Made by a program: the position numbers and the translations under genes. The notes beneath the pieces were generated by a model. It was given only the letters and a program-made list of their open reading frames with translations, ran no database searches and had not been told where the DNA came from. A stretch of DNA of 64,000 nt, from assembly GCA_002050235.1 (NCBI GenBank), contig MWST01000001.1, positions 4,243-68,242 of the forward strand, written 5' to 3'. The stretch comes from Polyangiaceae bacterium UTPRO1. Lineage in GTDB: Bacteria > Desulfobacterota > Binatia > UTPRO1. Positions 1 to 64,000 of this stretch are shown here, piece by piece (within the stretch, counting starts at the first letter, position 1; the number at the start of each line of letters is the position of its first letter).

Positions 1-651
<651 letters not shown>

Positions 652-942
652 GCGGCGCAACGGCTTCAGACCTGCCAGGCCGCGAGACCTACGGCCGAAA
701 GCAGGCGCTCGGCGGTCTCGTCCGCGACGACGTCCGGAGGAATGTTGCGCTCGCGATTCTCCCGCTCCATCGAGAAACCGAGGATAGTGCATGGCCACGC
801 AAATTGAACGCTTTTTCTGCAGCGACGCGCCAGAGTCTCTTCCCGCTCACTCCTCGGGTCGCGAACGAGCCGGCGCGCTCTCGAACGCTGCTCGACATCG
901 CCGCGTTGACACGATCGCCGCACCATCGCACTGTCGCGCGCC

Positions 943-2471
943 ATGTCGCGCCTGGTGTCCGTCGCGCTCACGATCTCGTCGGGGGCGCTCTACGGCCTCA
1001 GCTACCCGACCGCGCGCCTCCAGCTGCTCGCGTGGGTCGCGCTCGTACCGTTCTTCCTGGCGCTGCGCGGTGCGAGACTCGGCTGGAGCCTCGTATTGGG
1101 GTGGCTCTGGACGACGTCGGCCGCCTGGGCGGTGGGTGATTGGTTCGCGACCGCGGTCGCGCGCTACTACCAGCAGCCGCTCGTAGTCGGCCTCGGGTTC
1201 TTCGTCGGCGTCTCGGGCCTGATGGCGGCGCCGTTCTACATGACGTTCGCGGCCGCGTACCGGACGCTCGTCCGCCGCTCGGCACCGACGACCCCGTTGG
1301 TGGTCGCTGCCGCGTGGGTGGCCGCCGAGCTCGCGCGCACGCGGCTGGCCGGAAATCCGTGGGCGCTGTTCGGGTACTCCCAGATGGGCATCGATACCCT
1401 CGTGCAGGTCGCCGATCTCGCCGGCGTGTACGGCGTGACCTTCGTCCTCGTGGCGGTGAACGCGGCGCTCGCGCAGCTCCTGGTCGCCCGCGGCGGAGAG
1501 CGTCGCGCGGCGGTGCTGAGCGGCATGCTGACGATCGGCGTCGCGGGCGCCGTCCTCGCCTACGGATCGTGGCGTCTGGCCGCGGCGGAGGACTCGGGGC
1601 GGCCCGCCGAGATGGTCAGGGTCGGCATGGTCCAGGCGAACCTCGAGATCGGCGCCCTCTGGAATGCCGATGACTACGGCCGGAACCTGGACGTGTACCT
1701 CCAGCTCACCAAGGACCTGTTGCGTACGAATCCTCCGCCGATCGTCTTCTGGCCGGAAAGCGCGCTGACGTTCTTCCTCGAGGACGAGCCGCTCTACCGG
1801 GCGGCCATTGCCCGTGTGTTGGCGCCGCACGGGGCGGAGCTCGTCGCCGGGGGGCCGCGAGCGGACGGGGCCGAGTCGCACACGTACTACAATTCGGCCT
1901 TCCACATTTCTCCGACGGGCAGGATTCTCGGCGTGTACGACAAGCAGCGACTCGTGCCGTTCGCGGAGTACTTCCCGTGGCGTTCTCTGGAGCTGTTACG
2001 GCGTCGCTTTGCACGCGTTCGGGAGTTTACCGCGGGGGCATCGCAGCCGCCGTTCCGGACGGCAGCGGGCCCCGCCGGCGTCACGATCTGCAACGAGGCG
2101 ATGTTTCCCGAGATCGCGTCCGAGCGTGTGCGGGAAGGAGCGCGCTTCCTCGTCGATCCGGCGCACGACACCTGGCTGACGCCGCGCTTCTCGGCGCAGC
2201 AATTCGACATCGTCCGGCTCCGGGCCGTCGAGCAGCGCCGCTGGCTCGTCCGGGCTTCGACGTCCGGGCCGTCAGCGGTGGTCGATCCCTGGGGGCGGGT
2301 GATCGTTAGCACCGCGTTCGAGACGCGCACCGCCGTCACCGGCAGGATCATCCCTCGGGACGATGTAACGCCCTACCACCGCGTCGGGGACGCCTTCGCC
2401 GCGGGCTGTACGCTCGTCGCGATCGCCGCGTGGCTGCGCGGCCGTCGGCGCTCCGGCGCCGGGTCCGCGCG

Positions 2472-2493
<22 letters not shown>
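943..2493 (+). CDS. lnt: Apolipoprotein N-acyltransferase
   Basis: 516-aa ORF with a polytopic N-terminal membrane region followed by a CN-hydrolase domain (WPESALTFFLEDEP, VTICNEAMFPE, LVPFAEYFP). Size and architecture are typical of Lnt. Confidence 0.9.
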
Positions 2494-3917
<1,424 letters not shown>

Positions 3918-3985
3918 CGTAGCGTATATCGGCGTCGTCGGGCGGAAGGCAATGCGCCGTCGCGACCGCTGCGCGCTGCTGCCCG

Positions 3986-6712
3986 TCAGGCGGCGCGCGA
4001 GCGGGCGTGCGGCACCGGGAGACGCACGACGACGGTCGTCCCGCGGTCGGGAATGCTCGTGGCTTCGATCGTTCCCCCGTGGCTGCGTACCGCGCCGTAG
4101 GCGATGCTCATGCCGAGCCCCGTGCCACGCCCGACGGTCTTCGTCGTGAAGAAGGGGTCGAAGATCCTGTTCAGCACTTCCCGACTCATGCCGCAGCCGC
4201 TATCGGCGATGCGGATCTCGACCCAGCGGGCGGTTTCCGACGGGAGGGCGCTCGGGCGGTCCTCCCGACCCTCGACGCGGATGTGGAGCCGGCGTTCGGC
4301 TCGACCGTCGAGCGCATCGAGCGCGTTGGACAGGAGGTTCATCCACACTTGGCTCAGCTGGCCGGCGTGCGCCGCGATGAGCGGCGGGTCGAGGTACTCC
4401 CTGGCCACGTCGACGTCGCCGGCGGTGATGCGATCCCCGAGCAGCCGCAGCGAGGCCTCGATGCCGGCCACGACGTCCGTCGGCTTGCGCTCTCCATGCT
4501 CGGCGCGCACGAATACCCGGAGGTCCGCGACGATCGACTTGATGCGCTCGGAGCCTTCGGCGCAGATGCGAAGCAGCTCGGGCGTCTCACGGAGGAGGTA
4601 GTCGAGCCGAGTCTCGTTACGAACGGCGGCGATCGCCTCGCGGAGCTCCGGTCGGGAGGCGGCGAGCGCCTCGTACCGCTGCAGGGCATATATGAAGGCG
4701 TCGAGGTACTCGACGAGATTGGCGAGCCCGCCGTGCACGAAGCTCGCGGGGTTGTTGAGCTCGTGCGCGACGCCTGCCACCAGTTGTCCGAGCGAGGCCA
4801 GCTTCTCGCTCTGGACCAGTTGCGACTGTGCCGCGCGGATCTGTCGATACGCTTCACTGAGCTCGGTGTTGGACGCGGCGAGCTCGGCGTTGGACGCGGC
4901 GAGCTCGGCGGTGCGTTGGGCCACCTTGGCTTCGAGCTGAGCATTGAGCGCGGCGACCTCGCGGAACGAATGCGCGTTCTGGAGCGCAATTGCCGTCTGC
5001 GCGGCCAGGGTCTGGAGGAGCGCCACGTCCTCGGCGTCGAACCGACGCCCGGAGCGCTTCGCCGCGACACCGATGGCTCCGATGGTCCGATCCGCGATGG
5101 CGAGCGGTACGAGGACGCGCGCCGCGAGCGCGTGCGCCAACTCCCGAAGATACGCGGGGAGGCGCGTCGCGTCGTCGTCGTCATCCGCGTCGTCGGGAAC
5201 GACCAGCACCTGTCGCGGCAGCGGCGCGTCGATCCAGGCATCGGCTCCGGGAGGATGGTCGAGCGGAGCCATACCGCCCGTCCGGGGATCGTAGCGCCAG
5301 TAGGCGGTCGCGTCGCCGAACGCCAAGACCACGCGTGCGCCGCCGACCTGCAGTCCCTCTACCAGGGCGCGACCGACGCGGCTCAGGATCTCGTCGCGAT
5401 CCAGCACCGACGTGAGCGCGGCGCTCACGTCGCCGACGGTACGGCGGTAGTCGGGCCGACCGCGGAAGAAAGTCCGATCGACTACGCGTTGGACGCGCTC
5501 GCGGAAGGGCTGGAGCACGAACGCCATCAGCACCACGAAGGCGATCGTGACGAGCGGGGACACGTGCTCGTCACTCGGCGCCAGCCAACCGACGGCGGCG
5601 AGGCTGCCCGCATATCCGCCGGTGATCGCCAAGGTGAGCACCGCGTAGACGACCGCCTGCCGGACCAGGCGGTCGATGGCGAAGAGATCGTGGCGCAGGA
5701 TCGCGTAGCCGACCGACAGGTAGAAGAATGCCGGACCCAGGGCGATCAGGTTCATGAGGAAGTCGCCGCCCCCGCGAGAGATGTTGAGGAAGCCGTACAG
5801 GGCGACCACCGTTCCCACGACGAGACCCGGCAGGACCGCGTGGAGGGTCGAACGGACCTGCGGGCTGCGATCCTCGACATAGGCCCACGTCGCGAGCGCG
5901 ATCAAGGTGACGATGGCGAGGGCCGTGAAGTAGTAGGAGCAATACAAGCCGGTCAGGGCCGGGGGCTCCGCGTAGAAGCCGACGATCGCCCAAGCGGCGA
6001 TGGCCAGAGCGAGGACGTAGGGGACGGCGATCCATTCCGGTCGGCGCGCGACGAAGCGCCGCTCGACCGGGAAGACCAGCCCCAGATGGATGAACGCAGC
6101 GGGAAACGCCGCCTGCATCAGCAGGTGGAGCGGCGACAACCACCAGAGGCTCGGCCCGTAGAGAGCCGCACCCGTGAGGGCAAAGACTCCCGTGCATACG
6201 CCCTGTACGAGGAACGCCCGCGCCGCCCGCGTGCGCGGCTGGAGGATGCCGACCGCGACCCCGGTGCCGATCGAGGTCAGCGCGAAGACTAGATAGAGTC
6301 CGACCGTGAGCCAGTAGTCGCGGCCGCCGAATCGCATGGTCGCGACGGTGAGCGTCGTCGTACGGCCGCCTTTGGCGAAGGTGTAGCGCACGGGAGTGCC
6401 GGGCGGCCGCACGCTGGTGTACGCGTATACCGCGCGGCTCGAAGCGACCGGCACGTCTTCCACGGCGACGACCTGAGCGTGAAAGGGGACGTGCGCTTCG
6501 ATGCCGGTCCACCCGGGGAGGCCGATGGTCGGCACCAGGCGATTGCCCATCACGAAGAACCCGGGGAACGTGCGTCCGGGCCAGTGCAGCGTGTCGACCG
6601 CCGCCACGACGACGATCGGGACGGCGAGCGCCGCGAGGGTCAGCGCCGGCCAACGTTCGCGCAGCCATCGGCGATGGTGACGACCGATCATCGAATGCTC
6701 GTGGCCTAGCAC
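3986..6712 (-). CDS. Multi-pass membrane sensor histidine kinase with GAF domain
   Basis: 908-aa ORF with an N-terminal periplasmic segment, about 10 hydrophobic helices, a GAF-like region and a coiled-coil linker. It also has a HisKA H-box (GVAHELNNP) and a HATPase_c domain (NLLSNALDA...DSGCGM...GTGLGM). It lies 68 bp upstream of the response regulator on the same strand. The start could be 6712 or the Met at 6691. Confidence 0.85.
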   Translation of the reverse strand: MLGHEHSMIGRHHRRWLRERWPALTLAALAVPIVVVAAVDTLHWPGRTFPGFFVMGNRLVPTIGLPGWTGIEAHVPFHAQVVAVEDVPVASSRAVYAYTSVRPPGTPVRYTFAKGGRTTTLTVATMRFGGRDYWLTVGLYLVFALTSIGTGVAVGILQPRTRAARAFLVQGVCTGVFALTGAALYGPSLWWLSPLHLLMQAAFPAAFIHLGLVFPVERRFVARRPEWIAVPYVLALAIAAWAIVGFYAEPPALTGLYCSYYFTALAIVTLIALATWAYVEDRSPQVRSTLHAVLPGLVVGTVVALYGFLNISRGGGDFLMNLIALGPAFFYLSVGYAILRHDLFAIDRLVRQAVVYAVLTLAITGGYAGSLAAVGWLAPSDEHVSPLVTIAFVVLMAFVLQPFRERVQRVVDRTFFRGRPDYRRTVGDVSAALTSVLDRDEILSRVGRALVEGLQVGGARVVLAFGDATAYWRYDPRTGGMAPLDHPPGADAWIDAPLPRQVLVVPDDADDDDDATRLPAYLRELAHALAARVLVPLAIADRTIGAIGVAAKRSGRRFDAEDVALLQTLAAQTAIALQNAHSFREVAALNAQLEAKVAQRTAELAASNAELAASNTELSEAYRQIRAAQSQLVQSEKLASLGQLVAGVAHELNNPASFVHGGLANLVEYLDAFIYALQRYEALAASRPELREAIAAVRNETRLDYLLRETPELLRICAEGSERIKSIVADLRVFVRAEHGERKPTDVVAGIEASLRLLGDRITAGDVDVAREYLDPPLIAAHAGQLSQVWMNLLSNALDALDGRAERRLHIRVEGREDRPSALPSETARWVEIRIADSGCGMSREVLNRIFDPFFTTKTVGRGTGLGMSIAYGAVRSHGGTIEATSIPDRGTTVVVRLPVPHARSRAA
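4868..4909 (-). repeat. Perfect 21-bp tandem duplication inside the kinase signalling helix (encodes AELAASN x2)
   Basis: On the plus strand gttggacgcggcgagctcggc occurs at 4868-4888 and again at 4889-4909 without a mismatch. Its reverse complement translates to AELAASN AELAASN, followed by a degenerate third copy (TELSEA). Confidence 0.9.
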
Positions 6713-6918
6713 TTAGCAACCGGCGCGCCCATGAGCGGCCCGAGGGTTGGCGACGATGCCCGGCTGCGTGCCAGCGCGCTCCCGAGGTTGTCAAGTCGGC
6801 AAGACGCCCGGCGGCGGCAGCCGGTGCGCACCGTTGCGACAGCTCGACCTCCGCAGGTGTGCGGATCTTCGCACACGCGCCGTGGCGAAAGCCGCGCCAA
6901 CGCCGCGTCCTCGCACGG

Positions 6919-6932
6919 GGCACGGACCTTGC
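6919..6932 (+). promoter_or_regulatory. Candidate sigma54 (-24/-12) promoter element GGCACG-N4-TTGC
   Basis: The sequence gGGCACGgaccTTGCg matches the TGGCACG-N4-TTGCW core at 10 of 10 core positions, in the intergenic region next to a sigma54 activator operon. Caveat: it ends only 14 nt before the ATG at 6946, which implies a nearly leaderless mRNA, and it would sit inside the ORF if the longer 6859 start is real. Confidence 0.3.
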
Positions 6933-6945
6933 GACGGCGCTGCGC

Positions 6946-7947
6946 ATGGCCGTGAATGGCGACGACCTGAATAGGCTCATCGAGCTCACGTATGCGGGTG
7001 TCGAGGACGGCGCTCAGTGGAGCGCGCTCCTGACGCAGCTCGCCCGCGCGCTGCATGCGGAACGGGTCGAGGTGGAGTCCGAGCCCGACCCCGGGAGGGC
7101 TCCGATGTCCGGCGTCCGCTCGGCGACGGGCTTTCGTTTCGAGGACGACGCGAGCGATCCCCGGATGCTGCGTTGCGCGCTGGTTTCGTGCGGGGAGGCG
7201 ACGACGCTGACGGTCAGGTGGACCGCCGCCGGACCGGCAGGCTCGGCGCGCGCCGTCCGCCTGTGCCGTGCCCTGTTGCCCCACCTCGCCCGCGCCCGAC
7301 ATCTGCACCGACGCGTCTCGGCGGTGGAAGCGGGGCGCGAGGCTGCCGAGGCCGTGCTCGAATTCCTCCCGCTCGGCATCGTGTTGCTCGGGCCCGACGG
7401 CCGCGTCGTCGGGCTGAACTGCCGCGCCGCCGACCTCCTCGACCGACGCGACGGGCTGACGATCGCCGGTGGGCGGCTGAGCGCGCATCCCGCCGCAGTC
7501 GATGCCGAGCTGCGGCGACTGTGCGGCATGGCCGGATCCGGTGGCGTGCTGTCGATCCGCCGGCGATCGTGCGTGCAGCCGCTGTCGTTGACGGTCGTTC
7601 CGCTGGGCGCCGCTCCGGGCGCGGATCGCCGCTGCGAGCGACCGGCGGCGGTCGCCTTCCTCGGCGATCCCGACGTCAAGCTCAGACCGCTCTCCGGCGT
7701 GCTGGCGACGCTCTACGGGCTGACGCCGAGAGAGGCGTCCATCGTCGCCAGGCTCGTGGACGGCGAGACCGTGGCCGACATCTCACGATCGTTGGACGTC
7801 ACCTTGAATACGGTGCGGACGCATCTGAAGCGCGCTTACTCGAAGACGGGAACCAGCGGGCAGAGCAGCCTGCTCCGCCTGGTGCTCCTCGGAGTGAGCC
7901 TGGCGCAGTGTCACCCGATTGCGGGTCGCCGCAGCCGGGCCGCGTGA
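6946..7947 (+). CDS. LuxR-family transcriptional regulator
   Basis: C-terminal LuxR/GerE HTH (LTPREASIVARLVDGETVADISRSLDVTLNTVRTHLKRAYSKTGTSGQSSLLRLV). The N-terminal ~250 aa is an uncharacterised sensory region. The start is uncertain: the ORF track starts at 6859, and I prefer the ATG at 6946 (MAVNGDDLNRLIELTY). Confidence 0.8.
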   Translation: MAVNGDDLNRLIELTYAGVEDGAQWSALLTQLARALHAERVEVESEPDPGRAPMSGVRSATGFRFEDDASDPRMLRCALVSCGEATTLTVRWTAAGPAGSARAVRLCRALLPHLARARHLHRRVSAVEAGREAAEAVLEFLPLGIVLLGPDGRVVGLNCRAADLLDRRDGLTIAGGRLSAHPAAVDAELRRLCGMAGSGGVLSIRRRSCVQPLSLTVVPLGAAPGADRRCERPAAVAFLGDPDVKLRPLSGVLATLYGLTPREASIVARLVDGETVADISRSLDVTLNTVRTHLKRAYSKTGTSGQSSLLRLVLLGVSLAQCHPIAGRRSRAA

Positions 7948-7959
7948 TCCTCGTCGTCA

Positions 7960-9513
7960 TCATGTCCGGCCGTCGCCATGGCGCGCGTGCGCCGGCCCGT
8001 GTGCCTTCCGGTCCGGGACGCCATCCTGTAGCGGCAGGCGTTCCTCCGGCGGCACCAGCTCCGCGAAGGGCCCGAGCTGCCGCTCGTACTCGCGGTGGTA
8101 GAAAGCCGGGACGTCGCTGGCCTTACCTTCGTGGAAGGCGCGCAGCGCCGGATCGCTGCGCAGGCGCTCGCGCAGGCGGCGGAAGGCGTCGAGGCGGCGC
8201 CGCTTCACCCGAGTCCGGACGAGATGGGCGAGCGCTACGAACCGCGACCGCGCCGTGCGTAGGCGACGAAGCAGCATCGACGTCGACGTGAAATACGCGA
8301 ACATCTCGATGAGATGATCGTAGTAGGCGATCGGGTCGTAGTGGCGCGGAACGATCGCTAGGTAAGGCGAATAGTAGAAGTGGAAGGGGAGCGTCGTCAG
8401 CACACGCCCCTCGGCCCGTAACCGATCGGCGTAGGGGGTGCCGCCGAACGGGTGCGGCAGGTTCACCACTGGCCAGACGAACGGCGTCCGCCGCATGAAA
8501 TCCAGGGTGAGCCGTACCGGGTCGCGGCCGATGTCGTCGTCGAGCCCGAACATGAAGTTCGCTTGCACGTACGGAACGTGCTCGTGGAGGTCGGAGAAAT
8601 GTGCGGCGAGACGCTCCACCTTCCGCGCGCCGGACGAGCGCGGCGCTCCCGACTTCGAGCCGTAGCTCGTCCACGATTCGACGCCCGGCGCCGCCATTGC
8701 GCAATTGGTCGCGGCGAGGCGGGGGAGGCGCTCCGGGCGCAGGACGGCAAGCGAGGCCTCCATGATGTAGGCCGGCCTTCGCTCGGGAGGAGCGGCGGCG
8801 AGCACGTCGAGCACGTCGTCGAAGCGCACCGCGAAATTGGGATCGTGGAAGGACACCATGGCGCCGGGGATCTCACGGGCGACGGTGGCGAGATCGACCG
8901 CTAGACGTTCCGAGGGCAGTTGCACGTACGGGGTGTCCCAGTCGATGCAGAAATCGCACGCGTACGGACACCCCGTGCTCGCGAGCAGCGGGATGGTGGT
9001 GGATGCGTACGGCCGGCCGAGGAGGAAGGCTGACGCCCGAATCTCGGGCATGCGCTCGGCGACGGTCGGGAGCTCGCGCGGCGGCTTGCTCGAGACGACG
9101 ACGCCGCGGTCGTGCTCGCTGCGCACGAGCTGACCCACGAGATCCTCGTCGCATTCCTGGACGACGACGTCGAAGAAGCGCAGACAATCGGTCGGGAACG
9201 ATCGCGCGTGGGGACCACCGACGATCGTACGAACGCCGTCGCGGCGATAGAGGCGGGCGAGCGCATAGGCGAGCCCGCTCGCCTGCGTGTAGGTGGCGAT
9301 GAAGACGACATCGAGATCGTTCGGAAGCAGTCGCCGGGGATCGCCGTGTCCCCAGTAGGCGGCGTAGGCGGTGCGGTGGCCGTACCGGCGGCACCAAACG
9401 GCGATTGCCTGCGGCATGATGCTCGCGTACTGCTTCGTGAGCACCAGGCCGTAGGCCCGGTCCGCGAGCGTTGCCGCCGGCGTCGTCAAGAGATCGAGGA
9501 TGCCGACACGCAT
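7960..9513 (-). CDS. B12-binding-domain radical SAM protein
   Basis: N-terminal Rossmann-like B12-binding-type region (MRVGILDLL...DVVFIATYTQ...IVGGPHA) followed by a radical SAM CX3CX2C cluster motif (GCPYACDFC). I moved the start to the ATG at 9513. The upstream 84 codons of the track ORF are Arg-rich and overlap the divergent promoter region. Confidence 0.8.
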   Translation of the reverse strand: MRVGILDLLTTPAATLADRAYGLVLTKQYASIMPQAIAVWCRRYGHRTAYAAYWGHGDPRRLLPNDLDVVFIATYTQASGLAYALARLYRRDGVRTIVGGPHARSFPTDCLRFFDVVVQECDEDLVGQLVRSEHDRGVVVSSKPPRELPTVAERMPEIRASAFLLGRPYASTTIPLLASTGCPYACDFCIDWDTPYVQLPSERLAVDLATVAREIPGAMVSFHDPNFAVRFDDVLDVLAAAPPERRPAYIMEASLAVLRPERLPRLAATNCAMAAPGVESWTSYGSKSGAPRSSGARKVERLAAHFSDLHEHVPYVQANFMFGLDDDIGRDPVRLTLDFMRRTPFVWPVVNLPHPFGGTPYADRLRAEGRVLTTLPFHFYYSPYLAIVPRHYDPIAYYDHLIEMFAYFTSTSMLLRRLRTARSRFVALAHLVRTRVKRRRLDAFRRLRERLRSDPALRAFHEGKASDVPAFYHREYERQLGPFAELVPPEERLPLQDGVPDRKAHGPAHARHGDGRT

Positions 9514-9611
9514 TCGGAGCACGTTATTTTGTTTTGTGCCGGCTGACGCCCGTGCTAGGTTCCACGCCCGACCGGAGTAATTCGCCAGCACTACACCAGG
9601 GACCCCGCTGC

Positions 9612-12542
9612 GTGCACCTGTCCTTCCCAAGCCGAATCCTCGCCGCGCTGCTGATGGTGTTCGCGGTCTGCCATCGACCCTCCGCGCATGCCGCCGTCGG
9701 CGCGTGGAGCCCCGATGGCCCGGAGGGCGGAACGGTCTCCGCTCTCGCCGTCGATCCGAGCGCACCGGCGACGATCTATGCCGGCAGCGTCGGCGGCGGG
9801 GTCTTCAAGACCGTCGACGGCGGTCTATCGTGGCTGGCGGCGAATACCGGTCTGAAGGGGCGACCTACCGAGCTCTATATCCACGGGCTGTCGGTGGATC
9901 CGGTCTCCCCGAACGTCGTGTACGCGGGCACCAACTCCGGAGGCTTCAAGAGCGCCGATGCCGGCGGCACGTGGACGAAGATGAGCGCGCTCGGGCTGAG
10001 CTCGGTCTACTCGTTCGCGATCGACCCTGCCGCCCCCGCGACCATTTACGCTACCACCGGAGGCGCAGGAGTCTACAAGAGCGTGGACGCCGGGGCGACC
10101 TGGGGGCAGAGCAATACGGGACTCGGCAACTTGACGGTCCACGTGGCGAAGCTCGTGCCGGGATCACCGTCGACGGTGTTCGCGGGTACGCAAGGCGGCC
10201 TCTTCCGGACGACCGACGGCGCTGCGTCGTGGGCCCAGGTGACCGGCGGCCTCACGCTGGTGTTCGTCGCCGCTATCGCGATCGATCCGGTGACGCCCAC
10301 GACCATGTACGCCGCCGGCAGCACGGTATTCAAGAGCTCCGACGGCGGAGCGACCTGGGCGCCGGCGAACGCGGGGCTCGGTAGCCTGGGGATCGAAGCG
10401 TTGGCCATCGATCCGAGCGCGCCGTCGGTTCTCTACGCCGCTACCAACGGAGGAACGTACAAGAGCACGGATGCCGGAGCGAGCTGGACGGCGATGAACG
10501 GCGGCCTCTCGAATCTCGCCGTGAAGGCGCTCGCGATCGATCCGCTCGTCCCGGCGACGATCTATTGCGGCACCGCGAACGGCTGGAGCCCCGTCTTCAA
10601 GTCCACCGACGGCGCGGGCACGTGGACGGCGGCGAGCGTCGGGTTCACCAACACTCGGATCGCCGCCATCGTCGTCGACGCTTCCGATCCGGCGACCGTG
10701 TACGCCGGCCTGCTTGGCTCCAGTCCTCCGAACGGCGTCTTCAAGAGCACGGACGGCGGTAGCACCTGGACCGACCGGAACACCGCGCTCGGCAACCGGA
10801 ACATCCAGAGTCTGGTCGCCGATCCGAACGACCCCGCCCGGCTGTTCGTCGGGACCGCCAATGGCTTGTACCGGACCGACGACGGCGCTGTGACGTGGTC
10901 CGGAGCCGGCCTTGCCGGTAGCATCACCGCGATCGCCGTCGACCCGACGAGTGGCGGCACGATCTACGCCGCGGTCGCGAGCGGGGGGCTCTACAAGACG
11001 ACGGACGACGGCGCCGTCTGGATGTCCAGCGGCCTGGCGTCGCGGTACGTGGATGCGCTCGTCATCGATCCCGTCGTGCCGACGACTCTCTACGCGGGAA
11101 CCAGGAGCGGGTACGGCGTCTTCAAGTCGACGGACGGCGGCACCACGTGGAACGCCATGAATAGCGGGCTCGGTGTCTTGAGCGGCGCCAACGACGTATT
11201 GGCGTTGGTCCTCGACCCGGGCGCGACGCCGACCGTCTACGCGAGCGTCAGCTTCCGCGGCTTGTTCCGGAGCACGGACGCTGCGGCAACCTGGACCGCG
11301 ATGAGAGGTCCGAACGAATATGTGACTGCCCTGCTGCTGGCGCCGGGTTCACCCGGGACGATCTGGGCCGGTACGTTGACCCGGGGCGTGTTCATGACGA
11401 ACGACGCCGGATCGCTGTGGACGGCGCTGGGTGCGGGGCTCGGTCACACTACTGTGGCGGAGCTCGCGACCGATCCGACCGGGACGACGCTCTACGACGC
11501 CTCGGACGGGGGCGGTGTCTTCGAATGGTCGTCGGTCTGCGGCAACGGCGTGCGCGAGCTCGCGGAAGGGTGCGACGACGGCGACCTGGACGACGGGGAC
11601 GGGTGCAGCTCGTCGTGCGCGGTCGAGCCGACGCCCACACCGACCCCGACGGCGCCGGTGATCACGGCGACGCCGACGCTGGAACCCACTGTGACGGCGA
11701 CCCCCACCGCGACGGTTTCTCCGACGCCGCCCCCGACGCCGACGGCAACCGCGAGCGAGACCTCCGCTCCCACGGCCACCCCGGCGCCGACGGTGACCAC
11801 GACGACGCCGCCGACGCCGACGAGTACCCCGACCGTCACCGAGACCGCGACGCCGTTGGAAACCGCGACGCCGACGCCGCTACCGACGGCCGCGTGCGGG
11901 AACGCTGCGCTCGACGCCGGTGAGCAGTGCGACGACGGGAACACGGCGGCGGAGGATGGCTGCGACGCGGGTTGTCGCTTCGAGCAGTTGGTTCCCGGCA
12001 GGGGCTCGGCCGCAACCGATTGCATCGCCGAGTGGGCGATCGTGAATCCCGGGAACGCGCCCTATCTCGATCGCAAGGGACTCCCGAGCTTCAAGCAACG
12101 CTGCGTCGACGGCGATCCGCGCTGCGACGCCGACGGCGCGCCTGACGGCGTCTGTCGCTTCCGCGTTGCGGTGTGCCTGCGCAACGTCGACGCCAATCTG
12201 CCGCTCTGCGGACCGTTTCCGGCGATCGGTACGTACACGTTGCTGAAGCCGCGTCCCGACGACCGCAAAGCCGTACGTGCCGCCGACGCCGCGGCGCTGC
12301 TCGCCGCCTTTGCGCGCCTCGGCGCCGCCGGCGTGAGCGGTCCGCACGGGAACGTATTGACCTTCGCAACGCCGCTCGCGGTTGCGGCGCCCGACAATTG
12401 CACGGCTTCGACGGAGATCGCCGTGCCCCTCCAGGGCCGCCGGGGGTCGCTGACGTTGAAAGGGCGCGCGACGACGTACGCGCCGCTCGCGAAGGGGACG
12501 CGGGACACCGATGCGCTGCAACTGATCTGCGAGGGATCCTGA
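9612..12542 (+). CDS. Giant secreted Asp-box (BNR) repeat protein A with Myxococcus-type Cys-rich repeats, Pro/Thr linker and C-terminal Cys-containing domain
   Basis: Signal peptide (ILAALLMVFAVCHRPSAHA). 13 repeats of [FY]K[ST]xDxGx[ST]W. Two CGNG..E.CDDG...DGC...C repeats flank a Pro/Thr linker, followed by a ~220-aa C-terminal domain. Start set at GTG 9612 (alternative ATG 9654); the track start 9471 is a TTG-extended version. Confidence 0.85.
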   Translation: MHLSFPSRILAALLMVFAVCHRPSAHAAVGAWSPDGPEGGTVSALAVDPSAPATIYAGSVGGGVFKTVDGGLSWLAANTGLKGRPTELYIHGLSVDPVSPNVVYAGTNSGGFKSADAGGTWTKMSALGLSSVYSFAIDPAAPATIYATTGGAGVYKSVDAGATWGQSNTGLGNLTVHVAKLVPGSPSTVFAGTQGGLFRTTDGAASWAQVTGGLTLVFVAAIAIDPVTPTTMYAAGSTVFKSSDGGATWAPANAGLGSLGIEALAIDPSAPSVLYAATNGGTYKSTDAGASWTAMNGGLSNLAVKALAIDPLVPATIYCGTANGWSPVFKSTDGAGTWTAASVGFTNTRIAAIVVDASDPATVYAGLLGSSPPNGVFKSTDGGSTWTDRNTALGNRNIQSLVADPNDPARLFVGTANGLYRTDDGAVTWSGAGLAGSITAIAVDPTSGGTIYAAVASGGLYKTTDDGAVWMSSGLASRYVDALVIDPVVPTTLYAGTRSGYGVFKSTDGGTTWNAMNSGLGVLSGANDVLALVLDPGATPTVYASVSFRGLFRSTDAAATWTAMRGPNEYVTALLLAPGSPGTIWAGTLTRGVFMTNDAGSLWTALGAGLGHTTVAELATDPTGTTLYDASDGGGVFEWSSVCGNGVRELAEGCDDGDLDDGDGCSSSCAVEPTPTPTPTAPVITATPTLEPTVTATPTATVSPTPPPTPTATASETSAPTATPAPTVTTTTPPTPTSTPTVTETATPLETATPTPLPTAACGNAALDAGEQCDDGNTAAEDGCDAGCRFEQLVPGRGSAATDCIAEWAIVNPGNAPYLDRKGLPSFKQRCVDGDPRCDADGAPDGVCRFRVAVCLRNVDANLPLCGPFPAIGTYTLLKPRPDDRKAVRAADAAALLAAFARLGAAGVSGPHGNVLTFATPLAVAAPDNCTASTEIAVPLQGRRGSLTLKGRATTYAPLAKGTRDTDALQLICEGS
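9795..11425 (+). repeat. Array of 13 Asp-box/BNR repeats (period about 43-47 aa) within protein A
   Basis: Motifs counted by eye: VFKTVDGGLSW, FKSADAGGTW, YKSVDAGATW, FRTTDGAASW, FKSSDGGATW, YKSTDAGASW, FKSTDGAGTW, FKSTDGGSTW, YRTDDGAVTW, YKTTDDGAVW, FKSTDGGTTW, FRSTDAAATW, FMTNDAGSLW. Confidence 0.85.
11622..11890 (+). repeat. Low-complexity Pro/Thr linker coding region in protein A
   Basis: Encodes VEPTPTPTPTAPVITATPTLEPTVTATPTATVSPTPPPTPTATASETSAPTATPAPTVTTTTPPTPTSTPTVTETATPLETATPTPLPTA. The DNA consists of reiterated acg/ccg/acc/ccc codons. Confidence 0.9.
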
Positions 12543-12553
12543 GGGGAGCGCGC

Positions 12554-15418
12554 ATGGTGAAGATCGCCTGCGTGTGCCTGCTCCTGAGCACTGCCGTGCT
12601 CTTCCCGGCGGTGGGAGATGCCGGGATCAACCGCTGGACGACCCAGGGTCCCGACGGTGGCCGCGTATTCGACCTCGCGTTCAGTCCCTCGGCGCCCTCC
12701 GTGGTGTACGCGGCGACGGACGGCGGGATCTTCAAGAGCACGAACGGCGGCGCGGCGTGGACCCTCTGTCCGGGACTCGAGCACTTCATGTCGAAGGTCG
12801 CAGTCGATCCCACGACGCCGACCACCGTGTACGGAGGGGCATCCTACGACGGCTTCTACAAGAGCACCGACGGGGGCGCGACGTGGTCGTTCGCCGGCAG
12901 CGGCTTCTCCGACCTCCGGATCCGCGGCGTCGCCGTCGATCCACACGCGCCGGCGACGGTGTACGTCGGCACGCAATACGGAGGCGCCTACAAGAGCAGC
13001 GACCGCGGCGATACCTGGACGTCGATCACCGGCAGTCTCCCCGGGGCGGTGCAGGCATTCGCCTTCGATCCGTCGATGCCCGGAGTCGTCTATGCCGGGC
13101 TCGAGACCGGCGGCGTCTACAAAAGCATCGACGACGGGGCGACGTGGCTCGGTGCGGCCACTGGGTTGGGCTCGAGCAGCGTGAACGGTCTCGTCGTCGA
13201 CCCGTACGCCCCCGCCACGCTCTACGCCGCAACGTTCTCGGGGATCTACAAGACCACGAACGGTGGCGATTCTTGGACGCGAGTGTTCGTGGGGTTCTTG
13301 TTCACGATCGCGATCGATCCGGCGAATCCGGCGACACTCTACGCCGGGGGGGAGAACGGGCGCGTCTTCAAGACCACCAACGGCGGCGGCGCGTGGACCT
13401 CGGGGGTGACGACCTTGCCCGCGGCGCACGTGCGGGCGCTCGCCCTCGATCCCGCCAGCTCCGCGCGAGTGCTCGTCGGCCAGATACAAGGAGCCGGCGG
13501 CGTGTTCGGCTCGGCCGACGGCGGAGCGACGTGGGAGGCGAGCGGTGCGGGAATCGTTGCGCTGAGCTTCGGTGCGCTCGCACTCGACCCGTCCGATCCG
13601 ACGATCGTGTACACGGGGACCGGCGTGTCGGGGCTGTACAAGTCGACGGACGCTGCCGGCAGTTGGCAAGCGATGAGCAGCGGCATCACGGCCAGCCGGA
13701 ACGTCCGGGCGATCGCCGTCGATCCAGTCACGCCGACGACCGTCTATGCCGGGACGGAGGCGGGCGTCTACAAGAGCGTCGACGCCGGCAGTCATTGGAC
13801 GCCGGCGAGCAACGGGCTCTCCATCCTGAACGTAGCCTGCCTGGTGATCGACCCGGTTGATCCGCGGACGCTGTATGCCGGGACCAGCAACGGGGTCTTC
13901 AAGAGTACGGACGGAGCGGCCACCTGGAGCGGCTCGAGCAACGGCTTGACGGGCCAGATCTACGATCTCGCGATCGATCCGCAGAGCCCGGCGACGCTGT
14001 ATGCCGCGTCGGTGGGGGGCGTGGGCGCGCCGCTCTACAAGACGACCGACGGGGGAGCGAGCTGGGTGGTGCGGACGAACGGGCTCCTGCCGGCGGCGTA
14101 CGTCTATGGGCTCGCCATCGGCGGTGACGATCCGCAGAGGCTCTACGCGGCGACGGACATCGGCGTGTTCAAGACCAGCAACGGCGCGTCCTCGTGGACC
14201 CTGACCACCGCGACGAGCGGCGCCGCCAGCGCCGTCGCCGTGGATCCGGACGATGCGAACATCGTGTATGCGGGTACGAACGCAGCGGCGCTCGTGCGCA
14301 GCAGGGACGGCGGCAACACCTGGCTGCCGATGGGGGATGGGTTGCCGTTCGTCGGGATCTGGGAGCTGCGGGTCGAGCCGGGGAACGCACGGGTACACGC
14401 CGCGACCGGCCGTGGCGTCATGACCTTCGAGCCACGCTGCGGCAACGGCATCGTGGATCCAACCGAGGCCTGCGACGACGGCGCCGCGACGGGATACCAG
14501 GGCTCGTGCTGCTCGTTTCCCGGGTGTCAGGCGCTGCCGCCGGCGAGCGGTTGCGCGGTGACGTCGACGCCGACCGCATCGCGCACGCCCACCCCGACCC
14601 GAACGCCTACGGCCACGATGACGGCGACGCCGACGCCCACGGCGACCGGGACATCTTTACCGACGGTCACGGTGACGAGCGCCGGTACTACGACCGTCGC
14701 CAGTACGCCCGGACCTTCGGAGACTCCCACCCCGTTCGCGGAGCCGACGCCCACGCCCGATCCCACTCCCGCATGCGGTGATGGACGGCTCGGCGCCGAC
14801 GAGCAGTGCGACGACGGCAACGCGCTCGGCGGTGACGGCTGCAGCTCGGCCTGCCGGTACGAGCAGCTAGTGCCGGGAAAGGGATCGCCCGCGACCGACT
14901 GCTTCGCCGAATGGGCGGTCACGAATCCCGGAAACTCACCCTACCTCGATCGGGCGGGCGTCCCGAGCATCAAACAGCGATGCGTCGACGGCGATCCCGC
15001 GTGCGACGCCGACGGCACCGTCGACGACGTGTGCCGCTTCCGCGTCGCGGTCTGCCTGCGGAACGCCGATCCTGGCCTGCCGCTCTGCGCGCCTGCCCCG
15101 ATCGCACGCGTGGTGCTGAAGAAACCACGGCCGGGCGCCGTCAAGCCGGTGCCGGCGCGGAACGCCGTCGCCTTGTTGGCGGCATTCGATCGATTTCCGG
15201 CTGCGACTGCCGGGAGGTCGTCTGCCGACACCATCGTATTCTCGCCGGTGCTCGCCGCGCTCGCACCCGAAAACTGCTCCTATCCGTTCGAGATCCTGGT
15301 GCCGCTCGTCGGCGCTCGTTCCACGACGACGCTGAAGCTGCGCACGGAGAGCGACGCGTCCTCCGGCCGCACGCGCTTGGATACGGATACGCTGCGGCTC
15401 AGCTGCGAGCGGCCCTGA
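12554..15418 (+). CDS. Giant secreted Asp-box (BNR) repeat protein B, tandem paralog of protein A
   Basis: ATG at 12554 is preceded by GAGGGGAG. Signal peptide MVKIACVCLLLSTAVLFPAVGDA. It has 13 Asp-box repeats, two Cys-rich repeats, a Pro/Thr linker and a C-terminal domain that aligns by eye with protein A (EQLVPG.GS.ATDC.AEWA..NPGN.PYLDR.G.PS.KQRCVDGDP.CDADG...VCRFRVAVCLRN). The track ORF start 12173 overlaps protein A and is rejected. Confidence 0.85.
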   Translation: MVKIACVCLLLSTAVLFPAVGDAGINRWTTQGPDGGRVFDLAFSPSAPSVVYAATDGGIFKSTNGGAAWTLCPGLEHFMSKVAVDPTTPTTVYGGASYDGFYKSTDGGATWSFAGSGFSDLRIRGVAVDPHAPATVYVGTQYGGAYKSSDRGDTWTSITGSLPGAVQAFAFDPSMPGVVYAGLETGGVYKSIDDGATWLGAATGLGSSSVNGLVVDPYAPATLYAATFSGIYKTTNGGDSWTRVFVGFLFTIAIDPANPATLYAGGENGRVFKTTNGGGAWTSGVTTLPAAHVRALALDPASSARVLVGQIQGAGGVFGSADGGATWEASGAGIVALSFGALALDPSDPTIVYTGTGVSGLYKSTDAAGSWQAMSSGITASRNVRAIAVDPVTPTTVYAGTEAGVYKSVDAGSHWTPASNGLSILNVACLVIDPVDPRTLYAGTSNGVFKSTDGAATWSGSSNGLTGQIYDLAIDPQSPATLYAASVGGVGAPLYKTTDGGASWVVRTNGLLPAAYVYGLAIGGDDPQRLYAATDIGVFKTSNGASSWTLTTATSGAASAVAVDPDDANIVYAGTNAAALVRSRDGGNTWLPMGDGLPFVGIWELRVEPGNARVHAATGRGVMTFEPRCGNGIVDPTEACDDGAATGYQGSCCSFPGCQALPPASGCAVTSTPTASRTPTPTRTPTATMTATPTPTATGTSLPTVTVTSAGTTTVASTPGPSETPTPFAEPTPTPDPTPACGDGRLGADEQCDDGNALGGDGCSSACRYEQLVPGKGSPATDCFAEWAVTNPGNSPYLDRAGVPSIKQRCVDGDPACDADGTVDDVCRFRVAVCLRNADPGLPLCAPAPIARVVLKKPRPGAVKPVPARNAVALLAAFDRFPAATAGRSSADTIVFSPVLAALAPENCSYPFEILVPLVGARSTTTLKLRTESDASSGRTRLDTDTLRLSCERP
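12721..14325 (+). repeat. Array of 13 Asp-box/BNR repeats within protein B
   Basis: Motifs: FKSTNGGAAW, YKSTDGGATW, YKSSDRGDTW, YKSIDDGATW, YKTTNGGDSW, FKTTNGGGAW, FGSADGGATW, YKSTDAAGSW, YKSVDAGSHW, FKSTDGAATW, YKTTDGGASW, FKTSNGASSW, VRSRDGGNTW. Confidence 0.85.
14558..14772 (+). repeat. Low-complexity Pro/Thr linker coding region in protein B
   Basis: Encodes VTSTPTASRTPTPTRTPTATMTATPTPTATGTSLPTVTVTSAGTTTVASTPGPSETPTPFAEPTPTPDPTPA. Confidence 0.9.
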
Positions 15419-15424
15419 CGTCCG

Positions 15425-18400
15425 TCAATCGGAGCGATCCTGGAGTCGCGTCGGATCCTGGCGCTCGAACGGGGCGGCATAGCTCGCGCCCCAGCAAAGG
15501 CCGCCGCGGGCCTGGAGCTGTATGGTGAGCGGTGCGGCGAAAGTCGTGGGCGGCGGCATGGCCAAGGCCGAGCCCGATCCCTTGAGGTCGATCTTCGCGA
15601 CGCCGTCGGGCCCCGCCTTCAGGGACACCTGGAGCCGTCCGTCGGGACCGAACGCGTAGTTGCGATACGTGAATCCGCTCGGACGCGCGCTCCAACACGG
15701 CCGTCCGGCGCAGACGCCGGCAGCGGGCATGGCCCACTCCGCGCGCAGGCCGCTGGCGTCGTAGAGGCAGAGCGCGAAGTCCGATCCGTCGGGCTGCGTC
15801 GGGTTGCCGAAGTCGGCGACGGCCGTGGCCGCACCATGGGTCCACTTCCAGCGCACCGTGTCCTTACGGCCGCCTTCGCGATCGCGGAGCTGCACCGACG
15901 CCATGCCCGATCGCACCGGCCGACGGCAACCCGTTGACGGTGCCGGACCGCACTGCGGTCCGGGTGTGGGCGTCGCGGTGGCGATCGTCGTCGCGGATAC
16001 GGTCGGAGTGGCGGTCCGCGTCGGGGTGGGCGTCCGCGTCGCGGTGCGCGTTGCGGTCGGCAGGCGCGGCGTCACGGTCGGGGACGCATCCGGATCGCAG
16101 GGATCTCCGAGCCCGTCGCCGTCGGTATCCTGTTGCTCGATGTTGGCGATGGTCGGACAGTTGTCGAAGGCATCGGGAATCTCGTCGCCGTCTTGATCGG
16201 CGGCTGCTGCGACCGTGATCTCCTGGCGGCAGATCGCAGAGGCGGGACAGTCAGCGGTAGCCGCGCAGGGATCGAGCGCCCGTTCGCAACGACCCGCGTC
16301 GCCGCAGGTCGCCGGGGCTTCGCAGGACGCGTCGTTCGTACAGGTCGTGCCGAGATCCTCGATGCACCGGCCGGCGCTGCTGAAGACGCTGCCGCCTCCG
16401 TCCGGTGCGGTTAGCGGGCTCACGAGCCGTTGGATGTTCTGTCCGGCCGCTACGCAGGTCGCCGGCGCGGTGCAGCTTGCATTGGTGGCGCACGGCCCCT
16501 CGACGGTCTTGCAGACTCCCTGGCCCGGAGCGTCGCGCACGGGCTCGCAGTAGTTGTCCGTGCCGCAGAGACCGGATTGCTGCGGATCGCACGCGATCCC
16601 GAGGCTGCGCGTGCAGCCGCCGGGAGGTACGAAGCACGTTCCTCCCGGGCAGTTGGCGTCGCTCGCGCAAGCGTTGCCGCTCGTGGTGCAGATGCCGGCG
16701 CTCACGCTCCCGAGCACGCGGAGGGGACTCGCCGCACCGCCCGCACGGCCGCGCGCCCGGCCGCCGCTCGGCGGCGCCAGGCGAGGGTTGAAGACCTGCA
16801 GAACCAGGTCGTCCTGATCGCCGTCGCCGTTCAGGTCGCGCCCCTGATCGGCCTCTAGCGTCAGAAACGTCACCGTGTCGCCCTGGACTCGATACGGTTG
16901 CCGGGGGTCGCAGGCTTCGAGCCGACACGGGGTGACCGCCATGGCGGTGTTGAGGAGCCGCCGGCTCTCGACGTCGTAGATCTGCAATACGTCGTCGGCG
17001 ATGTCACCGTCACCGTTCAGAGGGAGGCCGCCTTCGGCGGCTTCGCTGGTGCGGAAGGCGACGAGCTCGCGTCCGGCCGTACCACCGATTACGAACTCCT
17101 CGGCGGCGCAGGCGCGCGGCGTCGTCGTCGCGCCGAGCAGGATCCGGCCGAGGGCGGCGTCGTAGATCTGGAGCACGCGATCGGTCGCATCGGCGTCGCC
17201 ATTGATCCGTGCGGAGCCTTGCGCGCTCTCGTCGGTCAGGAAGACCGCGATCGGGCCGGCGAGCGCGAGCTTCACGGCAGCCTGGCCGACGTTCGCCCAG
17301 CCGCCGCCGTCGAGCGCCCGTACCGCGACGACCGTGTCGGCGCTATCGCCGTCGCCGTTCAGGTCCGCGCCCTCGCCCGCCTCGGAGACGAGAGCGGCGA
17401 CGTGGCTGGCGGAGAGGGCGACGCTCGTTGCGGCGAGGCCGAGATTCTGGACGCTGCCGTTCGCCCAGAGGTGCACGACCTCGTCGAGCGCGTCGGCGTC
17501 ACCGTTCAGGCTCGGGGCAGCCGCGGGACACCCGGGCGCGTTGCCGCCGCTCTCGGGTCGCAAGAACGCCGCGGCGCCCGCCGCGACGCTCACCGCGCCC
17601 GCCGGGCACGACGGTCCGAGCGAGGCGCCGGTCTGTGCGTCGATCACCTGCAGGACGGTATCCGCGAGATCGCAATCGCCGGTGAGGTCGTGGGCGCAGT
17701 CGGTGCGGTCGGGCGCCCATACCTGTGCGCGGATGCCAGTGACGTCGTAATAGCCGACGATCTGGCCGTCGGCGCTGATGGAGGATTCCCCTCCGGCCGC
17801 GTAGATCAACTCGGTGGTCGCCGTCAGGCGATCGCGGCGGTAGAGGGCGAAAGCGCTCCCCGGAAACCCCGGCACGACGTTGGGAGAGTTGTCCGAGCCG
17901 AAGAGGACGTACCGCGCGTCGCCGCTCACGCCGCGCAGTCGGCCCAAGCCGGGCAACTGCACCCCACCGTTGCCGAGGCTGACGCGTTCTGTGATGCCGG
18001 TCAGTCGGTCGCGGACGAAGACGTCGCCGATGCCGTTCGTGTCGCCGGCGACGAGGTTCGACGCGGAGGACGTGAAGGCTACGTACCGGCCGTCCGGAGT
18101 GATCAGCGGCGCGCCGGCGTCGTGGTTCGGCGCCCCTCCCGTGGGCGTCACGTCGATGCGTTCGACGGTGCCGGTCGCCCGGTCGCGCACGTAGACTCCC
18201 GTCCAGTTTCCCGGCGGCACGAGGCTGGCATCGTTGGACGTGAAGACGACGAAGCGGCCGTCGGCGCTGAGAGTCGCGCCGCCGCCGCCGCTCGGATTCG
18301 CCGGCGGAGCGTTGCGGCGGCTCACGCACTCGGTCGAGCCGGTGAGAGTGTCGTGCAGAAACGAGTCGGTGATCCCGTTGGTGTCGTTAGCGACCAGATT

Positions 18401-20815
18401 GGTCGCTTGCGAGTCGAAGGTGACGAAGCGTCCGTCGGCCGAGATGGCAGGGTTCCAGCTGGACCCGTTGCCTTGCTGTCCGGCGCTGTCGACGCTGACG
18501 CGGACGGTGCTGATCGCGCCGGGCTCGTCGAAGATGCCGTCACCGTCCGTATCGCGATCGTGGAGGAAGACGTCGCTGAAGCCGTTGGTGTCGCCCGGCA
18601 CCATGTTGCTCGCGACGCTCGGAAAGGCGACGAAGCGTCCGTCCGGCGAGATGGCGATGCCCGGCCCGCTGCCGTTGTTGACCTCGTTGCCGTTGCCGTC
18701 GACGCTCACGCGGACCCTGGTGCCGGTGGCGCGGTCGTACGCGTAGACGTCCAATACCCCGTTGGTGTCTGCCGGGACCTCGGTGGGGTCGCTGCTGGCA
18801 AAGGCGACGTGGCGGCCCTCGGCGGCGACCACGGCGCCGAAGCTGTGCAGGCCGAGGAAGATGCTCGACGGGGTGCCGGCGCCGGGGCTCTCGAAGACGT
18901 GGCGCGCCGCGTGCGCCTCGGGCGCGCGGACGAACACCCGCCCGTTCGAGAGCACGAGCGGGCGACCGTCGACGAGGGGCGCCGCATCGACGACGCGGGT
19001 GCTCGTTCCCGCGATCGGTACGGCGCCGCCGGGCGTCGAGCGGAAGAGGCGAAGAACGGCGTCGGCGACATCGCCGTCGCCGTTGGCGTCGAGGGCGGCC
19101 TGTGCCGGCTCCGATTCGAGGAAGGCCGAGATCTCGCCGTCGACGGCGAGGGCCGGATAGCTGAACGGGGGCTCGTGGACGCGTGCGACCGCGCGTCCGT
19201 CAGCGCCGCTCGTGCCGATGGGCTGCAGTGTGCCGGTGGCGCGGTCGGTCAGGCGGACGACGTCGTCGAGCCTGTCGCCGTCACCGTTCAGATCCTCGTC
19301 TTGGAGAGCTTCGGACATGACGAAGGCGTTGACGTCGGCGCTCTGGTTGAGGCCATCGAGCGCAACCGGATCGAGCGCTACGGCGGCAAAGGCCGTGCAC
19401 TGGCCGGGAGCGCATTGCGCATCGACGGTGCACTGGTCGAGAGGGCTCGCTCCGCCGAGGCATGTGCCGGCGCGCAGCACCACGGGCCCGACTCCGGCGA
19501 GCAGCCGGGTTTCGAAGTCGAACAAGCCGGCGCGACACGTGCCGCCCGGGCACTCGGAGCTCGATGCGCAGGTCGCGGTAGCGTTCGTACCGCCGACGCA
19601 GGTCGCGATACCGCACGTCCCGTCGGGGCAGTCGGCGCCGCCGTTGCACGGCAGGCCGACGTTCGCGCCGCCGGCGCAGACGAGGCGGCCCGGACTGCGG
19701 CGCGCGATGCGCACGACGCTCGCCGGCGCGTCGGCCGTACCGAAGAGCGTGAGCGCGTCTTCCGCTGTCGGGTCGGTTTGGGGATCGAAGATGGGAGGGA
19801 GCTTCGCGCCGCCGGGCGAGTACGAGCCGAGGAAGGCACGATCGGGGATCCGTAACGGCTGCCCGGATTCCTCGAACGCCTCGACCGTCGTCGAGCCGCG
19901 GAGCAGGCGCGCGACCGGCACCTCGTTCCGGCGTACGAGTACGCCCTGCATCCCGACCGGGAGCAGGACGTTCCCGGCCGTATCGAGGGTGAAGCGGAGG
20001 TCGTCGACGGTCCCCGTGCAGGGCGGGCTCGGGGCCGTGCAGAGCGCTTGGTAGTCGTTGGGTGGCGGCAACGCGGTGAAGTGCGGAAAGACGGGGTGCG
20101 GCATCGGATCGCAGGCGGTGCCGAGATCTGCGAACAGATCGTCGACGCACGCGAGCAGGTCCGTCCGATCGGCGCACGACTCGCTAGCGAGCGCACAGGG
20201 CAGTGCATCGCTCGCCGAGGTTACGGCGATGGCGACCGGTCCCGTCAGGGTCAGGTCGTCGTTCACGCCGCCCGTGCAGGCGCCGCCGGGACAGGTCGCA
20301 TCGTCGGTACAGGCGCGCCCCGCGTCGTTGCCGCCGGTACAGATCCGCAGGATCGGGTCGGTATCGGGAAAGCGGAATCGAAGGTGGTTGCCGTCGCTGG
20401 CTGCGATGTCGAGCGGCTGCCCGAATCGATTCGCGGTGAAGCACGTGGCGCTCGCTACGTCCGGGCGGGCCGCGCAATCCTGGCGTCGACTCTCGAGCGC
20501 GGCGCAGTCGGTGGCCAGGATCGCAACGTGCCGCGGACCGGCGGGCGGCTGGAAGACGACGGTGACGACTTGCTCCGCCGCCGTCGTCGCGAACCCCGGT
20601 GACCCCGCGTGGCAGCCCGGCTCGCGCGTCAGCTGTATCCAATCGCCCGGGGAGGCGAACGGGCGATCGGCGGCGGCGAGCGTGGAGCGGAAGGACTGTT
20701 GCGTGCCGGGAATGACGTCGCAGGTCGCGAGGCACCGATCGGGGTGTCCGAGCCGCAGGGCAGCGATCGCCACGGAGGCGAGAGCGTGCCTGCGGAAAGA
20801 GCGAAGGGTGCGCAT
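15425..20815 (-). CDS. 1796-aa secreted multi-repeat protein (Cys-rich modules, DxNGDGD calcium-loop-like repeats, PD40/TolB-like beta-propeller repeats, thrombospondin type-3-like repeat, Pro/Thr linker, C-terminal domain)
   Basis: Signal peptide [23 protein letters not shown]. Six repeats of DGR[FYH]V.F.S....V..DTNG..D.[FY]..D..TG (PD40-like). Eight copies of [DN]G D[GAC] D..D.V[LV] motifs (e.g. [17 protein letters not shown]). At least 8 copies of C..[DSN]..C[PA].G.C. One [35 protein letters not shown] segment (TSP3-like). Confidence 0.85.
   Translation of the reverse strand: [1796 protein letters not shown]
15955..16095 (-). repeat. Low-complexity Pro/Thr linker coding region in the 1796-aa protein
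   Basis: Encodes [45 protein letters not shown] on the minus strand. Confidence 0.9.
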
Positions 20816-20983
20816 GAGAGCCCGTTGGAGGTGTAGAGAAGCTCTCTAATCGCCGGCGTGGCGTCAAGGATTTCGAGACACGGCGTCCGACCCGAGCTGC
20901 GCCATATCGGTGCACCCTATCCGCGCCGGCGCCGCCCAGCGCTGCCACTGCCATTCCGCCATATCGCCCATCTCCTGCGCTCT

Positions 20984-21003
20984 CTAGCGCGACACTAGCG
21001 CGA
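20984..21003 (+). repeat. Direct repeat CTAGCGCGA-CA-CTAGCGCGA in the divergent intergenic region upstream of the cytochrome operon
   Basis: ctagcgcga occurs at 20984-20992 and again at 20995-21003, separated by ca. A TTGACC (-35-like) hexamer follows immediately at 21010-21015. No function is demonstrated. Confidence 0.5.
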
Positions 21004-21090
21004 TTTTCCTTGACCGCGACGCAACGGAACGGTAAGCGGCTGCGGCAAGCCTGGGTCGGCATCGCTACGGAGCTTGAGGGGGGTGTGCGC

Positions 21091-23418
21091 GTGCGACGAG
21101 ACATTGGTTGGTCTCGCAGGTGGTTTTCGGTTGCGGCAGCGGCGCTTCTCGCGGGCGCGACGGCGTGCGGCGGCGGTGGTGGCGGCGGCAACGAGAGCAC
21201 CCGACCGACCGCACCGGGGGCGAGCGCGAATGCGCTCAACGTGACGATCGTCGATGCGGCGATCGCCGGCGACGATCGGCCGACCGTCCGCTTCTTCCTG
21301 ACCGACGGACAGGGGGCGCCGCTCTCGCCCGACGGCGTCCGTATTCGCTTCGTGATCGCGGTGCTGCAGGGCGACGGCGGCGAATACCGCGACTACATCA
21401 CCACCGTGCAGACGAGTCCAGACACCAAGATCTCGGCGACGCAGGCAGCCGCCGAGGATGCGGCGCAGGGTACCCTCGAAGATCAGGGCGGAGGCCTCTT
21501 CCGTTACACCTTCGAGAAATCGTTGCCGCAAGGCTACGTTCGGGATGCTTCACACCGGGTCGCCATCTTCGCCGACACCACCATCCTCGACGTCGCCTAC
21601 GTGTCGAACGACGTGCTCGACTTCGTACCGGCGGGCGGGGCGCCGAGGGCGACGCGCGACATCGTTCGCACCGAGACGTGCAACGGTTGCCACGACCCGC
21701 TCGGCGCGCACGGCGGAGCGCGTCGCGACGTCCGGCTCTGCGTCGCCTGCCATTCCACGGAGATCACCGACTTCGCTACCGGAGAGACGACCCCGCACAT
21801 CGATCCCGACACCCGGAACGGCATCGGTTTTCCGGAGCTCATCCATAAGATCCATCGGGGCGAGAACCTGCCGAGCGTGGAGAGCGGACACCCATACCAG
21901 ATCATCGGCTATCGCCAGAGCGTCATCGATTTCTCCCACGTCGCGTTTCCGCAGGACATCCGGAACTGCGAGACCTGCCACAGCGGCGGCGCCCAGAGCG
22001 ACTTCTTCGCGACGCGCCCGTCGCGAACGGCCTGCGGCTCGTGTCACGACGACGTGAACTTCGCGAGCGGCGCCAACCACGGCGGCGGCCCGCAGCCGAC
22101 CGACGGTAGCTGCTCGTCGTGCCACCTGCCGGACTCCGGCCACGAGTTCGATCTTTCGGTCGTCGGGAGCCACACGGTGCCGCAGAACTCGCGGCAGGCC
22201 GCAGGTGTGCGGTTCGCACTCCTCGAGGTTACGAGCGCCGAGAGCGGCGAACCCGTGGTCGCGCCCGGCCAGCACCCGCGCGTGCGCTTCACGATCACCA
22301 GCGCCGCCGGCGACCCGATCCCGCCGGCCGCCATGAACTCGCTGAGCCTCGTGCTCGGCGGCCCGACGGCGGAGTATTCGGCGCAGGACTACGACGGCAA
22401 CGGGACCATCGTACCCGGCGACCCGTCGAGCCCGTGGACCCCCGGCGCCGAGACCTTCAAGTCGGAGAGCGCGATCAAAGACGCGCAGGGTCCCGACCAG
22501 TCGGGCGCCTGGACCTACACCTTCAAGGCCGCAGTGCCGCCGAATGCGACGGGCAGCTACGTGATCGGCATCGAGGGCTACCGGTGCGCCGCGATCGCGG
22601 GGGCGAACCAGCGGCGCGGCGGCTCGAACTGCGACGGCACGGCCGATCCGAACGGCAACGGCCGCGAGGATCCCGGCGAGGTGTTCAACCAGGTTCGCGA
22701 CGCGGGCCACAACGAAGTGCTACCGTTCCCGGTCTCCGCCGCCGCAGTCGCGTCGCGCCGCGAGCCCGTAGCGATCGACAGGTGCTCCGTCTGCCACGGT
22801 GTCTTCTCGAAGGATTTCCTGGTCCACGGCGGCATCCGCAACGAGACGCGCTACTGTCCGGTCTGCCACAATCCGTCGAACGACACGCTGAGCCGCGAGC
22901 TGCCGCCGGCCGGCGAGACGGCGATGACGAGCCCGATCGACTTCAAGGTGATGATCCACAAGATCCACCGGGGTGAGGAACTAGCCGATCCGTACGTCCT
23001 CTACGGCTTCCCGACCGGAAAGTTTCCGAACCAGACCTCGACGGCGACGAACTTCCAGGAGCTTCTCTACCCCGGCGATCTCCGCGACTGCGAGGCGTGC
23101 CATCTGCCGGGCACCTACGTGCTCTCCCCCGGCGCGGGGATCCTCGGGCCCGGGGTGCTGCCGTCGACGGTGCGCTCATTCCTCCAGGGAGAGCGTGACA
23201 AGACGGTCCTCGATGTCTTCACGACGCCGCCGACGATCGCGGTCTGCACGAGCTGCCACGACGACGTCGACTTCACGACCGGCGCCAACCATGCGGCGGG
23301 ACCGCAGAGCGAGGGGAGCTGCGTCGACTGCCATGGCGTCGGACGGTCTCTGAGCGTCGAGCGCACGCACTTCCCCGGCGTTGCGCGCGAGGCGCGCATC
23401 CTGCGGCCGAACAACTGA
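21091..23418 (+). CDS. Decaheme c-type cytochrome lipoprotein, MtrC/OmcA-like architecture
   Basis: Ten CXXCH motifs in a 5+5 arrangement: CNGCH, CVACH, CETCH, CGSCH, CSSCH, then CSVCH, CPVCH, CEACH, CTSCH, CVDCH. The first lies at 21679-21693 and the last at 23320-23334. The two halves are separated by a ~200-aa heme-free region. Duplicated signatures are present (LIHKIHRGENL / MIHKIHRGEEL; C..CHDDV.F..GANH..GPQ...GSC..CH twice). The signal peptide ends ...AAALLAGATAC and is followed by a Gly run, so it is a probable lipoprotein. The start is uncertain (GTG 21085 or 21091, after GAGGGGGG); the track start 21010 is a TTG inside a promoter-like hexamer. Confidence 0.85.
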   Translation: MRRDIGWSRRWFSVAAAALLAGATACGGGGGGGNESTRPTAPGASANALNVTIVDAAIAGDDRPTVRFFLTDGQGAPLSPDGVRIRFVIAVLQGDGGEYRDYITTVQTSPDTKISATQAAAEDAAQGTLEDQGGGLFRYTFEKSLPQGYVRDASHRVAIFADTTILDVAYVSNDVLDFVPAGGAPRATRDIVRTETCNGCHDPLGAHGGARRDVRLCVACHSTEITDFATGETTPHIDPDTRNGIGFPELIHKIHRGENLPSVESGHPYQIIGYRQSVIDFSHVAFPQDIRNCETCHSGGAQSDFFATRPSRTACGSCHDDVNFASGANHGGGPQPTDGSCSSCHLPDSGHEFDLSVVGSHTVPQNSRQAAGVRFALLEVTSAESGEPVVAPGQHPRVRFTITSAAGDPIPPAAMNSLSLVLGGPTAEYSAQDYDGNGTIVPGDPSSPWTPGAETFKSESAIKDAQGPDQSGAWTYTFKAAVPPNATGSYVIGIEGYRCAAIAGANQRRGGSNCDGTADPNGNGREDPGEVFNQVRDAGHNEVLPFPVSAAAVASRREPVAIDRCSVCHGVFSKDFLVHGGIRNETRYCPVCHNPSNDTLSRELPPAGETAMTSPIDFKVMIHKIHRGEELADPYVLYGFPTGKFPNQTSTATNFQELLYPGDLRDCEACHLPGTYVLSPGAGILGPGVLPSTVRSFLQGERDKTVLDVFTTPPTIAVCTSCHDDVDFTTGANHAAGPQSEGSCVDCHGVGRSLSVERTHFPGVAREARILRPNN

Positions 23419-23437
23419 GCGACGAGCGAGGGCGGGC

Positions 23438-23752
23438 GTGGTGCGGCGGTGGTGCGGAGCGGTTCTCGGGGCGGTCGCGATCGTGGCGCTCGTCGGCTGC
23501 GGCAAGGGCAACGACGACGGCGAGGACTTCGGGAACCTGATCGCCGGAGCGCAGGGGACGCAGCTGACGCGCGCCGAGCATCCGACTGGATGGGGACGGA
23601 GCGAGTGCTTCCTTTGTCATCCGCTCGAGGAGATTCATCGGGTCGATCGCAGCGGCACCGGTACGTTGCCGCTCGCCGACATTCGCCGCTTGGTCGATCG
23701 CGATCGCCTGGGGAGCTGTCCCCTGTGCCACGGCAGCAACGGCGTGAATTGA
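23438..23752 (+). CDS. Small diheme c-type cytochrome lipoprotein
   Basis: Signal peptide with a good lipobox (AIVALVGC) and two CXXCH motifs (CFLCH, CPLCH) in about 85 mature residues. GTG start follows GAGGGCGGG, 19 nt after the decaheme stop. Confidence 0.7.
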   Translation: MVRRWCGAVLGAVAIVALVGCGKGNDDGEDFGNLIAGAQGTQLTRAEHPTGWGRSECFLCHPLEEIHRVDRSGTGTLPLADIRRLVDRDRLGSCPLCHGSNGVN

Positions 23753-23756
23753 CGGC

Positions 23757-25064
23757 ATGAGCAGCGGACGCGTCCTCGCAGCAGTGGTGGCCGTGGCGGC
23801 GGCGTTGCCGGCGCCGCCGGCGATCGCGGGAGCACCAGCCCGTTGGGCGCCGGCCGCGAGCGGCTTCTACGGCAACGTGTACACCGCCTTCCAGGCGAAC
23901 ACGCCGCTGCGCCGCCCGTTCGACGACGACAAGAAGGTGTTTCCCTTCTACCAATATCTCGACGTCCACGGGTACGATCCCGCGCACGGACTGTCGTCGT
24001 CGGCGTTCGTGCGCGCGCGCGAGGTCGCCAACGGCGACGATGTCACCCTCGATGTCTACAATGCGAACCTCGAATATCGGGGTCTCGGCGACGCCGGCGA
24101 CGCGCTGCAGGTGCGGGCCGGACGCCAGGTGCTCGCCGAGGGAACGAATTTCCTGCTGATGGACGGAGCCTACGTCCGCGCCAAGCCGCTACGGGGGCTC
24201 GATGTGGTCGCGTACGGCGGCTACCAGGATGCCGATCTGCAGCCGTACCCGGAGAAGCCGGAGCGGAGCTTCGGCGTCTTCGGCGCCACGCTGCGCTCGA
24301 CGCAGTTCCTGGGCGCCCTCGCAACGGTCGGCTACCACGGCCTGACGCCGCAGGACTCGGCTCCGCGCCACTTCGTGGACCTGGGCTTCAAGCGCGCCGT
24401 GCCGTACACCGACTTCGCCGACGTCTACAGCCGGGTGGAGCTCGATGTCGGCGAGGCGGTGCCGGCGTTCGCCAACGTCGGCGTCGGCCTGAGCCTGGCG
24501 CGGCCGCTCTACCTGAATCTCGAATACGACAGCTACGAACCCGACCCCGATCAGGACCGGTTCCTGCAGGATCGGATCTTCGACGTCTTCGCGCTCGACC
24601 GTCTGCAGGAGGCGCGCATCGGGATCACCTACAAGGCGACGCGCTGGCTCGATGTGTCGTCGAGCTATTCGTTCGCGACCTACGACAAGCAGAACGACCA
24701 TGCGACGCACGGCCACATCGCCAAGCTCGGCTTCAACTGGAACTTCTGGCGGCGACTCGGGCTGCGCGCGTTCAACGGCGTCTACCTGATCGACGGCGGC
24801 GGCGACGATCGCGCGGTCGGCGTCAACTGCGGCGTCTCCGAGGAGATCCTCCGCGGCCTCGAGATCCATGGGATCTTCGCCTTCGCGAACTTCGACAGCA
24901 TCACCGGCAAGCACGGCAACGCCTACAGCTACATCATCGGCACCCAGTACCTGGTGGTGCGGAACGTCTCGCTCCTCGCCGAGATGGAGTACAACACCAA
25001 TCCCGATTTCGAGGTCGACGTCCGCGGCAATTTCGGCCTTACCTACACCTTCAGCTGGAGCTGA
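23757..25064 (+). CDS. Outer-membrane beta-barrel protein (candidate porin component of the cytochrome conduit)
   Basis: 435 aa with signal peptide MSSGRVLAAVVAVAAALPAPPAIAGA. Aromatic-rich amphipathic strands alternate throughout (LDVYNANLEYRG, VVAYGGYQD, IGITYKATRWLDVSSSYSFATY, LGFNWNFW, GNFGLTYTFSWS at the C-terminus). There are no heme motifs. The call rests on composition and pattern, not on a recognised named family. Confidence 0.65.
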   Translation: MSSGRVLAAVVAVAAALPAPPAIAGAPARWAPAASGFYGNVYTAFQANTPLRRPFDDDKKVFPFYQYLDVHGYDPAHGLSSSAFVRAREVANGDDVTLDVYNANLEYRGLGDAGDALQVRAGRQVLAEGTNFLLMDGAYVRAKPLRGLDVVAYGGYQDADLQPYPEKPERSFGVFGATLRSTQFLGALATVGYHGLTPQDSAPRHFVDLGFKRAVPYTDFADVYSRVELDVGEAVPAFANVGVGLSLARPLYLNLEYDSYEPDPDQDRFLQDRIFDVFALDRLQEARIGITYKATRWLDVSSSYSFATYDKQNDHATHGHIAKLGFNWNFWRRLGLRAFNGVYLIDGGGDDRAVGVNCGVSEEILRGLEIHGIFAFANFDSITGKHGNAYSYIIGTQYLVVRNVSLLAEMEYNTNPDFEVDVRGNFGLTYTFSWS

Positions 25065-25068
25065 CCCG

Positions 25069-25701
25069 GTGCGACGATCGACCTTGCGGATCTGTCTGTT
25101 CTCTCTCGTGCTCGCGATCGGCGTGGGCCTCGGCTGCCGGAAGCTCGGGCAGGGCGTCGACTGGGGCTGGCGTGCGGAGCGGCCGGCGGACGCGCTCGCG
25201 GTGTTCTCGCATCAGGGGCACAAGAAGGTCTTCGCGGAGCGGCGGATCCAATGTTTCGCGTGTCACACCATGTCGGCGCGGCTCGAGGACGAGCAGGAGG
25301 CCGCCGCCGCGATCCGAGCGTCCAGGGAGGTGTTCAACGGCGGCAAGGAGGCGTGCCACGCCTGCCACTACAATCCCGAGGTCGGCAACACCGCTCCCGA
25401 CCGCTGCGGGATCTGTCACGCCGATGTCGAGGAGGTCGAGCCGGCGAATCACAACTTCGACTGGATGAGCCGCCACCTGGTCTTCGCCAAGAACGACCCC
25501 GCCAGCTGCGAGAGCTGCCACCAGCAGCGCTACTGCCAGGACTGTCACACCCGTCGCGACCAGACGGTGCGCAGCTACCACGACACCAACATCCGCTTCA
25601 CGCACGGCATCGAGGCGCGCGCGAATCCCATGAAGTGCGGGCAGTGCCACGCTCGCGGCTTCTGCCAGCACTGCCACACGGAAGGCGGCTATGAGAAGTA
25701 G
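25069..25701 (+). CDS. Heptaheme c-type cytochrome (c3/c7-like paired motifs), possibly lipoprotein
   Basis: Seven CXXCH motifs: CFACH, CHACH, CGICH, CESCH, CQDCH, CGQCH, CQHCH, including the tandem pairs CESCHQQRYCQDCH and CGQCHARGFCQHCH. The N-terminal hydrophobic segment ends GVGLGC, an imperfect lipobox. GTG start at 25069, 4 nt after the barrel stop; the track start 24868 overlaps the barrel gene. Confidence 0.8.
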   Translation: MRRSTLRICLFSLVLAIGVGLGCRKLGQGVDWGWRAERPADALAVFSHQGHKKVFAERRIQCFACHTMSARLEDEQEAAAAIRASREVFNGGKEACHACHYNPEVGNTAPDRCGICHADVEEVEPANHNFDWMSRHLVFAKNDPASCESCHQQRYCQDCHTRRDQTVRSYHDTNIRFTHGIEARANPMKCGQCHARGFCQHCHTEGGYEK

Positions 25702-26293
25702 GGGAGCACTCGCCGTCGCCGCGGCGCTGCTCCTATTCGGAGCGGTCGGAGCGCATGCGGCGGAGAAGGACAAGGACGAGGACAATCCGCACGAGAAGAT
25801 GACGCGGAGCCGGAGCGTTTGCATCGATTGCCATACGCGGGTGCCGAAGCCGGGAGAGCACGCCGCCGATTATTCCCTCGTCGATGCGCCGTCGGAGAAC
25901 TGCCTTGGTTGCCACAGCGAATCCGAGCACGCCGGCGCCCGGGCGCACCTCGGCCGCGAGTTCGCGAAGGAGGCGCCGGAGGTGGCCGCCGGGTTGCCGC
26001 TCGACGAGCACGGCAAGATCGCCTGCTTCACCTGCCACGATCCGCATCCGGCGGGCGTGATCGAGGGCCGCACGGTGCATGCGTCGGCGGTGAATACGGA
26101 GACGCGGACGTTTCTCGCGGCGCGGGCGCTGCCCGCGGGCGCCGAGCGCCTCGAGCCTTCCGCCGAGTTCGGGGCGCTGCTGCGCTTGCCACCCGGTGTC
26201 GGATGTGCAGGTTGTCACCCGGCAACGAAAGAATCACCTTGGAGGGAGAAGACGCTATGGAGCGAACGCATTCGGGTCTTGCCGTATTGGTAG
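25691..26293 (+). CDS. Tetraheme c-type cytochrome, periplasmic
   Basis: Signal peptide MRSRGALAVAAALLLFGAVGAHA and four CXXCH motifs (CIDCH, CLGCH, CFTCH, CAGCH). The start overlaps the preceding gene by 11 nt. Confidence 0.8.
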   Translation: MRSRGALAVAAALLLFGAVGAHAAEKDKDEDNPHEKMTRSRSVCIDCHTRVPKPGEHAADYSLVDAPSENCLGCHSESEHAGARAHLGREFAKEAPEVAAGLPLDEHGKIACFTCHDPHPAGVIEGRTVHASAVNTETRTFLAARALPAGAERLEPSAEFGALLRLPPGVGCAGCHPATKESPWREKTLWSERIRVLPYW

Positions 26294-26730
26294 TCGCGGG
26301 TCTCGTCGGAGCGCTGGCGAGCGCCGCGGCAGCAGCCGACGATCCCGGCGTGAAGGTGTTCATCGAGAAGCGGTGCTACACGTGTCATACGGTGGCGTCG
26401 CATGCGGCCGAGATCGAGAAACAGAAGGCCGCTTTCATCAAAGCGAGCGGCGCCGAAGCGGATGAAGAGGGCGAGGACGAGAAGGATAGCAAGGGTGGCG
26501 ATCTCTCCGACGTCGGTGCGAAGCGCACTGCCGCCTGGGTGGACGAGATCCTGAAGAACCCGAAGCCGAGCTTCAAAGATACTCCGGAGTGCCAGCGCCT
26601 GGCGAAACAGAAGGATCGGAAGAAGTTCAAGGGCACGCCCGAAGAGCTGACGGCGCTCGAGAAGTTCTTGGGCAGCCTGAAGGGAGAGGCGAAGCAGGCT
26701 GCGGGCTTCACCTCCTGCCTGAAGGACTAG
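26257..26730 (+). CDS. Monoheme c-type cytochrome with Lys/Glu-rich region
   Basis: ATG at 26257 is preceded by GGAGGGA. Signal peptide MERTHSGLAVLVVAGLVGALASAAAA and a single CYTCH. The charged segment EADEEGEDEKDSKGGD is followed by AAWVDEILKNPK, which resembles class I cytochrome c. It overlaps the tetraheme gene by 37 nt in another frame. Confidence 0.7.
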   Translation: MERTHSGLAVLVVAGLVGALASAAAAADDPGVKVFIEKRCYTCHTVASHAAEIEKQKAAFIKASGAEADEEGEDEKDSKGGDLSDVGAKRTAAWVDEILKNPKPSFKDTPECQRLAKQKDRKKFKGTPEELTALEKFLGSLKGEAKQAAGFTSCLKD

Positions 26731-26737
26731 TCGGCAG

Positions 26738-27415
26738 ATGACGTGGGACTGGTTGCCGCTCCTCCTCGTCGGCGCCGACGCCGGCGGGGAGGCCGCGGAA
26801 CCCGGACTCGCAACGCTGCGCATCGGCGCGGGAGCTCTCTGCGTTCTGGCGATGGCGCTGGTCGCGTACGGCACGCTCTGGCGCCGCGACGGCGTTAGCC
26901 CCGGGGCCCGCGTCGCCATGATGATCGGCTTCCTCGTGCTCTCGCCGCTCGCCTACGTGGTGAACGCGGGCCTGGCGATTACGGACGCCAAGCCCGTCGC
27001 ATTCTGCAACTCGTGCCACGTCATGGAGGCGTACGTCGCCGATCTGCATGATCCCGACAGCGAGCACCTGGCGGCGCAGCACTACCAGTTCCGCTGGATC
27101 GCCGAGAACCAGTGCTACACCTGCCACTCCGACTACGGGCTCTTCGGCGACTTCCAGGCGAAGATCGCCGGACTCAGGCACGTCTGGCACAACACCATCG
27201 GCGACTACGAAGTGCCGTTGAAGATCCGCGGCACCTACAACAACCAGCGCTGCCTCTTCTGCCACGGCCCCGTGCGCTCGTACCGCGAGGTGCCGGAGCA
27301 CGAGAAGAACGCGGCGCGGATCGCGACCAGCGAGATGTCGTGCATCGGCGGCAGCTGCCACGTGTCGCCGCATCCGAAGGCCGCGGCGAAGGCGGAGTCG
27401 GCGCATGCTTCCTGA
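26738..27415 (+). CDS. NapC/NirT/NrfH-family-like membrane-anchored multiheme quinol dehydrogenase
   Basis: Two N-terminal hydrophobic helices. Heme motifs are CNSCHVM (a CXXCHXM signature as in NrfH heme 1), CYTCHSDYGLFGDFQAKIAGLRHVWHN (NapC/NirT-like), CLFCH, and a non-canonical CIGGSCH (CX4CH) at 27341-27361. Confidence 0.75.
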   Translation: MTWDWLPLLLVGADAGGEAAEPGLATLRIGAGALCVLAMALVAYGTLWRRDGVSPGARVAMMIGFLVLSPLAYVVNAGLAITDAKPVAFCNSCHVMEAYVADLHDPDSEHLAAQHYQFRWIAENQCYTCHSDYGLFGDFQAKIAGLRHVWHNTIGDYEVPLKIRGTYNNQRCLFCHGPVRSYREVPEHEKNAARIATSEMSCIGGSCHVSPHPKAAAKAESAHAS

Positions 27416-27638
27416 CGAAGGAGCGCGTGCGGCGGCCCGGAGCCGGCAACGCGTGTGGCTCGTCGCCGCCGGACTCCTGCAGATCGTAGCGATGCTGCTG
27501 GTCCTCGGCGCCCTCGTCCGTCTGACGCCGCTCACCATGACGTTCTCCGTCGGTGGCGCCGGGATACTGCTCGTCCTCGCCTGCGGTATCTACCTAGTGA
27601 ACGTCATGATGGACCTCCGCCACCGCAGCATTTTCTGA
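27405..27638 (+). CDS. Small two-helix membrane protein, last ORF of the cytochrome operon
   Basis: 77 aa with two clear hydrophobic helices (VWLVAAGLLQIVAMLLVLGALV; VGGAGILLVLACGIYLVNVMM). G/C dominates the third codon positions, as in the neighbouring genes. It overlaps the preceding gene by 11 nt. No recognisable family. Confidence 0.45.
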   Translation: MLPDEGARAAARSRQRVWLVAAGLLQIVAMLLVLGALVRLTPLTMTFSVGGAGILLVLACGIYLVNVMMDLRHRSIF

Positions 27639-29129
27639 CGGCCCTACTTGAGGCTGACGTTGCGGCTGTAGGTGGCCGCTACGAGGCGCTGCGAATGCGG
27701 TCGCCTGCCCAGGCCCGAGCTCCGGAGCGGCTGTCTGCATCCGGCGCGTGCGCAAAATCGCCTCGCTGGCGGCGAAGCGCGAGTCCACGAGTGGGCTCGG
27801 TGCCACCCCGAAGGCCACCAGCACCAGAATGAGGGCGCCGAACGTCCAAGTCTCGCGCGGCTGCAGCTCGAGCGACAGCGCTGACGGTACCGGCGGATCC
27901 GGTCGTCCGCAGAACAAGGCGAAGTACATGCGCAGGACGGCGAGGCCGGTCAGCGCCGCCGCGATCACTACGGCAAAACCCATGAAGGGGAAGAGATCGA
28001 TGGCGCCGTCGACGAGGAGCTCCTGCCCCGTGAAGCCCATCGTTCCCGGAAATCCGGTGCATGCAAGGCCGGTGAGCAGGAACGCGATCGCGAGCAGCGG
28101 CATGCGCCGGTAGCCGCCGTGGTATGTCGCCAGGTCCAGACGGCCGCGACGCGATTCGAGCACGAGCACCGAGCGTGCCAGGCCGGCGAACGCCAGCCCT
28201 GCCGACAGCCATACGAGTAGACCGCCGGCGAGCGCGCTCGCGCTCGTGCAGTCGAGACCGGCCATCACCAGTGCCGACTGGCTCACGAACAGGTATCCGC
28301 AGGCTCGGCGTGCGCTTGTTTGAGCCAATGCGAGGGCCGCGCCGTAAACGGCGGTGCCGAGCGCCAACGTGGCGATCGTCCGCAACAACGCCGGGGAGGC
28401 GTGCGGCACGATGAGCACGACGGTGATGTATGCTCCCAGTTGCGGAGCAGTGAACAGGATCGCAGGACCGAGCCGCCCGCGATCGAATACTTCCGGCACC
28501 CAGGCGTGAAACGGCAGAATGCCCTTGCGCGCCAATGCTCCTCCTGCCATGAGCCAGAGCCCGAGCGTTTCGGCGCCGGTGCCGCGCGCGCTCGGAGCCG
28601 TCACGAGCATCACGCCGACCGCGAACAATACTGTGGAAGCGCCGAGATAGGCTGCCGCGACCCGGCGCACGCGCCGGTGTGCCGGGGCAGCGAGTGCCGC
28701 GAGCAGCGTCCACACCGAGGCCGTCGCCAGTACTACCAGCGCAACCGCGCTTTCGGTCAGGAACGACGCGAATGTGATCAACGTGGCGAGCGCCGTACGC
28801 CGGAGGCCGCTTCGGTCGAGTGCCGCGCGCGGCGTCACGCCGACGGTGAGAAGCCATAATCCTGCGGCGAACGGCAGCAACGCCGCCGAGAACGAGTCGA
28901 TGCGCAGGATCGATTCGTTGCCGGCGCGCCAGGCTAGCGCCGTGGTCGGAATCGAAAAAGTGCGCAATCGCGGCGAGAACGCAGCCCCTAGCGCGATCGC
29001 CGTCATTATCGATGCGGCTCCGACCGCCAGCGAGCGCAGCCGCTCGACGTCGAGGCGCACGTACGACACGACAATGACGGTCGCGGGGCATGCGGCGAGC
29101 GCGGCCAGCCAGAGCGGGGCGCTAGTCAT
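27594..29129 (-). CDS. Second proton-conducting antiporter-like membrane subunit (NuoM/NuoN/MnhD-like, PF00361-type) of the DAB-like operon
   Basis: 511 aa, polytopic, with a divergent version of the K..P.H.W.P motif (ARKGILPFHAWVPEVFDRG) and a TM-embedded Glu (FLTESAV). An 8-nt overlap with the upstream gene suggests translational coupling. The C-terminal ~45 aa are low complexity. Confidence 0.7.
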   Translation of the reverse strand: MTSAPLWLAALAACPATVIVVSYVRLDVERLRSLAVGAASIMTAIALGAAFSPRLRTFSIPTTALAWRAGNESILRIDSFSAALLPFAAGLWLLTVGVTPRAALDRSGLRRTALATLITFASFLTESAVALVVLATASVWTLLAALAAPAHRRVRRVAAAYLGASTVLFAVGVMLVTAPSARGTGAETLGLWLMAGGALARKGILPFHAWVPEVFDRGRLGPAILFTAPQLGAYITVVLIVPHASPALLRTIATLALGTAVYGAALALAQTSARRACGYLFVSQSALVMAGLDCTSASALAGGLLVWLSAGLAFAGLARSVLVLESRRGRLDLATYHGGYRRMPLLAIAFLLTGLACTGFPGTMGFTGQELLVDGAIDLFPFMGFAVVIAAALTGLAVLRMYFALFCGRPDPPVPSALSLELQPRETWTFGALILVLVAFGVAPSPLVDSRFAASEAILRTRRMQTAAPELGPGQATAFAAPRSGHLQPQRQPQVGPSENAAVAEVHHDVH

Positions 29130-30483
29130 CGTGCCCGTCGCTCCCGTCGTCCGGCGGCGCCGGCGAGGCGCCTGCCGCCGCGGCGCACAGCCTCTGGTCG
29201 AGAATCGTCAAGCGTCGCGTGAGCGTCGTGAATGGAGCGACGACGAGGCGGTCGAGCCAGCTATCGAGGAATCCGCGCTCGAGCGCGAACAGGTACAGCC
29301 CCAGCTGGGCGCGACGCGGGGCCAGCGCTTCGATGTAGCCGCGCGCCGGTGTCGGGCGTCCGCCCAGCGCATCCTCCATCCCGTGCAGGTCGTGCAAGAC
29401 GTTCGGTGCGCTCAGAAATTGCAGTAGCCGGAAGCACGCGTGTCCCGAGAGGTGCAGGAAGGCGATCGTGCTCCAGCCGAGCGCGATTTCGACGACGATG
29501 ATCCCGACCTGCGTCAGCGCCGCGTATGCCAACGACGACTTGACGTCGCTCTGCACGCGCGTAGCCATCGCGGCGAAGACGGCCGTGCTTGCGCCGGCAG
29601 CGCCGGCCAGCAGGCGCGCGGCCATCGCCTGCTCGAACAGCGGCCCCGCTCGCAGCAGCAGGAAGCAGCCGGCATGAATGGACAACGATCCGTAGTATAC
29701 GGCACTCGATGGAGTTGGTCCCTCCATCGCTCGGGGTAGCCAGCCCGAAAACGGCAGCAGGGCGCTCTTGCCGGCTACGGCGACGATGATGAGGACGGCG
29801 ATCGAGGTCACCTTGACCGGTGTGAGACCTGCCAGCGACAGCGCCGGCGCGCCGCTGAACAACAACTCCAGACTATCGCTGCCGGCGACGTGCCGGAGCA
29901 GTACCGCCGCTGACAGTAGCGCCGCATCGCTCACGCGGTATATGGCGAGTACGCGCAGCGCATTCGATACCGGCGCCGGTCGCTCGTGAAAGAACCCGAC
30001 GAGCAGCGCCGAGCTGAGCCCGACGAGCTCCCAGCCGACGAACAGCACTTCGACATTGCCGGCGAGGGCGACAAGCAGCATGCCGGTCGAGAGCATCGCG
30101 AGCAGGACGAAGTAGCGGTTGTAGCCGGGTTCGCAGTGCAGGTAGCGGTTCGAGAAGGCCGCGACGATGCCGAGGATGGCGGCCGACAGTGCCGCAAAGG
30201 CGAGCGACATCCGGTCGACCAGGAACTCGAGGCCAATGGCGTGGCTGTACGAGCCGGACCAGGCACCGTATGACAAGAGGCGCAGCTCTGCCGGCGTCGA
30301 TTCGTGGATGGCGAACGCGATGCAGAGGGCCGTGCACGCCAGGAGCATCGCGGTACCCGTCAGGAACGCAGTCCAGCGTTCAGTGAGCGGTCGCCCCGCG
30401 ACCGAGGCCGCGCCGAGCAGCGCGAACAGGCCGACTGGGGCGGCGACTGCCGTCAGCACGAGTGCCGCGAGCGCGCCGCTCAT
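29122..30483 (-). CDS. dabB: DabB-like proton-conducting membrane subunit (NuoL/MnhA-like, PF00361-type)
   Basis: 453 aa, polytopic, with NuoL-type signatures VLFVGWELVGLSSALLVGF and AGKSALLPFSGWLPRAMEGPTPSSA. A 4-nt overlap with the upstream DUF2309 gene. Confidence 0.75.
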   Translation of the reverse strand: MSGALAALVLTAVAAPVGLFALLGAASVAGRPLTERWTAFLTGTAMLLACTALCIAFAIHESTPAELRLLSYGAWSGSYSHAIGLEFLVDRMSLAFAALSAAILGIVAAFSNRYLHCEPGYNRYFVLLAMLSTGMLLVALAGNVEVLFVGWELVGLSSALLVGFFHERPAPVSNALRVLAIYRVSDAALLSAAVLLRHVAGSDSLELLFSGAPALSLAGLTPVKVTSIAVLIIVAVAGKSALLPFSGWLPRAMEGPTPSSAVYYGSLSIHAGCFLLLRAGPLFEQAMAARLLAGAAGASTAVFAAMATRVQSDVKSSLAYAALTQVGIIVVEIALGWSTIAFLHLSGHACFRLLQFLSAPNVLHDLHGMEDALGGRPTPARGYIEALAPRRAQLGLYLFALERGFLDSWLDRLVVAPFTTLTRRLTILDQRLCAAAAGASPAPPDDGSDGHDD

Positions 30484-33479
30484 ATTGCCCGCTTCGCGCC
30501 GGAGATCGCCGCCGGTGGTACGAACCCGTGTTTGCCTTCGTACCAGACGGCCGAAACCCCTTCGATCCGGGGAAGCGCATGCTGCGCGTTATGCTGCACG
30601 AAGCCGTGCGTGCGCAGTTCCCAGAGAGACCCCGACTCCGGATCGAGCGCCGCGATCCAGAGCCAGCGGTGGCGTACGAGACGTTCGATCGCGGGAGTCT
30701 GCGATATCGCATCCCGCACGCGGTGACAGGGCGCCTCGATGACGATCGCGAGCCGGACCGGCTCGTGGATCTCGACCATCTGCCAGGGCAGACCGGTGCG
30801 CAGATCGCTCTGGGCACCGTCCATGACGCCCAACAGCGCCGTGACATTGTGCGGCAGCTTCGTGCCGGCGCCGTAACCTGACGGATCGACGTAGCTGAAA
30901 TAGTATTCGAGGTTGATGCCGGCTACGACCGGTCCCGTCGCGGCGATGATGCGCGTCAGAATCGCGCCGTCTGCGTCGAGCTCCGGATCGTACGAGACGA
31001 GAAACGCACGGCGGTCGAGAAACAGGCCGCGAGTCCGCGTCCGGCGCCCGATCACGCAGAAGGCGTTGGTAGCGTGACCGTACTCCGGCCGCGGCTGCGC
31101 GAGATCCGCAGCGCGACCTTCGACGTGGGCGAGCGCCGCGAGCGGCGGATACCAGCGAGGTACATCGAAGCGGCGGCAGCGCTCGTGCGCTTCGTTCCGG
31201 CGTGCGGCATCCACGGCCGACTTGGCGCGCGCGAAGTCCGCCTGCCGGGAGAGCGGCACCAGATCCTCGTCGAAGAAAGTGACCTCGTTGTTGCACGTGT
31301 TCCGCTGCGCTCCGACGAACCAGGTGTCGTCGTCGACTATCACTCCTTGGCTGGCCAGCCGGGTGCGTACGCGCAGATCGTTGGCCATCTGCGCGAACGC
31401 CCGAGCGTTGGGGCCGCCCCTACCGCCGCCGCAGGCGCCGCAGTCGTGCGCCGACTCGTGCGGATTGTTCAGGCTGATCGACCCGTGTCCGACCACTAGG
31501 ACGAGCGGTGATAGCCGTCCGTTGAGACCGACATCTTCGAGCAGCCGGCGCACGATCGCAGCTTGCTCGGCGACGGTGAATCCCGTGTAGGCGCCCGCCG
31601 GCGGCTGCCGCTCGTCGCGATCCAGTTGAAGGCGCGTGGACGGCACGATCGTCGTGTCGCGGGCCCGAACCCATCGCGAGGTCAGCCATGGGAAGACGAC
31701 ACGGAGGATGAGCGGTACGAGGGCCAGCCAGCCGAGCGTCGCCATCAATAACGCTCCGCGAACCGGCAGCCGGCTGCCGATGTGGACGTTGTAGCCGAGA
31801 AAGCCCGTCGCGCGGCGATGAAGGTGGCGCGTACGGCGCACGAGGCGGTCGGCGCCGGGCTCGATCTCCGCGACGTAGTGCTCGGGTCGGATCGCTGCCG
31901 GGCAGAGCGGTCGCGGGTGGGCGTCGACCACGCCTTGGTGGTACATCGCCACGCCGAAGAAGCCTGCGGTGCTGAAGGTTTCGCACGCCGAGTCAGCCTC
32001 TTCGAGATGGCGGCGAAACGATTCTTCGCGCTCGTCGAGACAGAACACGGCCTGGAAGGCCGGTGTTGTAGCCGCCGGCCGCGGGGCGTGCTGTATCAGC
32101 GCGTCGTAGAGCCGATGCCGGATCGTGCGCTCGAAAGCCTGATGCAGAAGCCGCCGGCGCCGGATGTGGTCCATTTCCGAGAGCTCAGTCTCGAGTGCGG
32201 CGATGTCGCCGACCGTCCACCGATCGACGAGCGCCGCCTCGATGCCGCAGAGCTGCGCGAGATGGAAGAGCGGCCAAGCGCGCTCCTCGACCGTCGGCGG
32301 CGAAGCCGGAGAAAACTCCCGGCAGAGCCGTATCCGTAGATCCGCCGGTGTGCTCCCGGTGCCCGTCTGGCGGACGGCGTACTCGAGCGCCGCGCGTCCG
32401 AGTAACAGCCGTACCGCGAGGTAATCGCCGAGCGTGGCGTCGACGCTGCGCGCCGGCACGCGATCGGGACGCTCCTCGATTTGCCGTACGATGCCGGCCC
32501 AGCCGCGTAGCGCCAAGATCTCCGCTGCCAGGTACGCAGCGGTTTCTCCCTCGCTCACGCCGAGGACATGGAGCGAGTGCGCGAGCGATTCGAGCGGGCG
32601 CCGCTGCGCTGCTCGGTCTTCGGCCGCAATCGACGGCAGCGTCCGTGCCCACGCTCCGCATTGGGAAGCGAGCGGCGCGCCGTAGATCTCGAGAAAACAG
32701 CGGTGAAGCCCGAGTGCTCGATCCGGCATCGCCCAGTGGGCGATGCCCTGATCGAGATAGCCAGCCAGAAACCGTATCAGCGGCGGGTGGATCCACGCGT
32801 CGATGTCGATGCCGCGAACGATCTGCAGCCAGTCGTGATGGCGTACGGGCTGCGGGGCGGCGGGGGGCGGCGACGGGAGTGCGCGGCCCGCTGCGGCGAT
32901 GCAAGCCCGCCAGAGCCGGCGCACGTTTCGGCACTCGCCGCGCTCGCCCTCGGGATCGCTACTGTCGCGAAGATCGGCGAAGGCGGAGCGTGCCGACGCT
33001 GGCACGTCCGCACGAAAGCGCGTCAGCGCATCGGTCTCTGCGAGCACCCAGGCGAGCTCGCGTCCGCTTGCGCTCGGAACACCGTGCAGGGCGATGGCTC
33101 GCCACAGATCGCCGCGTGGAACGCCGGCGACCTGCTCCGCTGCGCGGACGCCGAGCTGTTCGTCGATGAGCTCCGCGACATCGCGGGCGCGAATGCGGCC
33201 CGAGGCGAGCTTGTCACGATAACGAGCTTCGGAGAGGTAGGGCTCGCGACCGAGCTCGGCAGCGGCAGTCTCGACCGCCGTCTCGAACGGCAGGTCCTCG
33301 TAGGCATGCAGGGTATTGTGGTGGATGAAGATGCTGATCGGCCCCTGGGCAGGCAGTAAATGCGCGAGGCTGTCGACGACGCGGGCGAGCGAGTGCGGCG
33401 GTTCGACTGCGGCTGCGACCGCATCTCCGCAGGGCAAGAGACCATGCATGGCAGGGATCTGTCGAGCGATGAATTGCAT
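30480..33479 (-). CDS. dabA: DabA (DUF2309/PF10070, UPF0753) putative energy-coupled carbonic-anhydrase-like subunit
   Basis: 999 aa with the N-terminal family signature LLPAQGPISIFIHHNTLHAYEDLPFE. Beta-carbonic-anhydrase-like zinc-site motifs are conserved: FCLDEREESFRRHLE (CxDxR, 32028-32042) and GHGSISLNNPHESAHDCGACGG (HDCGAC, 31431-31448). Confidence 0.85.
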   Translation of the reverse strand: MQFIARQIPAMHGLLPCGDAVAAAVEPPHSLARVVDSLAHLLPAQGPISIFIHHNTLHAYEDLPFETAVETAAAELGREPYLSEARYRDKLASGRIRARDVAELIDEQLGVRAAEQVAGVPRGDLWRAIALHGVPSASGRELAWVLAETDALTRFRADVPASARSAFADLRDSSDPEGERGECRNVRRLWRACIAAAGRALPSPPPAAPQPVRHHDWLQIVRGIDIDAWIHPPLIRFLAGYLDQGIAHWAMPDRALGLHRCFLEIYGAPLASQCGAWARTLPSIAAEDRAAQRRPLESLAHSLHVLGVSEGETAAYLAAEILALRGWAGIVRQIEERPDRVPARSVDATLGDYLAVRLLLGRAALEYAVRQTGTGSTPADLRIRLCREFSPASPPTVEERAWPLFHLAQLCGIEAALVDRWTVGDIAALETELSEMDHIRRRRLLHQAFERTIRHRLYDALIQHAPRPAATTPAFQAVFCLDEREESFRRHLEEADSACETFSTAGFFGVAMYHQGVVDAHPRPLCPAAIRPEHYVAEIEPGADRLVRRTRHLHRRATGFLGYNVHIGSRLPVRGALLMATLGWLALVPLILRVVFPWLTSRWVRARDTTIVPSTRLQLDRDERQPPAGAYTGFTVAEQAAIVRRLLEDVGLNGRLSPLVLVVGHGSISLNNPHESAHDCGACGGGRGGPNARAFAQMANDLRVRTRLASQGVIVDDDTWFVGAQRNTCNNEVTFFDEDLVPLSRQADFARAKSAVDAARRNEAHERCRRFDVPRWYPPLAALAHVEGRAADLAQPRPEYGHATNAFCVIGRRTRTRGLFLDRRAFLVSYDPELDADGAILTRIIAATGPVVAGINLEYYFSYVDPSGYGAGTKLPHNVTALLGVMDGAQSDLRTGLPWQMVEIHEPVRLAIVIEAPCHRVRDAISQTPAIERLVRHRWLWIAALDPESGSLWELRTHGFVQHNAQHALPRIEGVSAVWYEGKHGFVPPAAISGAKRAI

Positions 33480-33508
33480 ATATAGCGATATAACGATACA
33501 GTAGTCCA
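33480..33508. promoter_or_regulatory. AT-rich 29-bp divergent spacer between dabA and the ArsR gene, with TATAT-N4-ATATA inverted repeat (candidate operator/-10 elements)
   Basis: The sequence a-tatatagcgatataacgatacagtagtccag is the most AT-rich stretch I saw in the window. It contains the arms TATAT/ATATA and a CGATA direct repeat. The function is inferred from its position between divergent starts only. Confidence 0.35.
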
Positions 33509-33877
33509 GTGGCGCGCGTGCGAAGACGTTCCGATTCGCCCGTCGGCGAGCTGCAGGAGTTCAAAGCGCGCTTCTTTCGCGCTCTGGCGCACCCCGTCCG
33601 CATCCGCGTTCTCGAAATCCTCGTCCACGGCGGCCGCACCGTCGGTCAACTGCAGGACGCGCTGGTGCTGGAACAACCGGTCGTCTCTCAGCAGCTCGCG
33701 ATCCTGCGCAACCAAGCCATCGTGATCGCACGCAAACAGGGACTCTCGGTCTGCTACGAGCTGCGCGATCCGTTGATCGGCGATCTCCTCGACGTTGCCC
33801 GGCGGATTTTCAGCAACCACCTCGTCGGCACGCACGGGCTGCTGCGCGAGCTGCGGCGGGAGCGGCCGCGTCGTTAG
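33509..33877 (+). CDS. ArsR/SmtB-family transcriptional regulator
   Basis: 122 aa with a winged-HTH signature (FRALAHPVRIRVLEILVHGGRTVGQLQDALVLEQPVVSQQLAILRNQAIVIARKQGLSVCYEL). Start is GTG 33509 or GTG 33518. Confidence 0.85.
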   Translation: MARVRRRSDSPVGELQEFKARFFRALAHPVRIRVLEILVHGGRTVGQLQDALVLEQPVVSQQLAILRNQAIVIARKQGLSVCYELRDPLIGDLLDVARRIFSNHLVGTHGLLRELRRERPRR

Positions 33878-33892
33878 GCGCTCGCCGGGCCT

Positions 33893-34741
33893 TCAGGCGG
33901 TATCGTCGCCGTCGCGGACCAGGCCGCGAGTGCGGGGCGGCAGGTCGTGACGGCGGTCGGGATGGTCGCGCTCGCGAAACCGACGCAGGCCTTCCGCGGT
34001 CTCGGGGGTGCGGATCGAACGGTTGAAGCAGGCGGCTTCGACGCGCAAGCCTTCGGCGAGCGGCAGGCCGAAGCCGCGGACGGCGGCTTCCTTGTCGCTG
34101 CGGATGGCAGGCTGCGGCAGGCTGCAGATGGAGTCGGCGAGCTCGAGGGCTCGCTCCAGCGATTTCCCTTTCGGCACGATCTCGTTGACGAGGCCGATGC
34201 GCTCGGCCTCGACGGCGCCGATGACGCGGCCGGTTATGATGAGATCCATGGCCCGCCCCATGCCGACGATGCGCGGGAGGCGCTGGGTGCCGCCGTCGGC
34301 GAGGCCGATGTTCCAGCGCCGGCAGGTGACGCCGAAGGATGCGTGTTCCTCGGCGATGCGGATGTCGGCGAAGCATGCCCACTCGAGACCGCCGGCGTAG
34401 GCGACGCCGTTGATGGCGGCGATGACGGGTTTGTAGATGTCGGTCCAGCGGCTCGGCCCGAGGATGCCGGGACGCTCGCCGCGGTCGTGTGCGGCGATCT
34501 CGCTCGCAGTGCGCGGCACCAGGTCGTCTCCGGCTTTGAGATCGCCGCCGGCGCAGAAGGCTTTGTCGCCGGCGCCGGTGAGAACTGCGACCAGCGCCTC
34601 GTCGTCGTCGCGGAACCAGGTCCAGGCCTGGATCAGTTCGCGGTGCGTGACCGGGCCGATGCAGTTGCGGACCTCGGGACGGTTGAAGCTGATTATGGTG
34701 ACGGGGCCGCGGCGCTCGTAGGTGATCTCGGTGAAGGTCAT
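33893..34741 (-). CDS. Enoyl-CoA hydratase/isomerase (crotonase) family protein
   Basis: 282 aa with classic crotonase motifs (VTIISFNRPEVRN, VLTGAGDKAFCAGGDLK, VIAAINGVAYAGGLEWA). Confidence 0.9.
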   Translation of the reverse strand: MTFTEITYERRGPVTIISFNRPEVRNCIGPVTHRELIQAWTWFRDDDEALVAVLTGAGDKAFCAGGDLKAGDDLVPRTASEIAAHDRGERPGILGPSRWTDIYKPVIAAINGVAYAGGLEWACFADIRIAEEHASFGVTCRRWNIGLADGGTQRLPRIVGMGRAMDLIITGRVIGAVEAERIGLVNEIVPKGKSLERALELADSICSLPQPAIRSDKEAAVRGFGLPLAEGLRVEAACFNRSIRTPETAEGLRRFRERDHPDRRHDLPPRTRGLVRDGDDTA

Positions 34742-34842
34742 GCCCGGCGTCCTAGCAGACCCGGGCTATCGCATGAAGATTTTGGCTGCGCTATGAGGGC
34801 GCGCCGCTCCGGCCGTGTGCGAGCGGGGCGCGAGGACCGCAC

Positions 34843-34867
34843 TATAAATTTGCGAGACGAGGAGGAG
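34843..34867 (+). promoter_or_regulatory. Candidate -10 element (TATAAAT) and strong RBS (GAGGAGGAG) upstream of the VOC gene
   Basis: actATAAATt lies at 34843-34849 in otherwise GC-rich DNA. GAGGAGGAG lies at 34859-34867, 4 nt before the ATG at 34872. I found no convincing -35. Confidence 0.35.
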
Positions 34868-34871
34868 ACCC

Positions 34872-35252
34872 ATGTTCAGTCACGTAATGGTCGGAGCCAA
34901 CGACCTCGAGGCATCGAGGAAGTTCTACGACGCCCTTCTCGGGACGCTCGGCATCGGGCCCGGCGTCACCGACGAGAAAGGACGCATCTTCTACATGTCG
35001 GCGAACGGTGTCCTGGGGATCACGAAGCCGATCGACGGCAAGCCCGCGACGCCCGGCAACGGCAGTACGGTCGGCTTCACCGTCGCCGATCCCGCGACCG
35101 TCGACAAGTGGCATGCGGCCGGGGTCGCCAACGGCGGCACGAGCATCGAAGATCCGCCCGGTGTGCGCGAGAGCGGGATCGGCAAGATGTACCTGGCGTA
35201 TCTGCGTGATCCGTCGGGCAACAAGCTCTGTGCCTTGCATCGCATGGGGTAA
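34872..35252 (+). CDS. VOC-family (glyoxalase/bleomycin-resistance fold) protein
   Basis: 126 aa. MFSHVMVGANDLEASRKFYDALLGTLG...MYLAYLRDPSGNKLCALH is typical of small VOC proteins. Confidence 0.85.
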   Translation: MFSHVMVGANDLEASRKFYDALLGTLGIGPGVTDEKGRIFYMSANGVLGITKPIDGKPATPGNGSTVGFTVADPATVDKWHAAGVANGGTSIEDPPGVRESGIGKMYLAYLRDPSGNKLCALHRMG

Positions 35253-36807
35253 GCGAGCGCTCGCCCTCGCTGCGGCTGCGGCTGTAGCGGGGGCGACCGC
35301 GCTCGCCGACGTGGCCGCGGCTCAGGGCCTCGCCGGCATCTGGGTGCAGCCGGATTTCTCCGCCGCGGCGCTGGCGCGCCAACCGCAGCGGCTGCGGGTA
35401 CTGATCGTGCGCGAGACGCCGTCGGGAATGAGGGCCAAGCTGCTGGTCCCGACGATCAGCGGCGTGCCGCTGGCGGTCGAACCGCGTAGTAGCGGTTGGC
35501 GGCTCGTGATGCGGATGGCGCGCGGCATGGAGACGCAGTTCGATGTCGCGCGCACCGCGGAAGATCGCCTGAGCATCGCGGTGCCCGGAGGTCCGCAGCC
35601 GCCGGCGACGCTGCGGCGGGCGTCCGCCGAGGAGATCGGACTCCTCGAGGCGTCGGCGCCGCAGAAGCTGCCGCTCCCGGCGCTCAAGAAGCTCGCTCCG
35701 AACGGTCTCGCGGCGACGCCGCCCATGGGCTTCAGCACGTGGAACCGGTTCGGACCCGACATCGACGACCGCACCATCCGCGAGATCGCCGATGCGCTGG
35801 TGCGGACGGGACTTCGCGACGCGGGCTACGTGTACGTCAACATCGACGACGGCTGGCAGGGCGAGCGCGGCGCCGACGGCATCCTCCGCCCCAACGGCAA
35901 GTTCCCGGACATGCCGGCGCTCGCCGCCTATCTCCACGAGCGCGGCCTAAAGCTCGGCCTCTACACGTCGCCGGGGGCGAAGAGCTGCGCCGGCTTCGCG
36001 GGGAGCTACGGCCACGAGGCCGCGGATGCGCGCACGTTCGCGGCCTGGGGCGTCGACTACCTGAAATACGACTGGTGCAGCGCCGGCCTCGTCTACGACG
36101 ACGAGGAGATGCCGGCCGTCTACCTCAAGATGGCGGAGGCGATCCGCGCGACGGGACGTCCGATGGTGTTCAGCATCTGCCAGTACGGACGCGCCGACGT
36201 CTGGACCTGGGGCGCCGACGTCGGCGGCAACCTGTGGCGCACGAGCGGCGACATCGCCGATCGCTGGGATGTCATGTCGGCGATCGGCTTCGCGCAGGAC
36301 GAGCTGGCGCCCTTCGCCGGTCCCGGCCGCTGGAACGATCCCGACATGCTGGAGGTGGGAAACGGCCGCATGACGGCCGCCGAGTACCGGGCGCACGTGA
36401 GCCTGTGGGCGATGCTCGCGGCGCCGCTCCTCGCCGGCCACGACGTACGGCACTCGACGCCGGAGACCATAGCGCTGCTCGGCAACCGCGCCGTGATCGC
36501 GATCGATCAGGATCGGCTCGGGCGACAGGGGCGGCGGGTCGAGCGGCGCGGACCGGTCGAGATCTGGACGCGCCGCCTCGCCGACGACCGAACGGCCGTG
36601 GCGCTCTTCAACCGCGGCGACGCGGCGGCGCGGATAGAAGCCCGCCCGGCGACGCTCGGAATCACAGCCCGGGTCGAAGCCGTCGATGTCTGGCAGGAGC
36701 GCCCGCTCGGCGTGATCGAGGCGAGCCTGGCAGCCGACGTCGAGCCGCACGGCGTCGCCCTCTTCGTGCTGACGCCGCTGCCCGGGCGGCCGCAAGCGAC
36801 GCCGTGA
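35230..36807 (+). CDS. Secreted GH27 alpha-galactosidase with ~150-aa N-terminal extension
   Basis: GH27 core: TPPMGFSTWNRFGPDIDD, YVYVNIDDGWQGERG, GLKLGLYTSPGAKSC, GVDYLKYDWC (nucleophile-region motif). Signal-like segment GKRALALAAAAAVAGATALA. The start is inferred as GTG 35230, overlapping the VOC gene end; there is no in-frame ATG nearby. Confidence 0.85.
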   Translation: MPCIAWGKRALALAAAAAVAGATALADVAAAQGLAGIWVQPDFSAAALARQPQRLRVLIVRETPSGMRAKLLVPTISGVPLAVEPRSSGWRLVMRMARGMETQFDVARTAEDRLSIAVPGGPQPPATLRRASAEEIGLLEASAPQKLPLPALKKLAPNGLAATPPMGFSTWNRFGPDIDDRTIREIADALVRTGLRDAGYVYVNIDDGWQGERGADGILRPNGKFPDMPALAAYLHERGLKLGLYTSPGAKSCAGFAGSYGHEAADARTFAAWGVDYLKYDWCSAGLVYDDEEMPAVYLKMAEAIRATGRPMVFSICQYGRADVWTWGADVGGNLWRTSGDIADRWDVMSAIGFAQDELAPFAGPGRWNDPDMLEVGNGRMTAAEYRAHVSLWAMLAAPLLAGHDVRHSTPETIALLGNRAVIAIDQDRLGRQGRRVERRGPVEIWTRRLADDRTAVALFNRGDAAARIEARPATLGITARVEAVDVWQERPLGVIEASLAADVEPHGVALFVLTPLPGRPQATP

Positions 36808-37400
36808 GGCGGCGAATCTCGCTGGCCGCGGCGCTGCTGGTGCTGATCGCCGGGATCGGCCTGTGGCGGCTGTCGCGCTCGCGGGTAGCGGCCCTCCCGG
36901 CGAGCGGGCGCACGTCGCCGGCCGCGAGAGCGGCCCCAGGGACGGCTCCGCCGGCAGCGCTCCCCGCGGCCATCCCCACGCCGCAGCCGGCCACGACCGC
37001 GCTGCCGTCGGCGCCGCCGCCGTCCACGGCTGACAGGGTGCGGCGGGAGGACGCCGACCGGCTGCTCGCCGAGGGCAAGGTCCTGGAGGCGGTAGAGGCA
37101 TACCGCGAGGTGGTCGCGCTCGAGCCGACCGCGAAGAACCACGGCGACCTCGGGAGCCTTCTCTATCGCCTGACCGCGTTCGACGAGGCCGCCGTCCACC
37201 TGCGGGCGGCTGCCGAGCTCGACCCCGGGAATGCCGACCGTTGGATCGCGCTCGCCAACGTCTACTATCGCAAGGTGAACCCCGGCGAGGCGTGGAAAGC
37301 CGAGAAGCGGGCGCGCGCCGCGGAGCCCGGACTCGAGCTCGGACGCGACGCGGAGGGGATGCGGGTGCGCAAGGGCGAGGCGGCGGCGCGCCGGCCATAG
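36804..37400 (+). CDS. Membrane-anchored TPR-repeat protein
   Basis: The GTG at 36804 overlaps the GH27 stop (GTGA). N-terminal helix ISLAAALLVLIAGIGLW, then an Ala/Pro-rich spacer and TPR-like helices (LLAEGKVLEAVEAYREVVALEP, WIALANVYYRKVNPGEAWKAEKRA). Confidence 0.65.
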   Translation: MRRRISLAAALLVLIAGIGLWRLSRSRVAALPASGRTSPAARAAPGTAPPAALPAAIPTPQPATTALPSAPPPSTADRVRREDADRLLAEGKVLEAVEAYREVVALEPTAKNHGDLGSLLYRLTAFDEAAVHLRAAAELDPGNADRWIALANVYYRKVNPGEAWKAEKRARAAEPGLELGRDAEGMRVRKGEAAARRP

Positions 37401-37416
37401 CGTCTGCCGATTCCCG

Positions 37417-37447
37417 GCGGCGGCGGGGAGCGTCGCCGCCGCTGTTT
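37417..37447 (+). terminator. Candidate intrinsic terminator after the TPR gene
   Basis: A 9-bp all-GC stem (GCGGCGGCG at 37417-37425 pairs with CGCCGCCGC at 37434-37442) with an 8-nt loop, followed by tgTTT. The T-tract is short. Confidence 0.45.
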
Positions 37448-37550
37448 CCGACGACAGTGGCCGAGAATATCGTTGACCTCTTCGTTTCGCGCGTGTTAGC
37501 CGCCGGAGAGCGGCGCGGATCGCGCCCCTCTTTCCGCCCAGGAGGATACG

Positions 37551-39029
37551 GTGAAAGCTTCGATACGACTCCAGACGCTCGCGGCCACGCTCGCCCTCGG
37601 AATGCTGCCGGCGCCGGCGCGCGCATTCCCCGATTGCCCGGCCGACCACGTGGCCGATGGCTATACCTGTACGGAGCAGACGGGCGCCGGGAAGACCGGC
37701 GGTTTTTTCCGGGTGACTTTCCCGTCGAATTGGGACGGTGACCTCGTGATCATCAATCACGGATTCGATCTCAACGACCTCCACACCCGGCCGCACGAGA
37801 CCTGCAGCCACTACGCCGGCATGACCTGCGAGCAGGATTCGGACTGCGGGCCGGGACACTTCTGCAACGAGATCTCCTACCTCGGACTCGACGAGGTGCT
37901 CCTGCCGATGGGCAAGGCGGTCGCCGCGGGCACCTATACCGACAGCGGCTGGGCCACGTTCCACTCCGCGAAGGATCTGAAGGACATCATCAAATACGTG
38001 AAGAAGAGCTCCGGCTTCGGCGCCGGGCTGAAGCGCGTCATCGTCACCGGATTCTCGGGCGGCGGCGCCGTCACCGCCGACGCGACGCTGAAGCTCAAGA
38101 TCGACGGTGCCGTCCCGCTCTGTGCCGCGGCGGCCGGCGGTCTGGTGACGTGGGACGTCGCCCACGAGGTGCGGCTCGTCTACGACTATCTCTGCAACGA
38201 CGTACCCGGGGCCAAGTTCATCTATCCCTCCGACCAGGGTCAGCCGAACGGTCCCAACGCCAGCAACGACGCGATCGGGGTGGCGATGAAGGTCGATGCG
38301 TGCTTCGGCGTCCTCGGGCTCGTACCCGGCGATGGCCATCAGGCCGAGCGCTTCGCCGAGTTCCTCGCACTCACGCGATTCACGGGCGATGCGGGCCACG
38401 GCGGGAGCGGCGTCAACGTCGCGAGTGCGATCGGCTTTCCGGTGCTCGGCATGGGCGACTTCGTGTGGGACCCGAAGCGCCTCAAGGGCAAGCGCATCGG
38501 CCTCAACGATACGCTCGACTACTTGTCCCTCGGCAACGATCCGATGCTCGCCGCGGACTACGATGCCAACGTCGAGCGTCTGACGGCGGGGAAAGGGCGC
38601 AAGCAGCTCCGCAAGGTCTTCTCGCCGGACTTCGAGAAGGGCTTCGGCAAGAAGGTGGCGTACCCGATCCTGTCGATGGCGGGCGCCAATGACTGGCTCG
38701 TGATCCCGGAGTTCAACCGCGTCTACGACGACGCGCTCACGGCCGGCGGCAAGCCGCACACGCAAACCTGGATCGAGACCTACGGGCACTGCGTCTTCAG
38801 CGAACAGGAAGTGACGGCGCTCTTCACGAAGTACTTCGAGTGGCTCGGTCCCGCGGGCGGTCCGTACGGGGCACAACCGACGGCTGCCGACATCGCCGAC
38901 GCGTGCCTGGCTCTGCCGGGCGGCATCGCGGGCGACACCTGCAACTTCGATCTCGGCTTCACGCCGGGCGCGATCTTCGACCGCATTCCCCAGCGTCCCG
39001 ACTGGCCGGCGGCGGCCAAGGGCTCATAG
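37551..39029 (+). CDS. Secreted alpha/beta-hydrolase-like protein with Cys-rich insert
   Basis: GTG start follows AGGAGG. Signal peptide MKASIRLQTLAATLALGMLPAPARA. Nucleophile-elbow-like VIVTGFSGGGAV (GxSxG). The insert TCSHYAGMTCEQDSDCGPGHFCNE resembles the C..D..C.G..C mini-motif of the 1796-aa protein. No precise family recognised. Confidence 0.55.
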   Translation: MKASIRLQTLAATLALGMLPAPARAFPDCPADHVADGYTCTEQTGAGKTGGFFRVTFPSNWDGDLVIINHGFDLNDLHTRPHETCSHYAGMTCEQDSDCGPGHFCNEISYLGLDEVLLPMGKAVAAGTYTDSGWATFHSAKDLKDIIKYVKKSSGFGAGLKRVIVTGFSGGGAVTADATLKLKIDGAVPLCAAAAGGLVTWDVAHEVRLVYDYLCNDVPGAKFIYPSDQGQPNGPNASNDAIGVAMKVDACFGVLGLVPGDGHQAERFAEFLALTRFTGDAGHGGSGVNVASAIGFPVLGMGDFVWDPKRLKGKRIGLNDTLDYLSLGNDPMLAADYDANVERLTAGKGRKQLRKVFSPDFEKGFGKKVAYPILSMAGANDWLVIPEFNRVYDDALTAGGKPHTQTWIETYGHCVFSEQEVTALFTKYFEWLGPAGGPYGAQPTAADIADACLALPGGIAGDTCNFDLGFTPGAIFDRIPQRPDWPAAAKGS

Positions 39030-39083
39030 ACGGCGGCGAACCTCCGGACCGGAAGGGGGCATCCGACCCGCATCAGCGCCGGG

Positions 39084-39542
39084 GTGGTGCTCTACCGCCG
39101 CACGCGGCACGGCCTCGAGGTGTTGCTGGTGCATCCTGGCGGACCCTTCTGGGCGCGCAGGGACTTCGGCGCCTGGTCGATTCCAAAAGGCGAGCCGCGT
39201 GCCGGCGAGGACCTGCTCGCGGCTGCCGTGCGCGAGCTCGGCGAAGAGACGGGCTTCCCGATCGCCGGGCCGCTGCGGTCCCTCGGGAGCATTCGCCAGC
39301 GCGGCGGCAAGCAGGTGCACGCCTGGGCAGCAGAGAGCGACGTCGACCCGGCGGCGCTTTGCAGCAACACTTTCACGATGGAGTGGCCGCCGCGTTCGGG
39401 CCGCCGGCGGGCGTTCCCCGAGGCGGATCGTGCCGCCTGGTTCGAGCTCGACGAAGCCCGGCGGCGGATCAACCCGGGTCAGGCACCGCTCCTCGATGTG
39501 CTCGCCGCCGCCGTCGGAACGCAGCCGGCTGCAAGCAGTTGA
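39084..39542 (+). CDS. NUDIX hydrolase
   Basis: Nudix box GEPRAGEDLLAAAVRELGEETGF (GX5EX7REUXEEXGU). 152 aa, GTG start. Confidence 0.85.
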   Translation: MVLYRRTRHGLEVLLVHPGGPFWARRDFGAWSIPKGEPRAGEDLLAAAVRELGEETGFPIAGPLRSLGSIRQRGGKQVHAWAAESDVDPAALCSNTFTMEWPPRSGRRRAFPEADRAAWFELDEARRRINPGQAPLLDVLAAAVGTQPAASS

Positions 39543-39628
39543 TGCCGGGAGAGGGCGGAGCATCCCGATGCCGGCGGGTCGCACAACCGGCATTGTCGCC
39601 GGGCGTCTACGGGAGTAACCAGGAGCCC

Positions 39629-40474
39629 ATGACGCGCGTTCTCACGACGATGGTCTTCGTGCTCGGCCTCTGGACCGGTGCTGCGGCGCCGGTTGCGGCG
39701 GCGATCTGCGGCGATGCTGACGGCAACGGGACGGTGAGCGTCTCGGATGGCGTGCAGACGCTCCGGGCCGCGGCCGGTCTCCAGAGCACCTGTACTCCGG
39801 CGGTCTGCGACGTCGACGGCAGCGGCGCCATCACCGTGAGCGATGGGGTGAGCGTGCTCCGCAAGGCCGCGGGGCTCGCCGTCATCGAGAATTGCGGCGG
39901 CGCGGCGGCGCAGCCGGCGACGGTGCTGCGCGAGCTCCAACCGCTCTTCAAGTACGGCTTGGCGTTCGCGACCGGAGCGCCGGTTCACTCGTGCGCAAAC
40001 GCCCCCGACGGCGAGATCGACGTCGAGACCGACGAGGACGGGACGACGACGAGCTTCTACGGGTGCCGGGTGGACGACGTGTCGCTCTTCGGCGACGTCA
40101 CCGTCGGCGGCGGCACCCTCACGTTCTATCTGCTCGAAGCCGACACCGCGGACGAGGAGGACTTCATCGCCGACTACGACGGCGTGCTGACGCTCGGCGG
40201 CAGCGGCGGCGCCCGCAGGCTCGACGGCACCGTCGACGTGACCACGGACTCGGCGGACGACCTGACGGTGACGCTCGCGAACGTGATCGTGACGGGCGGC
40301 GTCCTCATGGGCGGCACCGCCAGGGTCGACCTCGGCGACAGCGGCATCGCCGATTCGTACACCCGTCTCGACCTCGTCTTCGACGGCTCGGGCGTCGCCG
40401 GCGTCGTCGCGACGCAAGCCGACAGCACTACCCGGAGCCTGCGCTTCGACATCGCCACCGGCGACGTATCGTAG
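39629..40474 (+). CDS. Secreted protein with tandem dockerin-type (EF-hand-like) calcium-binding repeats
   Basis: ATG at 39629 follows AGGAG. Signal peptide MTRVLTTMVFVLGLWTGAAAPVAAA. Two repeats: DADGNGTVSVSDGVQTLRAAAGL and DVDGSGAITVSDGVSVLRKAAGL (DxDxNGxxxxxD + helix). The remaining ~200 aa are unassigned. The track ORF start 38840 is rejected. Confidence 0.6.
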   Translation: MTRVLTTMVFVLGLWTGAAAPVAAAICGDADGNGTVSVSDGVQTLRAAAGLQSTCTPAVCDVDGSGAITVSDGVSVLRKAAGLAVIENCGGAAAQPATVLRELQPLFKYGLAFATGAPVHSCANAPDGEIDVETDEDGTTTSFYGCRVDDVSLFGDVTVGGGTLTFYLLEADTADEEDFIADYDGVLTLGGSGGARRLDGTVDVTTDSADDLTVTLANVIVTGGVLMGGTARVDLGDSGIADSYTRLDLVFDGSGVAGVVATQADSTTRSLRFDIATGDVS

Positions 40475-40596
40475 GGCGGGCAGGGCGGCGCCGGCCCTGA
40501 CGGCAAGCGGCCCGGCGGTGAAAAGAGCCTGACAAGCGGCTCGCGCTCGTGGTAAGCGAGCGGCATCCATCTCGCGCCGCCCAGGAGGCCTTCCTC

Positions 40597-43257
40597 GTGC
40601 GACCCCTTCGCCGCTCGACCCTGCCGCTCTCGTCGCTCGTCGTACTGACCGTGCTCACCGGCACTTCGTGGGCGGCGCCGTCGCCGTCGCTCGACGACTA
40701 TGTCCTCTTCGCTCTCGACCGGATGCAGGTCCGGAACCTGCGCGGGGGAGAGGGCGATCTCGGCGTCAACGCGGGCAGCTTCGTGGCGCGGGGAACCTTG
40801 GCGGCGCCGGCGGCGCAGGTCGTGGCCGGATCCGCCGACGTCGCCGCCGCCAGCACCTGTAGCGGCATCTACGCGACGTCGGTGGGCGCCAGCGGACCGA
40901 CGTGCCAGGCGGCGGGGGCGGCGCCGCAGCCGATCGTAGCCGACGTGCCGGCGGCGTGCGGCTACCCGGTGGCTTTCCCGGCCTGCAACGGCGCGGCGCG
41001 AATGACCGTGCGCGCCGGCAGGACGGTCCTGCCGCCCGGCGTCTACGGCGACGTGGTCGTGAAGAGCTCCGGCGCGCCCGCGACGCTCGAGCTCGCGGGC
41101 GGGAGCTACGTGTTCTGCAGTCTGCGCGTCGGGCGCCACGGCGAGGTCCGCTTTCGCGCCGCATCCCAGGTGCACATCGCCGACGCGCTGAAGCTCGGCG
41201 TCGGTGCGGTGCTCGTTCCCGCCGACGGTATGGCGGCGGCGCGCGCCGGCCGCGTCTATGTCCGGGGGAAGAGCGTCACCATCGACCGTCAAGCTCGCCT
41301 CGCCGCGGTACTCTGCGCACCGACGGCAAGGCTCAAGGTCAATCAGAGCCGGATCGAAGGCGCCGCCGTGGCGAAGGAGATCAGAGCCACGGGTGCGAGC
41401 GTGCTGCGGCCCTACGAGGAGCCGCGGGCGGCGTGCGCCGCCCGCAATCCGCTGCGCAACCTCTATTTCGGGGATCTCCACGTGCACACGGCGCTCTCCT
41501 TCGATGCCCAGGCCTTCGACGTGCGGACGACGCCGGCCGAGGCCTACGGCTTCGCCCGGGGAGCTCCGGTGGCGTTGCCGCCGCTCGACGTGAACGGCGT
41601 CGGGACGCGTACGGTGCAGCTCGAGCGGCCGCTCGACTTTGCGGCGGTCACCGACCATTCGGAGTTCCTCGGCGAGGTCGAGGAATGTACGACCCCCGGA
41701 TCCCCGAACTACGACGCGCCGACCTGCCAGCTCTATCGCGGCGAGACCTACAGCGCCGTCCGCTTCTTCGGGCTGGCGCTCACCGCGCAGCAGCCGAAGC
41801 GGTACGCGGACGTCTGCGCGCCCAACGGCCAGGAGTGCGCCGTCCGCGGCGCCCAGGTGTGGCAGAGCGTGCAGCAAGCGGCCGAGCAAGCCTACGATCG
41901 CAGCTCCGCCTGCAGCTTCACGACCTTCGTCGGCTACGAGTACACGAGCGCGCGGGCGACGAGCACGATGCACCGCAACGTCATCTTCCGCAACGACCGG
42001 GTGCCGTATCCGACTACGTACTTCGAGGAGGAGAGCCCCCGAGGCCTCTGGAGCCAGCTCGAAGCCGGATGCCGCGACGCGACCAGCGGCTGCGACGTGC
42101 TCGCCATCCCCCACAATCCGAACGAGAGTAACGGCCACATGTTCGCGATCGAATATCCGGGAGCGCGATCGGTGGCCGCCGAGCGCGGACAGGCGGCAGC
42201 GCGCGTGGCGATGGAGCCGCTGGTCGAAATCTATCAGCACAAGGGCGACTCGGAGTGCATGAACGGGCTCTCGGGCGTGATCGGCGCCTCCGACGAGCAG
42301 TGCGACTTCGAGAAGGATCCCCGACCGTTCCGGGACTGCGGCGACGGTACCGGCGGCGGCGGCGTGACCCGCGGCGGTTGCTTCTCGCGCCTCGACTTCG
42401 TGCGCAACGTCCTGCTCGCCGGCCTCGCCGAGGAGCAGCGGCTCGGGGTGAATCCGTACCGGCTCGGCATCATCGCGGGCACCGACACGCACAACGGCAC
42501 TACGGGCGCCGTCGACGAGACGACGTTTCAGGGGCACCGCGGCACCGACGACGATACGCCGGCGAGCCAGCTCGGCAACGGCGTGCTCACCGGAGGCGGC
42601 ATCCAGTTCAGTCCGGGCGGCATCGTCGGCGTCTGGGCCGAGGAGAACTCGCGTCCGAGCATCTTCGACGCGCTCCGCCGCCGCGAGGTGTTCGGTACGA
42701 GCGGCCCGCGCATGGCAGTGCGCTTCTTCGGCGGCTGGGATCTCCCCGCCGGCCTCTGTACCGCGCCCGAGATGATCGCCGACGCCTACGCCGCCGGAGT
42801 GCCGATGGGGAGCCTCCTCGATCCGCCTACTGCCGCAGCGCCGTCGTTCCTGATCGCGGCGACGCGCGACCCGGGCACGCAGGCGCGCCCCGGCACGCCC
42901 CTCCAGCGCCTGCAGGTCGTCAAGGGTTGGATCGATGACGCCGGATGGCACCAGGAGGTCTTCGACGTGGCCGGCGACGGCGACAACGGCGCGACCGTCG
43001 ATACCGACACCTGCGTCGCCAGCGGTCCCGGTGACGACGATCTCTGCACGGTATGGACGGACCCGACCTTCGATGCGAGCCGCCGCGCCTTCTACTACGT
43101 GCGCGTGCTCGAGAATCCTACCTGCCGCTGGAGCACGGTCACGTGCAACGCTTTGCCGCCGGATGACCGCCCGCCCTCGTGCACCGACCCTACCGTCCCC
43201 AAGACCGTGCAGGAGCGGGCCTGGAGCTCCCCGATCTGGTACCGCCCGAGCGCGTGA
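40597..43257 (+). CDS. DUF3604-domain protein with ~290-aa N-terminal extension
   Basis: GTG at 40597 lies 9 nt after AGGAGG. Signal peptide LPLSSLVVLTVLTGTSWA. DUF3604 signature NLYFGDLHVHTALSFDAQAF and a conserved C-terminal end (FYYVRVLENPTCRWS...ERAWSSPIWY). Confidence 0.8.
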   Translation: MRPLRRSTLPLSSLVVLTVLTGTSWAAPSPSLDDYVLFALDRMQVRNLRGGEGDLGVNAGSFVARGTLAAPAAQVVAGSADVAAASTCSGIYATSVGASGPTCQAAGAAPQPIVADVPAACGYPVAFPACNGAARMTVRAGRTVLPPGVYGDVVVKSSGAPATLELAGGSYVFCSLRVGRHGEVRFRAASQVHIADALKLGVGAVLVPADGMAAARAGRVYVRGKSVTIDRQARLAAVLCAPTARLKVNQSRIEGAAVAKEIRATGASVLRPYEEPRAACAARNPLRNLYFGDLHVHTALSFDAQAFDVRTTPAEAYGFARGAPVALPPLDVNGVGTRTVQLERPLDFAAVTDHSEFLGEVEECTTPGSPNYDAPTCQLYRGETYSAVRFFGLALTAQQPKRYADVCAPNGQECAVRGAQVWQSVQQAAEQAYDRSSACSFTTFVGYEYTSARATSTMHRNVIFRNDRVPYPTTYFEEESPRGLWSQLEAGCRDATSGCDVLAIPHNPNESNGHMFAIEYPGARSVAAERGQAAARVAMEPLVEIYQHKGDSECMNGLSGVIGASDEQCDFEKDPRPFRDCGDGTGGGGVTRGGCFSRLDFVRNVLLAGLAEEQRLGVNPYRLGIIAGTDTHNGTTGAVDETTFQGHRGTDDDTPASQLGNGVLTGGGIQFSPGGIVGVWAEENSRPSIFDALRRREVFGTSGPRMAVRFFGGWDLPAGLCTAPEMIADAYAAGVPMGSLLDPPTAAAPSFLIAATRDPGTQARPGTPLQRLQVVKGWIDDAGWHQEVFDVAGDGDNGATVDTDTCVASGPGDDDLCTVWTDPTFDASRRAFYYVRVLENPTCRWSTVTCNALPPDDRPPSCTDPTVPKTVQERAWSSPIWYRPSA

Positions 43258-43294
43258 TCCGAGCGCATCACCGGCAGGCCAGGAGCGGTAGGGC

Positions 43295-44140
43295 GTGACG
43301 CGCCGGATACTACGGGAACCGCTCGTCCACTTCGCCTTGCTCGGAGCCGCGCTCTTCGCGCTCCATCGCGCCGTGGCGCCGCCGCCGCCGACGAGCACCA
43401 TCGTCGTTTCGGCGGCGCTGCAGCGGGGCTTCCGGCAGGAGCACCTGCGCCGCCACGGCCGCCTGCCGACACCCGAAGAAGCGCAGGCGCTCGTCGACCG
43501 CTACGTCGACACCGAGGTGATGCTGCGCGAGGCGCTGGCGCTCGGCCTCGATCGCGGCGACATCATCGTGCGCCGGCGGTTGGTGCAGAAGATGGAGTTC
43601 CTGAACCAGGACATGACGCCGCCCGCGCCGCCGACCGACGCCGACCTCGCGTCCTTCCTGGCAGCTCGACCCGAGCGCTACCAGGTAGCGGCGCGGGCGA
43701 CGATCGAGCACGTCTTCGTGAGCACGCGGCTCCACGCGGGCGATGCGGCGGCGATCGCCGAGGACCTCCAGGCGCGGATCGCCGCGGGCGACGACCCGGC
43801 GCGCCTCGGCGACCCGTTCCTGCGCGGGCGTGTGTTTCGCAACGCCACCGAAGAGGAGATCGCCGGCGTCTTCGGACCGGAGCTGGCGCAGCGGGTGCAG
43901 AGCGCTCCGGTCGGCGCCTGGGTCGGGCCGTATCGGTCGAGCTTCGGGCTGCACCTGCTGCGCGTCTCCGAGCGGGTCGGAGGACGGCCGCCGACGATCG
44001 AGGATGTCCGCCGAGAGCTCGAGCGCGACTGGGAGGAGGAGCGGCGGAGCGAAGCCGCGCGCGCCGCGCTGGCGGCGCTGCGGACCCGCTACGACGTCCG
44101 GATCGAGACGGCGCCGGTGGAGGAGCCGCCGCGCTCGTGA
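43295..44140 (+). CDS. Parvulin-like peptidyl-prolyl isomerase family protein (membrane anchored)
   Basis: N-terminal helix (VHFALLGAALFALH) and a rotamase-like C-terminal part (IEHVFVS...VGAWVGPYRSSFGLHLLRVSE). This is family-level similarity only. Confidence 0.6.
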   Translation: MTRRILREPLVHFALLGAALFALHRAVAPPPPTSTIVVSAALQRGFRQEHLRRHGRLPTPEEAQALVDRYVDTEVMLREALALGLDRGDIIVRRRLVQKMEFLNQDMTPPAPPTDADLASFLAARPERYQVAARATIEHVFVSTRLHAGDAAAIAEDLQARIAAGDDPARLGDPFLRGRVFRNATEEEIAGVFGPELAQRVQSAPVGAWVGPYRSSFGLHLLRVSERVGGRPPTIEDVRRELERDWEEERRSEAARAALAALRTRYDVRIETAPVEEPPRS

Positions 44141-45168
44141 GGACGGAGACACGACTGGCGGCAGCGGCGATGGCGGTGCTGGCGCTCGTCGCCGGCGACG
44201 CGGCGGCGCATACGTTCGAGCCGGCGCTCCTGGATTTTCGCGAGCGCGAGAGCGGCACCTTCGATGTCGTCTGGCGGCCGCCCCGGAAGGAGTCGGGAGC
44301 GGTGCTGCCCGGCGCGCCGCCGCTGGTACCGCGCCTGCCCGCGGCGTGTCGTCCGGTCTCCGACCTCGGCGCCGGCGACGAGTGGACGGCGACGCGCGTC
44401 GCCTGCGGAACGGCACGGCTCCACGGCGAGACGATCGCGGTGCCGGGGATCGCCGGGGGCCGCGTCGATGCGATCGTGCGCATCTCCTGGAACGATGGCC
44501 AGGCGACGAGCGGCGTGCTCACCGATGCGAGCGAGGCCTTCGTCGTGCCCGAAGGTCCGCGCGGCATCCTGGAGCCCGGCGCGCCGCTGGCGGCGATCGC
44601 CGGCCGCTACCTGGAGCTCGGCATCGAGCACATTCTCGGTGGTACCGACCACGTATTGTTCGTGGTCGGCCTCTTCCTTCTCGTCGGCGCCACGCGGGCG
44701 CTCGTGGCGACGGTGAGCGCCTTCACGATCGCCCACAGCCTGACGCTCGCGGCGGCGGTGCTCGGTGTCGTGACGGTGCCGCCGCCGCCGGTCGAGGCGC
44801 TGATAGCGGCGAGCATCGTGCTGCTCGCCCGCGAGCTGCTGCGCGATGCCGGCGAGCCGGCGACGCTCACGCGCCGCTTTCCGTGGCTCATGGCCTTCGC
44901 CTTCGGCCTGCTCCACGGGCTCGGCTTCGCGGGAGCGCTGGCGGAGACCGGCGTGCCCGGCGACCAGATTCCGCTCGCCCTCGTCGCCTTCAATGTCGGG
45001 GTCGAGGTCGGCCAGCTCGCGATCGTGGGACTGTTGATCGGCGTCGCCGCGGCGGCTCCGCGGGCTCTCGCGGCCTGGCCCGGGCGGCGCTGGCTGCCCG
45101 CCTACGGGCTCGGCGCCGTGTCCTCGGCCTGGATGATCGAGCGCATCCTGCGGTTCTGGGCGACTTGA
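44137..45168 (+). CDS. HupE/UreJ-family membrane protein with ~150-aa N-terminal periplasmic extension
   Basis: HupE/UreJ signatures GIEHILGGTDHVLFVVGLFLLV, FTIAHSLTLAAAVLG, LLHGLGFAGAL and AFNVGVEVGQLAIV. A 4-nt overlap with the upstream gene. Confidence 0.8.
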   Translation: MRTETRLAAAAMAVLALVAGDAAAHTFEPALLDFRERESGTFDVVWRPPRKESGAVLPGAPPLVPRLPAACRPVSDLGAGDEWTATRVACGTARLHGETIAVPGIAGGRVDAIVRISWNDGQATSGVLTDASEAFVVPEGPRGILEPGAPLAAIAGRYLELGIEHILGGTDHVLFVVGLFLLVGATRALVATVSAFTIAHSLTLAAAVLGVVTVPPPPVEALIAASIVLLARELLRDAGEPATLTRRFPWLMAFAFGLLHGLGFAGALAETGVPGDQIPLALVAFNVGVEVGQLAIVGLLIGVAAAAPRALAAWPGRRWLPAYGLGAVSSAWMIERILRFWAT

Positions 45169-45257
45169 TGCGTTGAAGAGATCGCCGGTCTCCGGCTAGA
45201 GTCGTGAGCCTTCGGCGCCGGAGCTCTTCCGGCCCGCTCGCCGGACGCCGCATCGAC

Positions 45258-46148
45258 ATGGTCGCAAGCGCAGAAGCACCCAGGCTCATTCTCATCCTCA
45301 GCTCGGAGCGCTCGGGCTCGACGCTGACCCGCGTCGTGCTCGGCGCCAACAGCCGGATCGTCTCGCCGCAGGAGATGTTCCTGATGCGCTATCCGGACTA
45401 CCGCAGCTTCCGGGAGCAGAAGGGGGTCGCAGTCGAGAGTCTGACGGAGTTCTTCGACCTGATCGGGCAACCGCGGGATGCGGCGGCGATCGATGCCGCT
45501 TGCCGGGAGCGCGACACCCTCGACGTCTACCGCTGGCTCCTGGGGTTCCTGGAGCCGGGGCAGTTCCTGCTCGACAAGACGCCCGCCTACGCCAACGACG
45601 GCGATACGCTGCGGCGGTCGCAGCCGCTGCGGCCGTTCTACATCTGGCTCATCCGCCACCCGCTCGGGGTCATCGAATCGCACGTGCGGCTCAAGTTCCG
45701 CGAGCGCCACACCAGGGATCTGAAGGGTCTCGGCCGCCGGCTCCAGGACTTCGTGGTCGACCGGGTGGTGCGCACCGAGAACGGCATGCTGCGGGTAGCG
45801 CGCGGCCGCGAGGTGAAGTGGGTGCTGCAGCAGACGATCATCCGCGAGTTCCTGGCCGGCGTCGCCGAGGAGCAGAAGATCGTCATCAAGTTCGAGGACC
45901 TCGTCCGCGATCCCGAGCCCGCCGTGCAGCGGCTCTGCGCCGCTCTCGGCGTCGCCGTCGAGCCGGCGATGCTCGAGGCCTGCGGGGCGCGCAAGGTGAT
46001 GAATACGAGCCTCGGCGACCCGAACTTCCACCTGCACGACCGCATCGAAGCGAAGACTGCCGACACCTGGCGCGCGGTGTTCGCGGAGGAGCAGCTCACC
46101 CTCGAGACCCGCCGCTTGATGGACGCGATCGGCGTCGTCCGCGACTAG
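45258..46148 (+). CDS. Sulfotransferase-family protein
   Basis: PAPS-binding-loop-like LILILSSERSGSTLTRVVLG near the N-terminus, ~300 aa. Start is ATG 45258 (alternative GTG 45204). Confidence 0.75.
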   Translation: MVASAEAPRLILILSSERSGSTLTRVVLGANSRIVSPQEMFLMRYPDYRSFREQKGVAVESLTEFFDLIGQPRDAAAIDAACRERDTLDVYRWLLGFLEPGQFLLDKTPAYANDGDTLRRSQPLRPFYIWLIRHPLGVIESHVRLKFRERHTRDLKGLGRRLQDFVVDRVVRTENGMLRVARGREVKWVLQQTIIREFLAGVAEEQKIVIKFEDLVRDPEPAVQRLCAALGVAVEPAMLEACGARKVMNTSLGDPNFHLHDRIEAKTADTWRAVFAEEQLTLETRRLMDAIGVVRD

Positions 46149-46186
46149 TAGTAGCGCGGCGCCGGCGGCGGCGCCGTTGCTGCCGC

Positions 46187-46444
46187 TCAGACGTCCAGCA
46201 GCGTCCGGGTGTCGTGCCAGAGTACGAGTCCGACGCTCGCAGCCCATTCGGCTGCGAAGCTCAGGCGGGGAGTGCGCATGATCGGCACGATTGCGAGCGG
46301 CCCGAGCACGGCGGCTGCTAGGACGAGGATCCGGAGCGGCCGGTAGTACCGGGCGATCGCCGCGCTCTGACCCTCGCCGCAGGCGCGGCGGTAGCGATCG
46401 GTCTCGTCGATCGCGTGCTCGCAGCGCCAGCAATGCGTCGTCAT
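46187..46444 (-). CDS. Small hypothetical protein with N-terminal Cys pair and one membrane helix
   Basis: 85 aa from the ATG at 46444: MTTHCWRCEHAIDETDRYRRACGEG... followed by the hydrophobic segment LRILVLAAAVLGPLAIVPI. The track ORF (166 aa) is extended by an Arg-rich N-terminus. Weak evidence. Confidence 0.35.
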   Translation of the reverse strand: MTTHCWRCEHAIDETDRYRRACGEGQSAAIARYYRPLRILVLAAAVLGPLAIVPIMRTPRLSFAAEWAASVGLVLWHDTRTLLDV

Positions 46445-46563
46445 CGCACGAGACGACCGCGGCGCGGACCCGGCAACGAGCCCGGATCGCGTCCCGGTGC
46501 CGCAAGCGTTGCGTTCTGCGGCGCTGGCGTCGAGTCGCACGTCTGCTACTCTGCGCGACCTCC

Positions 46564-47790
46564 ATGGACGCAGCGGCGCGACGGGCGAGCGGTGGGTGGC
46601 GGAGCGGGTGGTGGCTGCGGACGCTGACTTGCTTCCTCGCGTTCGCCGCGGCCGCCTGCGGCAGGACGGCGCCGCCGCCGCCACCACCGCCGCCGGTCGC
46701 CGTCGCCCACCCGCTCGTGCAGGCGGTGGTCGAGTGGGACGAGTATACCGCGCGCCTCGCGGCAGTGAGCGCGGTCGAGGTCCGGCCGCGCGTCAGCGGC
46801 TATCTGCAATCGGTTCACTTCGTCGACGGCGCCATCGTGGCCGCCGGCGACCTGCTCTTCGTGATCGACCCTCGTCCCTACGAGGCCGTGCTCAATCGGG
46901 CGCGCGCCGACCTGGCGCTCGCCGAGGCGCGCCTCGATCTGGCGCGCAAGGATCTGGTGCGGGCGGAGTTCCTCGTCAAGTCCCGCGCCATCTCTCAGGA
47001 GGAGGTGGACACGCGTGCCGCCACGGTGCGGCAGGCGGAGGCGGCGGTCGGAGGGGCGCGGGCGGCGGTCGACGCTGCCGCACTCGACGTCGAGTTCACG
47101 CACGTGACGGCGCCGATAGGCGGGCGCGCCAGCCGGCACCTGGTCACCGAGGGCAACCTCGTCGTCGGCGGCGGCACCAGCAACGCGACGCTCCTCACCT
47201 CGATCGTCTCGATCGACCCCATCTGGGCATACTTCGAGATCGATGAGCAGGCGTACCTGCGCTACGCGCGTTTGAACCTGGCGGGAGAGCGGCCGAGCTC
47301 GCGCGAAGTACAGTATCCGGTGCAGGTGGCGCTCGCCGACGAGCCCGACTTCCCGCACGCCGGCGCGATGGACTTCATCGACAATCAGTTCGATCCCGAG
47401 ACGGGGACGATGCAGGGGCGCGCCGTGCTGCCGAATCCGGATCAGCTCTTCAGTCCCGGGCAGTTCGTGCGGCTGCGCCTGGCGGGGAGCGGCCGCCACG
47501 ACGCGGTGCTGATCCCGGACGAGGCCGTCGGTACGGACCAGGCGCAGCGCTTCGTCTGGGTCGTGGACGGGGAAAACCGGGTGCACTACCGCGCCGTCGA
47601 GCTCGGACCGCTGTACGAGGGCAAGCGCATCGTCCGCTCCGGCCTCACGGCGGCGGATCGCCTCGTCGTCTCCGGACTGCAGCGCGTGCGCCCGAACATC
47701 GTCGTGGCGCCGATGGAGGAGGCGCTGACAGCGGCCACCGACGCCGCGCCGCCGCCGTCGCCGCTGCCGAGTGCGACGCCGGCCAGCTGA
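46564..47790 (+). CDS. RND efflux periplasmic adaptor (membrane fusion protein)
   Basis: Lipoprotein-like signal (LAFAAAAC) and MFP motifs (VEVRPRVSGYLQSVHFVDGAIVAAGDLLFVIDPRPYEA, coiled-coil hairpin, FTHVTAPIGGRAS, GQFVRLRL). ATG at 46564. Confidence 0.9.
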   Translation: MDAAARRASGGWRSGWWLRTLTCFLAFAAAACGRTAPPPPPPPPVAVAHPLVQAVVEWDEYTARLAAVSAVEVRPRVSGYLQSVHFVDGAIVAAGDLLFVIDPRPYEAVLNRARADLALAEARLDLARKDLVRAEFLVKSRAISQEEVDTRAATVRQAEAAVGGARAAVDAAALDVEFTHVTAPIGGRASRHLVTEGNLVVGGGTSNATLLTSIVSIDPIWAYFEIDEQAYLRYARLNLAGERPSSREVQYPVQVALADEPDFPHAGAMDFIDNQFDPETGTMQGRAVLPNPDQLFSPGQFVRLRLAGSGRHDAVLIPDEAVGTDQAQRFVWVVDGENRVHYRAVELGPLYEGKRIVRSGLTAADRLVVSGLQRVRPNIVVAPMEEALTAATDAAPPPSPLPSATPAS

Positions 47791-47799
47791 GCAGCCACC

Positions 47800-50700
47800 G
47801 TGAGCCTGCCGCACTTCTTCATCGACCGCCCCATCTTCGCCGCGGTGCTCTCGATCGTCACGATTCTGCTCGGGGCACTCGCGTATCGGGCGCTGCCCAT
47901 GGCGCAGTATCCCGAAGTCGTGCCGCCGACGATCGTGGTGCGGGCGGCGTATCCCGGCGCGCCGCCGGAGGTGATCGCCGACACGGTCGCGGCGCCGATC
48001 GAGCAGGAGGTGAACGGCGTCGAGGACATGCTCTACATGTCTTCGCAGTGCACCACCGACGGGCGGATGGCGCTGACGATCACCTTCAAGCTCGGCACCG
48101 ATCTCGACAAGGCACAGGTGCTCGTCCAGAACCGCGTCGCCATCGCCGAACCGCGCCTGCCCGAGGACGTGCGGCGGATCGGCGTCACCACGGTGAAGAG
48201 CTCTCCGGATCTCCTCATGGTCGTGCACCTGCTCTCGAAGGACCAGCGCTACGACCAGCTCTACATCGGCAACTACGCGCTCATCCAGGTGCGCGACGTG
48301 CTGTCGCGCATCGACGGCGTCGGCGACGTGACCCTCGGCGGACTGCGCGAGTACAGCATGCGCGTCTGGCTCGATCCGGATCGGCTGGCGAGCCGCAACG
48401 TGACGACCGGCGACGTCGTCGCTGCGCTCCGCGAGCAGAACGTGCAGGTGGCCTCGGGGATGATCGGACAACCCCCGGCAGTCCCGGGAACGGCCTTCCA
48501 GTTGCCGATCAAGACCTTGGGGCGGCTGTTCGACGCCGAGCAGTTCGGAGAGATCGTCATCAAGACCGGGGTCGATGGGCGCGTCATCCGCATCCGCGAC
48601 GTGGCGCGCGTCGAGCTCGGAGCCCGCGACTATTCCGTCAACAGCTACCTCGACGGCGAGCCTGCCGTAGCGATGTTGATCAGCCAACGGCCCGGATCCA
48701 ATGCGCTGGCGACCTCGGACGCCGTCGAGCGCACGATGGAGGAGCTCTCGGCGAGCTTCCCCGAGGGCATCGAATACCGCATCGTCTACAACCCGACGGT
48801 CTTCGTCCGCGAGTCCATCGACGCGGTGATCCACACGCTCTACGAGGCGATCGTCCTCGTCGTCATCGTGGTGCTGGTCTTCTTGCAGAGCTGGCGCGCG
48901 AGCCTGATCCCGCTCCTCGCCATTCCGGTCTCGATCGTCGGCACCTTCGCGGCGATGGCGGCGCTCGGCTTCGCGCTCAACATGCTGTCGCTATTCGGCC
49001 TGGTGCTGGCGATCGGCATCGTCGTCGACGACGCGATCGTCGTCGTCGAGAACGTCGAGCGGCATCTGCGCGCCGGCCTGGCGCCGCGCGAGGCGACGTT
49101 CAAGGCGATGGAGGAGGTGACGTCGGCGGTCATCGCCATCGCCTTCGGTCTCTGCGCGGTGTTCGTGCCGACCGCCTTCCTCGGCGGCATCACCGGGCAG
49201 TTCTACCGGCAATTCGCGCTCACGATCGCGGCGGCGACGCTGCTCTCGGCGTTCAACTCGCTGACGCTATCGCCGGCGCTGTGCGCGCTCCTGTTGAAGC
49301 CGCACGGCGCGCCCCAGGACTTTCTCGAGGTCGTGACCGCGCGCGTGTTCGGGCGCTTCTTCGCCTGGTTCAATCGCGCCTTCGAGCGGATGACCGGGCG
49401 CTATGCGACCTCGCTCGGATGGGTGCTGCGGCGTCCGAGCCTCGGGCTCGTGCTCTACGCCGCCCTCCTGGCGGTGGCCGGATTCCAGCTCCGCCACATT
49501 CCGACCGGCTTCATCCCGCCGCAGGACAAGGGCTACCTGATCGCCGCCATCCAGCTGCCCGACGGCGCCTCCCTCGAGCGCACCGATGCGGTGGTCCGCA
49601 AGGCGACGCAGCTCATCCTCGAGTCGCCGCACGTCGCGCACGCGGTCGGGCTCGCGGGCTTCTCGGGCGCGACGCGCTCCAACAGCTCGAACGTCGGCGC
49701 CTTCTTCATCAATGCGAAACCTTTCGACGAGCGCCTGCACGGACCTTCGGCCGACGAGATCCAGCGCGATATGCAGCACCGCCTCGAGGCGATCGACGAG
49801 GCGCAGGTCTTCGTGCTGCCGCCGCCCCCGGTGCCCGGCCTGGGCTTCGTCGGCGGCTTCAAGGTGCTGGTGCAGGACCGCGCCGGTCACGGGCTGCGGG
49901 CCCTGCAGGCCGCCACCGATCAACTGGTCGAGCAGACCTATCAGGATCCCGACGTCAGCCACGTGTTCACTACCTTCCGCGCCTCGACCCCGCAGCTCTA
50001 CGCCAACGTCGATCGCATCAAGGCGCAAAAGCTCGGCGTGCCGCTCAAGAACGTCTTCGACACGCTGCAGGTGTACCTCGGGTCGCTGTACGTGAACGAC
50101 CTGAACCTGTTCGGCCGCACCTTCCAGGTGTGGGCCCAGGCCGAGGCGAAGTTCCGCTCCGAGGCGCGGGACATCGAGCGCCTGCAGACCCGCAACGTCG
50201 ACGGTGCGATGGTGCCGCTCGGGTCGGTGCTCGGAGTCGAGCAGCAGAGCGGTCCCGATCGCGTCGTCCGCTACAACATGTACCCGGCCGCGGAGGTGCA
50301 GGGCGACATGGCGCCCGGCGGCAGCCTCGGCTCCGCGATGGCGGCGATCCAGCGGCTCGCCGGACAGCTGCCGCTCGGCTTCGGCATCGCCTGGACCGAC
50401 ATCGCCTACCAGGCGCAGCTCGTCGGCAACAGCGCGCTCTTCATTTTCCCGCTCTGCGTCCTCTTCGTGTTCCTCGTGCATTCCGCGGAGTACGAGAGCT
50501 GGTCGCTGCCGCTCGCGATCATCCTGATCGCGCCGATGAGCCTGCCGTTCGCGCTCCTCGGGATCTGGCTGCGGGGCATGGACAACAACCTCATCACCCA
50601 GATCGGGCTCGTGGTGCTGATCGGGCTGGCTGCGAAGAACGCGGTCCTGATCGTCGAGTTCGCCAAGCAGCAGGAGGACGGGGGCAAGGACCGCTTCGCC

Positions 50701-52389
50701 GCCGCCATCACGGCGGCGCGCCTGCGCTTGCGGCCGATCCTGATGACCTCGTTTGCCTTCATCCTCGGGGTGGTGCCGCTGGCGCGCGCCACCGGCGCCG
50801 GCGCCGAGATGCGGCGCGTCCTCGGCACGGCGGTCTTCAGCGGGATGCTCGGGGTGACCGCGCTCGGGCTCTTTCTCACGCCGATCTTCTACGTGCTGAT
50901 CCGTGGCGCGGTGACCCGCAGGCGCGGCGTCCTAGGTTCGGCGGCGGTGGTTCTGGCGCTTGTCGGTGCCGGGGCTGCGTTCTCCGGTTGCATGGTCGCG
51001 GGGCGGGACTACGAGCCGCCGGCGCTGCGCGTGCCGGAGCGGTTCCGCGGCGCCGGCGGCGCTGCCGAGGCGACGCTCGACGCCCGCGACGCGGTCGAGG
51101 TCGCCTGGTGGAAAGGCTTCGGCGACCCGGAGCTGACCTCGCTCGTCGAGCGGGCGGCCCGGCGCAACCGCGATCTCGCGATCGCCACTGCGGCGGTGCG
51201 CGAGGCGCGAGCCCTGCGCTTCGAGAGCATGCTCGATCTGGCGCCGACCGTGACCAGCAACGCCGGCTTCGTCGAGGCGCGCATCAGCCGCGACAGCATT
51301 CGCGGCAGCGGCGCCTTCGCGGCGATCGAGCGCGAGCGGGGGCTCTACGATGCCGGCTTCGATGCCGGCTGGGAGCTCGACCTCTTCGGCCGGGTGCGGC
51401 GGTCGATCGAGGCGCGGACGGCGGATGTGGCAGCGGCGGAGGGACGGCTGCGGGACGTGTTGGTGAGCGTCCAGGCGGAGGTGGCGCGCGCCTACCTCGA
51501 GCTCCGCGGAGCCCAGCTACGGCTCGATGTCGCCGAGCGCAACGCGGCGAACCAGGCGTCGACCTACGAGCTCACCAAGGTGCTCCTCGAGGGCGGGCGC
51601 GGCACCGAGCTCGACACGGCGCGCGCCGAGGCGCAACTGACGGCGACGCGCGCCATGATCCCCCGGGTCCGCCTCGTCTCCGAGCGCGCCCGGCACCGAC
51701 TCGGCGTGCTGCTCGGCGTGGCGCCGACGGCGCTCGAGGAGGAGCTGGCGGCGCGCGAGCCGCTGCCGCGCCTGCCCGAGCTGGCCGCCGTCGGCTCGCC
51801 GAGCGAGCTCCTGCGCCGCCGACCGGACATCATGACCGCCGAGCACGAGCTCATGGCCGCGACCGCGCGCCGCGGCGTCGCGGTCGCCGATCTCTTCCCG
51901 CGCGTCACCTTCTCCGGGTCGGTGGCGCTGCAGGCGCAGAGCCTCGCCGGACTCGGCGGGGCCGGCAGCGATACCTTCAATTTCGGCCCGCGCATCTTCT
52001 GGGCGGCCTTCGATCTCGGGCGGGTGCGGGCGCGGATCGTCGCTGCCGACGCCCGCAGCGAAGCGGCTCTCGCACGCTACGAACGTACGGTGCTCGGCGC
52101 CCTCGAAGAGACCGAGAACGCCCTGGTGCAGCTGGCGCGCGAGCGCCAGCGCCGCGACGAGCTCCGCGTCTCGGCCGCGGCCAGCGAGCGCGCCACGGTG
52201 CGCGCGCGCGAGCGCTATCAGTACGGCGTCGCCAACTTCCTCGAGGTCCTCGACGCCGAGCGCCGACTGCTGGAGGTGCAGAACGACCTGGCCGACAGCG
52301 AGACGGAGACCGCGACGTCGCTCGTGGCGGTCTACAAGGCGCTCGGCGGCGGCTGGCAGGTGCCGGAGCCGGAGGCGCCGCCGGGCTGA
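47800..52389 (+). CDS. RND efflux permease (AcrB/MexB-like, residues 1-1037) continuous in frame with an outer-membrane-factor lipoprotein module (residues 1038-1529)
   Basis: N-terminus MSLPHFFIDRPIFAAVLSIVTILLG and the full 12-TM RND architecture ending ...LFLTPIFYVLIRGA. Then, with no stop codon, comes VTRRRGVLGSAAVVLALVGAGAAFSGC followed by NodT/OprM-type OMF sequence (DYEPPALRVPERF, WWKGFGDPELTSLV, YKALGGGW). The single ORF is as given in the track; I verified the frame at the junction. Confidence 0.85.
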   Translation: MSLPHFFIDRPIFAAVLSIVTILLGALAYRALPMAQYPEVVPPTIVVRAAYPGAPPEVIADTVAAPIEQEVNGVEDMLYMSSQCTTDGRMALTITFKLGTDLDKAQVLVQNRVAIAEPRLPEDVRRIGVTTVKSSPDLLMVVHLLSKDQRYDQLYIGNYALIQVRDVLSRIDGVGDVTLGGLREYSMRVWLDPDRLASRNVTTGDVVAALREQNVQVASGMIGQPPAVPGTAFQLPIKTLGRLFDAEQFGEIVIKTGVDGRVIRIRDVARVELGARDYSVNSYLDGEPAVAMLISQRPGSNALATSDAVERTMEELSASFPEGIEYRIVYNPTVFVRESIDAVIHTLYEAIVLVVIVVLVFLQSWRASLIPLLAIPVSIVGTFAAMAALGFALNMLSLFGLVLAIGIVVDDAIVVVENVERHLRAGLAPREATFKAMEEVTSAVIAIAFGLCAVFVPTAFLGGITGQFYRQFALTIAAATLLSAFNSLTLSPALCALLLKPHGAPQDFLEVVTARVFGRFFAWFNRAFERMTGRYATSLGWVLRRPSLGLVLYAALLAVAGFQLRHIPTGFIPPQDKGYLIAAIQLPDGASLERTDAVVRKATQLILESPHVAHAVGLAGFSGATRSNSSNVGAFFINAKPFDERLHGPSADEIQRDMQHRLEAIDEAQVFVLPPPPVPGLGFVGGFKVLVQDRAGHGLRALQAATDQLVEQTYQDPDVSHVFTTFRASTPQLYANVDRIKAQKLGVPLKNVFDTLQVYLGSLYVNDLNLFGRTFQVWAQAEAKFRSEARDIERLQTRNVDGAMVPLGSVLGVEQQSGPDRVVRYNMYPAAEVQGDMAPGGSLGSAMAAIQRLAGQLPLGFGIAWTDIAYQAQLVGNSALFIFPLCVLFVFLVHSAEYESWSLPLAIILIAPMSLPFALLGIWLRGMDNNLITQIGLVVLIGLAAKNAVLIVEFAKQQEDGGKDRFAAAITAARLRLRPILMTSFAFILGVVPLARATGAGAEMRRVLGTAVFSGMLGVTALGLFLTPIFYVLIRGAVTRRRGVLGSAAVVLALVGAGAAFSGCMVAGRDYEPPALRVPERFRGAGGAAEATLDARDAVEVAWWKGFGDPELTSLVERAARRNRDLAIATAAVREARALRFESMLDLAPTVTSNAGFVEARISRDSIRGSGAFAAIERERGLYDAGFDAGWELDLFGRVRRSIEARTADVAAAEGRLRDVLVSVQAEVARAYLELRGAQLRLDVAERNAANQASTYELTKVLLEGGRGTELDTARAEAQLTATRAMIPRVRLVSERARHRLGVLLGVAPTALEEELAAREPLPRLPELAAVGSPSELLRRRPDIMTAEHELMAATARRGVAVADLFPRVTFSGSVALQAQSLAGLGGAGSDTFNFGPRIFWAAFDLGRVRARIVAADARSEAALARYERTVLGALEETENALVQLARERQRRDELRVSAAASERATVRARERYQYGVANFLEVLDAERRLLEVQNDLADSETETATSLVAVYKALGGGWQVPEPEAPPG
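50911..52389 (+). other. OMF (NodT/OprM-family) module with its own lipoprotein signal peptide and potential internal GTG start
   Basis: The GTG at 50911 is in frame with the RND part. n-region TRRRG, h-region VLGSAAVVLALVGAGAAF, lipobox Cys codon at 50989-50991. 492 codons to the stop at 52389. Confidence 0.8.
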
Positions 52390-52564
52390 GGCGCGGGCCG
52401 ATTTCACGGCTGCGGCGCCTTACCGGGAGCCGCTTGGGTCGGGTGCCGGACGCAGGTCGCCGCACCGCTGCGTGCCGACTTTGGGGGTATGGAGGCTCGG
52501 CACGACTCCATGCCCGCGGCGGCTTGCCGGGACTGCTTGGGTCCGCCGCCCGCAGCAGTTCGCC

Positions 52565-53746
52565 TCACTCGCGCCGGATGACCGAGAGGTATGGAGGCTG
52601 GGTCAGGGTCGCCAGCGCGATGCGGCCGGCGATCAGGTCGCGCAATTCGTGTCCGACGAGCTCGGCGCGCCACCCGTGCGCGAGCGGATGTTCGTCGCCG
52701 GCGTCGGTCAGCACGAGCTCGACGTAGCGTTCGAGGTCGGTGCGCGTAGCTACCAGCTCCGCGGCGATGTCGGCGGCGTCGCAGCGCGCTCGCAAGAGGA
52801 CGGCCGCTAGCTCCGAGGCGGCGGCGACGCGACCTGCGAGGGCTCGGGGCACGTCGCGAGGCGGCTCGATGGGCTCGGCGGCGAGACCGGCGGCGATGGC
52901 GCCCAGCAGCCGCTCGCGCGCGGCGCGCGAAAGGCCGCCCGCGCCGCGGACGCGGCCTATGGCATCGGCGTCGCGAGGGCTAGTGCGGGCGATCTCGATC
53001 AGCGTCGGATCCTTGAGGATCCAGCCGACGGGGAGATCGGCTGCCTGCGCTTCCGCCTCGCGCCAGGCGGCGACCTCGCGCAGGAGGGCGAGCTGTCGTC
53101 CCGAGAGGCGGCCGCGGCGCGAGAGCTTCAGGTACGCCTGGCGCGGGTCGGTGGCGCGTACGCTGGAGTCGTAGCGGCGCGCCAGCTCGGCAGCCACCCA
53201 GGCGCTGCGGCCGCGCGCGGCGACCTCGTGCGCCAGCTTCGCGACGATTGCGTGCAGGTGGCGGACGTCGTCGGCCGCGTAGGCGATCTGCGTCGGCGAC
53301 AGGGGGCGCTTCACCCAGTTGCTGAAGGTCTCGTCGTGCGCGAGGCGAATGCCGAGCACGCGCTCGGTGAGACGGTCGTAGGCGAGCGAGGTGCCGAGGC
53401 CGACGAAGCCCGCGACCAGCTGGACGTCGAAGATGCGCGTCGGTCGGACGCCGAAGCGGCGCGCGAAGAGGATGAGGTCGGCAGCCGGGGCGTGCATCAG
53501 GATCTCGACCTCGGGATCGGCGACCAGGTCGGCGATCGGGGCGACGTCGACTCCGGCGATCGGGTCGATGATGGCCACGCGGTGGGCGGTCGCTACTTGT
53601 ACGAGGCACGGGACGGGAGCATAGGTGCGCTCCCACAGGAACTCGGTGTCGAGCCCGATGCGCCCGGCGACCCGGGCTTCGTCCGCGAGGCGCGCCACGT
53701 CGGCGGCGGTAGTCAGGTGCTCGATCGGAATGACTGGCTCGGACAT
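52565..53746 (-). CDS. rnd: Ribonuclease D
   Basis: 3'-5' exonuclease DEDDy motifs (IGLDTEFLWERTY, YAADDVRHLH) and an HRDC-like region. 393 aa. Confidence 0.9.
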   Translation of the reverse strand: MSEPVIPIEHLTTAADVARLADEARVAGRIGLDTEFLWERTYAPVPCLVQVATAHRVAIIDPIAGVDVAPIADLVADPEVEILMHAPAADLILFARRFGVRPTRIFDVQLVAGFVGLGTSLAYDRLTERVLGIRLAHDETFSNWVKRPLSPTQIAYAADDVRHLHAIVAKLAHEVAARGRSAWVAAELARRYDSSVRATDPRQAYLKLSRRGRLSGRQLALLREVAAWREAEAQAADLPVGWILKDPTLIEIARTSPRDADAIGRVRGAGGLSRAARERLLGAIAAGLAAEPIEPPRDVPRALAGRVAAASELAAVLLRARCDAADIAAELVATRTDLERYVELVLTDAGDEHPLAHGWRAELVGHELRDLIAGRIALATLTQPPYLSVIRRE

Positions 53747-53822
53747 GGGGAGCTTGTAGCAGAATCGGTCGTGAGGGGCGCTCCCTGCGGCGCCGCGCCT
53801 CGCGGCCTGCTAGAAGGAGCGC

Positions 53823-55250
53823 ATGACCATAGCGAGCATCGATCCTGCGACCGGCCGCCTGCTGCGGACCTTCGCGCCGCTCCCTGAGGCCGAGGTCGCG
53901 GCGCGGTTGGAGCTGGCGGCGACGGCGTACGCTCGCCATCGCCGTACGAGCTTCGCCGAGCGCGCCGCGCGCCTGTACCGGGTTGCGGACTTCCTCGATG
54001 CCGAGCGCGAGCGTTTGGCTCGGATCGCGGTGCGGGAAATGGGGAAGCCGATCGGCGCCGCCCGCGCCGAGGTCGAGAAGTGCGCCGGCGGCTGCCGCTG
54101 GTACGCGGAGCACGCGGCCGCTCTGCTGGCCGACGAGCCGATCGTCGGCGCCCGCCTCCCGAGCACGATCGTCTACCTGCCGCTCGGACCGGTGCTCGCC
54201 GTGATGCCGTGGAATTTCCCCTTCTGGCAGGTCGTGCGCTTTGCGGCTCCGGCGCTCATGGCGGGTAACGTCGCCCTCCTGAAGCACGCGTCGAACGTGC
54301 CGCAGTGCGCGCTGGCGTTGGAAGACCTGTTTCTGCGGGCGGGCTTCGAGGCCGGCGTTTTCCAGGTGCTGCTGATCGGCGGCGCTGCGGCCGCCGCGGT
54401 GGTGGCAGATCCTCGGGTCGCGGCCGTGACGCTCACCGGCAGCGAGGGTGCGGGCGCCGCTATTGCGGCCGCCGCCGGCCGGCACCTGAAGAAGTGCGTG
54501 CTCGAGCTCGGCGGCAGTGATCCGTTCATCGTCATGCCGAGCGCCGACGTGGCGGCCGCAGCGGCGACGGGCGTCACGGCGCGGGCGCTCAACAACGGGC
54601 AATCGTGCATCAATGCGAAGCGCTTCCTCGTCCACGACGCGGTCTACGATCGGTTCGTGACCCTGCTCGTCGACGGCCTATCGCGGCTTCGCGTCGGCGA
54701 CCCTGCCGCAGAGGATACCGAGCTCGGACCGCTGGCGACCGAGGCCGCCCGCAGCGAGTTGGAGCGTCAGGTCGAGGCGTCGGTGGTTGCCGGCGCTCGG
54801 GTACTGCTCGGCGGCCGCTCGCGCCCCGGCGACGGCTGGTTCTACGAGGCGACGGTGCTGGCGGACATTCCGCCGCAGGCGCCGGTGGCGCACGAGGAGG
54901 TCTTCGGACCGGTGGCGCTCGTGTGGCGCGTGCACGACCTCGACGAGGCGATCGCAGTTGCCAACGCCACGCCGTTCGGGCTCGGCTCGAGCGTGTGGAC
55001 CGCTGATCCGGTCGAGCGCGAGCGCTGCATCCGCGAGATCGAAGCCGGCATGACGTTCGTGAACGGCATGGTGGCGTCCGATCCGCGGCTGCCCTTCGGG
55101 GGCGTGAAGCGGTCCGGGTTCGGCCGCGAGCTCGGAGCGCTCGGCATCCGCGAGTTCACCAACGTGAAGACGATCGTCGAGAGCGACAACGACGCGCTCT
55201 GCGCTCCGGGCAGCGAGAGCGGGGACGCGTCGCGCCGGCGCGCTACCTGA
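53823..55250 (+). CDS. NAD(P)-dependent aldehyde dehydrogenase (succinate-semialdehyde dehydrogenase-like)
   Basis: ALDH family motifs: PWNFPFWQV, LELGGSDPFIV (catalytic Glu region), NNGQSCINAKRF (catalytic Cys), EEVFGPV. ~20-aa C-terminal tail. Confidence 0.9.
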   Translation: MTIASIDPATGRLLRTFAPLPEAEVAARLELAATAYARHRRTSFAERAARLYRVADFLDAERERLARIAVREMGKPIGAARAEVEKCAGGCRWYAEHAAALLADEPIVGARLPSTIVYLPLGPVLAVMPWNFPFWQVVRFAAPALMAGNVALLKHASNVPQCALALEDLFLRAGFEAGVFQVLLIGGAAAAAVVADPRVAAVTLTGSEGAGAAIAAAAGRHLKKCVLELGGSDPFIVMPSADVAAAAATGVTARALNNGQSCINAKRFLVHDAVYDRFVTLLVDGLSRLRVGDPAAEDTELGPLATEAARSELERQVEASVVAGARVLLGGRSRPGDGWFYEATVLADIPPQAPVAHEEVFGPVALVWRVHDLDEAIAVANATPFGLGSSVWTADPVERERCIREIEAGMTFVNGMVASDPRLPFGGVKRSGFGRELGALGIREFTNVKTIVESDNDALCAPGSESGDASRRRAT

Positions 55251-55255
55251 GGGGA

Positions 55256-55975
55256 GTGGCCGCGATCTCCTCCAGATCTGGCACTGCGGCTGTAGCCGCG
55301 TTCCGACCGGCCATTCTCATCCCGGCCTACGATTGTGCCGGCACCGTCGGCGCGGTCGTGAGCGGCGCCCGCGCCCACGGGCTCCCGGTTCTCGTCATCG
55401 ACGACGGCTCCCGCGACGATACGGACGCGGTCGCACGCGCCGCCGGCGCGGACGTCGTCCGGCATCCGCGCAATCGCGGCAAAGGGGCGGCGCTGGTGAC
55501 CGGCATGCGCACCCTCGACGAGCGCGGCTTCACGCACGCGCTCACCATGGACGGCGACGGCCAGCACTTGTCGCGCGAGGTCCCAACGCTTCTCGCGGCG
55601 GGGTCGAGCGAGCCGGCGGCGATAGTGATCGGGGTCAGACGGCGCGGCGGCCAGGAAGTGGCGGGCATCAATCTCTTCGGCAATCGCTTCGCGAATCTGT
55701 GCGTCCGCAGCGCCGCCGGAGTGCCGCTGCCCGATACCCAGTCGGGGTTCCGGGTGTATCCGCTCGCGACGATGCTGCGTTTGCCAAAGCAAGGCGAACA
55801 TTTCGAGTACGAGTCGACGTCGATCATCTACGCGGCGAGGGCGCGCGTACCGATCCGCTCGATCACGGTCGACGTCTACTACCCGCCGATCGCCGAACGT
55901 CGCAGCCACTACCGCAAGGTCGTGGATACACTCCGCATCATCCGCGCGGTCGCACCTCTATTGGTGCGACGATGA
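55256..55975 (+). CDS. Family 2 glycosyltransferase
   Basis: ILIPAYDCAGTVGAVV, VLVIDDGSRDDT, RNRGKGAAL and TMDGDGQH (DxD-type) motifs. 239 aa. Confidence 0.8.
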   Translation: MAAISSRSGTAAVAAFRPAILIPAYDCAGTVGAVVSGARAHGLPVLVIDDGSRDDTDAVARAAGADVVRHPRNRGKGAALVTGMRTLDERGFTHALTMDGDGQHLSREVPTLLAAGSSEPAAIVIGVRRRGGQEVAGINLFGNRFANLCVRSAAGVPLPDTQSGFRVYPLATMLRLPKQGEHFEYESTSIIYAARARVPIRSITVDVYYPPIAERRSHYRKVVDTLRIIRAVAPLLVRR

Positions 55976-56051
55976 GGCAGCGAATAGCTACTTTTGCGGC
56001 GGCCGCCGCAAGCGGGGCGCCCGCAATCCGGCGTCCACACGGGCGGCCGCC

Positions 56052-56345
56052 GTGGCATTCGTCTTGCTCCCCGCCCGAGCCGGAGGGCATGCACTCGTGG
56101 ACAAACTCGCACCCGTCATTCGCGACTTGAGAAGTCGCCTCGGTCTTACGCAGGAAGAATTCGCACACGCGCTCGGGATCACGGTGAGCACCGTGAATCG
56201 CTGGGAGAAGGGACACTCGATCCCGAGCAAGCTCGCCCGCGCATCGCTGGCGCGATTCGCGGGACGGCGCGGCGTCGCCGTCGAGAGCCTCCTCGAAGAG
56301 CAGGCGGTCCCAGGCATCCCACCCCGGCCGAGCGCGGTCAACTGA
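56052..56345 (+). CDS. XRE-family helix-turn-helix protein
   Basis: IRDLRSRLGLTQEEFAHALGITVSTVNRWEKGHSIPS is a canonical Cro/C1-type HTH. The start is uncertain (an internal GTG near 56096 is possible). Confidence 0.7.
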   Translation: MAFVLLPARAGGHALVDKLAPVIRDLRSRLGLTQEEFAHALGITVSTVNRWEKGHSIPSKLARASLARFAGRRGVAVESLLEEQAVPGIPPRPSAVN

Positions 56346-56446
56346 GCATCGTCATCCGTGGCGGGTGTTCCCCTGGCGGTATGCGGATACGGTCGTCACG
56401 CGGCGATGGCACTCCAACGCTAGCGATGCCTGCGCAGTAGGCGGCG

Positions 56447-56704
56447 TCACGCCGCGACGGCGCTCCAGCGCTCTTTGAGCAGGCTGCGGGCGATGCTCAG
56501 ACGCTGGATCTCCGAGGTGCCTTCGACGATGGTGAGCACCCGGCTCTGGCGGTAGATGCGCTCGATCCCGCTCTCCCGCAGGCAGCCGGCGCCGCCGTGA
56601 ACCTGAATGGCCTCATAGGCGGCGCGGTTGACCATCTCGCTACAGCCGGCTTCGACCGGCAAGTCGGCGGCGTACAGTCCGAGCGCTCTTGCGCGCAGGC
56701 GCAC
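56447..56704 (-). pseudogene. Acyl-CoA dehydrogenase C-terminal remnant (last ~85 residues only)
   Basis: ...AAYEAIQVHGGAGCLRESGIERIYRQSRVLTIVEGTSEIQRLSIARSLL matches the extreme C-terminal helices of ACADs. The N-terminal and middle domains are absent, and the upstream DNA is occupied by an unrelated plus-strand gene. Confidence 0.55.
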
Positions 56705-56854
56705 GTGGCGGCGGAGATCGTCGGGTGGCGCGCGGTCAGGATCCAGTTATTCCCGCTGCTGCAAGAATAGCGGCGAGCGTCAAGCGGTTTTTCGGTTGCT
56801 TGGGCTATGCGCTCTGGCATGGTGCAGCGGATACCTCGAAGGAGTTCCCGCGCT

Positions 56855-57502
56855 ATGAAGTGTTCCCCCCGAGTTCTCGTCATATCCGTGGCAACGCTCG
56901 GCGCCGTACTGCTCGGTGCCGCTTCCGCCGGGGCACAGCAGGTCACGGTCAACCGGTGTGCGGCGGCCAAGATGCGGTGCGTGATCGGCTATACCCACGT
57001 CTGCGGCGTGCAGGGCGTGCTCGGCCTGTTCAAGTGTCATCAGAACGCGACCCAGCGCGGCCGCTTCGCCGACCAGGTGTGCGTGAACCGGACCGTCGAC
57101 AAGATCACCGAGTGCTTCGCCGACGCGGAGCGGCGCGGCGTCTGCCGCACGGTGGACGACGTCACCGCGATCCAGGCGCAGATCGAAGCGTTCGTTATCG
57201 AAACGGTGCAGGACATCACCCCGGGCTTCCCGTACCCGCTCCTCAATAGCTGCGCGGCGAACAAGCAGAAGGCGCTCGCCGAGCTGACGGCCGAAAAGCT
57301 CGGATGCTTCGAGGACGCGATGCGGCGCGAGCCCGGCATGGTCGTCGCCTCCTGCCTGGCGCGACCGGCGGCGCAGTACGCCTACCTCTGGGATCGCATC
57401 GAGGGCAACGGTGGCTGCCTCACCCTCGGCGACGGTGCAGCCGTAGCGGACAAGGCTGACTCGTTCGTCGCCGCGGTCGTGACCGCACTCGATCCGCAAT
57501 AG
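56855..57502 (+). CDS. Secreted Cys-rich hypothetical protein
   Basis: ATG at 56855 lies 10 nt after GAAGGAG. Signal peptide MKCSPRVLVISVATLGAVLLGAASAGA. 11 Cys in the mature part. No recognised family. Confidence 0.55.
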   Translation: MKCSPRVLVISVATLGAVLLGAASAGAQQVTVNRCAAAKMRCVIGYTHVCGVQGVLGLFKCHQNATQRGRFADQVCVNRTVDKITECFADAERRGVCRTVDDVTAIQAQIEAFVIETVQDITPGFPYPLLNSCAANKQKALAELTAEKLGCFEDAMRREPGMVVASCLARPAAQYAYLWDRIEGNGGCLTLGDGAAVADKADSFVAAVVTALDPQ

Positions 57503-57696
57503 CTCCGGACAGGCGCGAACCGCCCGTAGAGAGCGACGTCACCGGTGCCGTACCCGGCTGCGGCGCCGTCCCGCTCGCGTGCGCAACCGCCGATGATGGC
57601 GTCGATTTTGCTGGACCTGACGCCCGAGCCCGAGTAATCTCGCCGCCGCCATCAGCGCTGCCGTAGCGCCGATGAGACCCGCCCCGAGGACCATTC

Positions 57697-59898
57697 ATGC
57701 TCGATCGTCACTTGAAGATCTGGTGCGCTGCCGTGTTCGCGATTTGCAGCGCCACTCCCGCGGTCGCCATGGACGTACAGTCCGGGATCGGCTTCGTCGC
57801 CGTTACCGGGCAAGCCGAAGGCACCGAGCTCGTGCTGGAGAACGCGCAACACCAGGACGTCGCGAGCGGGTTCGTCGACCGCTTCGGGAGCCTCATCTTC
57901 CGCGAGCTGGCGCAGGGTGCCGCGTACGCCGTGCGCGAACCCGGAGGGGCAACGACGCCGGTGACGACGTTGCGCTTCGCAGACCACCCGCCGCAGTCGT
58001 TCTATCAGGCGCAGACGCTCGTCGAGGGGCTCAACTACGTGCAGATGCGCGACGGGACCCTGCTAGCGGCCATGGTGCGCGCGCCTCTCGGCAGCTCGTT
58101 CGCACCCGGGAGGCGATTTCCTACGGTCGTCGAGTACTCCGGCTACGCCGTAGCCGATCCCGACAATCCGCAGCCCTCGACCCTACTCGCCCAGGCTCTC
58201 GGTTACGCGACCGTCGCCGTCAACATGCGCGGCTCGGGATGTTCGGGCGGAGTCATCGACCTCTTCGATCTCCCGACCACTGCCGACGGCTACGACATCG
58301 TCGAGATCGCCGGCAATCAGCCGTGGGTGCTCGGCGGCGGCGTCGGGATGGTCGGCATCTCGTTTCCGGGTATCAGCCAGATGTTCGTGGCCGGCGCACA
58401 ACCGCCGCATCTCGCGGCCGTAGCGCCGTTCTCGATCATCGGCGACATCTACCGCGCCCCGGGCTTTCCCGGCGGTATCTTCAACAACGGGTTCGCCGAG
58501 ACCTGGCTCCGGGAGCGCGCCGACGATGCGCGGCCGGCGCCGGAAGGCGGCCAGTCGTGGGCCATCGCGCGGGTGAATGCCGGCGACGCCACCTGCCTCG
58601 ACAATCAGAAGCTCCGCCTGCAGACGCAGGATCCGGTCGCGTTCACCCGTGACCATCCGTACTACGTCCCATCCCTGATGGACGCGCGCTCGGCGAGCAC
58701 GTGGGCGCCGCAGATCCAGGTGCCGGTCTTCATCGCCGGCGCTTGGCAGGACGAGCAGACTGGCAGCGGCTTCGCGACCTTGTTGAAGAGTCTGCCGAAG
58801 CGCCGCGACGTCCGCATCATGGTCGGCAACGGCGTGCACTCGAGCCCCCTCGAGCCCGAGGGCTTGTGGAACTGGATCGCGTTTCTCGATCTCTATGTAG
58901 GAAAGAAGCAGCCGAAGATCGATCGACTGGCTCCGTTCGCGAGCGCGGTCTACGAGCTGATCCTCGGACCCGGGGCACCGACGCCGCCGCTGCCGCCGAA
59001 TCGCTTCGCCGCCGCCAACGGCTATGCCGACGCCAAGCGGATGTTCGAGTCGGAGCCGCGGGTGCGCGTGCTGATGGAGAACGGCGCCGGCTCTCCGACG
59101 CCGGGTCTGCCGGCGCCGCGCTTCGAGCTCGGCTTCGCGAAGTGGCCGCCGCCCGGCGCCCGTCCGACCGCGTGGTATTTCGGTCCCGGGGGAGTGCTCT
59201 CCAAGCAGCGAGCGGTCGTCGACGGCTTCGATAGCTACAACCCGGATCCGGATGCTCGGCCGATGCAGACGATTGCGGGACAGGGCCAGTACGAGTCGTG
59301 GGAGATCATGCCGGCCTACGACTGGGAACCGCTCGTCCCCGGGACGGCGGTCGCGTACGCGACCGCGCCGCTCGAGCGCGACGTCACCATCGTCGGCGAA
59401 GGCGCCGTCGACCTGTTCCTCCGTTCGAGCGCCTCCGACACCGACATCCAGGTGACCTTGAGCGAGGTCCGCTCCGACGGTCTCGAAGCCTACGTGCAAA
59501 GCGGGTGGCTGCGGGCGAGCCAGCGTAAGCTGGCGCGCAAGGGCAACACCCGCACCGAGGTCCGGCAAACGCACCTCGAAGCCGACGTCGAGCCGCTGCC
59601 TCCGGGGCAGTTCGTGCCGATGCGGGTGGGGATCTTCGCGGTCGCCCATACCTTCCGCGCCGGGTCGCGCATCCGCCTGAGCCTCGAGGCGCCGGGCGGC
59701 GATCGGACGCGTTGGGCGTTCGATACGTTCGACACCAACGGCATGGTCACGAACGACGTCAGCTATGCGCGCGGGTTCGCATCGCGCGTCGTGCTGCCGG
59801 TCGTCCGCCGCGCGCAGGCGCCCGCGGGTCTTCCTCCCTGTCCGGGGCTGCGCGGCCAGCCCTGTCGCCTCTACGAGTCGGCGGGCAACGGCGGCTGA
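57697..59898 (+). CDS. CocE/NonD-family hydrolase (S15 X-Pro dipeptidyl-peptidase-like)
   Basis: Signal peptide, then YVQMRDGTLLAAMVRAP, PTVVEYSGY, VNMRGSGCSGG and the nucleophile elbow GISFPGISQ. A large C-terminal beta-sandwich-type region. 733 aa. Confidence 0.85.
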   Translation: MLDRHLKIWCAAVFAICSATPAVAMDVQSGIGFVAVTGQAEGTELVLENAQHQDVASGFVDRFGSLIFRELAQGAAYAVREPGGATTPVTTLRFADHPPQSFYQAQTLVEGLNYVQMRDGTLLAAMVRAPLGSSFAPGRRFPTVVEYSGYAVADPDNPQPSTLLAQALGYATVAVNMRGSGCSGGVIDLFDLPTTADGYDIVEIAGNQPWVLGGGVGMVGISFPGISQMFVAGAQPPHLAAVAPFSIIGDIYRAPGFPGGIFNNGFAETWLRERADDARPAPEGGQSWAIARVNAGDATCLDNQKLRLQTQDPVAFTRDHPYYVPSLMDARSASTWAPQIQVPVFIAGAWQDEQTGSGFATLLKSLPKRRDVRIMVGNGVHSSPLEPEGLWNWIAFLDLYVGKKQPKIDRLAPFASAVYELILGPGAPTPPLPPNRFAAANGYADAKRMFESEPRVRVLMENGAGSPTPGLPAPRFELGFAKWPPPGARPTAWYFGPGGVLSKQRAVVDGFDSYNPDPDARPMQTIAGQGQYESWEIMPAYDWEPLVPGTAVAYATAPLERDVTIVGEGAVDLFLRSSASDTDIQVTLSEVRSDGLEAYVQSGWLRASQRKLARKGNTRTEVRQTHLEADVEPLPPGQFVPMRVGIFAVAHTFRAGSRIRLSLEAPGGDRTRWAFDTFDTNGMVTNDVSYARGFASRVVLPVVRRAQAPAGLPPCPGLRGQPCRLYESAGNGG

Positions 59899-60776
59899 TC
59901 TCCGGCGGCTCGGATCCGGGCGAGTGCCTGTCGCACCCGCTCGACCGGGGACGCGAGATCGTACGCTGCTACCAGCGCGGCCAGCGCCTCGGGGTCGGCA
60001 GGAGCGGCCGGGAGCACGAGCGGCATCGCTGCGAGCGGCACGTCCGTGACCGGCGGGACGACGCGCGCCGCGACGGCGAGATATTCGCGGCCGGCGTCGA
60101 GCTTCCGTGCCACCGCGGGCGACAGGTCGCCCGCCGCGAGGATCGCCGCCAGCGAGCCGTAGCGCGCGAGCAGCCGTGCGGCTGTCTTTGCACCGATGCC
60201 GCGCACGCCCGGAAGACCGTCCGACGGATCGCCGCGCAGGAGCGCGAAATCGCCGTACGCGCGTCCGGGGATGCCGTAGCGGCGGGCAACCTCCGCCTCG
60301 TCGACGACCGCGAGCTTGGAGACGCCGGTGCGGGGATACAGGACGAAGCGATCCGGGTCGCGGACGAGGGCGAAGAGGTCGCGATCCCCCGAGACGATGG
60401 CGACCGCTCCGCGGCAGTGCTCGGCTAGGGTGGCGATGACGTCGTCGGCTTCGAATCCTGCGGCGCCGATGACGGCGAAGCCGAGCCCGCGCAGAACCGC
60501 GCGGCCGGCGGCTTCCTGGGGTGCCACGGGATCCTCGACAGCGTCCTCGGTCGCATCCCGATGCGCCTTGTACGAAGGTAGCGCTGCGACCCGGAAAGCC
60601 GGACGCCAGTCGTCGTCGACCGCGATCGCCAGGGCCCGAGGCCGGTGGTCGAGCAGCAGGCGCGCCAGCATGTTCAGGAAGCCGTAGACGGCGTGCATGG
60701 CGAGCGTCTCGGGCATGGAGTGGAAGGCCCGATGGAGGAGGCTCGAGTAGTCGATCAGCAGCGTCGGCGCGGCCAC
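59871..60776 (-). CDS. Stand-alone 5'-3' exonuclease (FEN/Pol I N-terminal domain-like)
   Basis: LLIDYSSLLHRAFH, AIAVDDDWRPAFR, FEADDVIATLA, IVSGDRDLFALV, and an H3TH region GIPGVRGIGAKTAARLL. Confidence 0.85.
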   Translation of the reverse strand: MAAPTLLIDYSSLLHRAFHSMPETLAMHAVYGFLNMLARLLLDHRPRALAIAVDDDWRPAFRVAALPSYKAHRDATEDAVEDPVAPQEAAGRAVLRGLGFAVIGAAGFEADDVIATLAEHCRGAVAIVSGDRDLFALVRDPDRFVLYPRTGVSKLAVVDEAEVARRYGIPGRAYGDFALLRGDPSDGLPGVRGIGAKTAARLLARYGSLAAILAAGDLSPAVARKLDAGREYLAVAARVVPPVTDVPLAAMPLVLPAAPADPEALAALVAAYDLASPVERVRQALARIRAAGDQPPLPADS

Positions 60777-60828
60777 GTCGTCAGCGTCATAGGCCAGTCC
60801 GTCGGCGCCGGCGAGAGTCGGGGCCGGT

Positions 60829-61707
60829 TTACTGCAGTACGCTCGCGACCCCGACCGTCGCCTTCGTGCCGTCGGCCTTCTCGCACCAGACGTCGACGTG
60901 GACGCGGCGCTTCGCGCCCTCGGGAATCTCTTCGCGCACTTTGCCGCGGACGGTCACCGTGTCGTCGGCCCAGATGACGTTGACGAGGCGGACGTCGAGC
61001 GTGCCGCCCATCTGCCACGGTAGTCCGAAGGCTGCGGTCATCAGCTCGGAGACGAGGCAGATCGACCACATGCCCTGGACGACGACGTCCGGGAAGCCGA
61101 GCATCCGCGCCGCCTCGCGATCGGTGTGGTAGTTCTTCTCGGGCCCTGAGAACGCGGCGCACATGGCGAGCGTGATACTGCGGGTAAGCGGCGCGAGTGC
61201 GGCGCCGCAGCCGTCGCCGACCGGGAACTGGCGCTCGGGGCGCTTCTCGCGCTCGCGGTCGACGACGAGCCCGCGGCGTTCGTCGTCGATGAGGAAGCTC
61301 TGGTGGGTGCGGCTGCGCTGCAGCCAGCGGCCCTCGTCGTCGGTCAAGAGGACTTCGTTGACGACGTATTCACGGTTGCGCTTCGTATAGCGCTCGACGA
61401 CCGTGGAGCGCGTGCGCACCGCGGCGCCGCAGCGCAGGGGGGCGAAGAGCTGCCATTCCTGGCGCGCGTGCAGGTTGCCGAAGATGTTCGGCAGGTACCA
61501 GGCGAGACTGCGGTACACCTCGGAATGGAAGAGGAGGGCCGGAGCCGCGACCGCTCCCGAGGCGAGGACGAGGCGCGGCGTCGGAGCGCCGATGCCGGCC
61601 TCGTAGCCGGCGACGTCGGCGTCGGTGATCACCGTGGCGCGTCCGCCGAGGTCGCGGCCGACGTAGACTTCGTGGCGCGGGAAGAATCCGCTGATCGCTT
61701 CGTCCAT
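60829..61707 (-). CDS. MaoC-like (double hot-dog) dehydratase family protein
   Basis: 292 aa from the ATG at 61707 (MDEAISGFFPRHEVYVGRDLGG...). The C-terminal part NYHTDREAARMLGFPDVVVQGMW is the MaoC dehydratase signature. The track's 795-aa ORF is this gene fused to an upstream shadow of cstA. Confidence 0.8.
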   Translation of the reverse strand: MDEAISGFFPRHEVYVGRDLGGRATVITDADVAGYEAGIGAPTPRLVLASGAVAAPALLFHSEVYRSLAWYLPNIFGNLHARQEWQLFAPLRCGAAVRTRSTVVERYTKRNREYVVNEVLLTDDEGRWLQRSRTHQSFLIDDERRGLVVDREREKRPERQFPVGDGCGAALAPLTRSITLAMCAAFSGPEKNYHTDREAARMLGFPDVVVQGMWSICLVSELMTAAFGLPWQMGGTLDVRLVNVIWADDTVTVRGKVREEIPEGAKRRVHVDVWCEKADGTKATVGVASVLQ

Positions 61708-61709
61708 CG

Positions 61710-63467
61710 CTACGCTCCTGACTTGGCTTCGCGGTCCGGTATTTGCCGCCTCCGGGAGGTTGCGCCGTCTCCCGAGTCGCGCCGCAGGGCGACGGCGGCC
61801 TCGACCACCACCGCGGCTGCGAGGCCCAAGAGCACGACGGCGACGATGCCGTTGGCGAGTTGCATCGGGTTCAGCGCGCCGGCGGGATCGCGGGCGGCGC
61901 CGAAACCGCTCCAGGCTTGGAGGGTGAGCGCCCACACCGTGATCGCCAGCACGAAGAGCATGGGTAGGCAAGTGAACCACACCGGCTTTCCGAGGCGCTT
62001 GCGCCAGACCGTGATGCCGAGGAGGGTGAGCGCCGCGAGTAGCTGGTTCGAGGTGCCGAAGAGGGTCCAGAAGGCCATGTAGGTCGGGGGTCGGCCGGGC
62101 ACCGGGGCGTCGGCACTGGCGATGAAGAGGAGCGGGGCACCGATCGTCGCCAGGGTCGCGACGACCGCGCCCGAGCGCGTGCGCCAGGCGAGGAGCTCCT
62201 GGATGATGTAGCGCCCGAGGCGAGTGGCGACGTCGAGGGTGTCGAAGACGAAGGTGGAGAACGCCATCGAGCCGAAGACCGTCGCGAAGACGAGGTGTTC
62301 CTTGCCGAGCACCACCGTTGCGAACTGCCCGATGCCGCGGCCGTAGGTGGCGCCCGCCGAGATCTTCGGTCCGCCCGGGGCGACGATCATGATGGTGACG
62401 AGCGCGATCAGGGCCACGAAGGCTTCGAGCAGCATGGCGCCGTAGCCGACCGGGCGGCAGTCGCTCTCCTTGGCGATCTGCTTCGACGTCGTGCCGCCGC
62501 AGACGAGGCCGTGAAAGCCGCTGCAGGCGCCGCATGCGATGGTCACGAAGAGGAACGGGAAGAGCCGGCCGGTGTCGCCGCCGGCGGCGAAGCCCTTGAA
62601 CGGCGGCTGCTGGATGGTCGCGTCGCCGAGGAAGATGCCGATGGTGCCGATTGCGAGCACCAGGTAGAGCACGAAGCCGCCGAGGTAGCCGCGTGGCTGC
62701 AACAGCAGCGACACGGGCAGCAGCGAGGCTACGATGCAGTAGCCGAGCAGGATCAAACCCCAGGTCTTCTGCGGATTGGCGCCGGCGAGCGCGAGCAGAT
62801 CGGCGTGCCGGGTCCCGAGCCAGACCACGGCCAGCGTCGCCGGAACGAAGATCGCGGTGAGCAGCGCCAGCGGCGGATTCCACCAGCGCTGCGCTAGGCC
62901 CATGGCGACGCTCAGCAGCAGGTAGGCGGTGCTGGCGAAGGCGACCGCTCCGCCGGCGTTGAAGCCCAACGCGGCGCCGTCGAGCTCTTCGATGCGGCCG
63001 AGGAAGGTCCCGGCGGTGACGTCGGTGAAGGCTACGATCACGTACACGAGCGCCAGCCAGATGAAGAGCATGACGCTCATCCAGGCCCGCCGGCTCAGAT
63101 TTTCGCGGATGATCTCCGCGACCGACGACGCCCGGTGGCGCACGCTCGCCACGAGAGCGCTGAAATCGTGCACGGCACCGATGAAGACGACGCCGCCGAG
63201 GATCCAGAGGAGGCACGGGAGCCAGCCGAACTGCTCGCAGGCGACGATCGGGCCGACGATCGGCCCCGCTGCTGCGATGGCGCTGAAGTGCTGCGGCATC
63301 AAGTAGATCGGCGCGGTCGGCACGTAGTCGATGCCGTCTGCGAGGGCGACCGCGGGCGTCCGCACGCGGTCGTCGAGGGCGTACTGCGAGGCGACGAAGC
63401 GTCCGTAGACGAGGTAGGCGGCGGCGAGTATCGAGAGGAAGACGAAGGCCAGGAGCGGCAGACTCAT
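61710..63467 (-). CDS. cstA: Carbon starvation protein A (peptide/pyruvate transporter family)
   Basis: 585 aa with the CstA N-terminal signature LVYGRFVASQY...DYVPT...LMPQHFSAIAAAGPIVGPI...GAVHDFSALVASVRH. Polytopic. Confidence 0.9.
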   Translation of the reverse strand: MSLPLLAFVFLSILAAAYLVYGRFVASQYALDDRVRTPAVALADGIDYVPTAPIYLMPQHFSAIAAAGPIVGPIVACEQFGWLPCLLWILGGVVFIGAVHDFSALVASVRHRASSVAEIIRENLSRRAWMSVMLFIWLALVYVIVAFTDVTAGTFLGRIEELDGAALGFNAGGAVAFASTAYLLLSVAMGLAQRWWNPPLALLTAIFVPATLAVVWLGTRHADLLALAGANPQKTWGLILLGYCIVASLLPVSLLLQPRGYLGGFVLYLVLAIGTIGIFLGDATIQQPPFKGFAAGGDTGRLFPFLFVTIACGACSGFHGLVCGGTTSKQIAKESDCRPVGYGAMLLEAFVALIALVTIMIVAPGGPKISAGATYGRGIGQFATVVLGKEHLVFATVFGSMAFSTFVFDTLDVATRLGRYIIQELLAWRTRSGAVVATLATIGAPLLFIASADAPVPGRPPTYMAFWTLFGTSNQLLAALTLLGITVWRKRLGKPVWFTCLPMLFVLAITVWALTLQAWSGFGAARDPAGALNPMQLANGIVAVVLLGLAAAVVVEAAVALRRDSGDGATSRRRQIPDREAKSGA

Positions 63468-63550
63468 GGAGGCGGAGGCTTACGCTACGCGCCGGGTGCG
63501 TTCAATCGCCGACGTGGACCTCGAGGCTGCGGCGAGCTAGAGTCCGCGCG

Positions 63551-64000
63551 ATGGCTACTCCGCTCGTCGCTTCCGCCGGCTGGATCGTGTCGCACTGGTT
63601 CTATCGGATCGACCGCCGGCAGTGGCGGAGCCTGGCGGCCGAGGAGCGGCGCGCGGCGATCGACGAGGTGCGGGCCTGGACGGCGCAGGCCGGGGCGGAA
63701 GAGGGGATGCAGCTCGTACCGCTGGCGATGATCGGCAAGGCCGACTTCGGGCTCATCGCCGTGCACCCGGATCTCCGCCGCCATCAGCAGCTCGCACAGG
63801 AGCTCGGCGCGACTGCCTTCGGCGCCTGCCTCGAGCCGGTCTACTCCTTTCTCTCGCTGTCGGAGGCGAGCGAGTATCTGAGCACCGACGCCGACTGGGC
63901 GCGGACGCTCATCGACGAGCAGCACGTCGATCCGACCTCCGCGGATTTCACGAGCGGGATGCAGGCTTTCCGGAAACGGATGAGTCACTACGTCGAGATG
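63551..64000 (+). CDS. Chlorite dismutase (Cld)/HemQ-like family protein, 5' part; runs off the right edge
   Basis: Not in the track because there is no stop. My translation from the ATG at 63551 gives MATPLVASAGWIVSHWFYRIDRRQWRSL...ADFGLIAVHPDLRRHQQL...VYSFLSLSEASEY...FRKRMSHYVEM. This pattern is typical of the N-terminal ferredoxin-like half of Cld-family proteins. The minus-strand ORF 63485..63988 is a shadow. Confidence 0.6.
   Translation, partial: MATPLVASAGWIVSHWFYRIDRRQWRSLAAEERRAAIDEVRAWTAQAGAEEGMQLVPLAMIGKADFGLIAVHPDLRRHQQLAQELGATAFGACLEPVYSFLSLSEASEYLSTDADWARTLIDEQHVDPTSADFTSGMQAFRKRMSHYVEM

Follow-up and report, generated by a model that had tools for sequence, protein, structure and literature searches.

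A conserved eight-gene, 28-heme operon of Binatia that probably encodes a porin-cytochrome conduit across the cell envelope

What kind of electron transfer system, if any, is encoded by eight closely packed genes that together carry 28 heme sites? The genes lie at positions 21091 to 27638 of the window, which is the whole 64-kb stretch of DNA analyzed here, and all are on the plus strand, with starts at 21091 (GTG), 23438, 23757, 25069, 25691, 26257, 26738, and 27405; the intergenic spacings are, in order, 19, 4, 4, -11, -37, 7, and -11 nt. Genes 1 to 7 carry 10, 2, 0, 7, 4, 1, and 3 + 1 heme sites, respectively, comprising 27 CXXCH motifs and one CX4CH motif. The gaps of 4 to 19 nt, the overlaps of 11 to 37 nt, and the heme total given in a preliminary description of the locus were reproduced exactly, as were its diheme, heptaheme, tetraheme, and monoheme labels (2, 7, 4, and 1 CXXCH motifs on recounting). 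We consider it probable that the operon encodes a self-contained, trans-envelope porin-cytochrome electron conduit in which electrons most likely flow outward.

It is scarcely credible that these cytochrome genes represent a fortuitous or decayed juxtaposition that forms no functional unit or is not expressed. The upstream sequence yielded no consensus sigma-70 promoter, as such a reading would allow; however, the genes are tightly spaced or overlapping, and their coding frames have a high GC3. Over the 64 kb, outside the six cytochrome genes, CXXCH occurs in just three stop-to-stop frames, all of low GC3, of which one is an alternative frame within the operon and two overlap NuoL/M-like genes. 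The search for intrinsic terminators inside the cluster gave no signal above shuffle expectation. Furthermore, the same gene order and heme counts are kept in 27 GTDB species from the Binatia, the Dadabacteria, and related metagenome-assembled genomes (MAGs), all of them uncultured, at 42 to 88% identity and with intact open reading frames, and this synteny effectively refutes a chance assembly. In a more distant clade, in which the barrel is only 24 to 25% identical, the decaheme, barrel, heptaheme, diheme, and tetraheme genes are still found together.

The clearest family assignment is that of gene 1 (21091..23418, plus strand), which encodes a 775-aa decaheme lipoprotein. The JGI gene call begins at 21010 (802 aa), but the GTG start at 21091 is favored because of the orthologues and the Shine-Dalgarno-like motif GAGGGGGG directly ahead of it. 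The protein scored 411 bits against the OmcA/MtrC model TIGR03507 (cutoff, 209), matched PF22113 in two stretches, and matched the structures of MtrF (3pmq; E = 4.8e-27) and MtrC (6r2q_C; E = 1.2e-18). Its hemes are arranged 5 + 5 (residues 197 to 341 and 565 to 744), and orthologues keep both its lipobox Cys and the poly-Gly linker that comes after it. A CX14C pair between hemes 5 and 6 is conserved only in the Binatia/HR37 clade and is absent from the Dadabacteria clade. By these sequence matches, gene 1 is a member of the OmcA/MtrC family, and we propose that its product is the terminal cytochrome at the cell surface. The nearest MtrC relative outside both clades (39% identity, Bryobacteraceae; one locus examined) lies in a canonical mtrC-mtrA-mtrB cluster, which shows that the two kinds of cluster draw on one type of surface cytochrome.

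Gene 2 (23438..23752, plus strand; the start codon may be at 23381, 23438, or 23441) encodes a small diheme lipoprotein of approximately 85 aa when mature. It has two CXXCH motifs, two invariant extra His residues, and a lipobox (LVGC, LLGC, or VSC) that is invariant in 28 orthologues; no family match was found in Pfam or NCBIfam. We propose that its two hemes may form a connector at the outer membrane.

The most unusual components are the barrel and the heptaheme cytochrome. Gene 3 (23757..25064, plus strand) encodes a 435-aa protein with a signal peptide, for which AF2 predicted an all-beta fold of about 22 long strands (pLDDT, 78.7). With this model as the query, Foldseek returned outer-membrane barrels only, with the best TM scores (0.50 to 0.53) to the FimD usher barrel. 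As modeled, the protein is an outer-membrane barrel of about 22 strands, and we propose that it forms the sheath for a trans-membrane heme wire. Its family comprises 189 clusters at E <= 1e-3 across 1.84 billion representatives. It had no Pfam match, including to the MtrB/PioB family (PF11854), and no PDB sequence match, and hhalign gave a 0.5% probability against a bona fide MtrB-like protein.

Gene 4 (25069..25701, plus strand), which adjoins the barrel gene always and in both clades, encodes a 210-aa cytochrome with seven CXXCH motifs and seven invariant extra His residues (H48, H51, H97, H128, H136, H171, and H179). Its lipobox Cys23 is conserved, so the operon encodes three lipoprotein cytochromes (genes 1, 2, and 4), a feature that is new relative to the preliminary description. 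None of the DmsE/MtrA-family models reached threshold against the operon; alignment of gene 4 with an MtrA-like protein by hhalign gave 92% over 131 columns, a similarity that is ambiguous since the controls were not clean. The protein has about 27 aa per heme, versus about 30 for MtrA. We infer that it may be threaded through the barrel as a wire, on the basis of gene adjacency and analogy with MtrAB, since the AF2 model of gene 4 reached a pLDDT of only 51. By our calculation, standard barrel geometry puts the C-alpha diameter for 22 strands at about 40 Å, and seven hemes would span roughly 55 to 60 Å, enough to cross the outer membrane.

With the position of the heptaheme putative, the operon might instead encode a redox module, periplasmic or at the cell surface, that acts on soluble compounds such as chelated metals, flavins, or sulfur and nitrogen oxyanions or serves detoxification; the barrel would then be an ordinary porin for diffusion or a channel for substrates, and the cytochromes would be a soluble electron buffer. 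The top Foldseek matches to the barrel are indeed general or substrate-specific porins (MOMP, OccK, AlgE, and chitoporin), although diffusion porins have 16 to 18 strands rather than 22. Moreover, the MtrC-like and heptaheme genes show strict covariation with the barrel across deep divergence, and the MtrC family consists of surface lipoproteins, a property matched by the Cys and poly-Gly tether of gene 1. Neither CXXCK nor an open site is seen, and all of the hemes look bis-His. Every extra heme of genes 2, 4, and 5 is paired with an invariant His, a pattern that fits electron transfer rather than catalytic hemes; that these extra hemes appear to be bis-His was likewise not part of the earlier account. 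No NrfA, Hao, Otr, or molybdoenzyme was found in about 30 syntenic loci. Although NrfH-type proteins, to which gene 7 is related (see below), usually serve periplasmic reductases, we regard a module of this kind as improbable. Comparison with known respiratory modules also left the preliminary description standing: neither orthology to a nitrite, hydroxylamine, or sulfite module nor a catalytic subunit was found in the window or any of the syntenic loci.

Two candidate carriers could serve a conduit in the periplasm. Gene 5 (25691..26293, plus strand) encodes a soluble tetraheme cytochrome of 200 aa with four CXXCH motifs, conserved extra His residues, a conserved C-terminal aromatic tail, and a Sec signal without a lipobox; it matches c7/c3-type Pfam models and may be a periplasmic relay. 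Gene 6 (26257..26730, plus strand; 157 aa), which has a Sec-type signal, belongs by sequence to the class I cytochrome c family (PF00034; 28.4 bits; cutoff, 21.3) and could be a second periplasmic carrier or a branch point. An alignment of 20 orthologues revealed an invariant RCY(T/S)CH motif, RK(K/R)FKG, and two extra Cys residues, but no conserved Met or His as the axial ligand, which is atypical for class I.

Gene 7 (26738..27415, plus strand) encodes a 225-aa membrane-anchored tetraheme protein with two hydrophobic helices at its N terminus. The NapC/NirT/NrfH superfamily model PF03264 is the only one it passed (36.8 bits; cutoff, 24.1); it scored 39.7 against 134 for the NrfH model TIGR03153, and the NapC, TorC, and CymA-type models fell far under cutoff. 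It matched the NrfH structure 2j7a_C (E = 8.7e-5), it has an invariant FCNSCHVM (CxxCHxM) motif, and its fourth heme site is a conserved CX4CH (CIGGSCH). Its sequence thus appears nearer to the NrfH type than to CymA or NapC, and we propose that it acts as a quinol dehydrogenase or, should the flow be reversed, as a quinone reductase. Gene 8 (27405..27638, plus strand), which shares its first 11 nt with the end of gene 7, encodes a 77-aa protein with two hydrophobic segments, at about residues 15 to 40 and 45 to 72, and gave no family match in Pfam or NCBIfam. Its orthologue follows the NapC-like gene in 13 loci from 11 distinct species (tblastn), with a conserved TP.T...S motif; at one further locus (L031), a 65-aa transmembrane protein that is nonhomologous by BLAST occupies this position. 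It may be a small subunit of the quinol dehydrogenase. The parts named in the preliminary description therefore stand, namely, the MtrC/OmcA-type decaheme, the outer-membrane barrel, the NapC/NrfH-like membrane protein, now refined toward the NrfH type, and the two-helix protein.

The localization signals (lipobox Cys in genes 1, 2, and 4; Sec-type signals in genes 3, 5, and 6; transmembrane helices in genes 7 and 8) suggest how electrons might cross the envelope. At the inner membrane, the anchored gene 7 tetraheme and its putative two-helix partner (gene 8) would exchange electrons with the quinone pool; the soluble tetraheme and monoheme would carry them across the periplasm; the heptaheme lipoprotein inside the barrel would wire the outer membrane; the diheme lipoprotein may bridge a junction; and the MtrC-type decaheme on the cell surface would be the terminal electron exchange site.

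The direction of flow is only weakly constrained, and the earlier caution that it is unreadable from sequence is upheld. Mtr-type conduits are reversible. It can be envisioned that the same hardware serves electron uptake or the oxidation of Fe(II), Mn(II), or minerals, with electrons passing from the surface decaheme to the periplasm and there dividing between the monoheme, which would feed a terminal oxidase or enzymes of denitrification, and a reversed gene 7, leading to the quinone pool. The combination of a class I monoheme with a NapC-type tetraheme is that of MtoD and CymA in Sideroxydans, and this pairing, as in the mto Fe(II) oxidation cluster, also counts against outward flow. A class I cytochrome c lies beside the cluster in type-B relatives, too; however, high-potential class I cytochromes typically have a Met ligand, which is missing from the operon monoheme. 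Directly downstream in the window is a DabA/DabB inorganic-carbon pump, which hints at CO2 assimilation, but this adjacency is not kept in L001 or L002, and the scanned parts of the window showed neither RuBisCO nor another marker of autotrophy. Relatives also carry CbcL/ImcH-like quinol oxidases and Fnr-type regulators beside the outer module: at one distant locus (L033), the module follows CbcL-like (11 hemes plus cytochrome b) and ImcH-like proteins, and at another (L030), a Crp/Fnr-family regulator lies upstream, along with a hemerythrin. CbcL and ImcH are Geobacter-type quinol oxidases that serve outward extracellular electron transfer (EET), and we counted their pairing with the module at L033 toward the outward direction. 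We therefore regard inward flow as a possible but rather unlikely mode and outward flow, in the anaerobic respiration of insoluble acceptors, as the probable one.

The window's barrel protein shows 100% identity to one from UTPRO1. This host was described as a "Polyangiaceae bacterium" from a MAG of 69.8% GC obtained from an anammox granule reactor, in which its nir, nor, and nos genes were expressed (PMC5460018). It is now placed in order UTPRO1 of the Binatota, for which predictions pointed mainly to aerobic methylotrophy and alkane degradation (PMC8262859). That predicted lifestyle counts against an outward, anaerobic role, and the aerobic or denitrifying chains of the lineage could take up electrons flowing inward. 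If flow is outward, this member of the Binatia, from anoxic anammox granules and presumably a facultative anaerobe, could respire insoluble or extracellular acceptors, for example, Fe(III) or Mn(IV) oxides, humics, electrodes, or partner cells.

In the literature searched, we found no description of a decaheme-diheme-barrel-heptaheme-tetraheme-monoheme-NrfH-like operon in Binatia or Dadabacteria. FeGenie reported that operons of Dadabacteria resemble Geobacter porin-cytochrome genes in BLAST comparisons (PMC7005843), MHCscan neighborhoods include porin and multiheme clusters as bulk statistics (PMC11475568), and clusters EET1 to EET4 of peat Acidobacteriota and Verrucomicrobiota are syntenic porin and multiheme clusters from uncultured phyla known from genomics only (bioRxiv 10.64898/2026.05.27.727921). 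The peat and MHCscan clusters resemble this operon in their low identity to model systems and their Mtr-like organization; however, EET2 is the canonical Bryobacterales Mtr-like type and corresponds to L032, not to this operon.

Compared by heme numbers and sizes only, rather than by sequence, the Geobacter OmaB-OmbB-OmcB and ExtABCD, ExtEFG, and ExtHIJKL systems likewise have a porin-like barrel of smaller size (about 400-odd aa) alongside periplasmic and lipoprotein multihemes. As ExtCD shows, a Geobacter cluster can, like this operon, include two or more lipoprotein cytochromes, and the CbcL-like and ImcH-like inner-membrane cytochromes at L033 are a further Geobacter-like trait. In contrast, the operon has 7 + 10 + 2 hemes, whereas the Geobacter systems have 8 + 12 or 12 + 5 + 12, and to our knowledge, the Geobacter clusters have no MtrC-type surface cytochrome. 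The MtoAB-MtoD-CymA systems of Sideroxydans and Gallionella comprise a porin-cytochrome, a class I monoheme, and a NapC/CymA-type tetraheme, and this operon also unites a porin-cytochrome module, a class I monoheme, and a NapC-superfamily tetraheme. Whereas the Mto cluster relies on a decaheme and a large barrel, homologues of MtrA and MtrB, and MtrC is usually absent from it, the operon has MtrC without MtrAB, and the lack of a Met ligand sets its monoheme apart.

The operon shares with Shewanella MtrCAB and CymA (6R2Q) an OmcA/MtrC decaheme lipoprotein with 5 + 5 hemes as its surface part and, in outline, a NapC-superfamily quinol dehydrogenase, a periplasmic relay, and a barrel with a putative heme wire. 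Its composition is nevertheless noncanonical, as the preliminary description held and the MtrB/PioB and DmsE/MtrA searches bear out: MtrB (about 700 aa, 26 strands) is replaced by a 435-aa barrel of about 22 predicted strands, and soluble MtrA is replaced by a 7-heme, 210-aa lipoprotein with remote and ambiguous MtrA similarity as the putative barrel insert. In domain III, the Cys pair has the spacing CX14C in the operon decaheme versus CX8C in MtrC. The products of genes 2, 5, 6, and 8 (diheme lipoprotein, tetraheme, monoheme, and two-helix membrane protein) are additional to the MtrCAB set, and the operon also encodes its own quinol dehydrogenase, which is NrfH-like (CxxCHxM) and not a CymA equivalog.

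The eight plus-strand genes at window positions 21091 to 27638 quite probably encode an electron conduit that crosses the entire cell envelope, as predicted from their sequences. They comprise, in order, a decaheme, a diheme, a barrel, a heptaheme, a tetraheme, a monoheme, a NapC/NrfH-like protein, and a two-helix protein (genes 1 to 8), with intergenic spacings of 19, 4, 4, -11, -37, 7, and -11 nt. Genes 1 to 7 carry 10, 2, 0, 7, 4, 1, and 3 CXXCH motifs plus one CX4CH, a total of 28 hemes; our ORF table and motif count reproduced to the base the tight eight-gene spacing and the 28 heme sites reported in the preliminary description. Gene 1 starts at a GTG codon at 21091, 3' of a Shine-Dalgarno-like run (GAGGGGGG), and the resulting protein length agrees with those of its orthologues; the JGI call begins 81 nt further 5'. 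Elsewhere in the 64-kb window, CXXCH motifs were confined to three low-GC3 stop-to-stop frames, one an alternative frame within the operon and two overlapping NuoL/M-like genes. No terminator-like site within the cluster exceeded shuffle expectation, and a promoter scan at the operon likewise gave no signal above that level.

A chance gathering of genes is excluded by synteny. A scan with the barrel profile, in which each GTDB species was represented by a single genome, found 27 positive species, labelled Binatia, Dadabacteria, Thermodesulfobacteriota, or "delta proteobacterium," and genes 1 to 5 were present, with their order unchanged, in all loci where the contig permits. By tblastn, an adjacent gene 6 was detected in most loci; for genes 7 and 8, the corresponding fractions were about two-thirds and about two-fifths, respectively. 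Orthologue identities ranged from 88% down to 27%, with the heme count of each protein constant throughout. The flanks differ between genomes, with ccm genes in the HR37 hot-spring lineage, a tetraheme, 4Fe-4S, and NrfD module in L001 (a related locus), and DabAB in the window; therefore, the operon is the conserved unit. In the HR37 loci L002 and L022 (43% GC, hot spring), the eight-gene operon is embedded among cytochrome c maturation genes; in L002, ccmA and ccmB lie upstream (approximately 7355 to 8741) and ccmC, ccmE, and ccmF downstream (16520 to 19755). L001 is the closest relative (74% identity); here, three genes come after the operon (17115 to 20021) and encode a membrane-anchored tetraheme (233 amino acids), a 4Fe-4S protein, and a membrane subunit of the NrfD type, together a putative second quinol-interacting module reminiscent of NetBCD/NrfBCD-type complexes.

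The barrel encoded in the window matches a protein of "Polyangiaceae bacterium UTPRO1" at 100% identity. This is a metagenome-assembled genome of 69.8% GC from a reactor with anammox granules; it expressed reductases for nitrite, nitric oxide, and nitrous oxide (PMC5460018) and was later assigned to the Binatota order UTPRO1 (PMC8262859); the GC content of the window (0.67 to 0.73) is consistent with that of the assembly. Upstream of the operon (9471 to 20815) lie three very large secreted-looking proteins: two plus-strand Sortilin/BNR proteins with DUF4215 Cys-rich repeats (9471 to 12542 and 12173 to 15418) and a minus-strand protein of 1,796 amino acids, divergent from the operon, with Cys/Gly/Asp repeats and a thrombospondin-type-3-like DxDxDG tail (15425 to 20815). 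None of the three is kept beside the operon in other genomes. Farther along, an HlyD-like adaptor (46291 to 47790) precedes a plus-strand ORF of 1,529 amino acids (47800 to 52389) that combines a full AcrB-type RND pump (1,153 bits) with two C-terminal OEP/TolC-like repeats; it may be either an unusual fusion of an inner-membrane pump to an outer-membrane channel or the product of a missed stop codon.

Gene 1 (21091 to 23418, plus strand) scored 411.4 bits against TIGR03507, the OmcA/MtrC decaheme family, for which the cutoff is 209.3, and its sequence matches in the PDB were crystal and cryo-EM entries of MtrF and MtrC, along with the OmcA/MtrC family. Its ten CXXCH motifs form two pentaheme groups (residues 197 to 341 and 565 to 744), and PF22113, the MtrC/MtrF pentaheme domain (domains II/IV), matches in two stretches. 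The N terminus carries a predicted lipoprotein signal, LAGATAC, followed by GGGGGGG; the Cys and a poly-Gly/Pro linker are kept in orthologues. In the Shewanella clade, a CX8C disulfide in domain III acts as a flavin-binding switch. At an analogous position, between hemes 5 and 6, gene 1 has a CX14C pair (residues 499 to 514) that is kept solely in the Binatia/HR37 clade and is absent from the Dadabacteria clade, from the type-B relatives (the divergent clade of these clusters), and from the MtrC of Bryobacteraceae. The putative surface decaheme is, as first proposed, a bona fide member of the MtrC family.

Gene 3 had no family match in Pfam, NCBIfam, or PDB sequences, 6R2Q_B included. Its AlphaFold2 model, built on a 29-sequence alignment, is all-beta with 22 long strands (pLDDT, 78.7), and Foldseek matched it exclusively to outer-membrane barrels, which supports its predicted role as the outer-membrane barrel of the preliminary description. 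The top TM-scores (0.50 to 0.53) were to the FimD usher barrel and not to 16- to 18-strand porins, and MtrB was not among the top 50 matches. MtrB of MtrCAB has about 650 to 700 amino acids and 26 strands, whereas the gene 3 barrel has 435 amino acids and about 22 strands. PF11854 (MtrB/PioB) gave no match to gene 3 at an E value of ≤1, and an hhalign comparison of the barrel profile with a PF11854-positive MtrB-like protein returned a probability of 0.5%. A large barrel of the MtrB/PioB type is therefore ruled out by size, strand count, PF11854, hhalign, and the lack of a 6R2Q_B match, and the conduit is noncanonical in lacking MtrB.

The second departure from MtrCAB concerns the heme wire. 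Gene 1 is the only 10-heme gene of the operon, and the best score for the DmsE family (TIGR03508) was 16 bits (gene 5) against a cutoff of 192; a periplasmic decaheme of the MtrA/DmsE type is thus rejected, in keeping with the earlier claim that MtrA is missing. The candidate for this position is gene 4, which has seven CXXCH motifs, seven further invariant His residues, and a conserved lipobox Cys. Because of the additional His residues, all of its hemes are probably bis-His ligated, and the lipobox identifies the heptaheme as a predicted lipoprotein too, a point that was not part of the preliminary description. Sequence and profile searches of the PDB with gene 4 gave only marginal c3-type matches (HmcA, E = 0.0018), and MtrA did not match the heptaheme profile at an E value of ≤10. 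hhalign aligned the profile with an MtrA-like protein at 92% over 131 columns; however, in controls with other multiheme proteins, a CbcL-like protein reached 85% (34 columns), an MtrC-like protein 64% (68 columns), and a third 7%. Since CXXCH-rich proteins cross-match in this way, we do not claim MtrA homology for the heptaheme, and the relationship is suggestive only. The AlphaFold2 model of gene 4 (37-sequence alignment; pLDDT, 50.9) was unusable. Gene 2 encodes a predicted diheme lipoprotein of about 85 residues when mature and had no family match in Pfam or NCBIfam.

Gene 5 (25691 to 26293) is a tetraheme with a Sec export signal. This soluble protein has a conserved C-terminal tail, W..(K/R)(F/I)...(F/L)(S/T/P)-Y/W, whose last residue is aromatic in most orthologues; the tail is similar to a beta-signal of outer-membrane proteins or to a docking peptide. 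Class I cytochromes c have a single CXXCH and a distal Met ligand. Gene 6 (26257 to 26730) scored 28.4 bits against PF00034, the class I cytochrome c family (cutoff, 21.3); however, no distal Met or His is conserved downstream of its heme in 20 orthologues, where an invariant RK(K/R)FKG occupies the expected place of MPxF and two non-heme Cys residues are invariant. The heme may therefore have His/Lys ligation or be five-coordinate, and the Cys pair may form a disulfide.

Gene 7 scored 36.8 bits against PF03264, the NapC/NirT/NrfH superfamily (cutoff, 24.1), and has three CXXCH motifs, a conserved CX4CH, and hydrophobic helices at about residues 23 to 47 and 58 to 82. Its best structural relative by sequence was NrfH (2j7a_C, E = 8.7e-5), and its first heme motif is the invariant CxxCHxM that is the NrfH signature. 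All equivalog cutoffs were missed (NrfH, 39.7 against 134.2 bits; NapC/NirT, 22.7 against 310.6; TorC, 21.5 against 478), so that the proposed identity as a NapC/NrfH-like quinol dehydrogenase stands at the superfamily level. Gene 8, which begins within the 3' end of gene 7, encodes a two-helix membrane protein with orthologues found by tblastn in 13 loci from 11 distinct species. No NrfA partner is present. A respiratory module of the nitrite, hydroxylamine, or sulfite type, which the preliminary description had considered, is also rejected, there being no catalytic subunit and no CXXCK motif.

A profile search run exhaustively over 1.84 billion representatives recovered only 189 barrel clusters at an E value of ≤1e-3, 13 of them below 1e-30. 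The remote barrel relatives that were looked up are metagenome proteins; five remote loci (L030, L031, L033, L034, and L035) were obtained by such lookups or through a heptaheme search, and their barrels are 24 to 25% identical to that of the window (compared for L030 and L031). In these loci, the barrel lies between an MtrC-like decaheme and a heptaheme lipoprotein of about 215 amino acids; a diheme lipoprotein and an additional lipoprotein with 4 to 6 hemes come next in all five, and a tetraheme was called in all except L033. L031 ends with a homologous NapC-like tetraheme and a 65-amino-acid membrane protein, and the L033 cluster is preceded by a CbcL-like protein (11 hemes plus cytochrome b) and an ImcH-like protein. 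The core decaheme-barrel-heptaheme-diheme, in most cases accompanied by the tetraheme, is thus an ancient module, one that has been joined to various inner-membrane quinol dehydrogenases. L030 and L034 also have CarboxypepD_reg-like and aldehyde-decarbonylase-like genes in common upstream, and a Crp/Fnr-family regulator lies near the L030 cluster (L030 1 to 1182, with a hemerythrin) and near mtrCAB of the Bryobacteraceae locus L032 (L032 1105 to 1788).

Outside these clades, the nearest gene 1 relative among those examined is from Bryobacteraceae and belongs to a canonical cluster that also encodes an MtrA-like protein with 10 hemes and a PF11854-positive MtrB-like protein of 674 amino acids. 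In pairwise identity alone, gene 1 is closer to this canonical MtrC (39%) than to the type-B MtrC-like proteins (33 to 34%), a hint of a transfer of the surface cytochrome from one conduit type to another.

An outer-membrane barrel, a periplasm-facing multiheme, and a surface lipoprotein multiheme, the combination that defines a porin-cytochrome conduit (Pcc), are co-encoded here, and their co-occurrence is kept over two divergent clades. We postulate that genes 7 and 8 would act in the inner membrane, genes 5 and 6 in the periplasm, gene 3 with lipoproteins 4 and 2 in the outer membrane, and gene 1 at the cell surface; the parts cover every compartment, and the original reading of a complete inner-membrane-to-surface route is upheld with the refinements described here. 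On standard barrel geometry, 22 strands correspond to a C-alpha diameter of about 40 Å. The heptaheme devotes about 27 residues to each heme, against about 30 in MtrA, and its chain of seven hemes is expected to reach over about 55 to 60 Å. Together, these values make it plausible that the heptaheme is the barrel insert.

As to direction, we lean toward outward flow, because relatives associate with quinol oxidases of the CbcL/ImcH type and, in L030, with the Crp/Fnr-type regulator and hemerythrin, because the host lifestyle is anoxic and denitrifying, and because the gene 6 monoheme lacks Met. Inward flow through the same conduit is a serious rival, since the pairing of a monoheme with a NapC-like protein recalls the Sideroxydans mto cluster and a predicted CO2 pump adjoins the operon. 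On the minus strand, DabA (30480 to 33479; PF10070, 769 bits) and the two NuoL/M-like ORFs next to it (29122 to 30483 and 27594 to 29129) look like a DAB-type inorganic-carbon pump with DabB seemingly split in two ORFs; this cluster and the cytochrome operon converge, with an overlap of 45 nt at the 3' end of gene 8. However, its adjacency is not conserved, being absent in L001 and L002, and the DabAB neighbor was for this reason rejected as evidence of autotrophy. Outward flow remains the direction that we slightly favor.

The phyla Binatota and Dadabacteria are at present regarded as consisting of aerobic methylotrophs or heterotrophs. A literature search for Binatia, Binatota, or Dadabacteria with MtrC, multiheme, extracellular electron transfer (EET), or porin-cytochrome returned only a one-line remark in FeGenie that Dadabacteria operons have BLAST similarity to Geobacter porin-cytochrome genes (PMC7005843) and one CbcL-type homologue listed by Zhong and Shi; the survey of Binatota genomes, with its metabolic reconstruction, contains no mention of EET, heme, or Mtr (PMC8262859). 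Baker et al. required mtrC, mtrA, and mtrB together and would therefore have missed this operon, and FeGenie scores MtrC together with MtrAB. In field surveys, mtrC turns up more frequently than mtrB, which their authors have ascribed to divergence; the operon offers annotation pipelines a concrete alternative set of partners for mtrC without mtrB. Many uncharacterized porin-cytochrome clusters exist (bioRxiv 10.64898/2026.05.27.727921; PMC11475568), so the discovery is unsurprising in kind.

In conclusion, the predicted products of the operon fit the porin-cytochrome kind, and no family-level match in Pfam, NCBIfam, or the PDB was obtained for the barrel, the heptaheme, the diheme, or the small membrane subunit. 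There is, in our judgment, about an even chance that they represent a third, previously undescribed family of outer-membrane conduits, in which an MtrC-type decaheme is served through a barrel of about 22 strands by a lipid-anchored heptaheme, a diheme adaptor, and a dedicated NrfH-like dehydrogenase with a novel two-helix subunit. If so, Binatota and Dadabacteria, which are widespread in soil, sediment, hot springs, and bioreactors, would gain EET as a hidden ability to exchange electrons with minerals, humics, or other species, and "orphan mtrC" signals in metagenomes would be accounted for. The operon would in that case also document a modular swapping of surface cytochromes between unrelated transmembrane modules, because it has its MtrC part in common with canonical MtrCAB but not its barrel and wire. 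The biochemical questions raised include a candidate barrel insert that is a lipoprotein, a class I cytochrome without Met, and an NrfH-type dehydrogenase accompanied by an additional small membrane subunit. The Geobacter OmaB-OmbB-OmcB/Ext systems differ in heme numbers (8/12 versus 7/10/2 here). If functional, this compact conduit, with a 435-amino-acid barrel and a 210-amino-acid heptaheme, would be attractive for structural study and for the engineering of smaller synthetic electron conduits, and would take its place beside MtrCAB and Geobacter Pcc/Ext, the two solutions that have been studied well.

What the first reader, a model, noticed from the sequence alone, without database searches (positions are those of the whole stretch)
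23438..25701. Compact beta-barrel flanked by small multiheme proteins: candidate minimal porin-cytochrome module
The barrel gene (435 aa) is bracketed by a diheme lipoprotein (~85 mature aa) 4 nt upstream and a heptaheme protein (210 aa) 4 nt downstream. In MtrAB-type complexes a ~330-aa decaheme wire threads a 26-strand barrel. Here the barrel is much shorter and the flanking cytochromes carry 2 and 7 hemes. If these proteins do form a trans-outer-membrane wire, it would have a different stoichiometry and geometry from the described ones. This is inference from gene order and sizes.
Basis: inference. Interest (0 to 1): 0.6.

Follow-up and report, generated by a model that had tools for sequence, protein, structure and literature searches.

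The report
Compact barrel with split nine-heme wire
Three tightly packed genes (a small two-heme lipoprotein, a 22-strand outer-membrane barrel and a seven-heme cytochrome) are the conserved core of a little-studied family of bacterial outer-membrane "electron cables". It is a new variant of the known porin-cytochrome kind, found only in uncultured bacteria and apparently transcribed in wastewater communities.

Summary
Window 23438-25701 encodes a diheme lipoprotein (104 aa), a 435-aa protein that AlphaFold2 models as an unplugged ~22-strand beta-barrel, and a heptaheme protein (210 aa). The genes are 4 nt apart.

The three genes sit in an eight-gene, 28-heme operon (21091-27638). It starts with an OmcA/MtrC-family decaheme lipoprotein and ends with a periplasmic tetraheme, a monoheme cytochrome c, an NrfH/NapC-like quinol dehydrogenase and a small membrane protein.

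- All 27 related genome loci keep the gene order as far as their contigs reach.
- Six far more distant barrel relatives (21-29% identity) each have a heptaheme homologue next to the barrel. Five of the six also have the diheme lipoprotein.
- In those distant loci the upstream cytochrome varies from 6 to 23 hemes. In one case it is fused to the barrel.
- The genome has no MtrA or MtrB.

So the trio is a real, conserved module, most likely a trans-outer-membrane electron conduit. Its size range (18-22 strands, 5-14 hemes) is already described for Geobacter-type Pcc clusters, so it differs in geometry from MtrAB but not from the known kind. What looks new is a barrel family absent from Pfam and NCBIfam, a split 7+2-heme arrangement, and an MtrC-type outer partner. 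Complex formation, topology and direction of electron flow remain inferred.

The parts
21091..23418 (+). OmcA/MtrC-family decaheme lipoprotein, the likely cell-surface cytochrome. The ORF can be extended upstream to TTG 21010. The likely start is GTG 21091, which has a GAGGGGGG sequence upstream.
   Evidence: TIGR03507 scores 411 bits against a cut-off of 209, and PF22113 matches twice. The protein has 10 CXXCH motifs and the lipobox AGATA-C followed by a Gly-rich linker. All 10 motifs are invariant in 18 orthologues.
23438..23752 (+). Diheme lipoprotein (104 aa, 84 aa mature).
   Evidence: It has 2 CXXCH motifs. The lipobox Cys21 and the extra histidines His48 and His67 are invariant in 13 sequences, including distant ones. 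It matches no Pfam or NCBIfam family. A homologue is present in 5 of 6 distant loci (blastp E 1e-22 to 8e-10).
23757..25064 (+). Outer-membrane beta-barrel of about 22 strands (435 aa) from an unannotated family. It is the proposed sheath of the conduit.
   Evidence: AlphaFold2 gives mean pLDDT 79.8, 22 strands, no plug and connecting loops of 19 aa or fewer. Foldseek finds only generic barrels, with TM-score 0.53 or lower. It matches no Pfam, NCBIfam or PDB-sequence entry. There are 54 close homologues and 193 representative clusters. Lumen-facing residues are more conserved than lipid-facing ones (0.78 against 0.72, p = 0.002).
25069..25701 (+). Heptaheme c-type cytochrome (210 aa), the proposed heme wire inside the barrel. 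It is lipoprotein-type in this clade.
   Evidence: It has 7 CXXCH motifs plus 7 further invariant histidines in 27 close and 6 distant homologues. It always lies directly downstream of the barrel. It carries a lipobox here, but an SPI signal in 4 of 6 distant homologues.
25691..26293 (+). Periplasmic tetraheme cytochrome (200 aa), a likely periplasmic shuttle.
   Evidence: It has 4 CXXCH motifs, an SPI-type signal peptide and cytochrome c7/c3-type Pfam hits. It is conserved in synteny.
26257..26730 (+). Monoheme class I cytochrome c (157 aa).
   Evidence: PF00034 matches. The start is ATG 26257 with GGAGGGAG upstream. It is conserved in most loci.
26738..27415 (+). NrfH/NapC/CymA-like membrane-anchored tetraheme quinol dehydrogenase.
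   Evidence: PF03264 and TIGR03153 give hits below their cut-offs. It has 3 CXXCH motifs plus 1 CX4CH.
27405..27638 (+). Small (77 aa) predicted membrane protein that ends the operon.
   Evidence: It is an ORF that overlaps the NrfH-like gene by 11 nt. It was not studied further.

Best explanation
The three genes encode the core of a porin-cytochrome-type outer-membrane electron conduit.

Proposed arrangement (inferred):
- The 22-strand barrel is a sheath with no plug of its own.
- The slim heptaheme cytochrome (about 26 residues per heme, all bis-His) enters the barrel from the periplasmic side and carries electrons through it.
- The 84-residue diheme lipoprotein extends the chain to nine hemes. 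This is close to the ten hemes of MtrA.
- The diheme protein links the chain to a surface-exposed cytochrome, which here is the upstream MtrC-family decaheme lipoprotein.

On the periplasmic side, the NrfH-like quinol dehydrogenase, the tetraheme and the monoheme cytochrome would connect the conduit to the quinone pool.

Shown: the gene content, the heme and ligand motifs, the lipoboxes, the barrel fold, the strict synteny, a natural cytochrome-barrel fusion, and RNA-library contigs that cover the operon.

Inferred: that the proteins form one complex, which protein sits at which end, and the direction of electron flow. I lean about 60:40 towards electron export to extracellular acceptors, because the outer partner is of the MtrC type.
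For: 1. AlphaFold2 gives an open barrel of about 22 strands with connections of 19 aa or fewer and no plug. By established knowledge, the large barrels of known structure (22-strand TonB-dependent transporters, 24-strand ushers, 26-strand LptD and MtrB) are all filled by a plug domain or a partner protein.
2. The order MtrC-like, diheme, barrel, heptaheme, tetraheme is kept in all 27 genome loci as far as the contigs reach, down to 42% barrel identity.
3. In six distant loci (profile E 1e-33 to 1e-5), a heptaheme homologue always follows the barrel (HMM E 1e-56 to 1e-32). A diheme lipoprotein homologue is present in five. The upstream cytochrome varies between 6 and 23 hemes.
4. In L034 a 12-heme domain is fused to the barrel in one 723-aa protein.
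5. Distant heptaheme homologues carry SPI signals, which points to a periplasmic origin. The diheme protein is always a lipoprotein.
6. The genome has one MtrC-family gene but no MtrB or MtrA above cut-off.
7. Lumen-facing residues are more conserved than lipid-facing ones.
8. Metatranscriptome contigs from four runs in three studies cover the operon with no mismatches in the long pieces. They include single pieces spanning 21241-24480 and 24613-27841. In two of the runs, depth dips outside the operon.
9. The strand and heme numbers lie within the range reported for Pcc systems (PMC4245776).
Against: - There is no direct evidence of a complex. No co-fold could be run, and the heptaheme model was unusable (pLDDT 42).
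- In this clade the heptaheme protein is itself lipidated, unlike MtrA or OmaB, so its side of the membrane is uncertain.
- The position of the diheme protein (outer mouth or periplasmic mouth) is a guess.
- The pore size was estimated only from the strand count, not measured on coordinates.
- The RNA evidence comes from assembled contigs of metatranscriptomic libraries, in which DNA carry-over cannot be excluded.
- The monoheme cytochrome c plus the CymA-like gene also resemble the Mto Fe(II)-oxidation cluster, so the direction of flow is open.
Confidence: 0.68

Rival explanations
1. The hardware is the same but it runs inwards. The conduit takes electrons from an extracellular donor (Fe(II), Mn(II), a reduced mineral or a partner cell) and passes them through the tetraheme and monoheme cytochromes to an oxidase or to the quinone pool, as Mto/Pio systems do.
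For: - The operon carries a monoheme class I cytochrome c and a CymA/NrfH-like protein. By established knowledge this is the same accessory set as mtoA-mtoB-mtoD-cymA in Sideroxydans.
- A DAB-type CO2 pump operon lies tail-to-tail with it.
- The organism occurs in aerated wastewater and activated-sludge samples.
Against: - The outer partner belongs to the MtrC/OmcA family. The FeGenie paper treats that family as a marker of reducers and says it is not encoded by known iron oxidisers (PMC7005843).
- No oxidase or carbon-fixation gene lies inside the operon.
- Sequence alone cannot give the direction of flow.
Confidence: 0.27
2. The barrel is an ordinary diffusion or substrate channel, or an export or anchoring device for the surface lipoproteins. 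It is merely co-transcribed with cytochromes that work beside it, not inside it.
For: - Foldseek finds only generic porins and ushers.
- Three of the neighbouring cytochromes are lipoproteins that may need help to reach or stay at the surface.
- No complex was modelled.
Against: - General porins have 14-18 strands and a constriction loop. This model has 22 strands and no in-folding loop, so an empty barrel would leave a very wide hole.
- The barrel is strictly coupled to one particular heptaheme family across very distant relatives.
- A cytochrome-barrel fusion exists.
- The lumen-facing residues are conserved.
Confidence: 0.08

Closest known systems
Geobacter-type porin-cytochrome (Pcc) complexes: OmbB-OmaB-OmcB, ExtABCD, ExtEFG, ExtHIJKL and the Gmet pcc clusters
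   Same: - A clustered set of genes for a porin-like barrel of 18-22 strands, a small multiheme cytochrome on the periplasmic side (5-14 hemes) and one or more outer lipoprotein cytochromes (PMC4245776; PMC6148476; PMC11389400).
- ExtABCD also has two lipoprotein cytochromes.
- Accessory inner-membrane and periplasmic cytochromes are often attached to these clusters.
   Different: - No sequence family is shared as far as I could test. The barrel and the heptaheme protein match no named family.
- The inner wire here is split into a 7-heme protein plus an always-present 2-heme lipoprotein.
- The heptaheme protein is lipidated in this clade.
- The outer cytochrome is MtrC-type, not OmcB-type.
- Direct homology to the Geobacter proteins was not tested, because their sequences could not be fetched.
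Shewanella MtrCAB (structure 6R2Q)
   Same: - A decaheme OmcA/MtrC-family surface lipoprotein (TIGR03507 above cut-off).
- A CymA/NapC-like quinol dehydrogenase in the pathway.
- A heme wire of about ten hemes (here 7+2) proposed to sit in a barrel.
   Different: - The barrel has about 22 strands and 435 aa, and is not in the MtrB/PioB family. MtrB has 26 strands and about 700 aa.
- There is no MtrA/DmsE-family decaheme.
- The wire is made of two polypeptides.
Two-gene Pcc clusters of the Anaeromyxobacter type (barrel plus a 12-14-heme, roughly 340-aa periplasmic cytochrome)
   Same: - In MAGs labelled Myxococcales or Deltaproteobacteria, barrels of 411-431 aa are weakly homologous to this one (hhalign 79-88%).
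- Those barrels are followed by 13-heme cytochromes of 351-371 aa that contain heptaheme-like repeats.
- This is the same layout that Shi et al. describe for Anaeromyxobacter.
   Different: - Here the cytochrome is half that size and is accompanied by a separate diheme lipoprotein.
- I did not verify that the MAG proteins are identical to the published Anaeromyxobacter genes.
MtoAB-MtoD-CymA and PioAB (Fe(II)-oxidising conduits), and Cyc2 (fused cytochrome-porin)
   Same: - The accessory monoheme cytochrome c and the CymA-like protein resemble the Mto cluster.
- The fused 12-heme-barrel relative (L034) parallels the fused design of Cyc2.
   Different: - MtoB and PioB are MtrB-family barrels with decaheme partners.
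- Cyc2 is a monoheme protein with a smaller barrel.
- No sequence relationship to either was found.

Membership tests
MtrCAB conduit (Shewanella type) | Outer decaheme lipoprotein of the OmcA/MtrC family | tested here: met
   TIGR03507 scores 411 bits against a cut-off of 209. PF22113 matches twice. The protein has 10 CXXCH motifs and a lipobox.
MtrCAB conduit (Shewanella type) | MtrB/PioB-family barrel (TIGR03509/PF11854; 26 strands, about 700 aa) | tested here: not met
   The 435-aa barrel has no hit at E <= 1 in Pfam or NCBIfam. TIGR03509 is absent from the whole genome. The AlphaFold2 model has about 22 strands.
MtrCAB conduit (Shewanella type) | MtrA/DmsE-family periplasmic decaheme (TIGR03508) | tested here: not met
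   The heptaheme protein has no TIGR03508 hit. The best genome-wide hit scores 20.6 bits against a cut-off of 192.
Porin-cytochrome (Pcc) gene cluster in the sense of Shi et al. 2014 | [quoted passage not shown] | tested here: met
   The AlphaFold2 model has 22 strands and mean pLDDT 79.8. The published range is taken from PMC4245776.
Porin-cytochrome (Pcc) gene cluster in the sense of Shi et al. 2014 | Adjacent periplasmic multiheme c-type cytochrome (5-14 hemes) | tested here: inconclusive
   An adjacent 7-heme protein is always present. In this clade it has a lipobox, while distant homologues have SPI signals. Its location was not determined.
Porin-cytochrome (Pcc) gene cluster in the sense of Shi et al. 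2014 | Adjacent outer-membrane lipoprotein multiheme cytochrome | tested here: met
   A decaheme lipoprotein lies upstream and a diheme lipoprotein lies adjacent.
Porin-cytochrome (Pcc) gene cluster in the sense of Shi et al. 2014 | Proteins form one complex that moves electrons across the outer membrane | not testable with these tools
   This needs co-folding with hemes, purification or proteoliposome assays.
Geobacter OmbB/OmaB or Ext sequence families | Detectable sequence homology to the Geobacter proteins | not tested
   The reference sequences could not be fetched. FeGenie reports Geobacter-like Pcc operons in Dadabacteria (PMC7005843), but which genes they are is unknown. No named Geobacter protein appeared among the homologues.

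The most novel reading that the evidence does not exclude
The barrel, the heptaheme protein and the diheme lipoprotein form a universal docking core. The heptaheme protein spans the 22-strand barrel. The diheme lipoprotein caps the outer mouth as an adaptor and completes a two-piece, nine-heme wire. The same core can then be coupled to interchangeable surface cytochromes: MtrC-like decahemes, partners with 6-23 hemes, or a fused 12-heme domain. On this reading, MtrC-type surface cytochromes are not tied to MtrAB. It would also define a compact, previously unnamed conduit family spread by horizontal transfer among uncultured lineages whose MAGs are labelled Binatia, Dadabacteria, Bdellovibrionota and Myxococcales.
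Probability: 0.3. Interest if true: 0.62.

Novelty: new variant of a known kind. Interest (0 to 1): 0.47.

Why it matters
- Outer-membrane electron conduits decide which bacteria can respire minerals, electrodes or partner cells. Only MtrCAB has a solved structure, and only a few Geobacter clusters have genetics.
- This family is compact: a barrel of about 430 aa with 7+2 hemes. It is conserved, modular in its outer partner, and present in abundant uncultured wastewater and soil lineages, where it appears to be transcribed.
- It offers a small, tractable system for asking how few hemes and strands suffice to cross an outer membrane, and how an MtrC-type cytochrome can dock to a barrel that is not MtrB.
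- For annotation, profiles of the barrel, heptaheme and diheme families would flag conduits that current family libraries and naming miss. Every member seen here is named "hypothetical protein" or generically "cytochrome c3 family".

Tried and rejected
- AlphaFold2 on the heptaheme protein with 27 orthologues gave pLDDT 42. That is too poor for a fold search or any geometric argument.
- Foldseek of the barrel against the PDB returned only generic 16-24-strand barrels with TM-score 0.53 or lower. MtrB was not among the top 50.
- Profile searches of PDB sequences with the barrel and heptaheme profiles found nothing meaningful.
- A second homologue search with a 62-sequence superfamily alignment did not reach beyond the close family.
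- Cluster look-ups for 20 distant barrels returned only unnamed or MAG proteins and no cultured organism.
- Promoter and terminator scans gave nothing above chance.
- I considered that the contig was mis-binned, because only 1 of 301 genomes sampled across the phylum had the barrel. I rejected this because 7 of 9 genomes of the same genus carry it, some on contigs of a megabase or more.
- I considered a mirror-tree co-evolution test and dropped it, because shared phylogeny would dominate the result.
- Literature searches found no description of a heptaheme + diheme + barrel module.
Full report
**Observation**

The plus strand of window 23438-25701 holds three tightly packed genes.
- The first starts at GTG 23438 and stops at TGA 23750-52. 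It encodes a 104-aa protein with the lipobox LVG-C21 and two CXXCH motifs.
- After a 4-nt spacer, ATG 23757 opens a 435-aa protein with no heme motif and an SPI-type signal peptide. It stops at TGA 25062-64.
- After another 4-nt spacer, GTG 25069 opens a 210-aa protein with seven CXXCH motifs, which ends at 25701.

**The barrel**

The barrel matches no Pfam or NCBIfam family. A profile of the family matches no sequence of a solved structure. A search of 5.8 billion proteins found 54 homologues. All are about 430 aa and all are hypothetical proteins. Those that carry an organism name come from MAGs labelled Binatia, Dadabacteria or Thermodesulfobacteriota.

With a 31-sequence alignment, AlphaFold2 gave mean pLDDT 79.8 and pTM 0.69. 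The model has 22 strands of 10-17 residues. The two longest connections are 14 and 19 residues, and there is no plug domain.

Foldseek against the PDB returned only generic barrels, with TM-score 0.53 or lower. These were 18-strand Occ, MOMP and AlgE proteins and the 24-strand FimD usher. That fits a strand number between 18 and 24.

From standard barrel geometry (my own estimate, not measured on coordinates), 22 strands give a C-alpha diameter of about 40 Angstrom. TonB-dependent transporters have the same strand number, and their lumen holds a plug of about 150 residues.

Residues predicted to face the lumen are polar (rich in Gly, Tyr, Asn, Arg and Asp). They are more conserved than the lipid-facing ones (0.78 against 0.72, p = 0.002).

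**The operon**

The trio sits inside an eight-gene plus-strand operon with 28 heme sites.

| Coordinates | Product | Evidence |
|---|---|---|
| 21091-23418 | OmcA/MtrC-family decaheme lipoprotein | TIGR03507 411 bits (cut-off 209); PF22113 matches twice |
| 23438-25701 | the trio | see above |
| 25691-26293 | periplasmic tetraheme cytochrome | 4 CXXCH, SPI signal |
| 26257-26730 | monoheme class I cytochrome c | PF00034 |
| 26738-27415 | NrfH/NapC-like tetraheme membrane protein | 3 CXXCH + 1 CX4CH |
| 27405-27638 | 77-aa membrane protein | ORF only |

These assignments rest.

The genome is 3.8 Mb and 89% complete. It has this one MtrC-family gene. It has no MtrB/PioB barrel and no MtrA/DmsE decaheme above cut-off. 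The 435-aa barrel is therefore the only candidate partner for the MtrC-like protein.

**Conservation in close relatives**

A scan of 185,579 species genomes found 27 loci. Wherever the contig reaches, the order is decaheme, diheme, barrel, heptaheme, tetraheme, usually followed by the monoheme and NrfH-like genes. This holds down to 42% barrel identity.
- All heptaheme orthologues keep seven CXXCH motifs and seven further invariant histidines, and they carry a lipobox.
- All diheme orthologues keep the lipid-modified Cys, two CXXCH motifs and two further invariant histidines.

**Conservation in distant relatives**

A profile search of 1.84 billion representative proteins found 193 clusters at E <= 0.001, mostly 400-460 aa and matched over their full length. 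I looked at six of them, with E from 1e-33 to 1e-5 and 21-29% identity.
- In all six, a heptaheme homologue of 185-215 aa with exactly seven CXXCH motifs lies directly downstream of the barrel (HMM E 1e-56 to 1e-32).
- In five of the six, a diheme lipoprotein homologue of about 100 aa follows the heptaheme gene (blastp E 1e-22 to 8e-10).
- The upstream cytochrome is variable. It is MtrC-like with 10 hemes in one locus, has 23, 9, 9 or 6 hemes in four others, and in L034 is a 12-heme domain fused to the barrel in a single 723-aa protein.
- In four of the six, the heptaheme protein has an ordinary SPI signal peptide. The diheme protein is always a lipoprotein.

A further related group pairs weakly homologous barrels (hhalign 79-88%) with 13-heme cytochromes of 351-371 aa that contain heptaheme-like repeats. 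This is the layout described for the two-gene Pcc clusters of Anaeromyxobacter (PMC4245776).

**Distribution and expression**

Within the window's own phylum the barrel occurs in 9 of 19 genomes of its own family and in none of about 290 others. It also occurs in MAGs labelled Dadabacteria and other phyla. This patchy pattern suggests transfer of the whole cluster.

The DNA is found in activated-sludge, wastewater and bioreactor metagenomes. Contigs from four metatranscriptomic runs in three studies cover the operon with no mismatches in the long pieces. Single pieces span 21241-24480 and 24613-27841. In two of the runs, depth dips just outside the operon. This is consistent with a polycistronic transcript. 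These are assembled contigs, however, and DNA carry-over cannot be excluded.

**Interpretation**

The best explanation is a porin-cytochrome-type conduit across the outer membrane. Large barrels of known structure are filled either by their own plug or by a partner protein. This barrel has no plug. It always travels with one specific slim heptaheme family. It is sometimes fused to a cytochrome.

I infer that the heptaheme protein enters from the periplasm, because its distant homologues are Sec-exported soluble proteins. I also infer that the diheme lipoprotein extends the chain to nine hemes and links it to the surface cytochrome. That second step is the weakest, because the diheme protein could equally sit at the periplasmic mouth.

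The direction of electron flow is open. The MtrC-type outer partner favours export (FeGenie rule, PMC7005843). The monoheme cytochrome c, the CymA-like protein and the neighbouring DAB CO2-pump operon would also fit electron uptake.

**Comparison with known systems**

The system is not an MtrCAB, because two of that system's three defining families are absent. It fits the functional definition of a Pcc cluster: 18-22 strands and 5-14 hemes (PMC4245776). Geobacter Ext and Gmet clusters already show comparable variety.

What I could not find described is the following:
- this barrel family;
- the invariable pairing of a 7-heme protein with a 2-heme lipoprotein;
- the coupling of that pair to an MtrC-family cytochrome.

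FeGenie mentions Geobacter-like Pcc operons in Dadabacteria. Those may or may not be this cluster, and I could not fetch the Geobacter sequences to test it. Similar sequence-divergent conduits are currently being reported from other uncultured phyla (bioRxiv 10.64898/2026.05.27.727921).

**Verdict**

This is a real, conserved and probably expressed module. It is a new variant of a known kind. Interest is moderate.

Noticed in passing
L034:6001-8172: A 723-aa protein with 12 CXXCH motifs in its N-terminal 300 residues is fused to a barrel of this family (profile E 1.7e-14). A heptaheme homologue and a diheme lipoprotein homologue follow it. It is a natural cytochrome-barrel fusion in an unclassified bacterial MAG.
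   Followed up: partly
L038:3706-6116 and L039:3769-6056: Weakly related barrels of 411-431 aa (hhalign 79-88%) are followed by 13-heme, SPI-signal cytochromes of 351-371 aa that contain heptaheme-like repeats. They come from MAGs labelled Myxococcales or Deltaproteobacteria and may link this family to the Anaeromyxobacter-type Pcc.
   Followed up: partly
window 22585-22635: The MtrC-like decaheme has a Cys pair (CX15C) inside a roughly 22-residue insert between hemes 5 and 6. The insert is present in the Binatia-like clade and in L009 and L021, and absent from the Dadabacteria clade. It recalls the domain III disulfide of Shewanella MtrC and OmcA.
   Followed up: partly
whole genome and relatives (G000-G323): The barrel family is present in 9 of 19 genomes of the window's own family and in 0 of about 290 other genomes of its phylum. 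It is also found in MAGs labelled Dadabacteria and Thermodesulfobacteriota. This patchy, transfer-like distribution applies to the whole cluster.
   Followed up: partly
window 20600-27900: Metatranscriptome contigs from wastewater and bioreactor runs cover the whole operon. Depth drops in the 20844-21087 intergenic region and after about 27675 in two runs, which suggests transcript boundaries.
   Followed up: partly
window 26257-26293: The monoheme cytochrome c gene starts at ATG 26257, which has a strong GGAGGGAG sequence upstream. It overlaps the end of the tetraheme gene by 37 nt in another reading frame.
   Followed up: no
window 27594-33479 (minus strand): A DabA (DUF2309-like, 999 aa) gene plus two NuoL-like membrane subunit genes lie tail-to-tail with the cytochrome operon and overlap its last gene by 45 nt.
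   Followed up: no
genome label: An earlier follow-up calls this genome a soil acidobacterium. The record titles of the nearest relatives say Candidatus Binatia, uncultured delta proteobacterium or Polyangiaceae, and the DNA-holding runs are activated-sludge, wastewater and bioreactor metagenomes.
   Followed up: partly
window 15425-20815 (minus strand): A 1796-aa secreted repeat protein is transcribed divergently from the cytochrome operon. Only one related locus (L003) shows a weak similar hit upstream, so it is not part of the conserved cluster.
   Followed up: no

Follow-up and report, generated by a model that had tools for sequence, protein, structure and literature searches.

Three open reading frames on the minus strand of the window, by which we mean the whole 64-kb stretch of DNA that was analysed, code for proteins of 999, 453 and 511 aa (Table 1). 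The sizes and the overlaps between them, 4 nt between dabA and dabB (30480-30483) and 8 nt between dabB and the third gene (29122-29129), are exactly as given in an earlier sequence-only reading of the same DNA. The three genes are translationally coupled. GC3 is 0.79-0.84 throughout the length of all three (0.79 in dabA), which marks them as coding sequence. A divergent gene of the ArsR/SmtB family is the probable regulator of the operon.

Table 1. Features at the operon; positions are those of the window.
Feature	Position	Strand	Description
Third subunit ("long DabC")	27594..29129	-	511 aa; predicted full-length NuoM/MrpD-like membrane protein
Third-subunit residues at NuoM key positions	28020..28529	-	R201 (K234, TM7), Q230 (K265, TM8), Q284 (H322), Q369-E370 (E407, TM12)
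dabB	29122..30483	-	453 aa; putative NuoL-like proton-pathway subunit
DabB hydrophilic-axis residues	29383..30030	-	E152 (TM5), K239 (TM7), Y264 (TM8), H344/H348/R352 (TM11), H364/H367 (post-TM11 cytosolic helix)
dabA	30480..33479	-	999 aa; cytosolic beta-carbonic-anhydrase-like subunit, PF10070, class II (window-type)
RPEYGH motif	31074..31091	-	H802 where DabA of T. albus has L825, a conserved Leu of the active site
H665 + C680 region	31426..31487	-	H665 in GHGS (nt 31485-31487); NNPHESAHDCGACGG loop (nt 31426-31469); C680 at nt 31440-31442
DabA hydrophobic segment	31677..31763	-	residues 573-601; probable membrane-inserting "elbow/finger" helices
CLDER motif	32028..32042	-	residues 480-484; putative zinc ligand C480, second-shell D482 and R484
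ArsR/SmtB-family HTH gene	33509..33877	+	divergent from dabA; Pfam HTH_5 + HTH_20

The 999-aa protein is a DabA: it matches PF10070 with E=6.9e-231 (Pfam), residues 35-940 covering the full profile (positions 1-747), and the solved DabA2 structure 9rd0_A with E=2e-64. In the DAB of Thermocrinis albus the zinc ligands are C449, H694 and C709 (10.64898/2026.05.01.722082). C480, D482 and R484 of the CLDER motif correspond to C449, D451 and R453 of that protein, and C[ILM]D[ED]R is found in 55 of 57 DabA sequences of the window type, hereafter class II, the remaining two being partial sequences. The sequence-only reading had placed CLDER and HDCGAC (residues 678-683, nt 31431-31448) correctly and had called the zinc site intact, which stands; it had also listed HDCGAC as a ligand motif, but the histidine of this motif, H678, is rejected as the ligand. 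The ligand histidine of the solved DABs sits 15 residues before the second cysteine, as H694 does before C709, and the residue at this distance from C680 is H665. Homology with the solved DABs thus gives C480, H665 and C680 as the zinc ligands, with D482 and R484 in the second shell. The alignments show a complete zinc site of the beta-carbonic anhydrase (CA) type, and they also show the DAB-specific loops which contact DabB; the loop motif NNPHESA[H/Y]DCGACGG is present in 57/57 class II sequences, its DAB1 counterpart being NNPYESALDCGACGG.

Only two segments of DabA pass the Kyte-Doolittle threshold. Residues 839-857 barely do so; the stronger segment, residues 573-601, lines up with the equivalent part of 9rd0_A and probably forms the elbow motif described from the DAB structure (10.64898/2026.05.01.722082). 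At one active-site position the classes differ. In class II the motif reads RPExGH (56/57 sequences), whereas RPEWGL is found in DabA2 9rd0_A and in 56 of the 58 DAB1-type sequences which reach the motif, the two exceptions looking like misbinned class II fragments. The leucine has been proposed to disfavour binding of bicarbonate (10.64898/2026.05.01.722082), and with a histidine in its place the vectoriality of class II DabA could differ.

The 453-aa protein, DabB, was said to be NuoL-like, and the profile searches agree: Pfam finds PF00662 together with positions 1-229 of the 294 of PF00361, and the NuoL models come out on top in NCBIfam. The match to these models is confined to positions 5-359 of 615, however, and the protein does not make up an entire NuoL-like module. 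The AF2 model (pLDDT 73) was aligned by Foldseek to E. coli NuoL with a query TM-score of 0.70 and an rmsd of 3.4, over only 361 columns, and a hydropathy scan found no hydrophobic segment after residue 347. The sequence data show a NuoL-like module which ends after TM11 and is followed by about 90 non-membrane residues. Its close homologs are of similar size, 120 of 120 being 438-469 aa long, and DabB is about 100 residues shorter than DabB1 and DabB2. DabB matches DabB2 (9rd0_B) with E=3e-30.

The key residues of DabB were compared in an alignment of E. coli NuoL with 32 class II and 25 DAB1-type DabB sequences. The glutamate in TM5 and the lysine in TM7 are kept, while Y264 replaces H254 of NuoL in TM8 and R352 replaces K342 in TM11; all four are invariant in 33/33 class II DabB sequences. 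The DAB1 proteins have H, Q or N in TM5, histidine in TM8 and lysine in TM11. It should be noted that DAB1 as well as DAB2 requires the TM8 histidine (H229 in T. albus, H260 in H. neapolitanus; 10.64898/2026.05.01.722082). With this residue and the TM11 lysine both replaced, proton conduction may be different or impaired in class II.

The 511-aa protein was read as a NuoM/N-like member of PF00361, and this was confirmed. Pfam places profile positions 75-294 at residues 181-394, and the family is also matched by 19/19 diverse class II third subunits. The NuoM models head the NCBIfam results, only their C-terminal half being matched (positions 217-482). In a Foldseek search with the AF2 model, which like that of DabB is of moderate confidence (pTM 0.70, pLDDT 68, the C-terminal half with the key residues being less confident) MrpD, NuoM, ND4 and NuoN were matched full-length, with TM-scores of 0.57-0.63 over approximately 500 columns. 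The modelling thus shows a full-size fold of the MrpD/NuoM kind, predicted to have 14 TM helices, although at the sequence level the N-terminal half has no similarity to NuoM, NuoN or NuoL. We rejected the possibility that the gene is a degraded pseudogene which is not conserved in relatives: the protein has more than 1,300 homologous clusters, the best with ~70-75% identity, and 265 clusters at 50% identity have E<=1e-30; the GC3 is of the coding type.

Profile comparison identifies the 511-aa protein as a long-form homolog of DabC, the third subunit of DAB1. With hhalign the DabC profile and the profile of class II third subunits are matched over 229 columns with a probability of 96.9-97% and E=2e-10 to 8e-11, and the region homologous to the ~250-aa DabC is residues ~204-443. 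DabC forms of ~438 aa from Nitrospirales bridge the short and the long form, with probabilities of 98.3% and 98.9%. Of the canonical residues of NuoM neither the lysines nor the TM5 glutamate are kept in the third subunit, and no ionisable residue at all is found in its predicted TM5 (residues 128-145). What is kept is an arginine at position 201 in TM7 (22/22 class II sequences), Glu or Asp at position 370 in TM12 (23/23), Q284 at the TM10/11 position (21/23) and Gln or His at position 230 in TM8 (21/22). In DabC of DAB1 columns 201, 284 and 370 are hydrophobic and the TM8 column is mixed. Lacking the TM5 glutamate and all lysines, the third subunit probably does not form a complete second channel; the TM7 arginine and the acidic residue in TM12, both hydrophobic in DabC, indicate that some role in a charge relay may exist and that the subunit may be more than a scaffold.

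The existence of a fixed three-gene version, which the sequence-only reading had supposed, was borne out by a survey. In 32 class II loci the sequence runs on for 500 nt or more downstream of dabB, and all 32 have the third gene. Class II is found in Acidobacteriota, Planctomycetota and Verrucomicrobiota as well as other phyla, so the three-gene set is fixed across several phyla. One locus, L001, repeats the layout in full, with an ArsR gene, DabA and proteins of 455 and 488 aa, and with the same 8-nt overlap. With its fixed signatures in DabA, DabB and the third subunit, class II is, as far as the sequences tell, a separate and widespread class of DAB.

The premise that a DAB consists of a DUF2309 protein and one NuoL-like subunit did not hold. 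For DAB1 of Halothiobacillus neapolitanus (Hneap_0907-0909) a cluster of three genes was reported in 2018 (10.1101/476713), and DAB1 has been solved as a DabA/DabB/DabC heterotrimer in which DabC takes the place of NuoM beside NuoL (10.64898/2026.05.01.722082). The operon is a variant of the known DAB machine and not a new kind. Class II and DAB1 have in common the three subunits, the Cys/His/Cys zinc site, a near-identical NNPxESAxDCGACGG loop, a NuoL-like DabB with a His-x3-His motif in TM11, and a third membrane subunit homologous to DabC, which is related to the helices of NuoM that face NuoL. They differ in gene order (B-C-A in DAB1, A-B-C in class II), in the ~450-aa DabB which ends after TM11 and carries the TM5 Glu, TM8 Tyr and TM11 Arg, and in the third subunit, which in class II is ~450-510 aa long with a PF00361 match and polar or charged in TM7, TM8 and TM12, whereas DabC is hydrophobic at most such positions and has no Pfam match in 7 of 9 sequences and a weak match to PF00361 in the other two. 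The hosts are also different, mostly heterotrophic soil and freshwater phyla for class II and carboxysome-bearing chemolithoautotrophs for DAB1. The DAB2 type (MpsAB; Tcr_0853-0854, PDB 9RD0) shares a PF10070 DabA with the zinc site, a PF00361 DabB aligned over TM1-11, and presumably the pmf-coupled hydration of CO2. In contrast to class II it has no third subunit, its DabB2 has 551 aa and 15 TM helices (PMC13144422), and its DabA2 has the motif NNPHRAGLDCGACAG together with RPEWGL.

The arrangement as such was seen by Klimchuk et al. in 2017, who found ybcC (DabA; COG3002) upstream of a nuoL homolog and a COG1008 (NuoM) homolog in the "Clade C" operons of COGNAT (PMC5700660). That account is confined to gene neighbourhoods and appeared before the DAB function was known; it contains no link to DabC, no residue analysis and no experiment. 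Some of its members carry a SulP gene, and such a gene was not seen in the 64-kb window. New here are the link of the 511-aa protein to DabC, the class II signatures and the spread of class II over phyla.

We propose that the locus codes for a heterotrimeric vectorial carbonic anhydrase of the DAB type, that is, an inorganic carbon (Ci) pump built like DabA-DabB-DabC but of a distinct class, and we give this reading a probability of roughly 70%. By analogy with DAB1 and DAB2, for which architecture and mechanism are published (10.64898/2026.05.01.722082; PMC13144422), CO2 diffusing into the cell would reach the buried zinc site of DabA and be hydrated there, and the hydration would be made one-way by coupling to a flow of ions, probably H+, through DabB. 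The path through DabB would be lined by E152, K239, Y264, H344/H348 and R352, and the coupling to DabA would go from the cytosolic helix after TM11 (H364/H367) to the NNPHESAHD-C680 loop. The bicarbonate produced would be used in carboxylation reactions when CO2 is scarce. Genes for RuBisCO or carboxysomes were not found within the 64-kb window, which fits a heterotrophic bicarbonate supply like that of MpsAB. By this analysis the host is a high-GC heterotroph from soil which most resembles Vicinamibacterales (Acidobacteriota). The third subunit would sit at the NuoM position beside TM4-8 of DabB, as judged from DAB1 and the residue patterns only, and by the same patterns it would not be a self-contained channel. 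Its TM7 arginine and TM12 acidic residue, taken with the TM5 Glu and TM7 Lys which DabB keeps as a pair only in class II, suggest an extended charged axis. Through this axis the third subunit may act electrostatically on DabB, tuning or gating it, or may contribute part of the DabB proton path.

The third subunit could also be purely a scaffold, structural or for assembly, as has been proposed for DabC, with no part in ion movement or coupling, its larger size being an ancestral untrimmed state. We regard this as possible but rather doubtful. In the paper on the DAB1 structure DabC is regarded as structural or allosteric (10.64898/2026.05.01.722082), and the poorly conserved N-terminal half without buried charges and the loss of the TM5 glutamate and every canonical lysine are in keeping with a scaffold. 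It is harder to reconcile with the conservation across phyla of three residues (TM7 Arg, TM12 Glu/Asp and TM10 Gln) which are hydrophobic in DabC. In complex I the TM5 glutamate faces TM12 of the neighbouring subunit, and it is only in class II that DabB keeps this glutamate. The retention of both sides of the interface together suggests selection on a charged relay.

The sequence-only reading had suggested that each catalytic subunit could be served by two ion channels, in the manner of complex I or Mrp, and the speculation that additional membrane subunits would move additional ions had already been published for such operons (PMC5700660). Two PF00361 proteins in one operon, the predicted full-length MrpD/NuoM-like fold and the retained basic TM7 and acidic TM12 residues speak for two complete, independent modules moving two ions per catalytic cycle. 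MrpD/NuoM and NuoL/ND5 are the top Foldseek matches of the third subunit and DabB, respectively. We nevertheless find the idea unlikely. The third subunit has no TM5 glutamate, and relative to NuoM it has Arg for Lys in TM7, Gln/His for Lys in TM8 and Gln for His at TM10/11; DabB is without TM12-14, so that neither membrane module is a complete antiporter-like unit. The interface logic of Mrp and complex I, where TM12 of one subunit lies opposite the TM5 Glu and TM7 Lys of its neighbour, is retained. Class II DabB has no TM12-16. The partners MrpB/C/E/F/G or NuoH/A/J/K are not encoded at the locus.

It is quite improbable that the complex is no inward Ci pump but an exporter of ions generating membrane potential from the DabA reaction, as in the energy-generating role originally suggested with COGNAT (PMC5700660), or a non-vectorial membrane-tethered carbonic anhydrase, or a cation antiporter. 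The change from Leu to His in DabA resembles the freely reversible beta-CAs such as CsosCA (10.64898/2026.05.01.722082), and the TM8 and TM11 replacements in DabB affect residues tied to coupling. On the other hand all the DAB-specific coupling parts are kept (the elbow segment, the NNPxESAxDCGACGG loop, and the helix that follows TM11 and carries His364/His367), the DAB homologs that have been tested accumulate Ci or rescue CA-free E. coli, except for 2 of 7 in one screen (10.64898/2026.05.01.722082), and other Mrp or Nuo/Ndh subunit genes were not found nearby, either in the 64-kb window or at L001. That the 453-aa and 511-aa proteins are halves of one DabB split by gene fission, the N-terminus of the latter supplying TM12-15, is hardly credible in spite of the seemingly complementary PF00361 matches (positions 1-229 and 75-294) and the short DabB, since hhalign gives a probability of 0.5% for the N-terminal 195 residues of the third subunit against TM12-15 of DAB1 DabB, and the 511-aa protein is predicted as a complete fold, is best matched by NuoM and not NuoL models, and is homologous to DabC in its C-terminal half.

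A parallel to the proposed Ci pump is found in the cyanobacterial NDH-1MS/MS' complexes (NdhF3/NdhD3/CupA and NdhF4/NdhD4/CupB), where a NuoL-like and a NuoM-like subunit carry a zinc protein which hydrates CO2 and acts as a vectorial carbonic anhydrase. The Cup proteins are unrelated to DabA, and the cyanobacterial modules belong to the redox-driven NDH-1. The 453-aa DabB weakly matches the NdhF3 model TIGR01960 (NCBIfam). With regard to regulation, an ArsR/SmtB homolog adjoins dabA in L001 and in 11 more class II loci, and in most of these 11 it has the same direction as dabA and overlaps the dabA start.

The three genes follow one another with overlaps of 4 and 8 nt, and the ORF list places them where the sequence-only reading had put them. 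GC3 is 0.79-0.84 throughout each of dabA, dabB and the third gene (window mean ~0.69 GC), and since this holds over each entire ORF all three are taken to be coding, the divergent 511-aa gene included. That reading had allowed that the 511-aa gene might turn out to be a degraded pseudogene; the uniform GC3 excludes this, as do the homologs, which fall into more than 1,300 clusters and reach ~70-75% identity. A search of 1.84 billion cluster representatives with the third subunit yielded E<=1e-30 for 265 clusters at 50% identity, and the matches were mostly 445-500 aa long and aligned over nearly the whole query.

Coordinates of genes, residues and related loci (window positions unless a surveyed locus, L, is named)
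Feature	Sequence	Position	Strand	Remark
dabA ORF	window	33479..30480	-	999 aa
dabB ORF	window	30483..29122	-	453 aa
Third-gene ORF	window	29129..27594	-	511 aa
CLDER of DabA	window	32028-32042
HDCGAC of DabA	window	31431-31448
DabA H802	window	31074-31076		His for active-site Leu (RPEWGL to RPEYGH)
DabA H674 and H678	window	31446-31460		His for Tyr and Leu of the NNPYESALD loop
DabB H364 and H367	window	29383-29394		His for the conserved Arg contacting the DabA loop in DAB1
ArsR/SmtB-family HTH gene	window	33509-33877	+	divergent from dabA
ArsR/SmtB-family counterpart	L001	5215-5592
Multihaem c-type cytochrome cluster	window	21010-27415	+	convergent with the operon
1796-aa ORF	window	15425-20815	-	GC3 0.86
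HlyD-like adaptor gene	window	46291-47790
1529-aa ORF	window	47800-52389	+	GC3 0.93
Split third gene	L038	1078-3045
Long Nitrospirales dabC	L044	3325-4638
Long Nitrospirales dabC	L053	3488-4807
Long Nitrospirales dabC	L064	4151-5389
Long Nitrospirales dabC	L066	3962-5281
Long Nitrospirales dabC	L078	4221-5540
Long Nitrospirales dabC	L111	4597-5910
Long Nitrospirales dabC	L115	1427-2743
Tandem dabA genes	L034	2247-7999

The assignment of the 999-aa protein to DUF2309/PF10070 was borne out by a Pfam match over the complete profile (E=6.9e-231). The protein also matches the solved DabA2 structure 9rd0_A (E=2e-64); DAB2, the two-subunit pump, was the only DAB structure matched in the PDB copies searched. 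DabA carries what is predicted to be a complete beta-CA-type zinc site, with C480, H665 (GHGS) and C680 (DCGAC) as ligands and D482 and R484 (CLDER) as the Asp/Arg dyad. The motifs CLDER and HDCGAC, in which the ligands had been sought, are indeed present, but the ligand His is H665 and not H678 of HDCGAC, because in solved complexes, e.g. T. albus with C449/H694/C709 (10.64898/2026.05.01.722082), it stands 15 residues ahead of the second Cys, here C680. A strongly hydrophobic segment (residues 573-601) is found at the site of the membrane-inserting elbow.

Related loci were surveyed in one genome per GTDB species with the back-translated DabA loop NNP[Y/H]ESAxDCGACGG, which gave at least 120 blocks of 8 kb; the counts are those of a sample and not of a census, and many blocks cut through the operon. 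Among the matches listed two classes separate cleanly. Class I, the DAB1 type, has the DabA loop NNPYESALDCGACGG and usually the order dabB (~560 aa)-dabC-dabA, where dabC codes for ~250 aa (~438 aa in Nitrospirales), and its hosts are the chemolithoautotrophs Nitrospira, Acidithiobacillus, Thiobacillus, Guyparkeria, Nitrosomonas and Thermocrinis. Class II, the window type, has the loop NNPHESA[H/Y]DCGACGG and the order dabA-dabB (~450 aa)-third gene (~390-510 aa). It was found in Acidobacteriota (Vicinamibacterales, Bryobacterales, Blastocatellia, Acidobacteriaceae), in Planctomycetota including Kuenenia, and in Verrucomicrobiota, Eisenbacteria, Armatimonadota, Myxococcota, Gemmatimonadota and Bacteroidota; the nearest named relatives of the window are Vicinamibacterales MAGs, again among the matches listed. 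The survey of DabA genes followed by two PF00361 genes, proposed from the sequence, came out clearly: of the listed class II blocks in which 500 nt or more follow dabB, 32/32 contain the third gene, and PF00361 was matched by 19/19 diverse third-subunit sequences. The long contig L001, with a 72%-identical homolog, repeats the layout of the window (divergent ArsR gene, DabA of 959 aa, then 455 aa and 488 aa, 8-nt overlap).

The 453-aa protein matches PF00662 and PF00361 (Pfam). It had been described as a NuoL-like subunit, and this stands for the TM1-TM11 part but not for a whole subunit. NuoL models (NCBIfam) are matched over the first ~360 positions only, residues 23-378 align with the solved DabB2 structure 9rd0_B, and no hydrophobic segment was found beyond residue 347. 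The AF2 model (pLDDT 73) fits E. coli NuoL with an rmsd of 3.4 Å across 361 columns, and its last ~90 residues are low-confidence, non-membrane helices. Of the complete 14-TM core (two inverted 5-TM repeats, TM12 Lys) both homology and hydrophobicity thus stop after TM11, and the columns of NuoL K399 and D400 are gaps in every class II DabB sequence. The short length is no accident, since the best 120 homologs are all 438-469 aa; 32 diverse relatives are 426-531 aa, and class I DabB proteins are 544-624 aa among the matches listed. For DabB1 and DabB2 the literature gives 559 and 551 aa (10.1101/476713).

The 511-aa protein also matches PF00361, which confirms that two different membrane proteins of this type follow DabA, and NuoM models are matched over their own C-terminal half only. 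For the N-terminal half no homology to NuoM, NuoN or NuoL was detected at the sequence level (hhalign probability <=2.3%). In the AF2 model (pTM 0.70) this half has a pLDDT of 80-96, and Foldseek aligned the model to full-length MrpD, NuoM/ND4 and NuoN at TM-scores of 0.57-0.63 over ~500 columns. On the strength of this alignment the predicted third subunit is a full-size antiporter-like protein, the N-terminal half of which has diverged beyond sequence recognition. It should be noted that the alignments used for AF2 were shallow in diversity; a second homolog search with a diverse profile of 19 sequences led back to the same clade, Vicinamibacterales-like and ~70% identical.

The C-terminal half of NuoM is the part which faces NuoL in complex I. 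This half is the region aligned with DabC, in agreement with the DAB1 structure. A DabC profile made from nine ~250-aa proteins whose class I genes lie between dabB and dabA aligned with the class II third-subunit profile at a probability of 96.9-97% (hhalign, E=2e-10 to 8e-11) over 229 columns, window residues ~204-443, and the ~438-aa Nitrospirales DabC bridges the two forms with 98.3% to class II and 98.9% to the short DabC. PF00361 is matched by 2/9 of the short DabC proteins, weakly, which is consistent with the published statement that DabC belongs to no Pfam family. Homologous to DabC and encoded in the operon like a subunit of the DAB1 heterotrimer, the third subunit is, as judged from these profiles, a long DabC. 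The DAB literature found does not connect DabC with a bona fide PF00361 protein.

The premise of the sequence-only reading, that DABs consist of DabA and one NuoL-like subunit, has to be given up. DAB1 was a three-gene cluster already in the first DAB paper, where the gene of a small protein separates dabA1 from dabB1 (10.1101/476713), and the T. albus DAB1 was solved by cryo-EM in 2026 as a DabA/DabB/DabC heterotrimer in which DabC superposes on the NuoM helices adjoining NuoL (10.64898/2026.05.01.722082). Klimchuk et al. (2017, PMC5700660) found a COG1008 (NuoM) gene frequently in the neighbourhood where ybcC (DabA) lies upstream of a nuoL homolog, and proposed that more membrane subunits mean more translocated ions. 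Both the arrangement and the multi-ion hypothesis were therefore in the literature, and the operon is an uncharacterised class of a known three-subunit family, its gene order having been noticed in 2017, and not a new architecture. It differs from DAB1 in gene order, in a DabB without the helices that DabA displaces in DAB1, and in a DabC-equivalent of 511 aa with a PF00361 match and a predicted full-length NuoM/MrpD-like fold, where DabC is about half a NuoM. The window DabA has NNPHESAHDCGACGG and RPEYGH, and not the loop and DW(xxx)RPEWGL of DabA1.

The last of these motifs concerns the active site. In RPEWGL the Leu (T. albus L825) stands where ordinary beta-CAs have their bicarbonate H-bond donor, and it was proposed to favour product release or disfavour bicarbonate binding (10.64898/2026.05.01.722082). 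In class II the motif is RPE[Y/W/L/F]GH, with His in 56/57 DabA proteins among the matches listed. In DAB1 a cytosolic DabB helix after TM11 touches the DabA loop via H328 and R331 (10.64898/2026.05.01.722082); the class II counterparts are H364 and H367, with His for the class I Arg in 31/32 of the matches listed. Since the substitutions in DabA and the DabB helix are class-wide, the interface differs in concert between the classes, and that of class II is rich in His, with H674, H678 and H802 of DabA and H364 and H367 of DabB.

The ion-pathway residues were compared in 33 class II (window included) and 25 class I DabB sequences against E. coli NuoL, and in columns of 22-23 class II third subunits against E. 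coli NuoM and class I DabC; E. coli NuoL, NuoM and NuoN served as reference sequences. The positions which we take to be the key ones, with residues checked in the sequences, are E144, K229, H254, H334, H338 and K342 in NuoL and E144, K234, K265, H322 and E407 in NuoM.

Residues at the reference positions in the two classes
Position	Class II (window residue)	Class I
DabB, TM5 Glu (NuoL E144)	Glu 33/33 (E152)	His/Gln/Asn in 23/25
DabB, TM7 Lys (NuoL K229)	Lys 33/33 (K239)	Lys or Arg
DabB, TM8 His (NuoL H254)	Tyr 33/33 (Y264)	His 25/25
DabB, TM11 (NuoL H334, H338, K342)	His, His, Arg (H344, H348, R352; this Arg 33/33)	His, His, Lys
DabB, TM12 Lys/Asp of NuoL	absent along with the helix	not conserved
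Third subunit, TM5 Glu (NuoM E144)	hydrophobic or Thr; no ionisable residue in predicted TM5	helix absent in short DabC; Ala/Gly/Ile in long Nitrospirales form
Third subunit, TM7 Lys (NuoM K234)	Arg 22/22 (R201)	Leu or Phe
Third subunit, TM8 Lys (NuoM K265)	Gln or His (Q230)	mixed: Gln/His or hydrophobic
Third subunit, NuoM H322	Gln 21/23 (Q284)	mostly hydrophobic/small
Third subunit, TM12 Glu (NuoM E407)	Gln/Glu/Asp, then invariant Glu/Asp 23/23 (Q369, E370)	hydrophobic

These residues do not make the third subunit a canonical proton module that could work by itself: of the functional NuoM/MrpD set only the TM12 acidic residue is kept, shifted by one position. It might be a scaffold only, in which case the operon would be an ordinary variant of the family. 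The DabC of DAB1 is hydrophobic at the NuoM proton-pathway positions and, according to the preprint, nevertheless required in vivo (10.64898/2026.05.01.722082). The class II third subunit, unlike DabC, keeps a charged TM7/TM12 pair, and its DabB is the only one of the two classes with the TM5 Glu-TM7 Lys pair. In complex I this pair senses the TM12 residue of the neighbouring subunit. The co-retention of both pairs suggests, from conservation, that the third subunit still has an electrostatic or proton-path role.

The idea of two ion channels per catalytic subunit goes further and came out weakly supported: the charged pair speaks for it, and the loss of TM5 Glu and the replacement of TM7 Lys by Arg and of TM8 Lys by Gln or His speak against a true second channel. 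We consider it unlikely, at about one chance in five, that class II DABs are mechanistically distinct from DAB1 and DAB2 with a full-length NuoM-like subunit active in the ion path. The third subunit could then supply the half-channel missing from the truncated DabB, or it could be a second electrostatically coupled module with TM7 Arg/TM12 Glu facing the TM5 Glu-TM7 Lys of DabB. If so, the His-rich DabA-DabB interface would mean a different coupling chemistry or ion stoichiometry, and class II would be an ancestral two-module antiporter with a carbonic anhydrase attached; DAB1 would have come from it when the NuoM-like subunit was truncated, and DAB2 when that subunit was lost.

A third alternative is that the complex is not a pump at all. 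Mutation of the TM8 His, which is Tyr throughout class II, abolishes the activity of both DAB1 and DAB2 (10.64898/2026.05.01.722082). No experiment on a dabA-dabB-NuoM-like operon was found in the DAB literature. Gene fission, with the third gene supplying TM12-15 of the short DabB, is ruled out (hhalign probability 0.5%).

By homology the operon would code for a heterotrimeric, ion-gradient-coupled vectorial carbonic anhydrase which would trap CO2 as cytosolic bicarbonate. The parts of the operon with their homologies, its fixed make-up and the residue patterns are shown; we infer the subunit arrangement, the direction and ion of the coupling, and whatever role the third subunit may have. No RuBisCO or carboxysome genes were found in the 64-kb window, and the neighbours of the operon are an ArsR-type regulator, an enoyl-CoA hydratase, a glycosidase and the multihaem cytochrome cluster. 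From these genes its role is probably supply of bicarbonate to a heterotroph, MpsAB-like, and not a carboxysomal CO2-concentrating mechanism.

Two structure papers from 2026 left as questions how carbonic anhydrase works one way in DAB complexes and what DabC does. Class II is a natural and widespread variant in which both can be addressed: in its DabC-equivalent the NuoM type can still be recognised and a charged TM7/TM12 pair is present, and the essential TM8 His, the conserved proton-path Lys of TM11 and the proposed anti-bicarbonate Leu, all highlighted in DAB1/DAB2, are replaced class-wide. The comparison gives mutational hypotheses on coupling and an evolutionary link from DabC to PF00361. 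Together with the breadth among environmental heterotrophs, the DabC-to-NuoM link and the substitutions at structurally singled-out residues make up the value of the class. It occurs in abundant soil and freshwater heterotrophs, e.g. Vicinamibacterales, Bryobacterales and Planctomycetota, and may be a common bicarbonate-supply route outside autotrophs.

Some observations on related loci may be added. In L038, a Candidatus Kuenenia stuttgartiensis MAG, the third gene is split into ORFs of ~390 aa (N-terminal half) and 249 aa (C-terminal half, DabC-sized); a frameshift, an assembly error or a natural intermediate on the way to the short DabC could each explain this. DAB1-type operons (dabB-dabC-dabA) of Nitrospirales have a DabC of ~412-439 aa and not ~250 aa, a length between the short DabC and the third subunit of the window; it has an extra N-terminal membrane region, yet is hydrophobic at the NuoM key positions. 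Nitrosomonas eutropha Nm 57 (L034) has two tandem DAB1-type DabA genes in one 8-kb block, both with the class I loop.

In at least 12 loci of several phyla, class II dabA has an ArsR/SmtB-family gene next to it (besides the window and L001: L062, L116, L096, L008, L112, L091, L071, L097, L105, L011 and L100). It is divergent in the window and L001 and co-directional in Bryobacterales and Planctomycetota, where it mostly runs into, or ends directly at, the start of dabA to give a four-gene unit. For other DAB clades COGNAT reported LysR or PII partners, not ArsR (PMC5700660). In the window the annotated ATG of dabA (33479) and the GTG of the ArsR ORF (33509) lie just 29 bp apart, against ~150 bp between the called genes in L001. 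The true start of one or both is probably further inside; the second Met of DabA is residue 11 and the PF10070 match begins at residue 35. A promoter and terminator scan of 27300-34000 gave nothing useful.

The cytochrome cluster lies immediately downstream of the operon; an 802-aa protein containing MtrC/MtrF-like domains and one resembling NapC/NirT are among its products, which suggests extracellular or periplasmic electron transfer in the host. The 1796-aa ORF has a coding-like GC3 and no Pfam match except one weak PD40 repeat. The single 1529-aa ORF, preceded by the HlyD-like adaptor gene, holds a complete AcrB-type RND pump (residues 5-1035) and an outer-membrane efflux protein (OEP) domain (1336-1516), and may be a fused RND-OMF protein.
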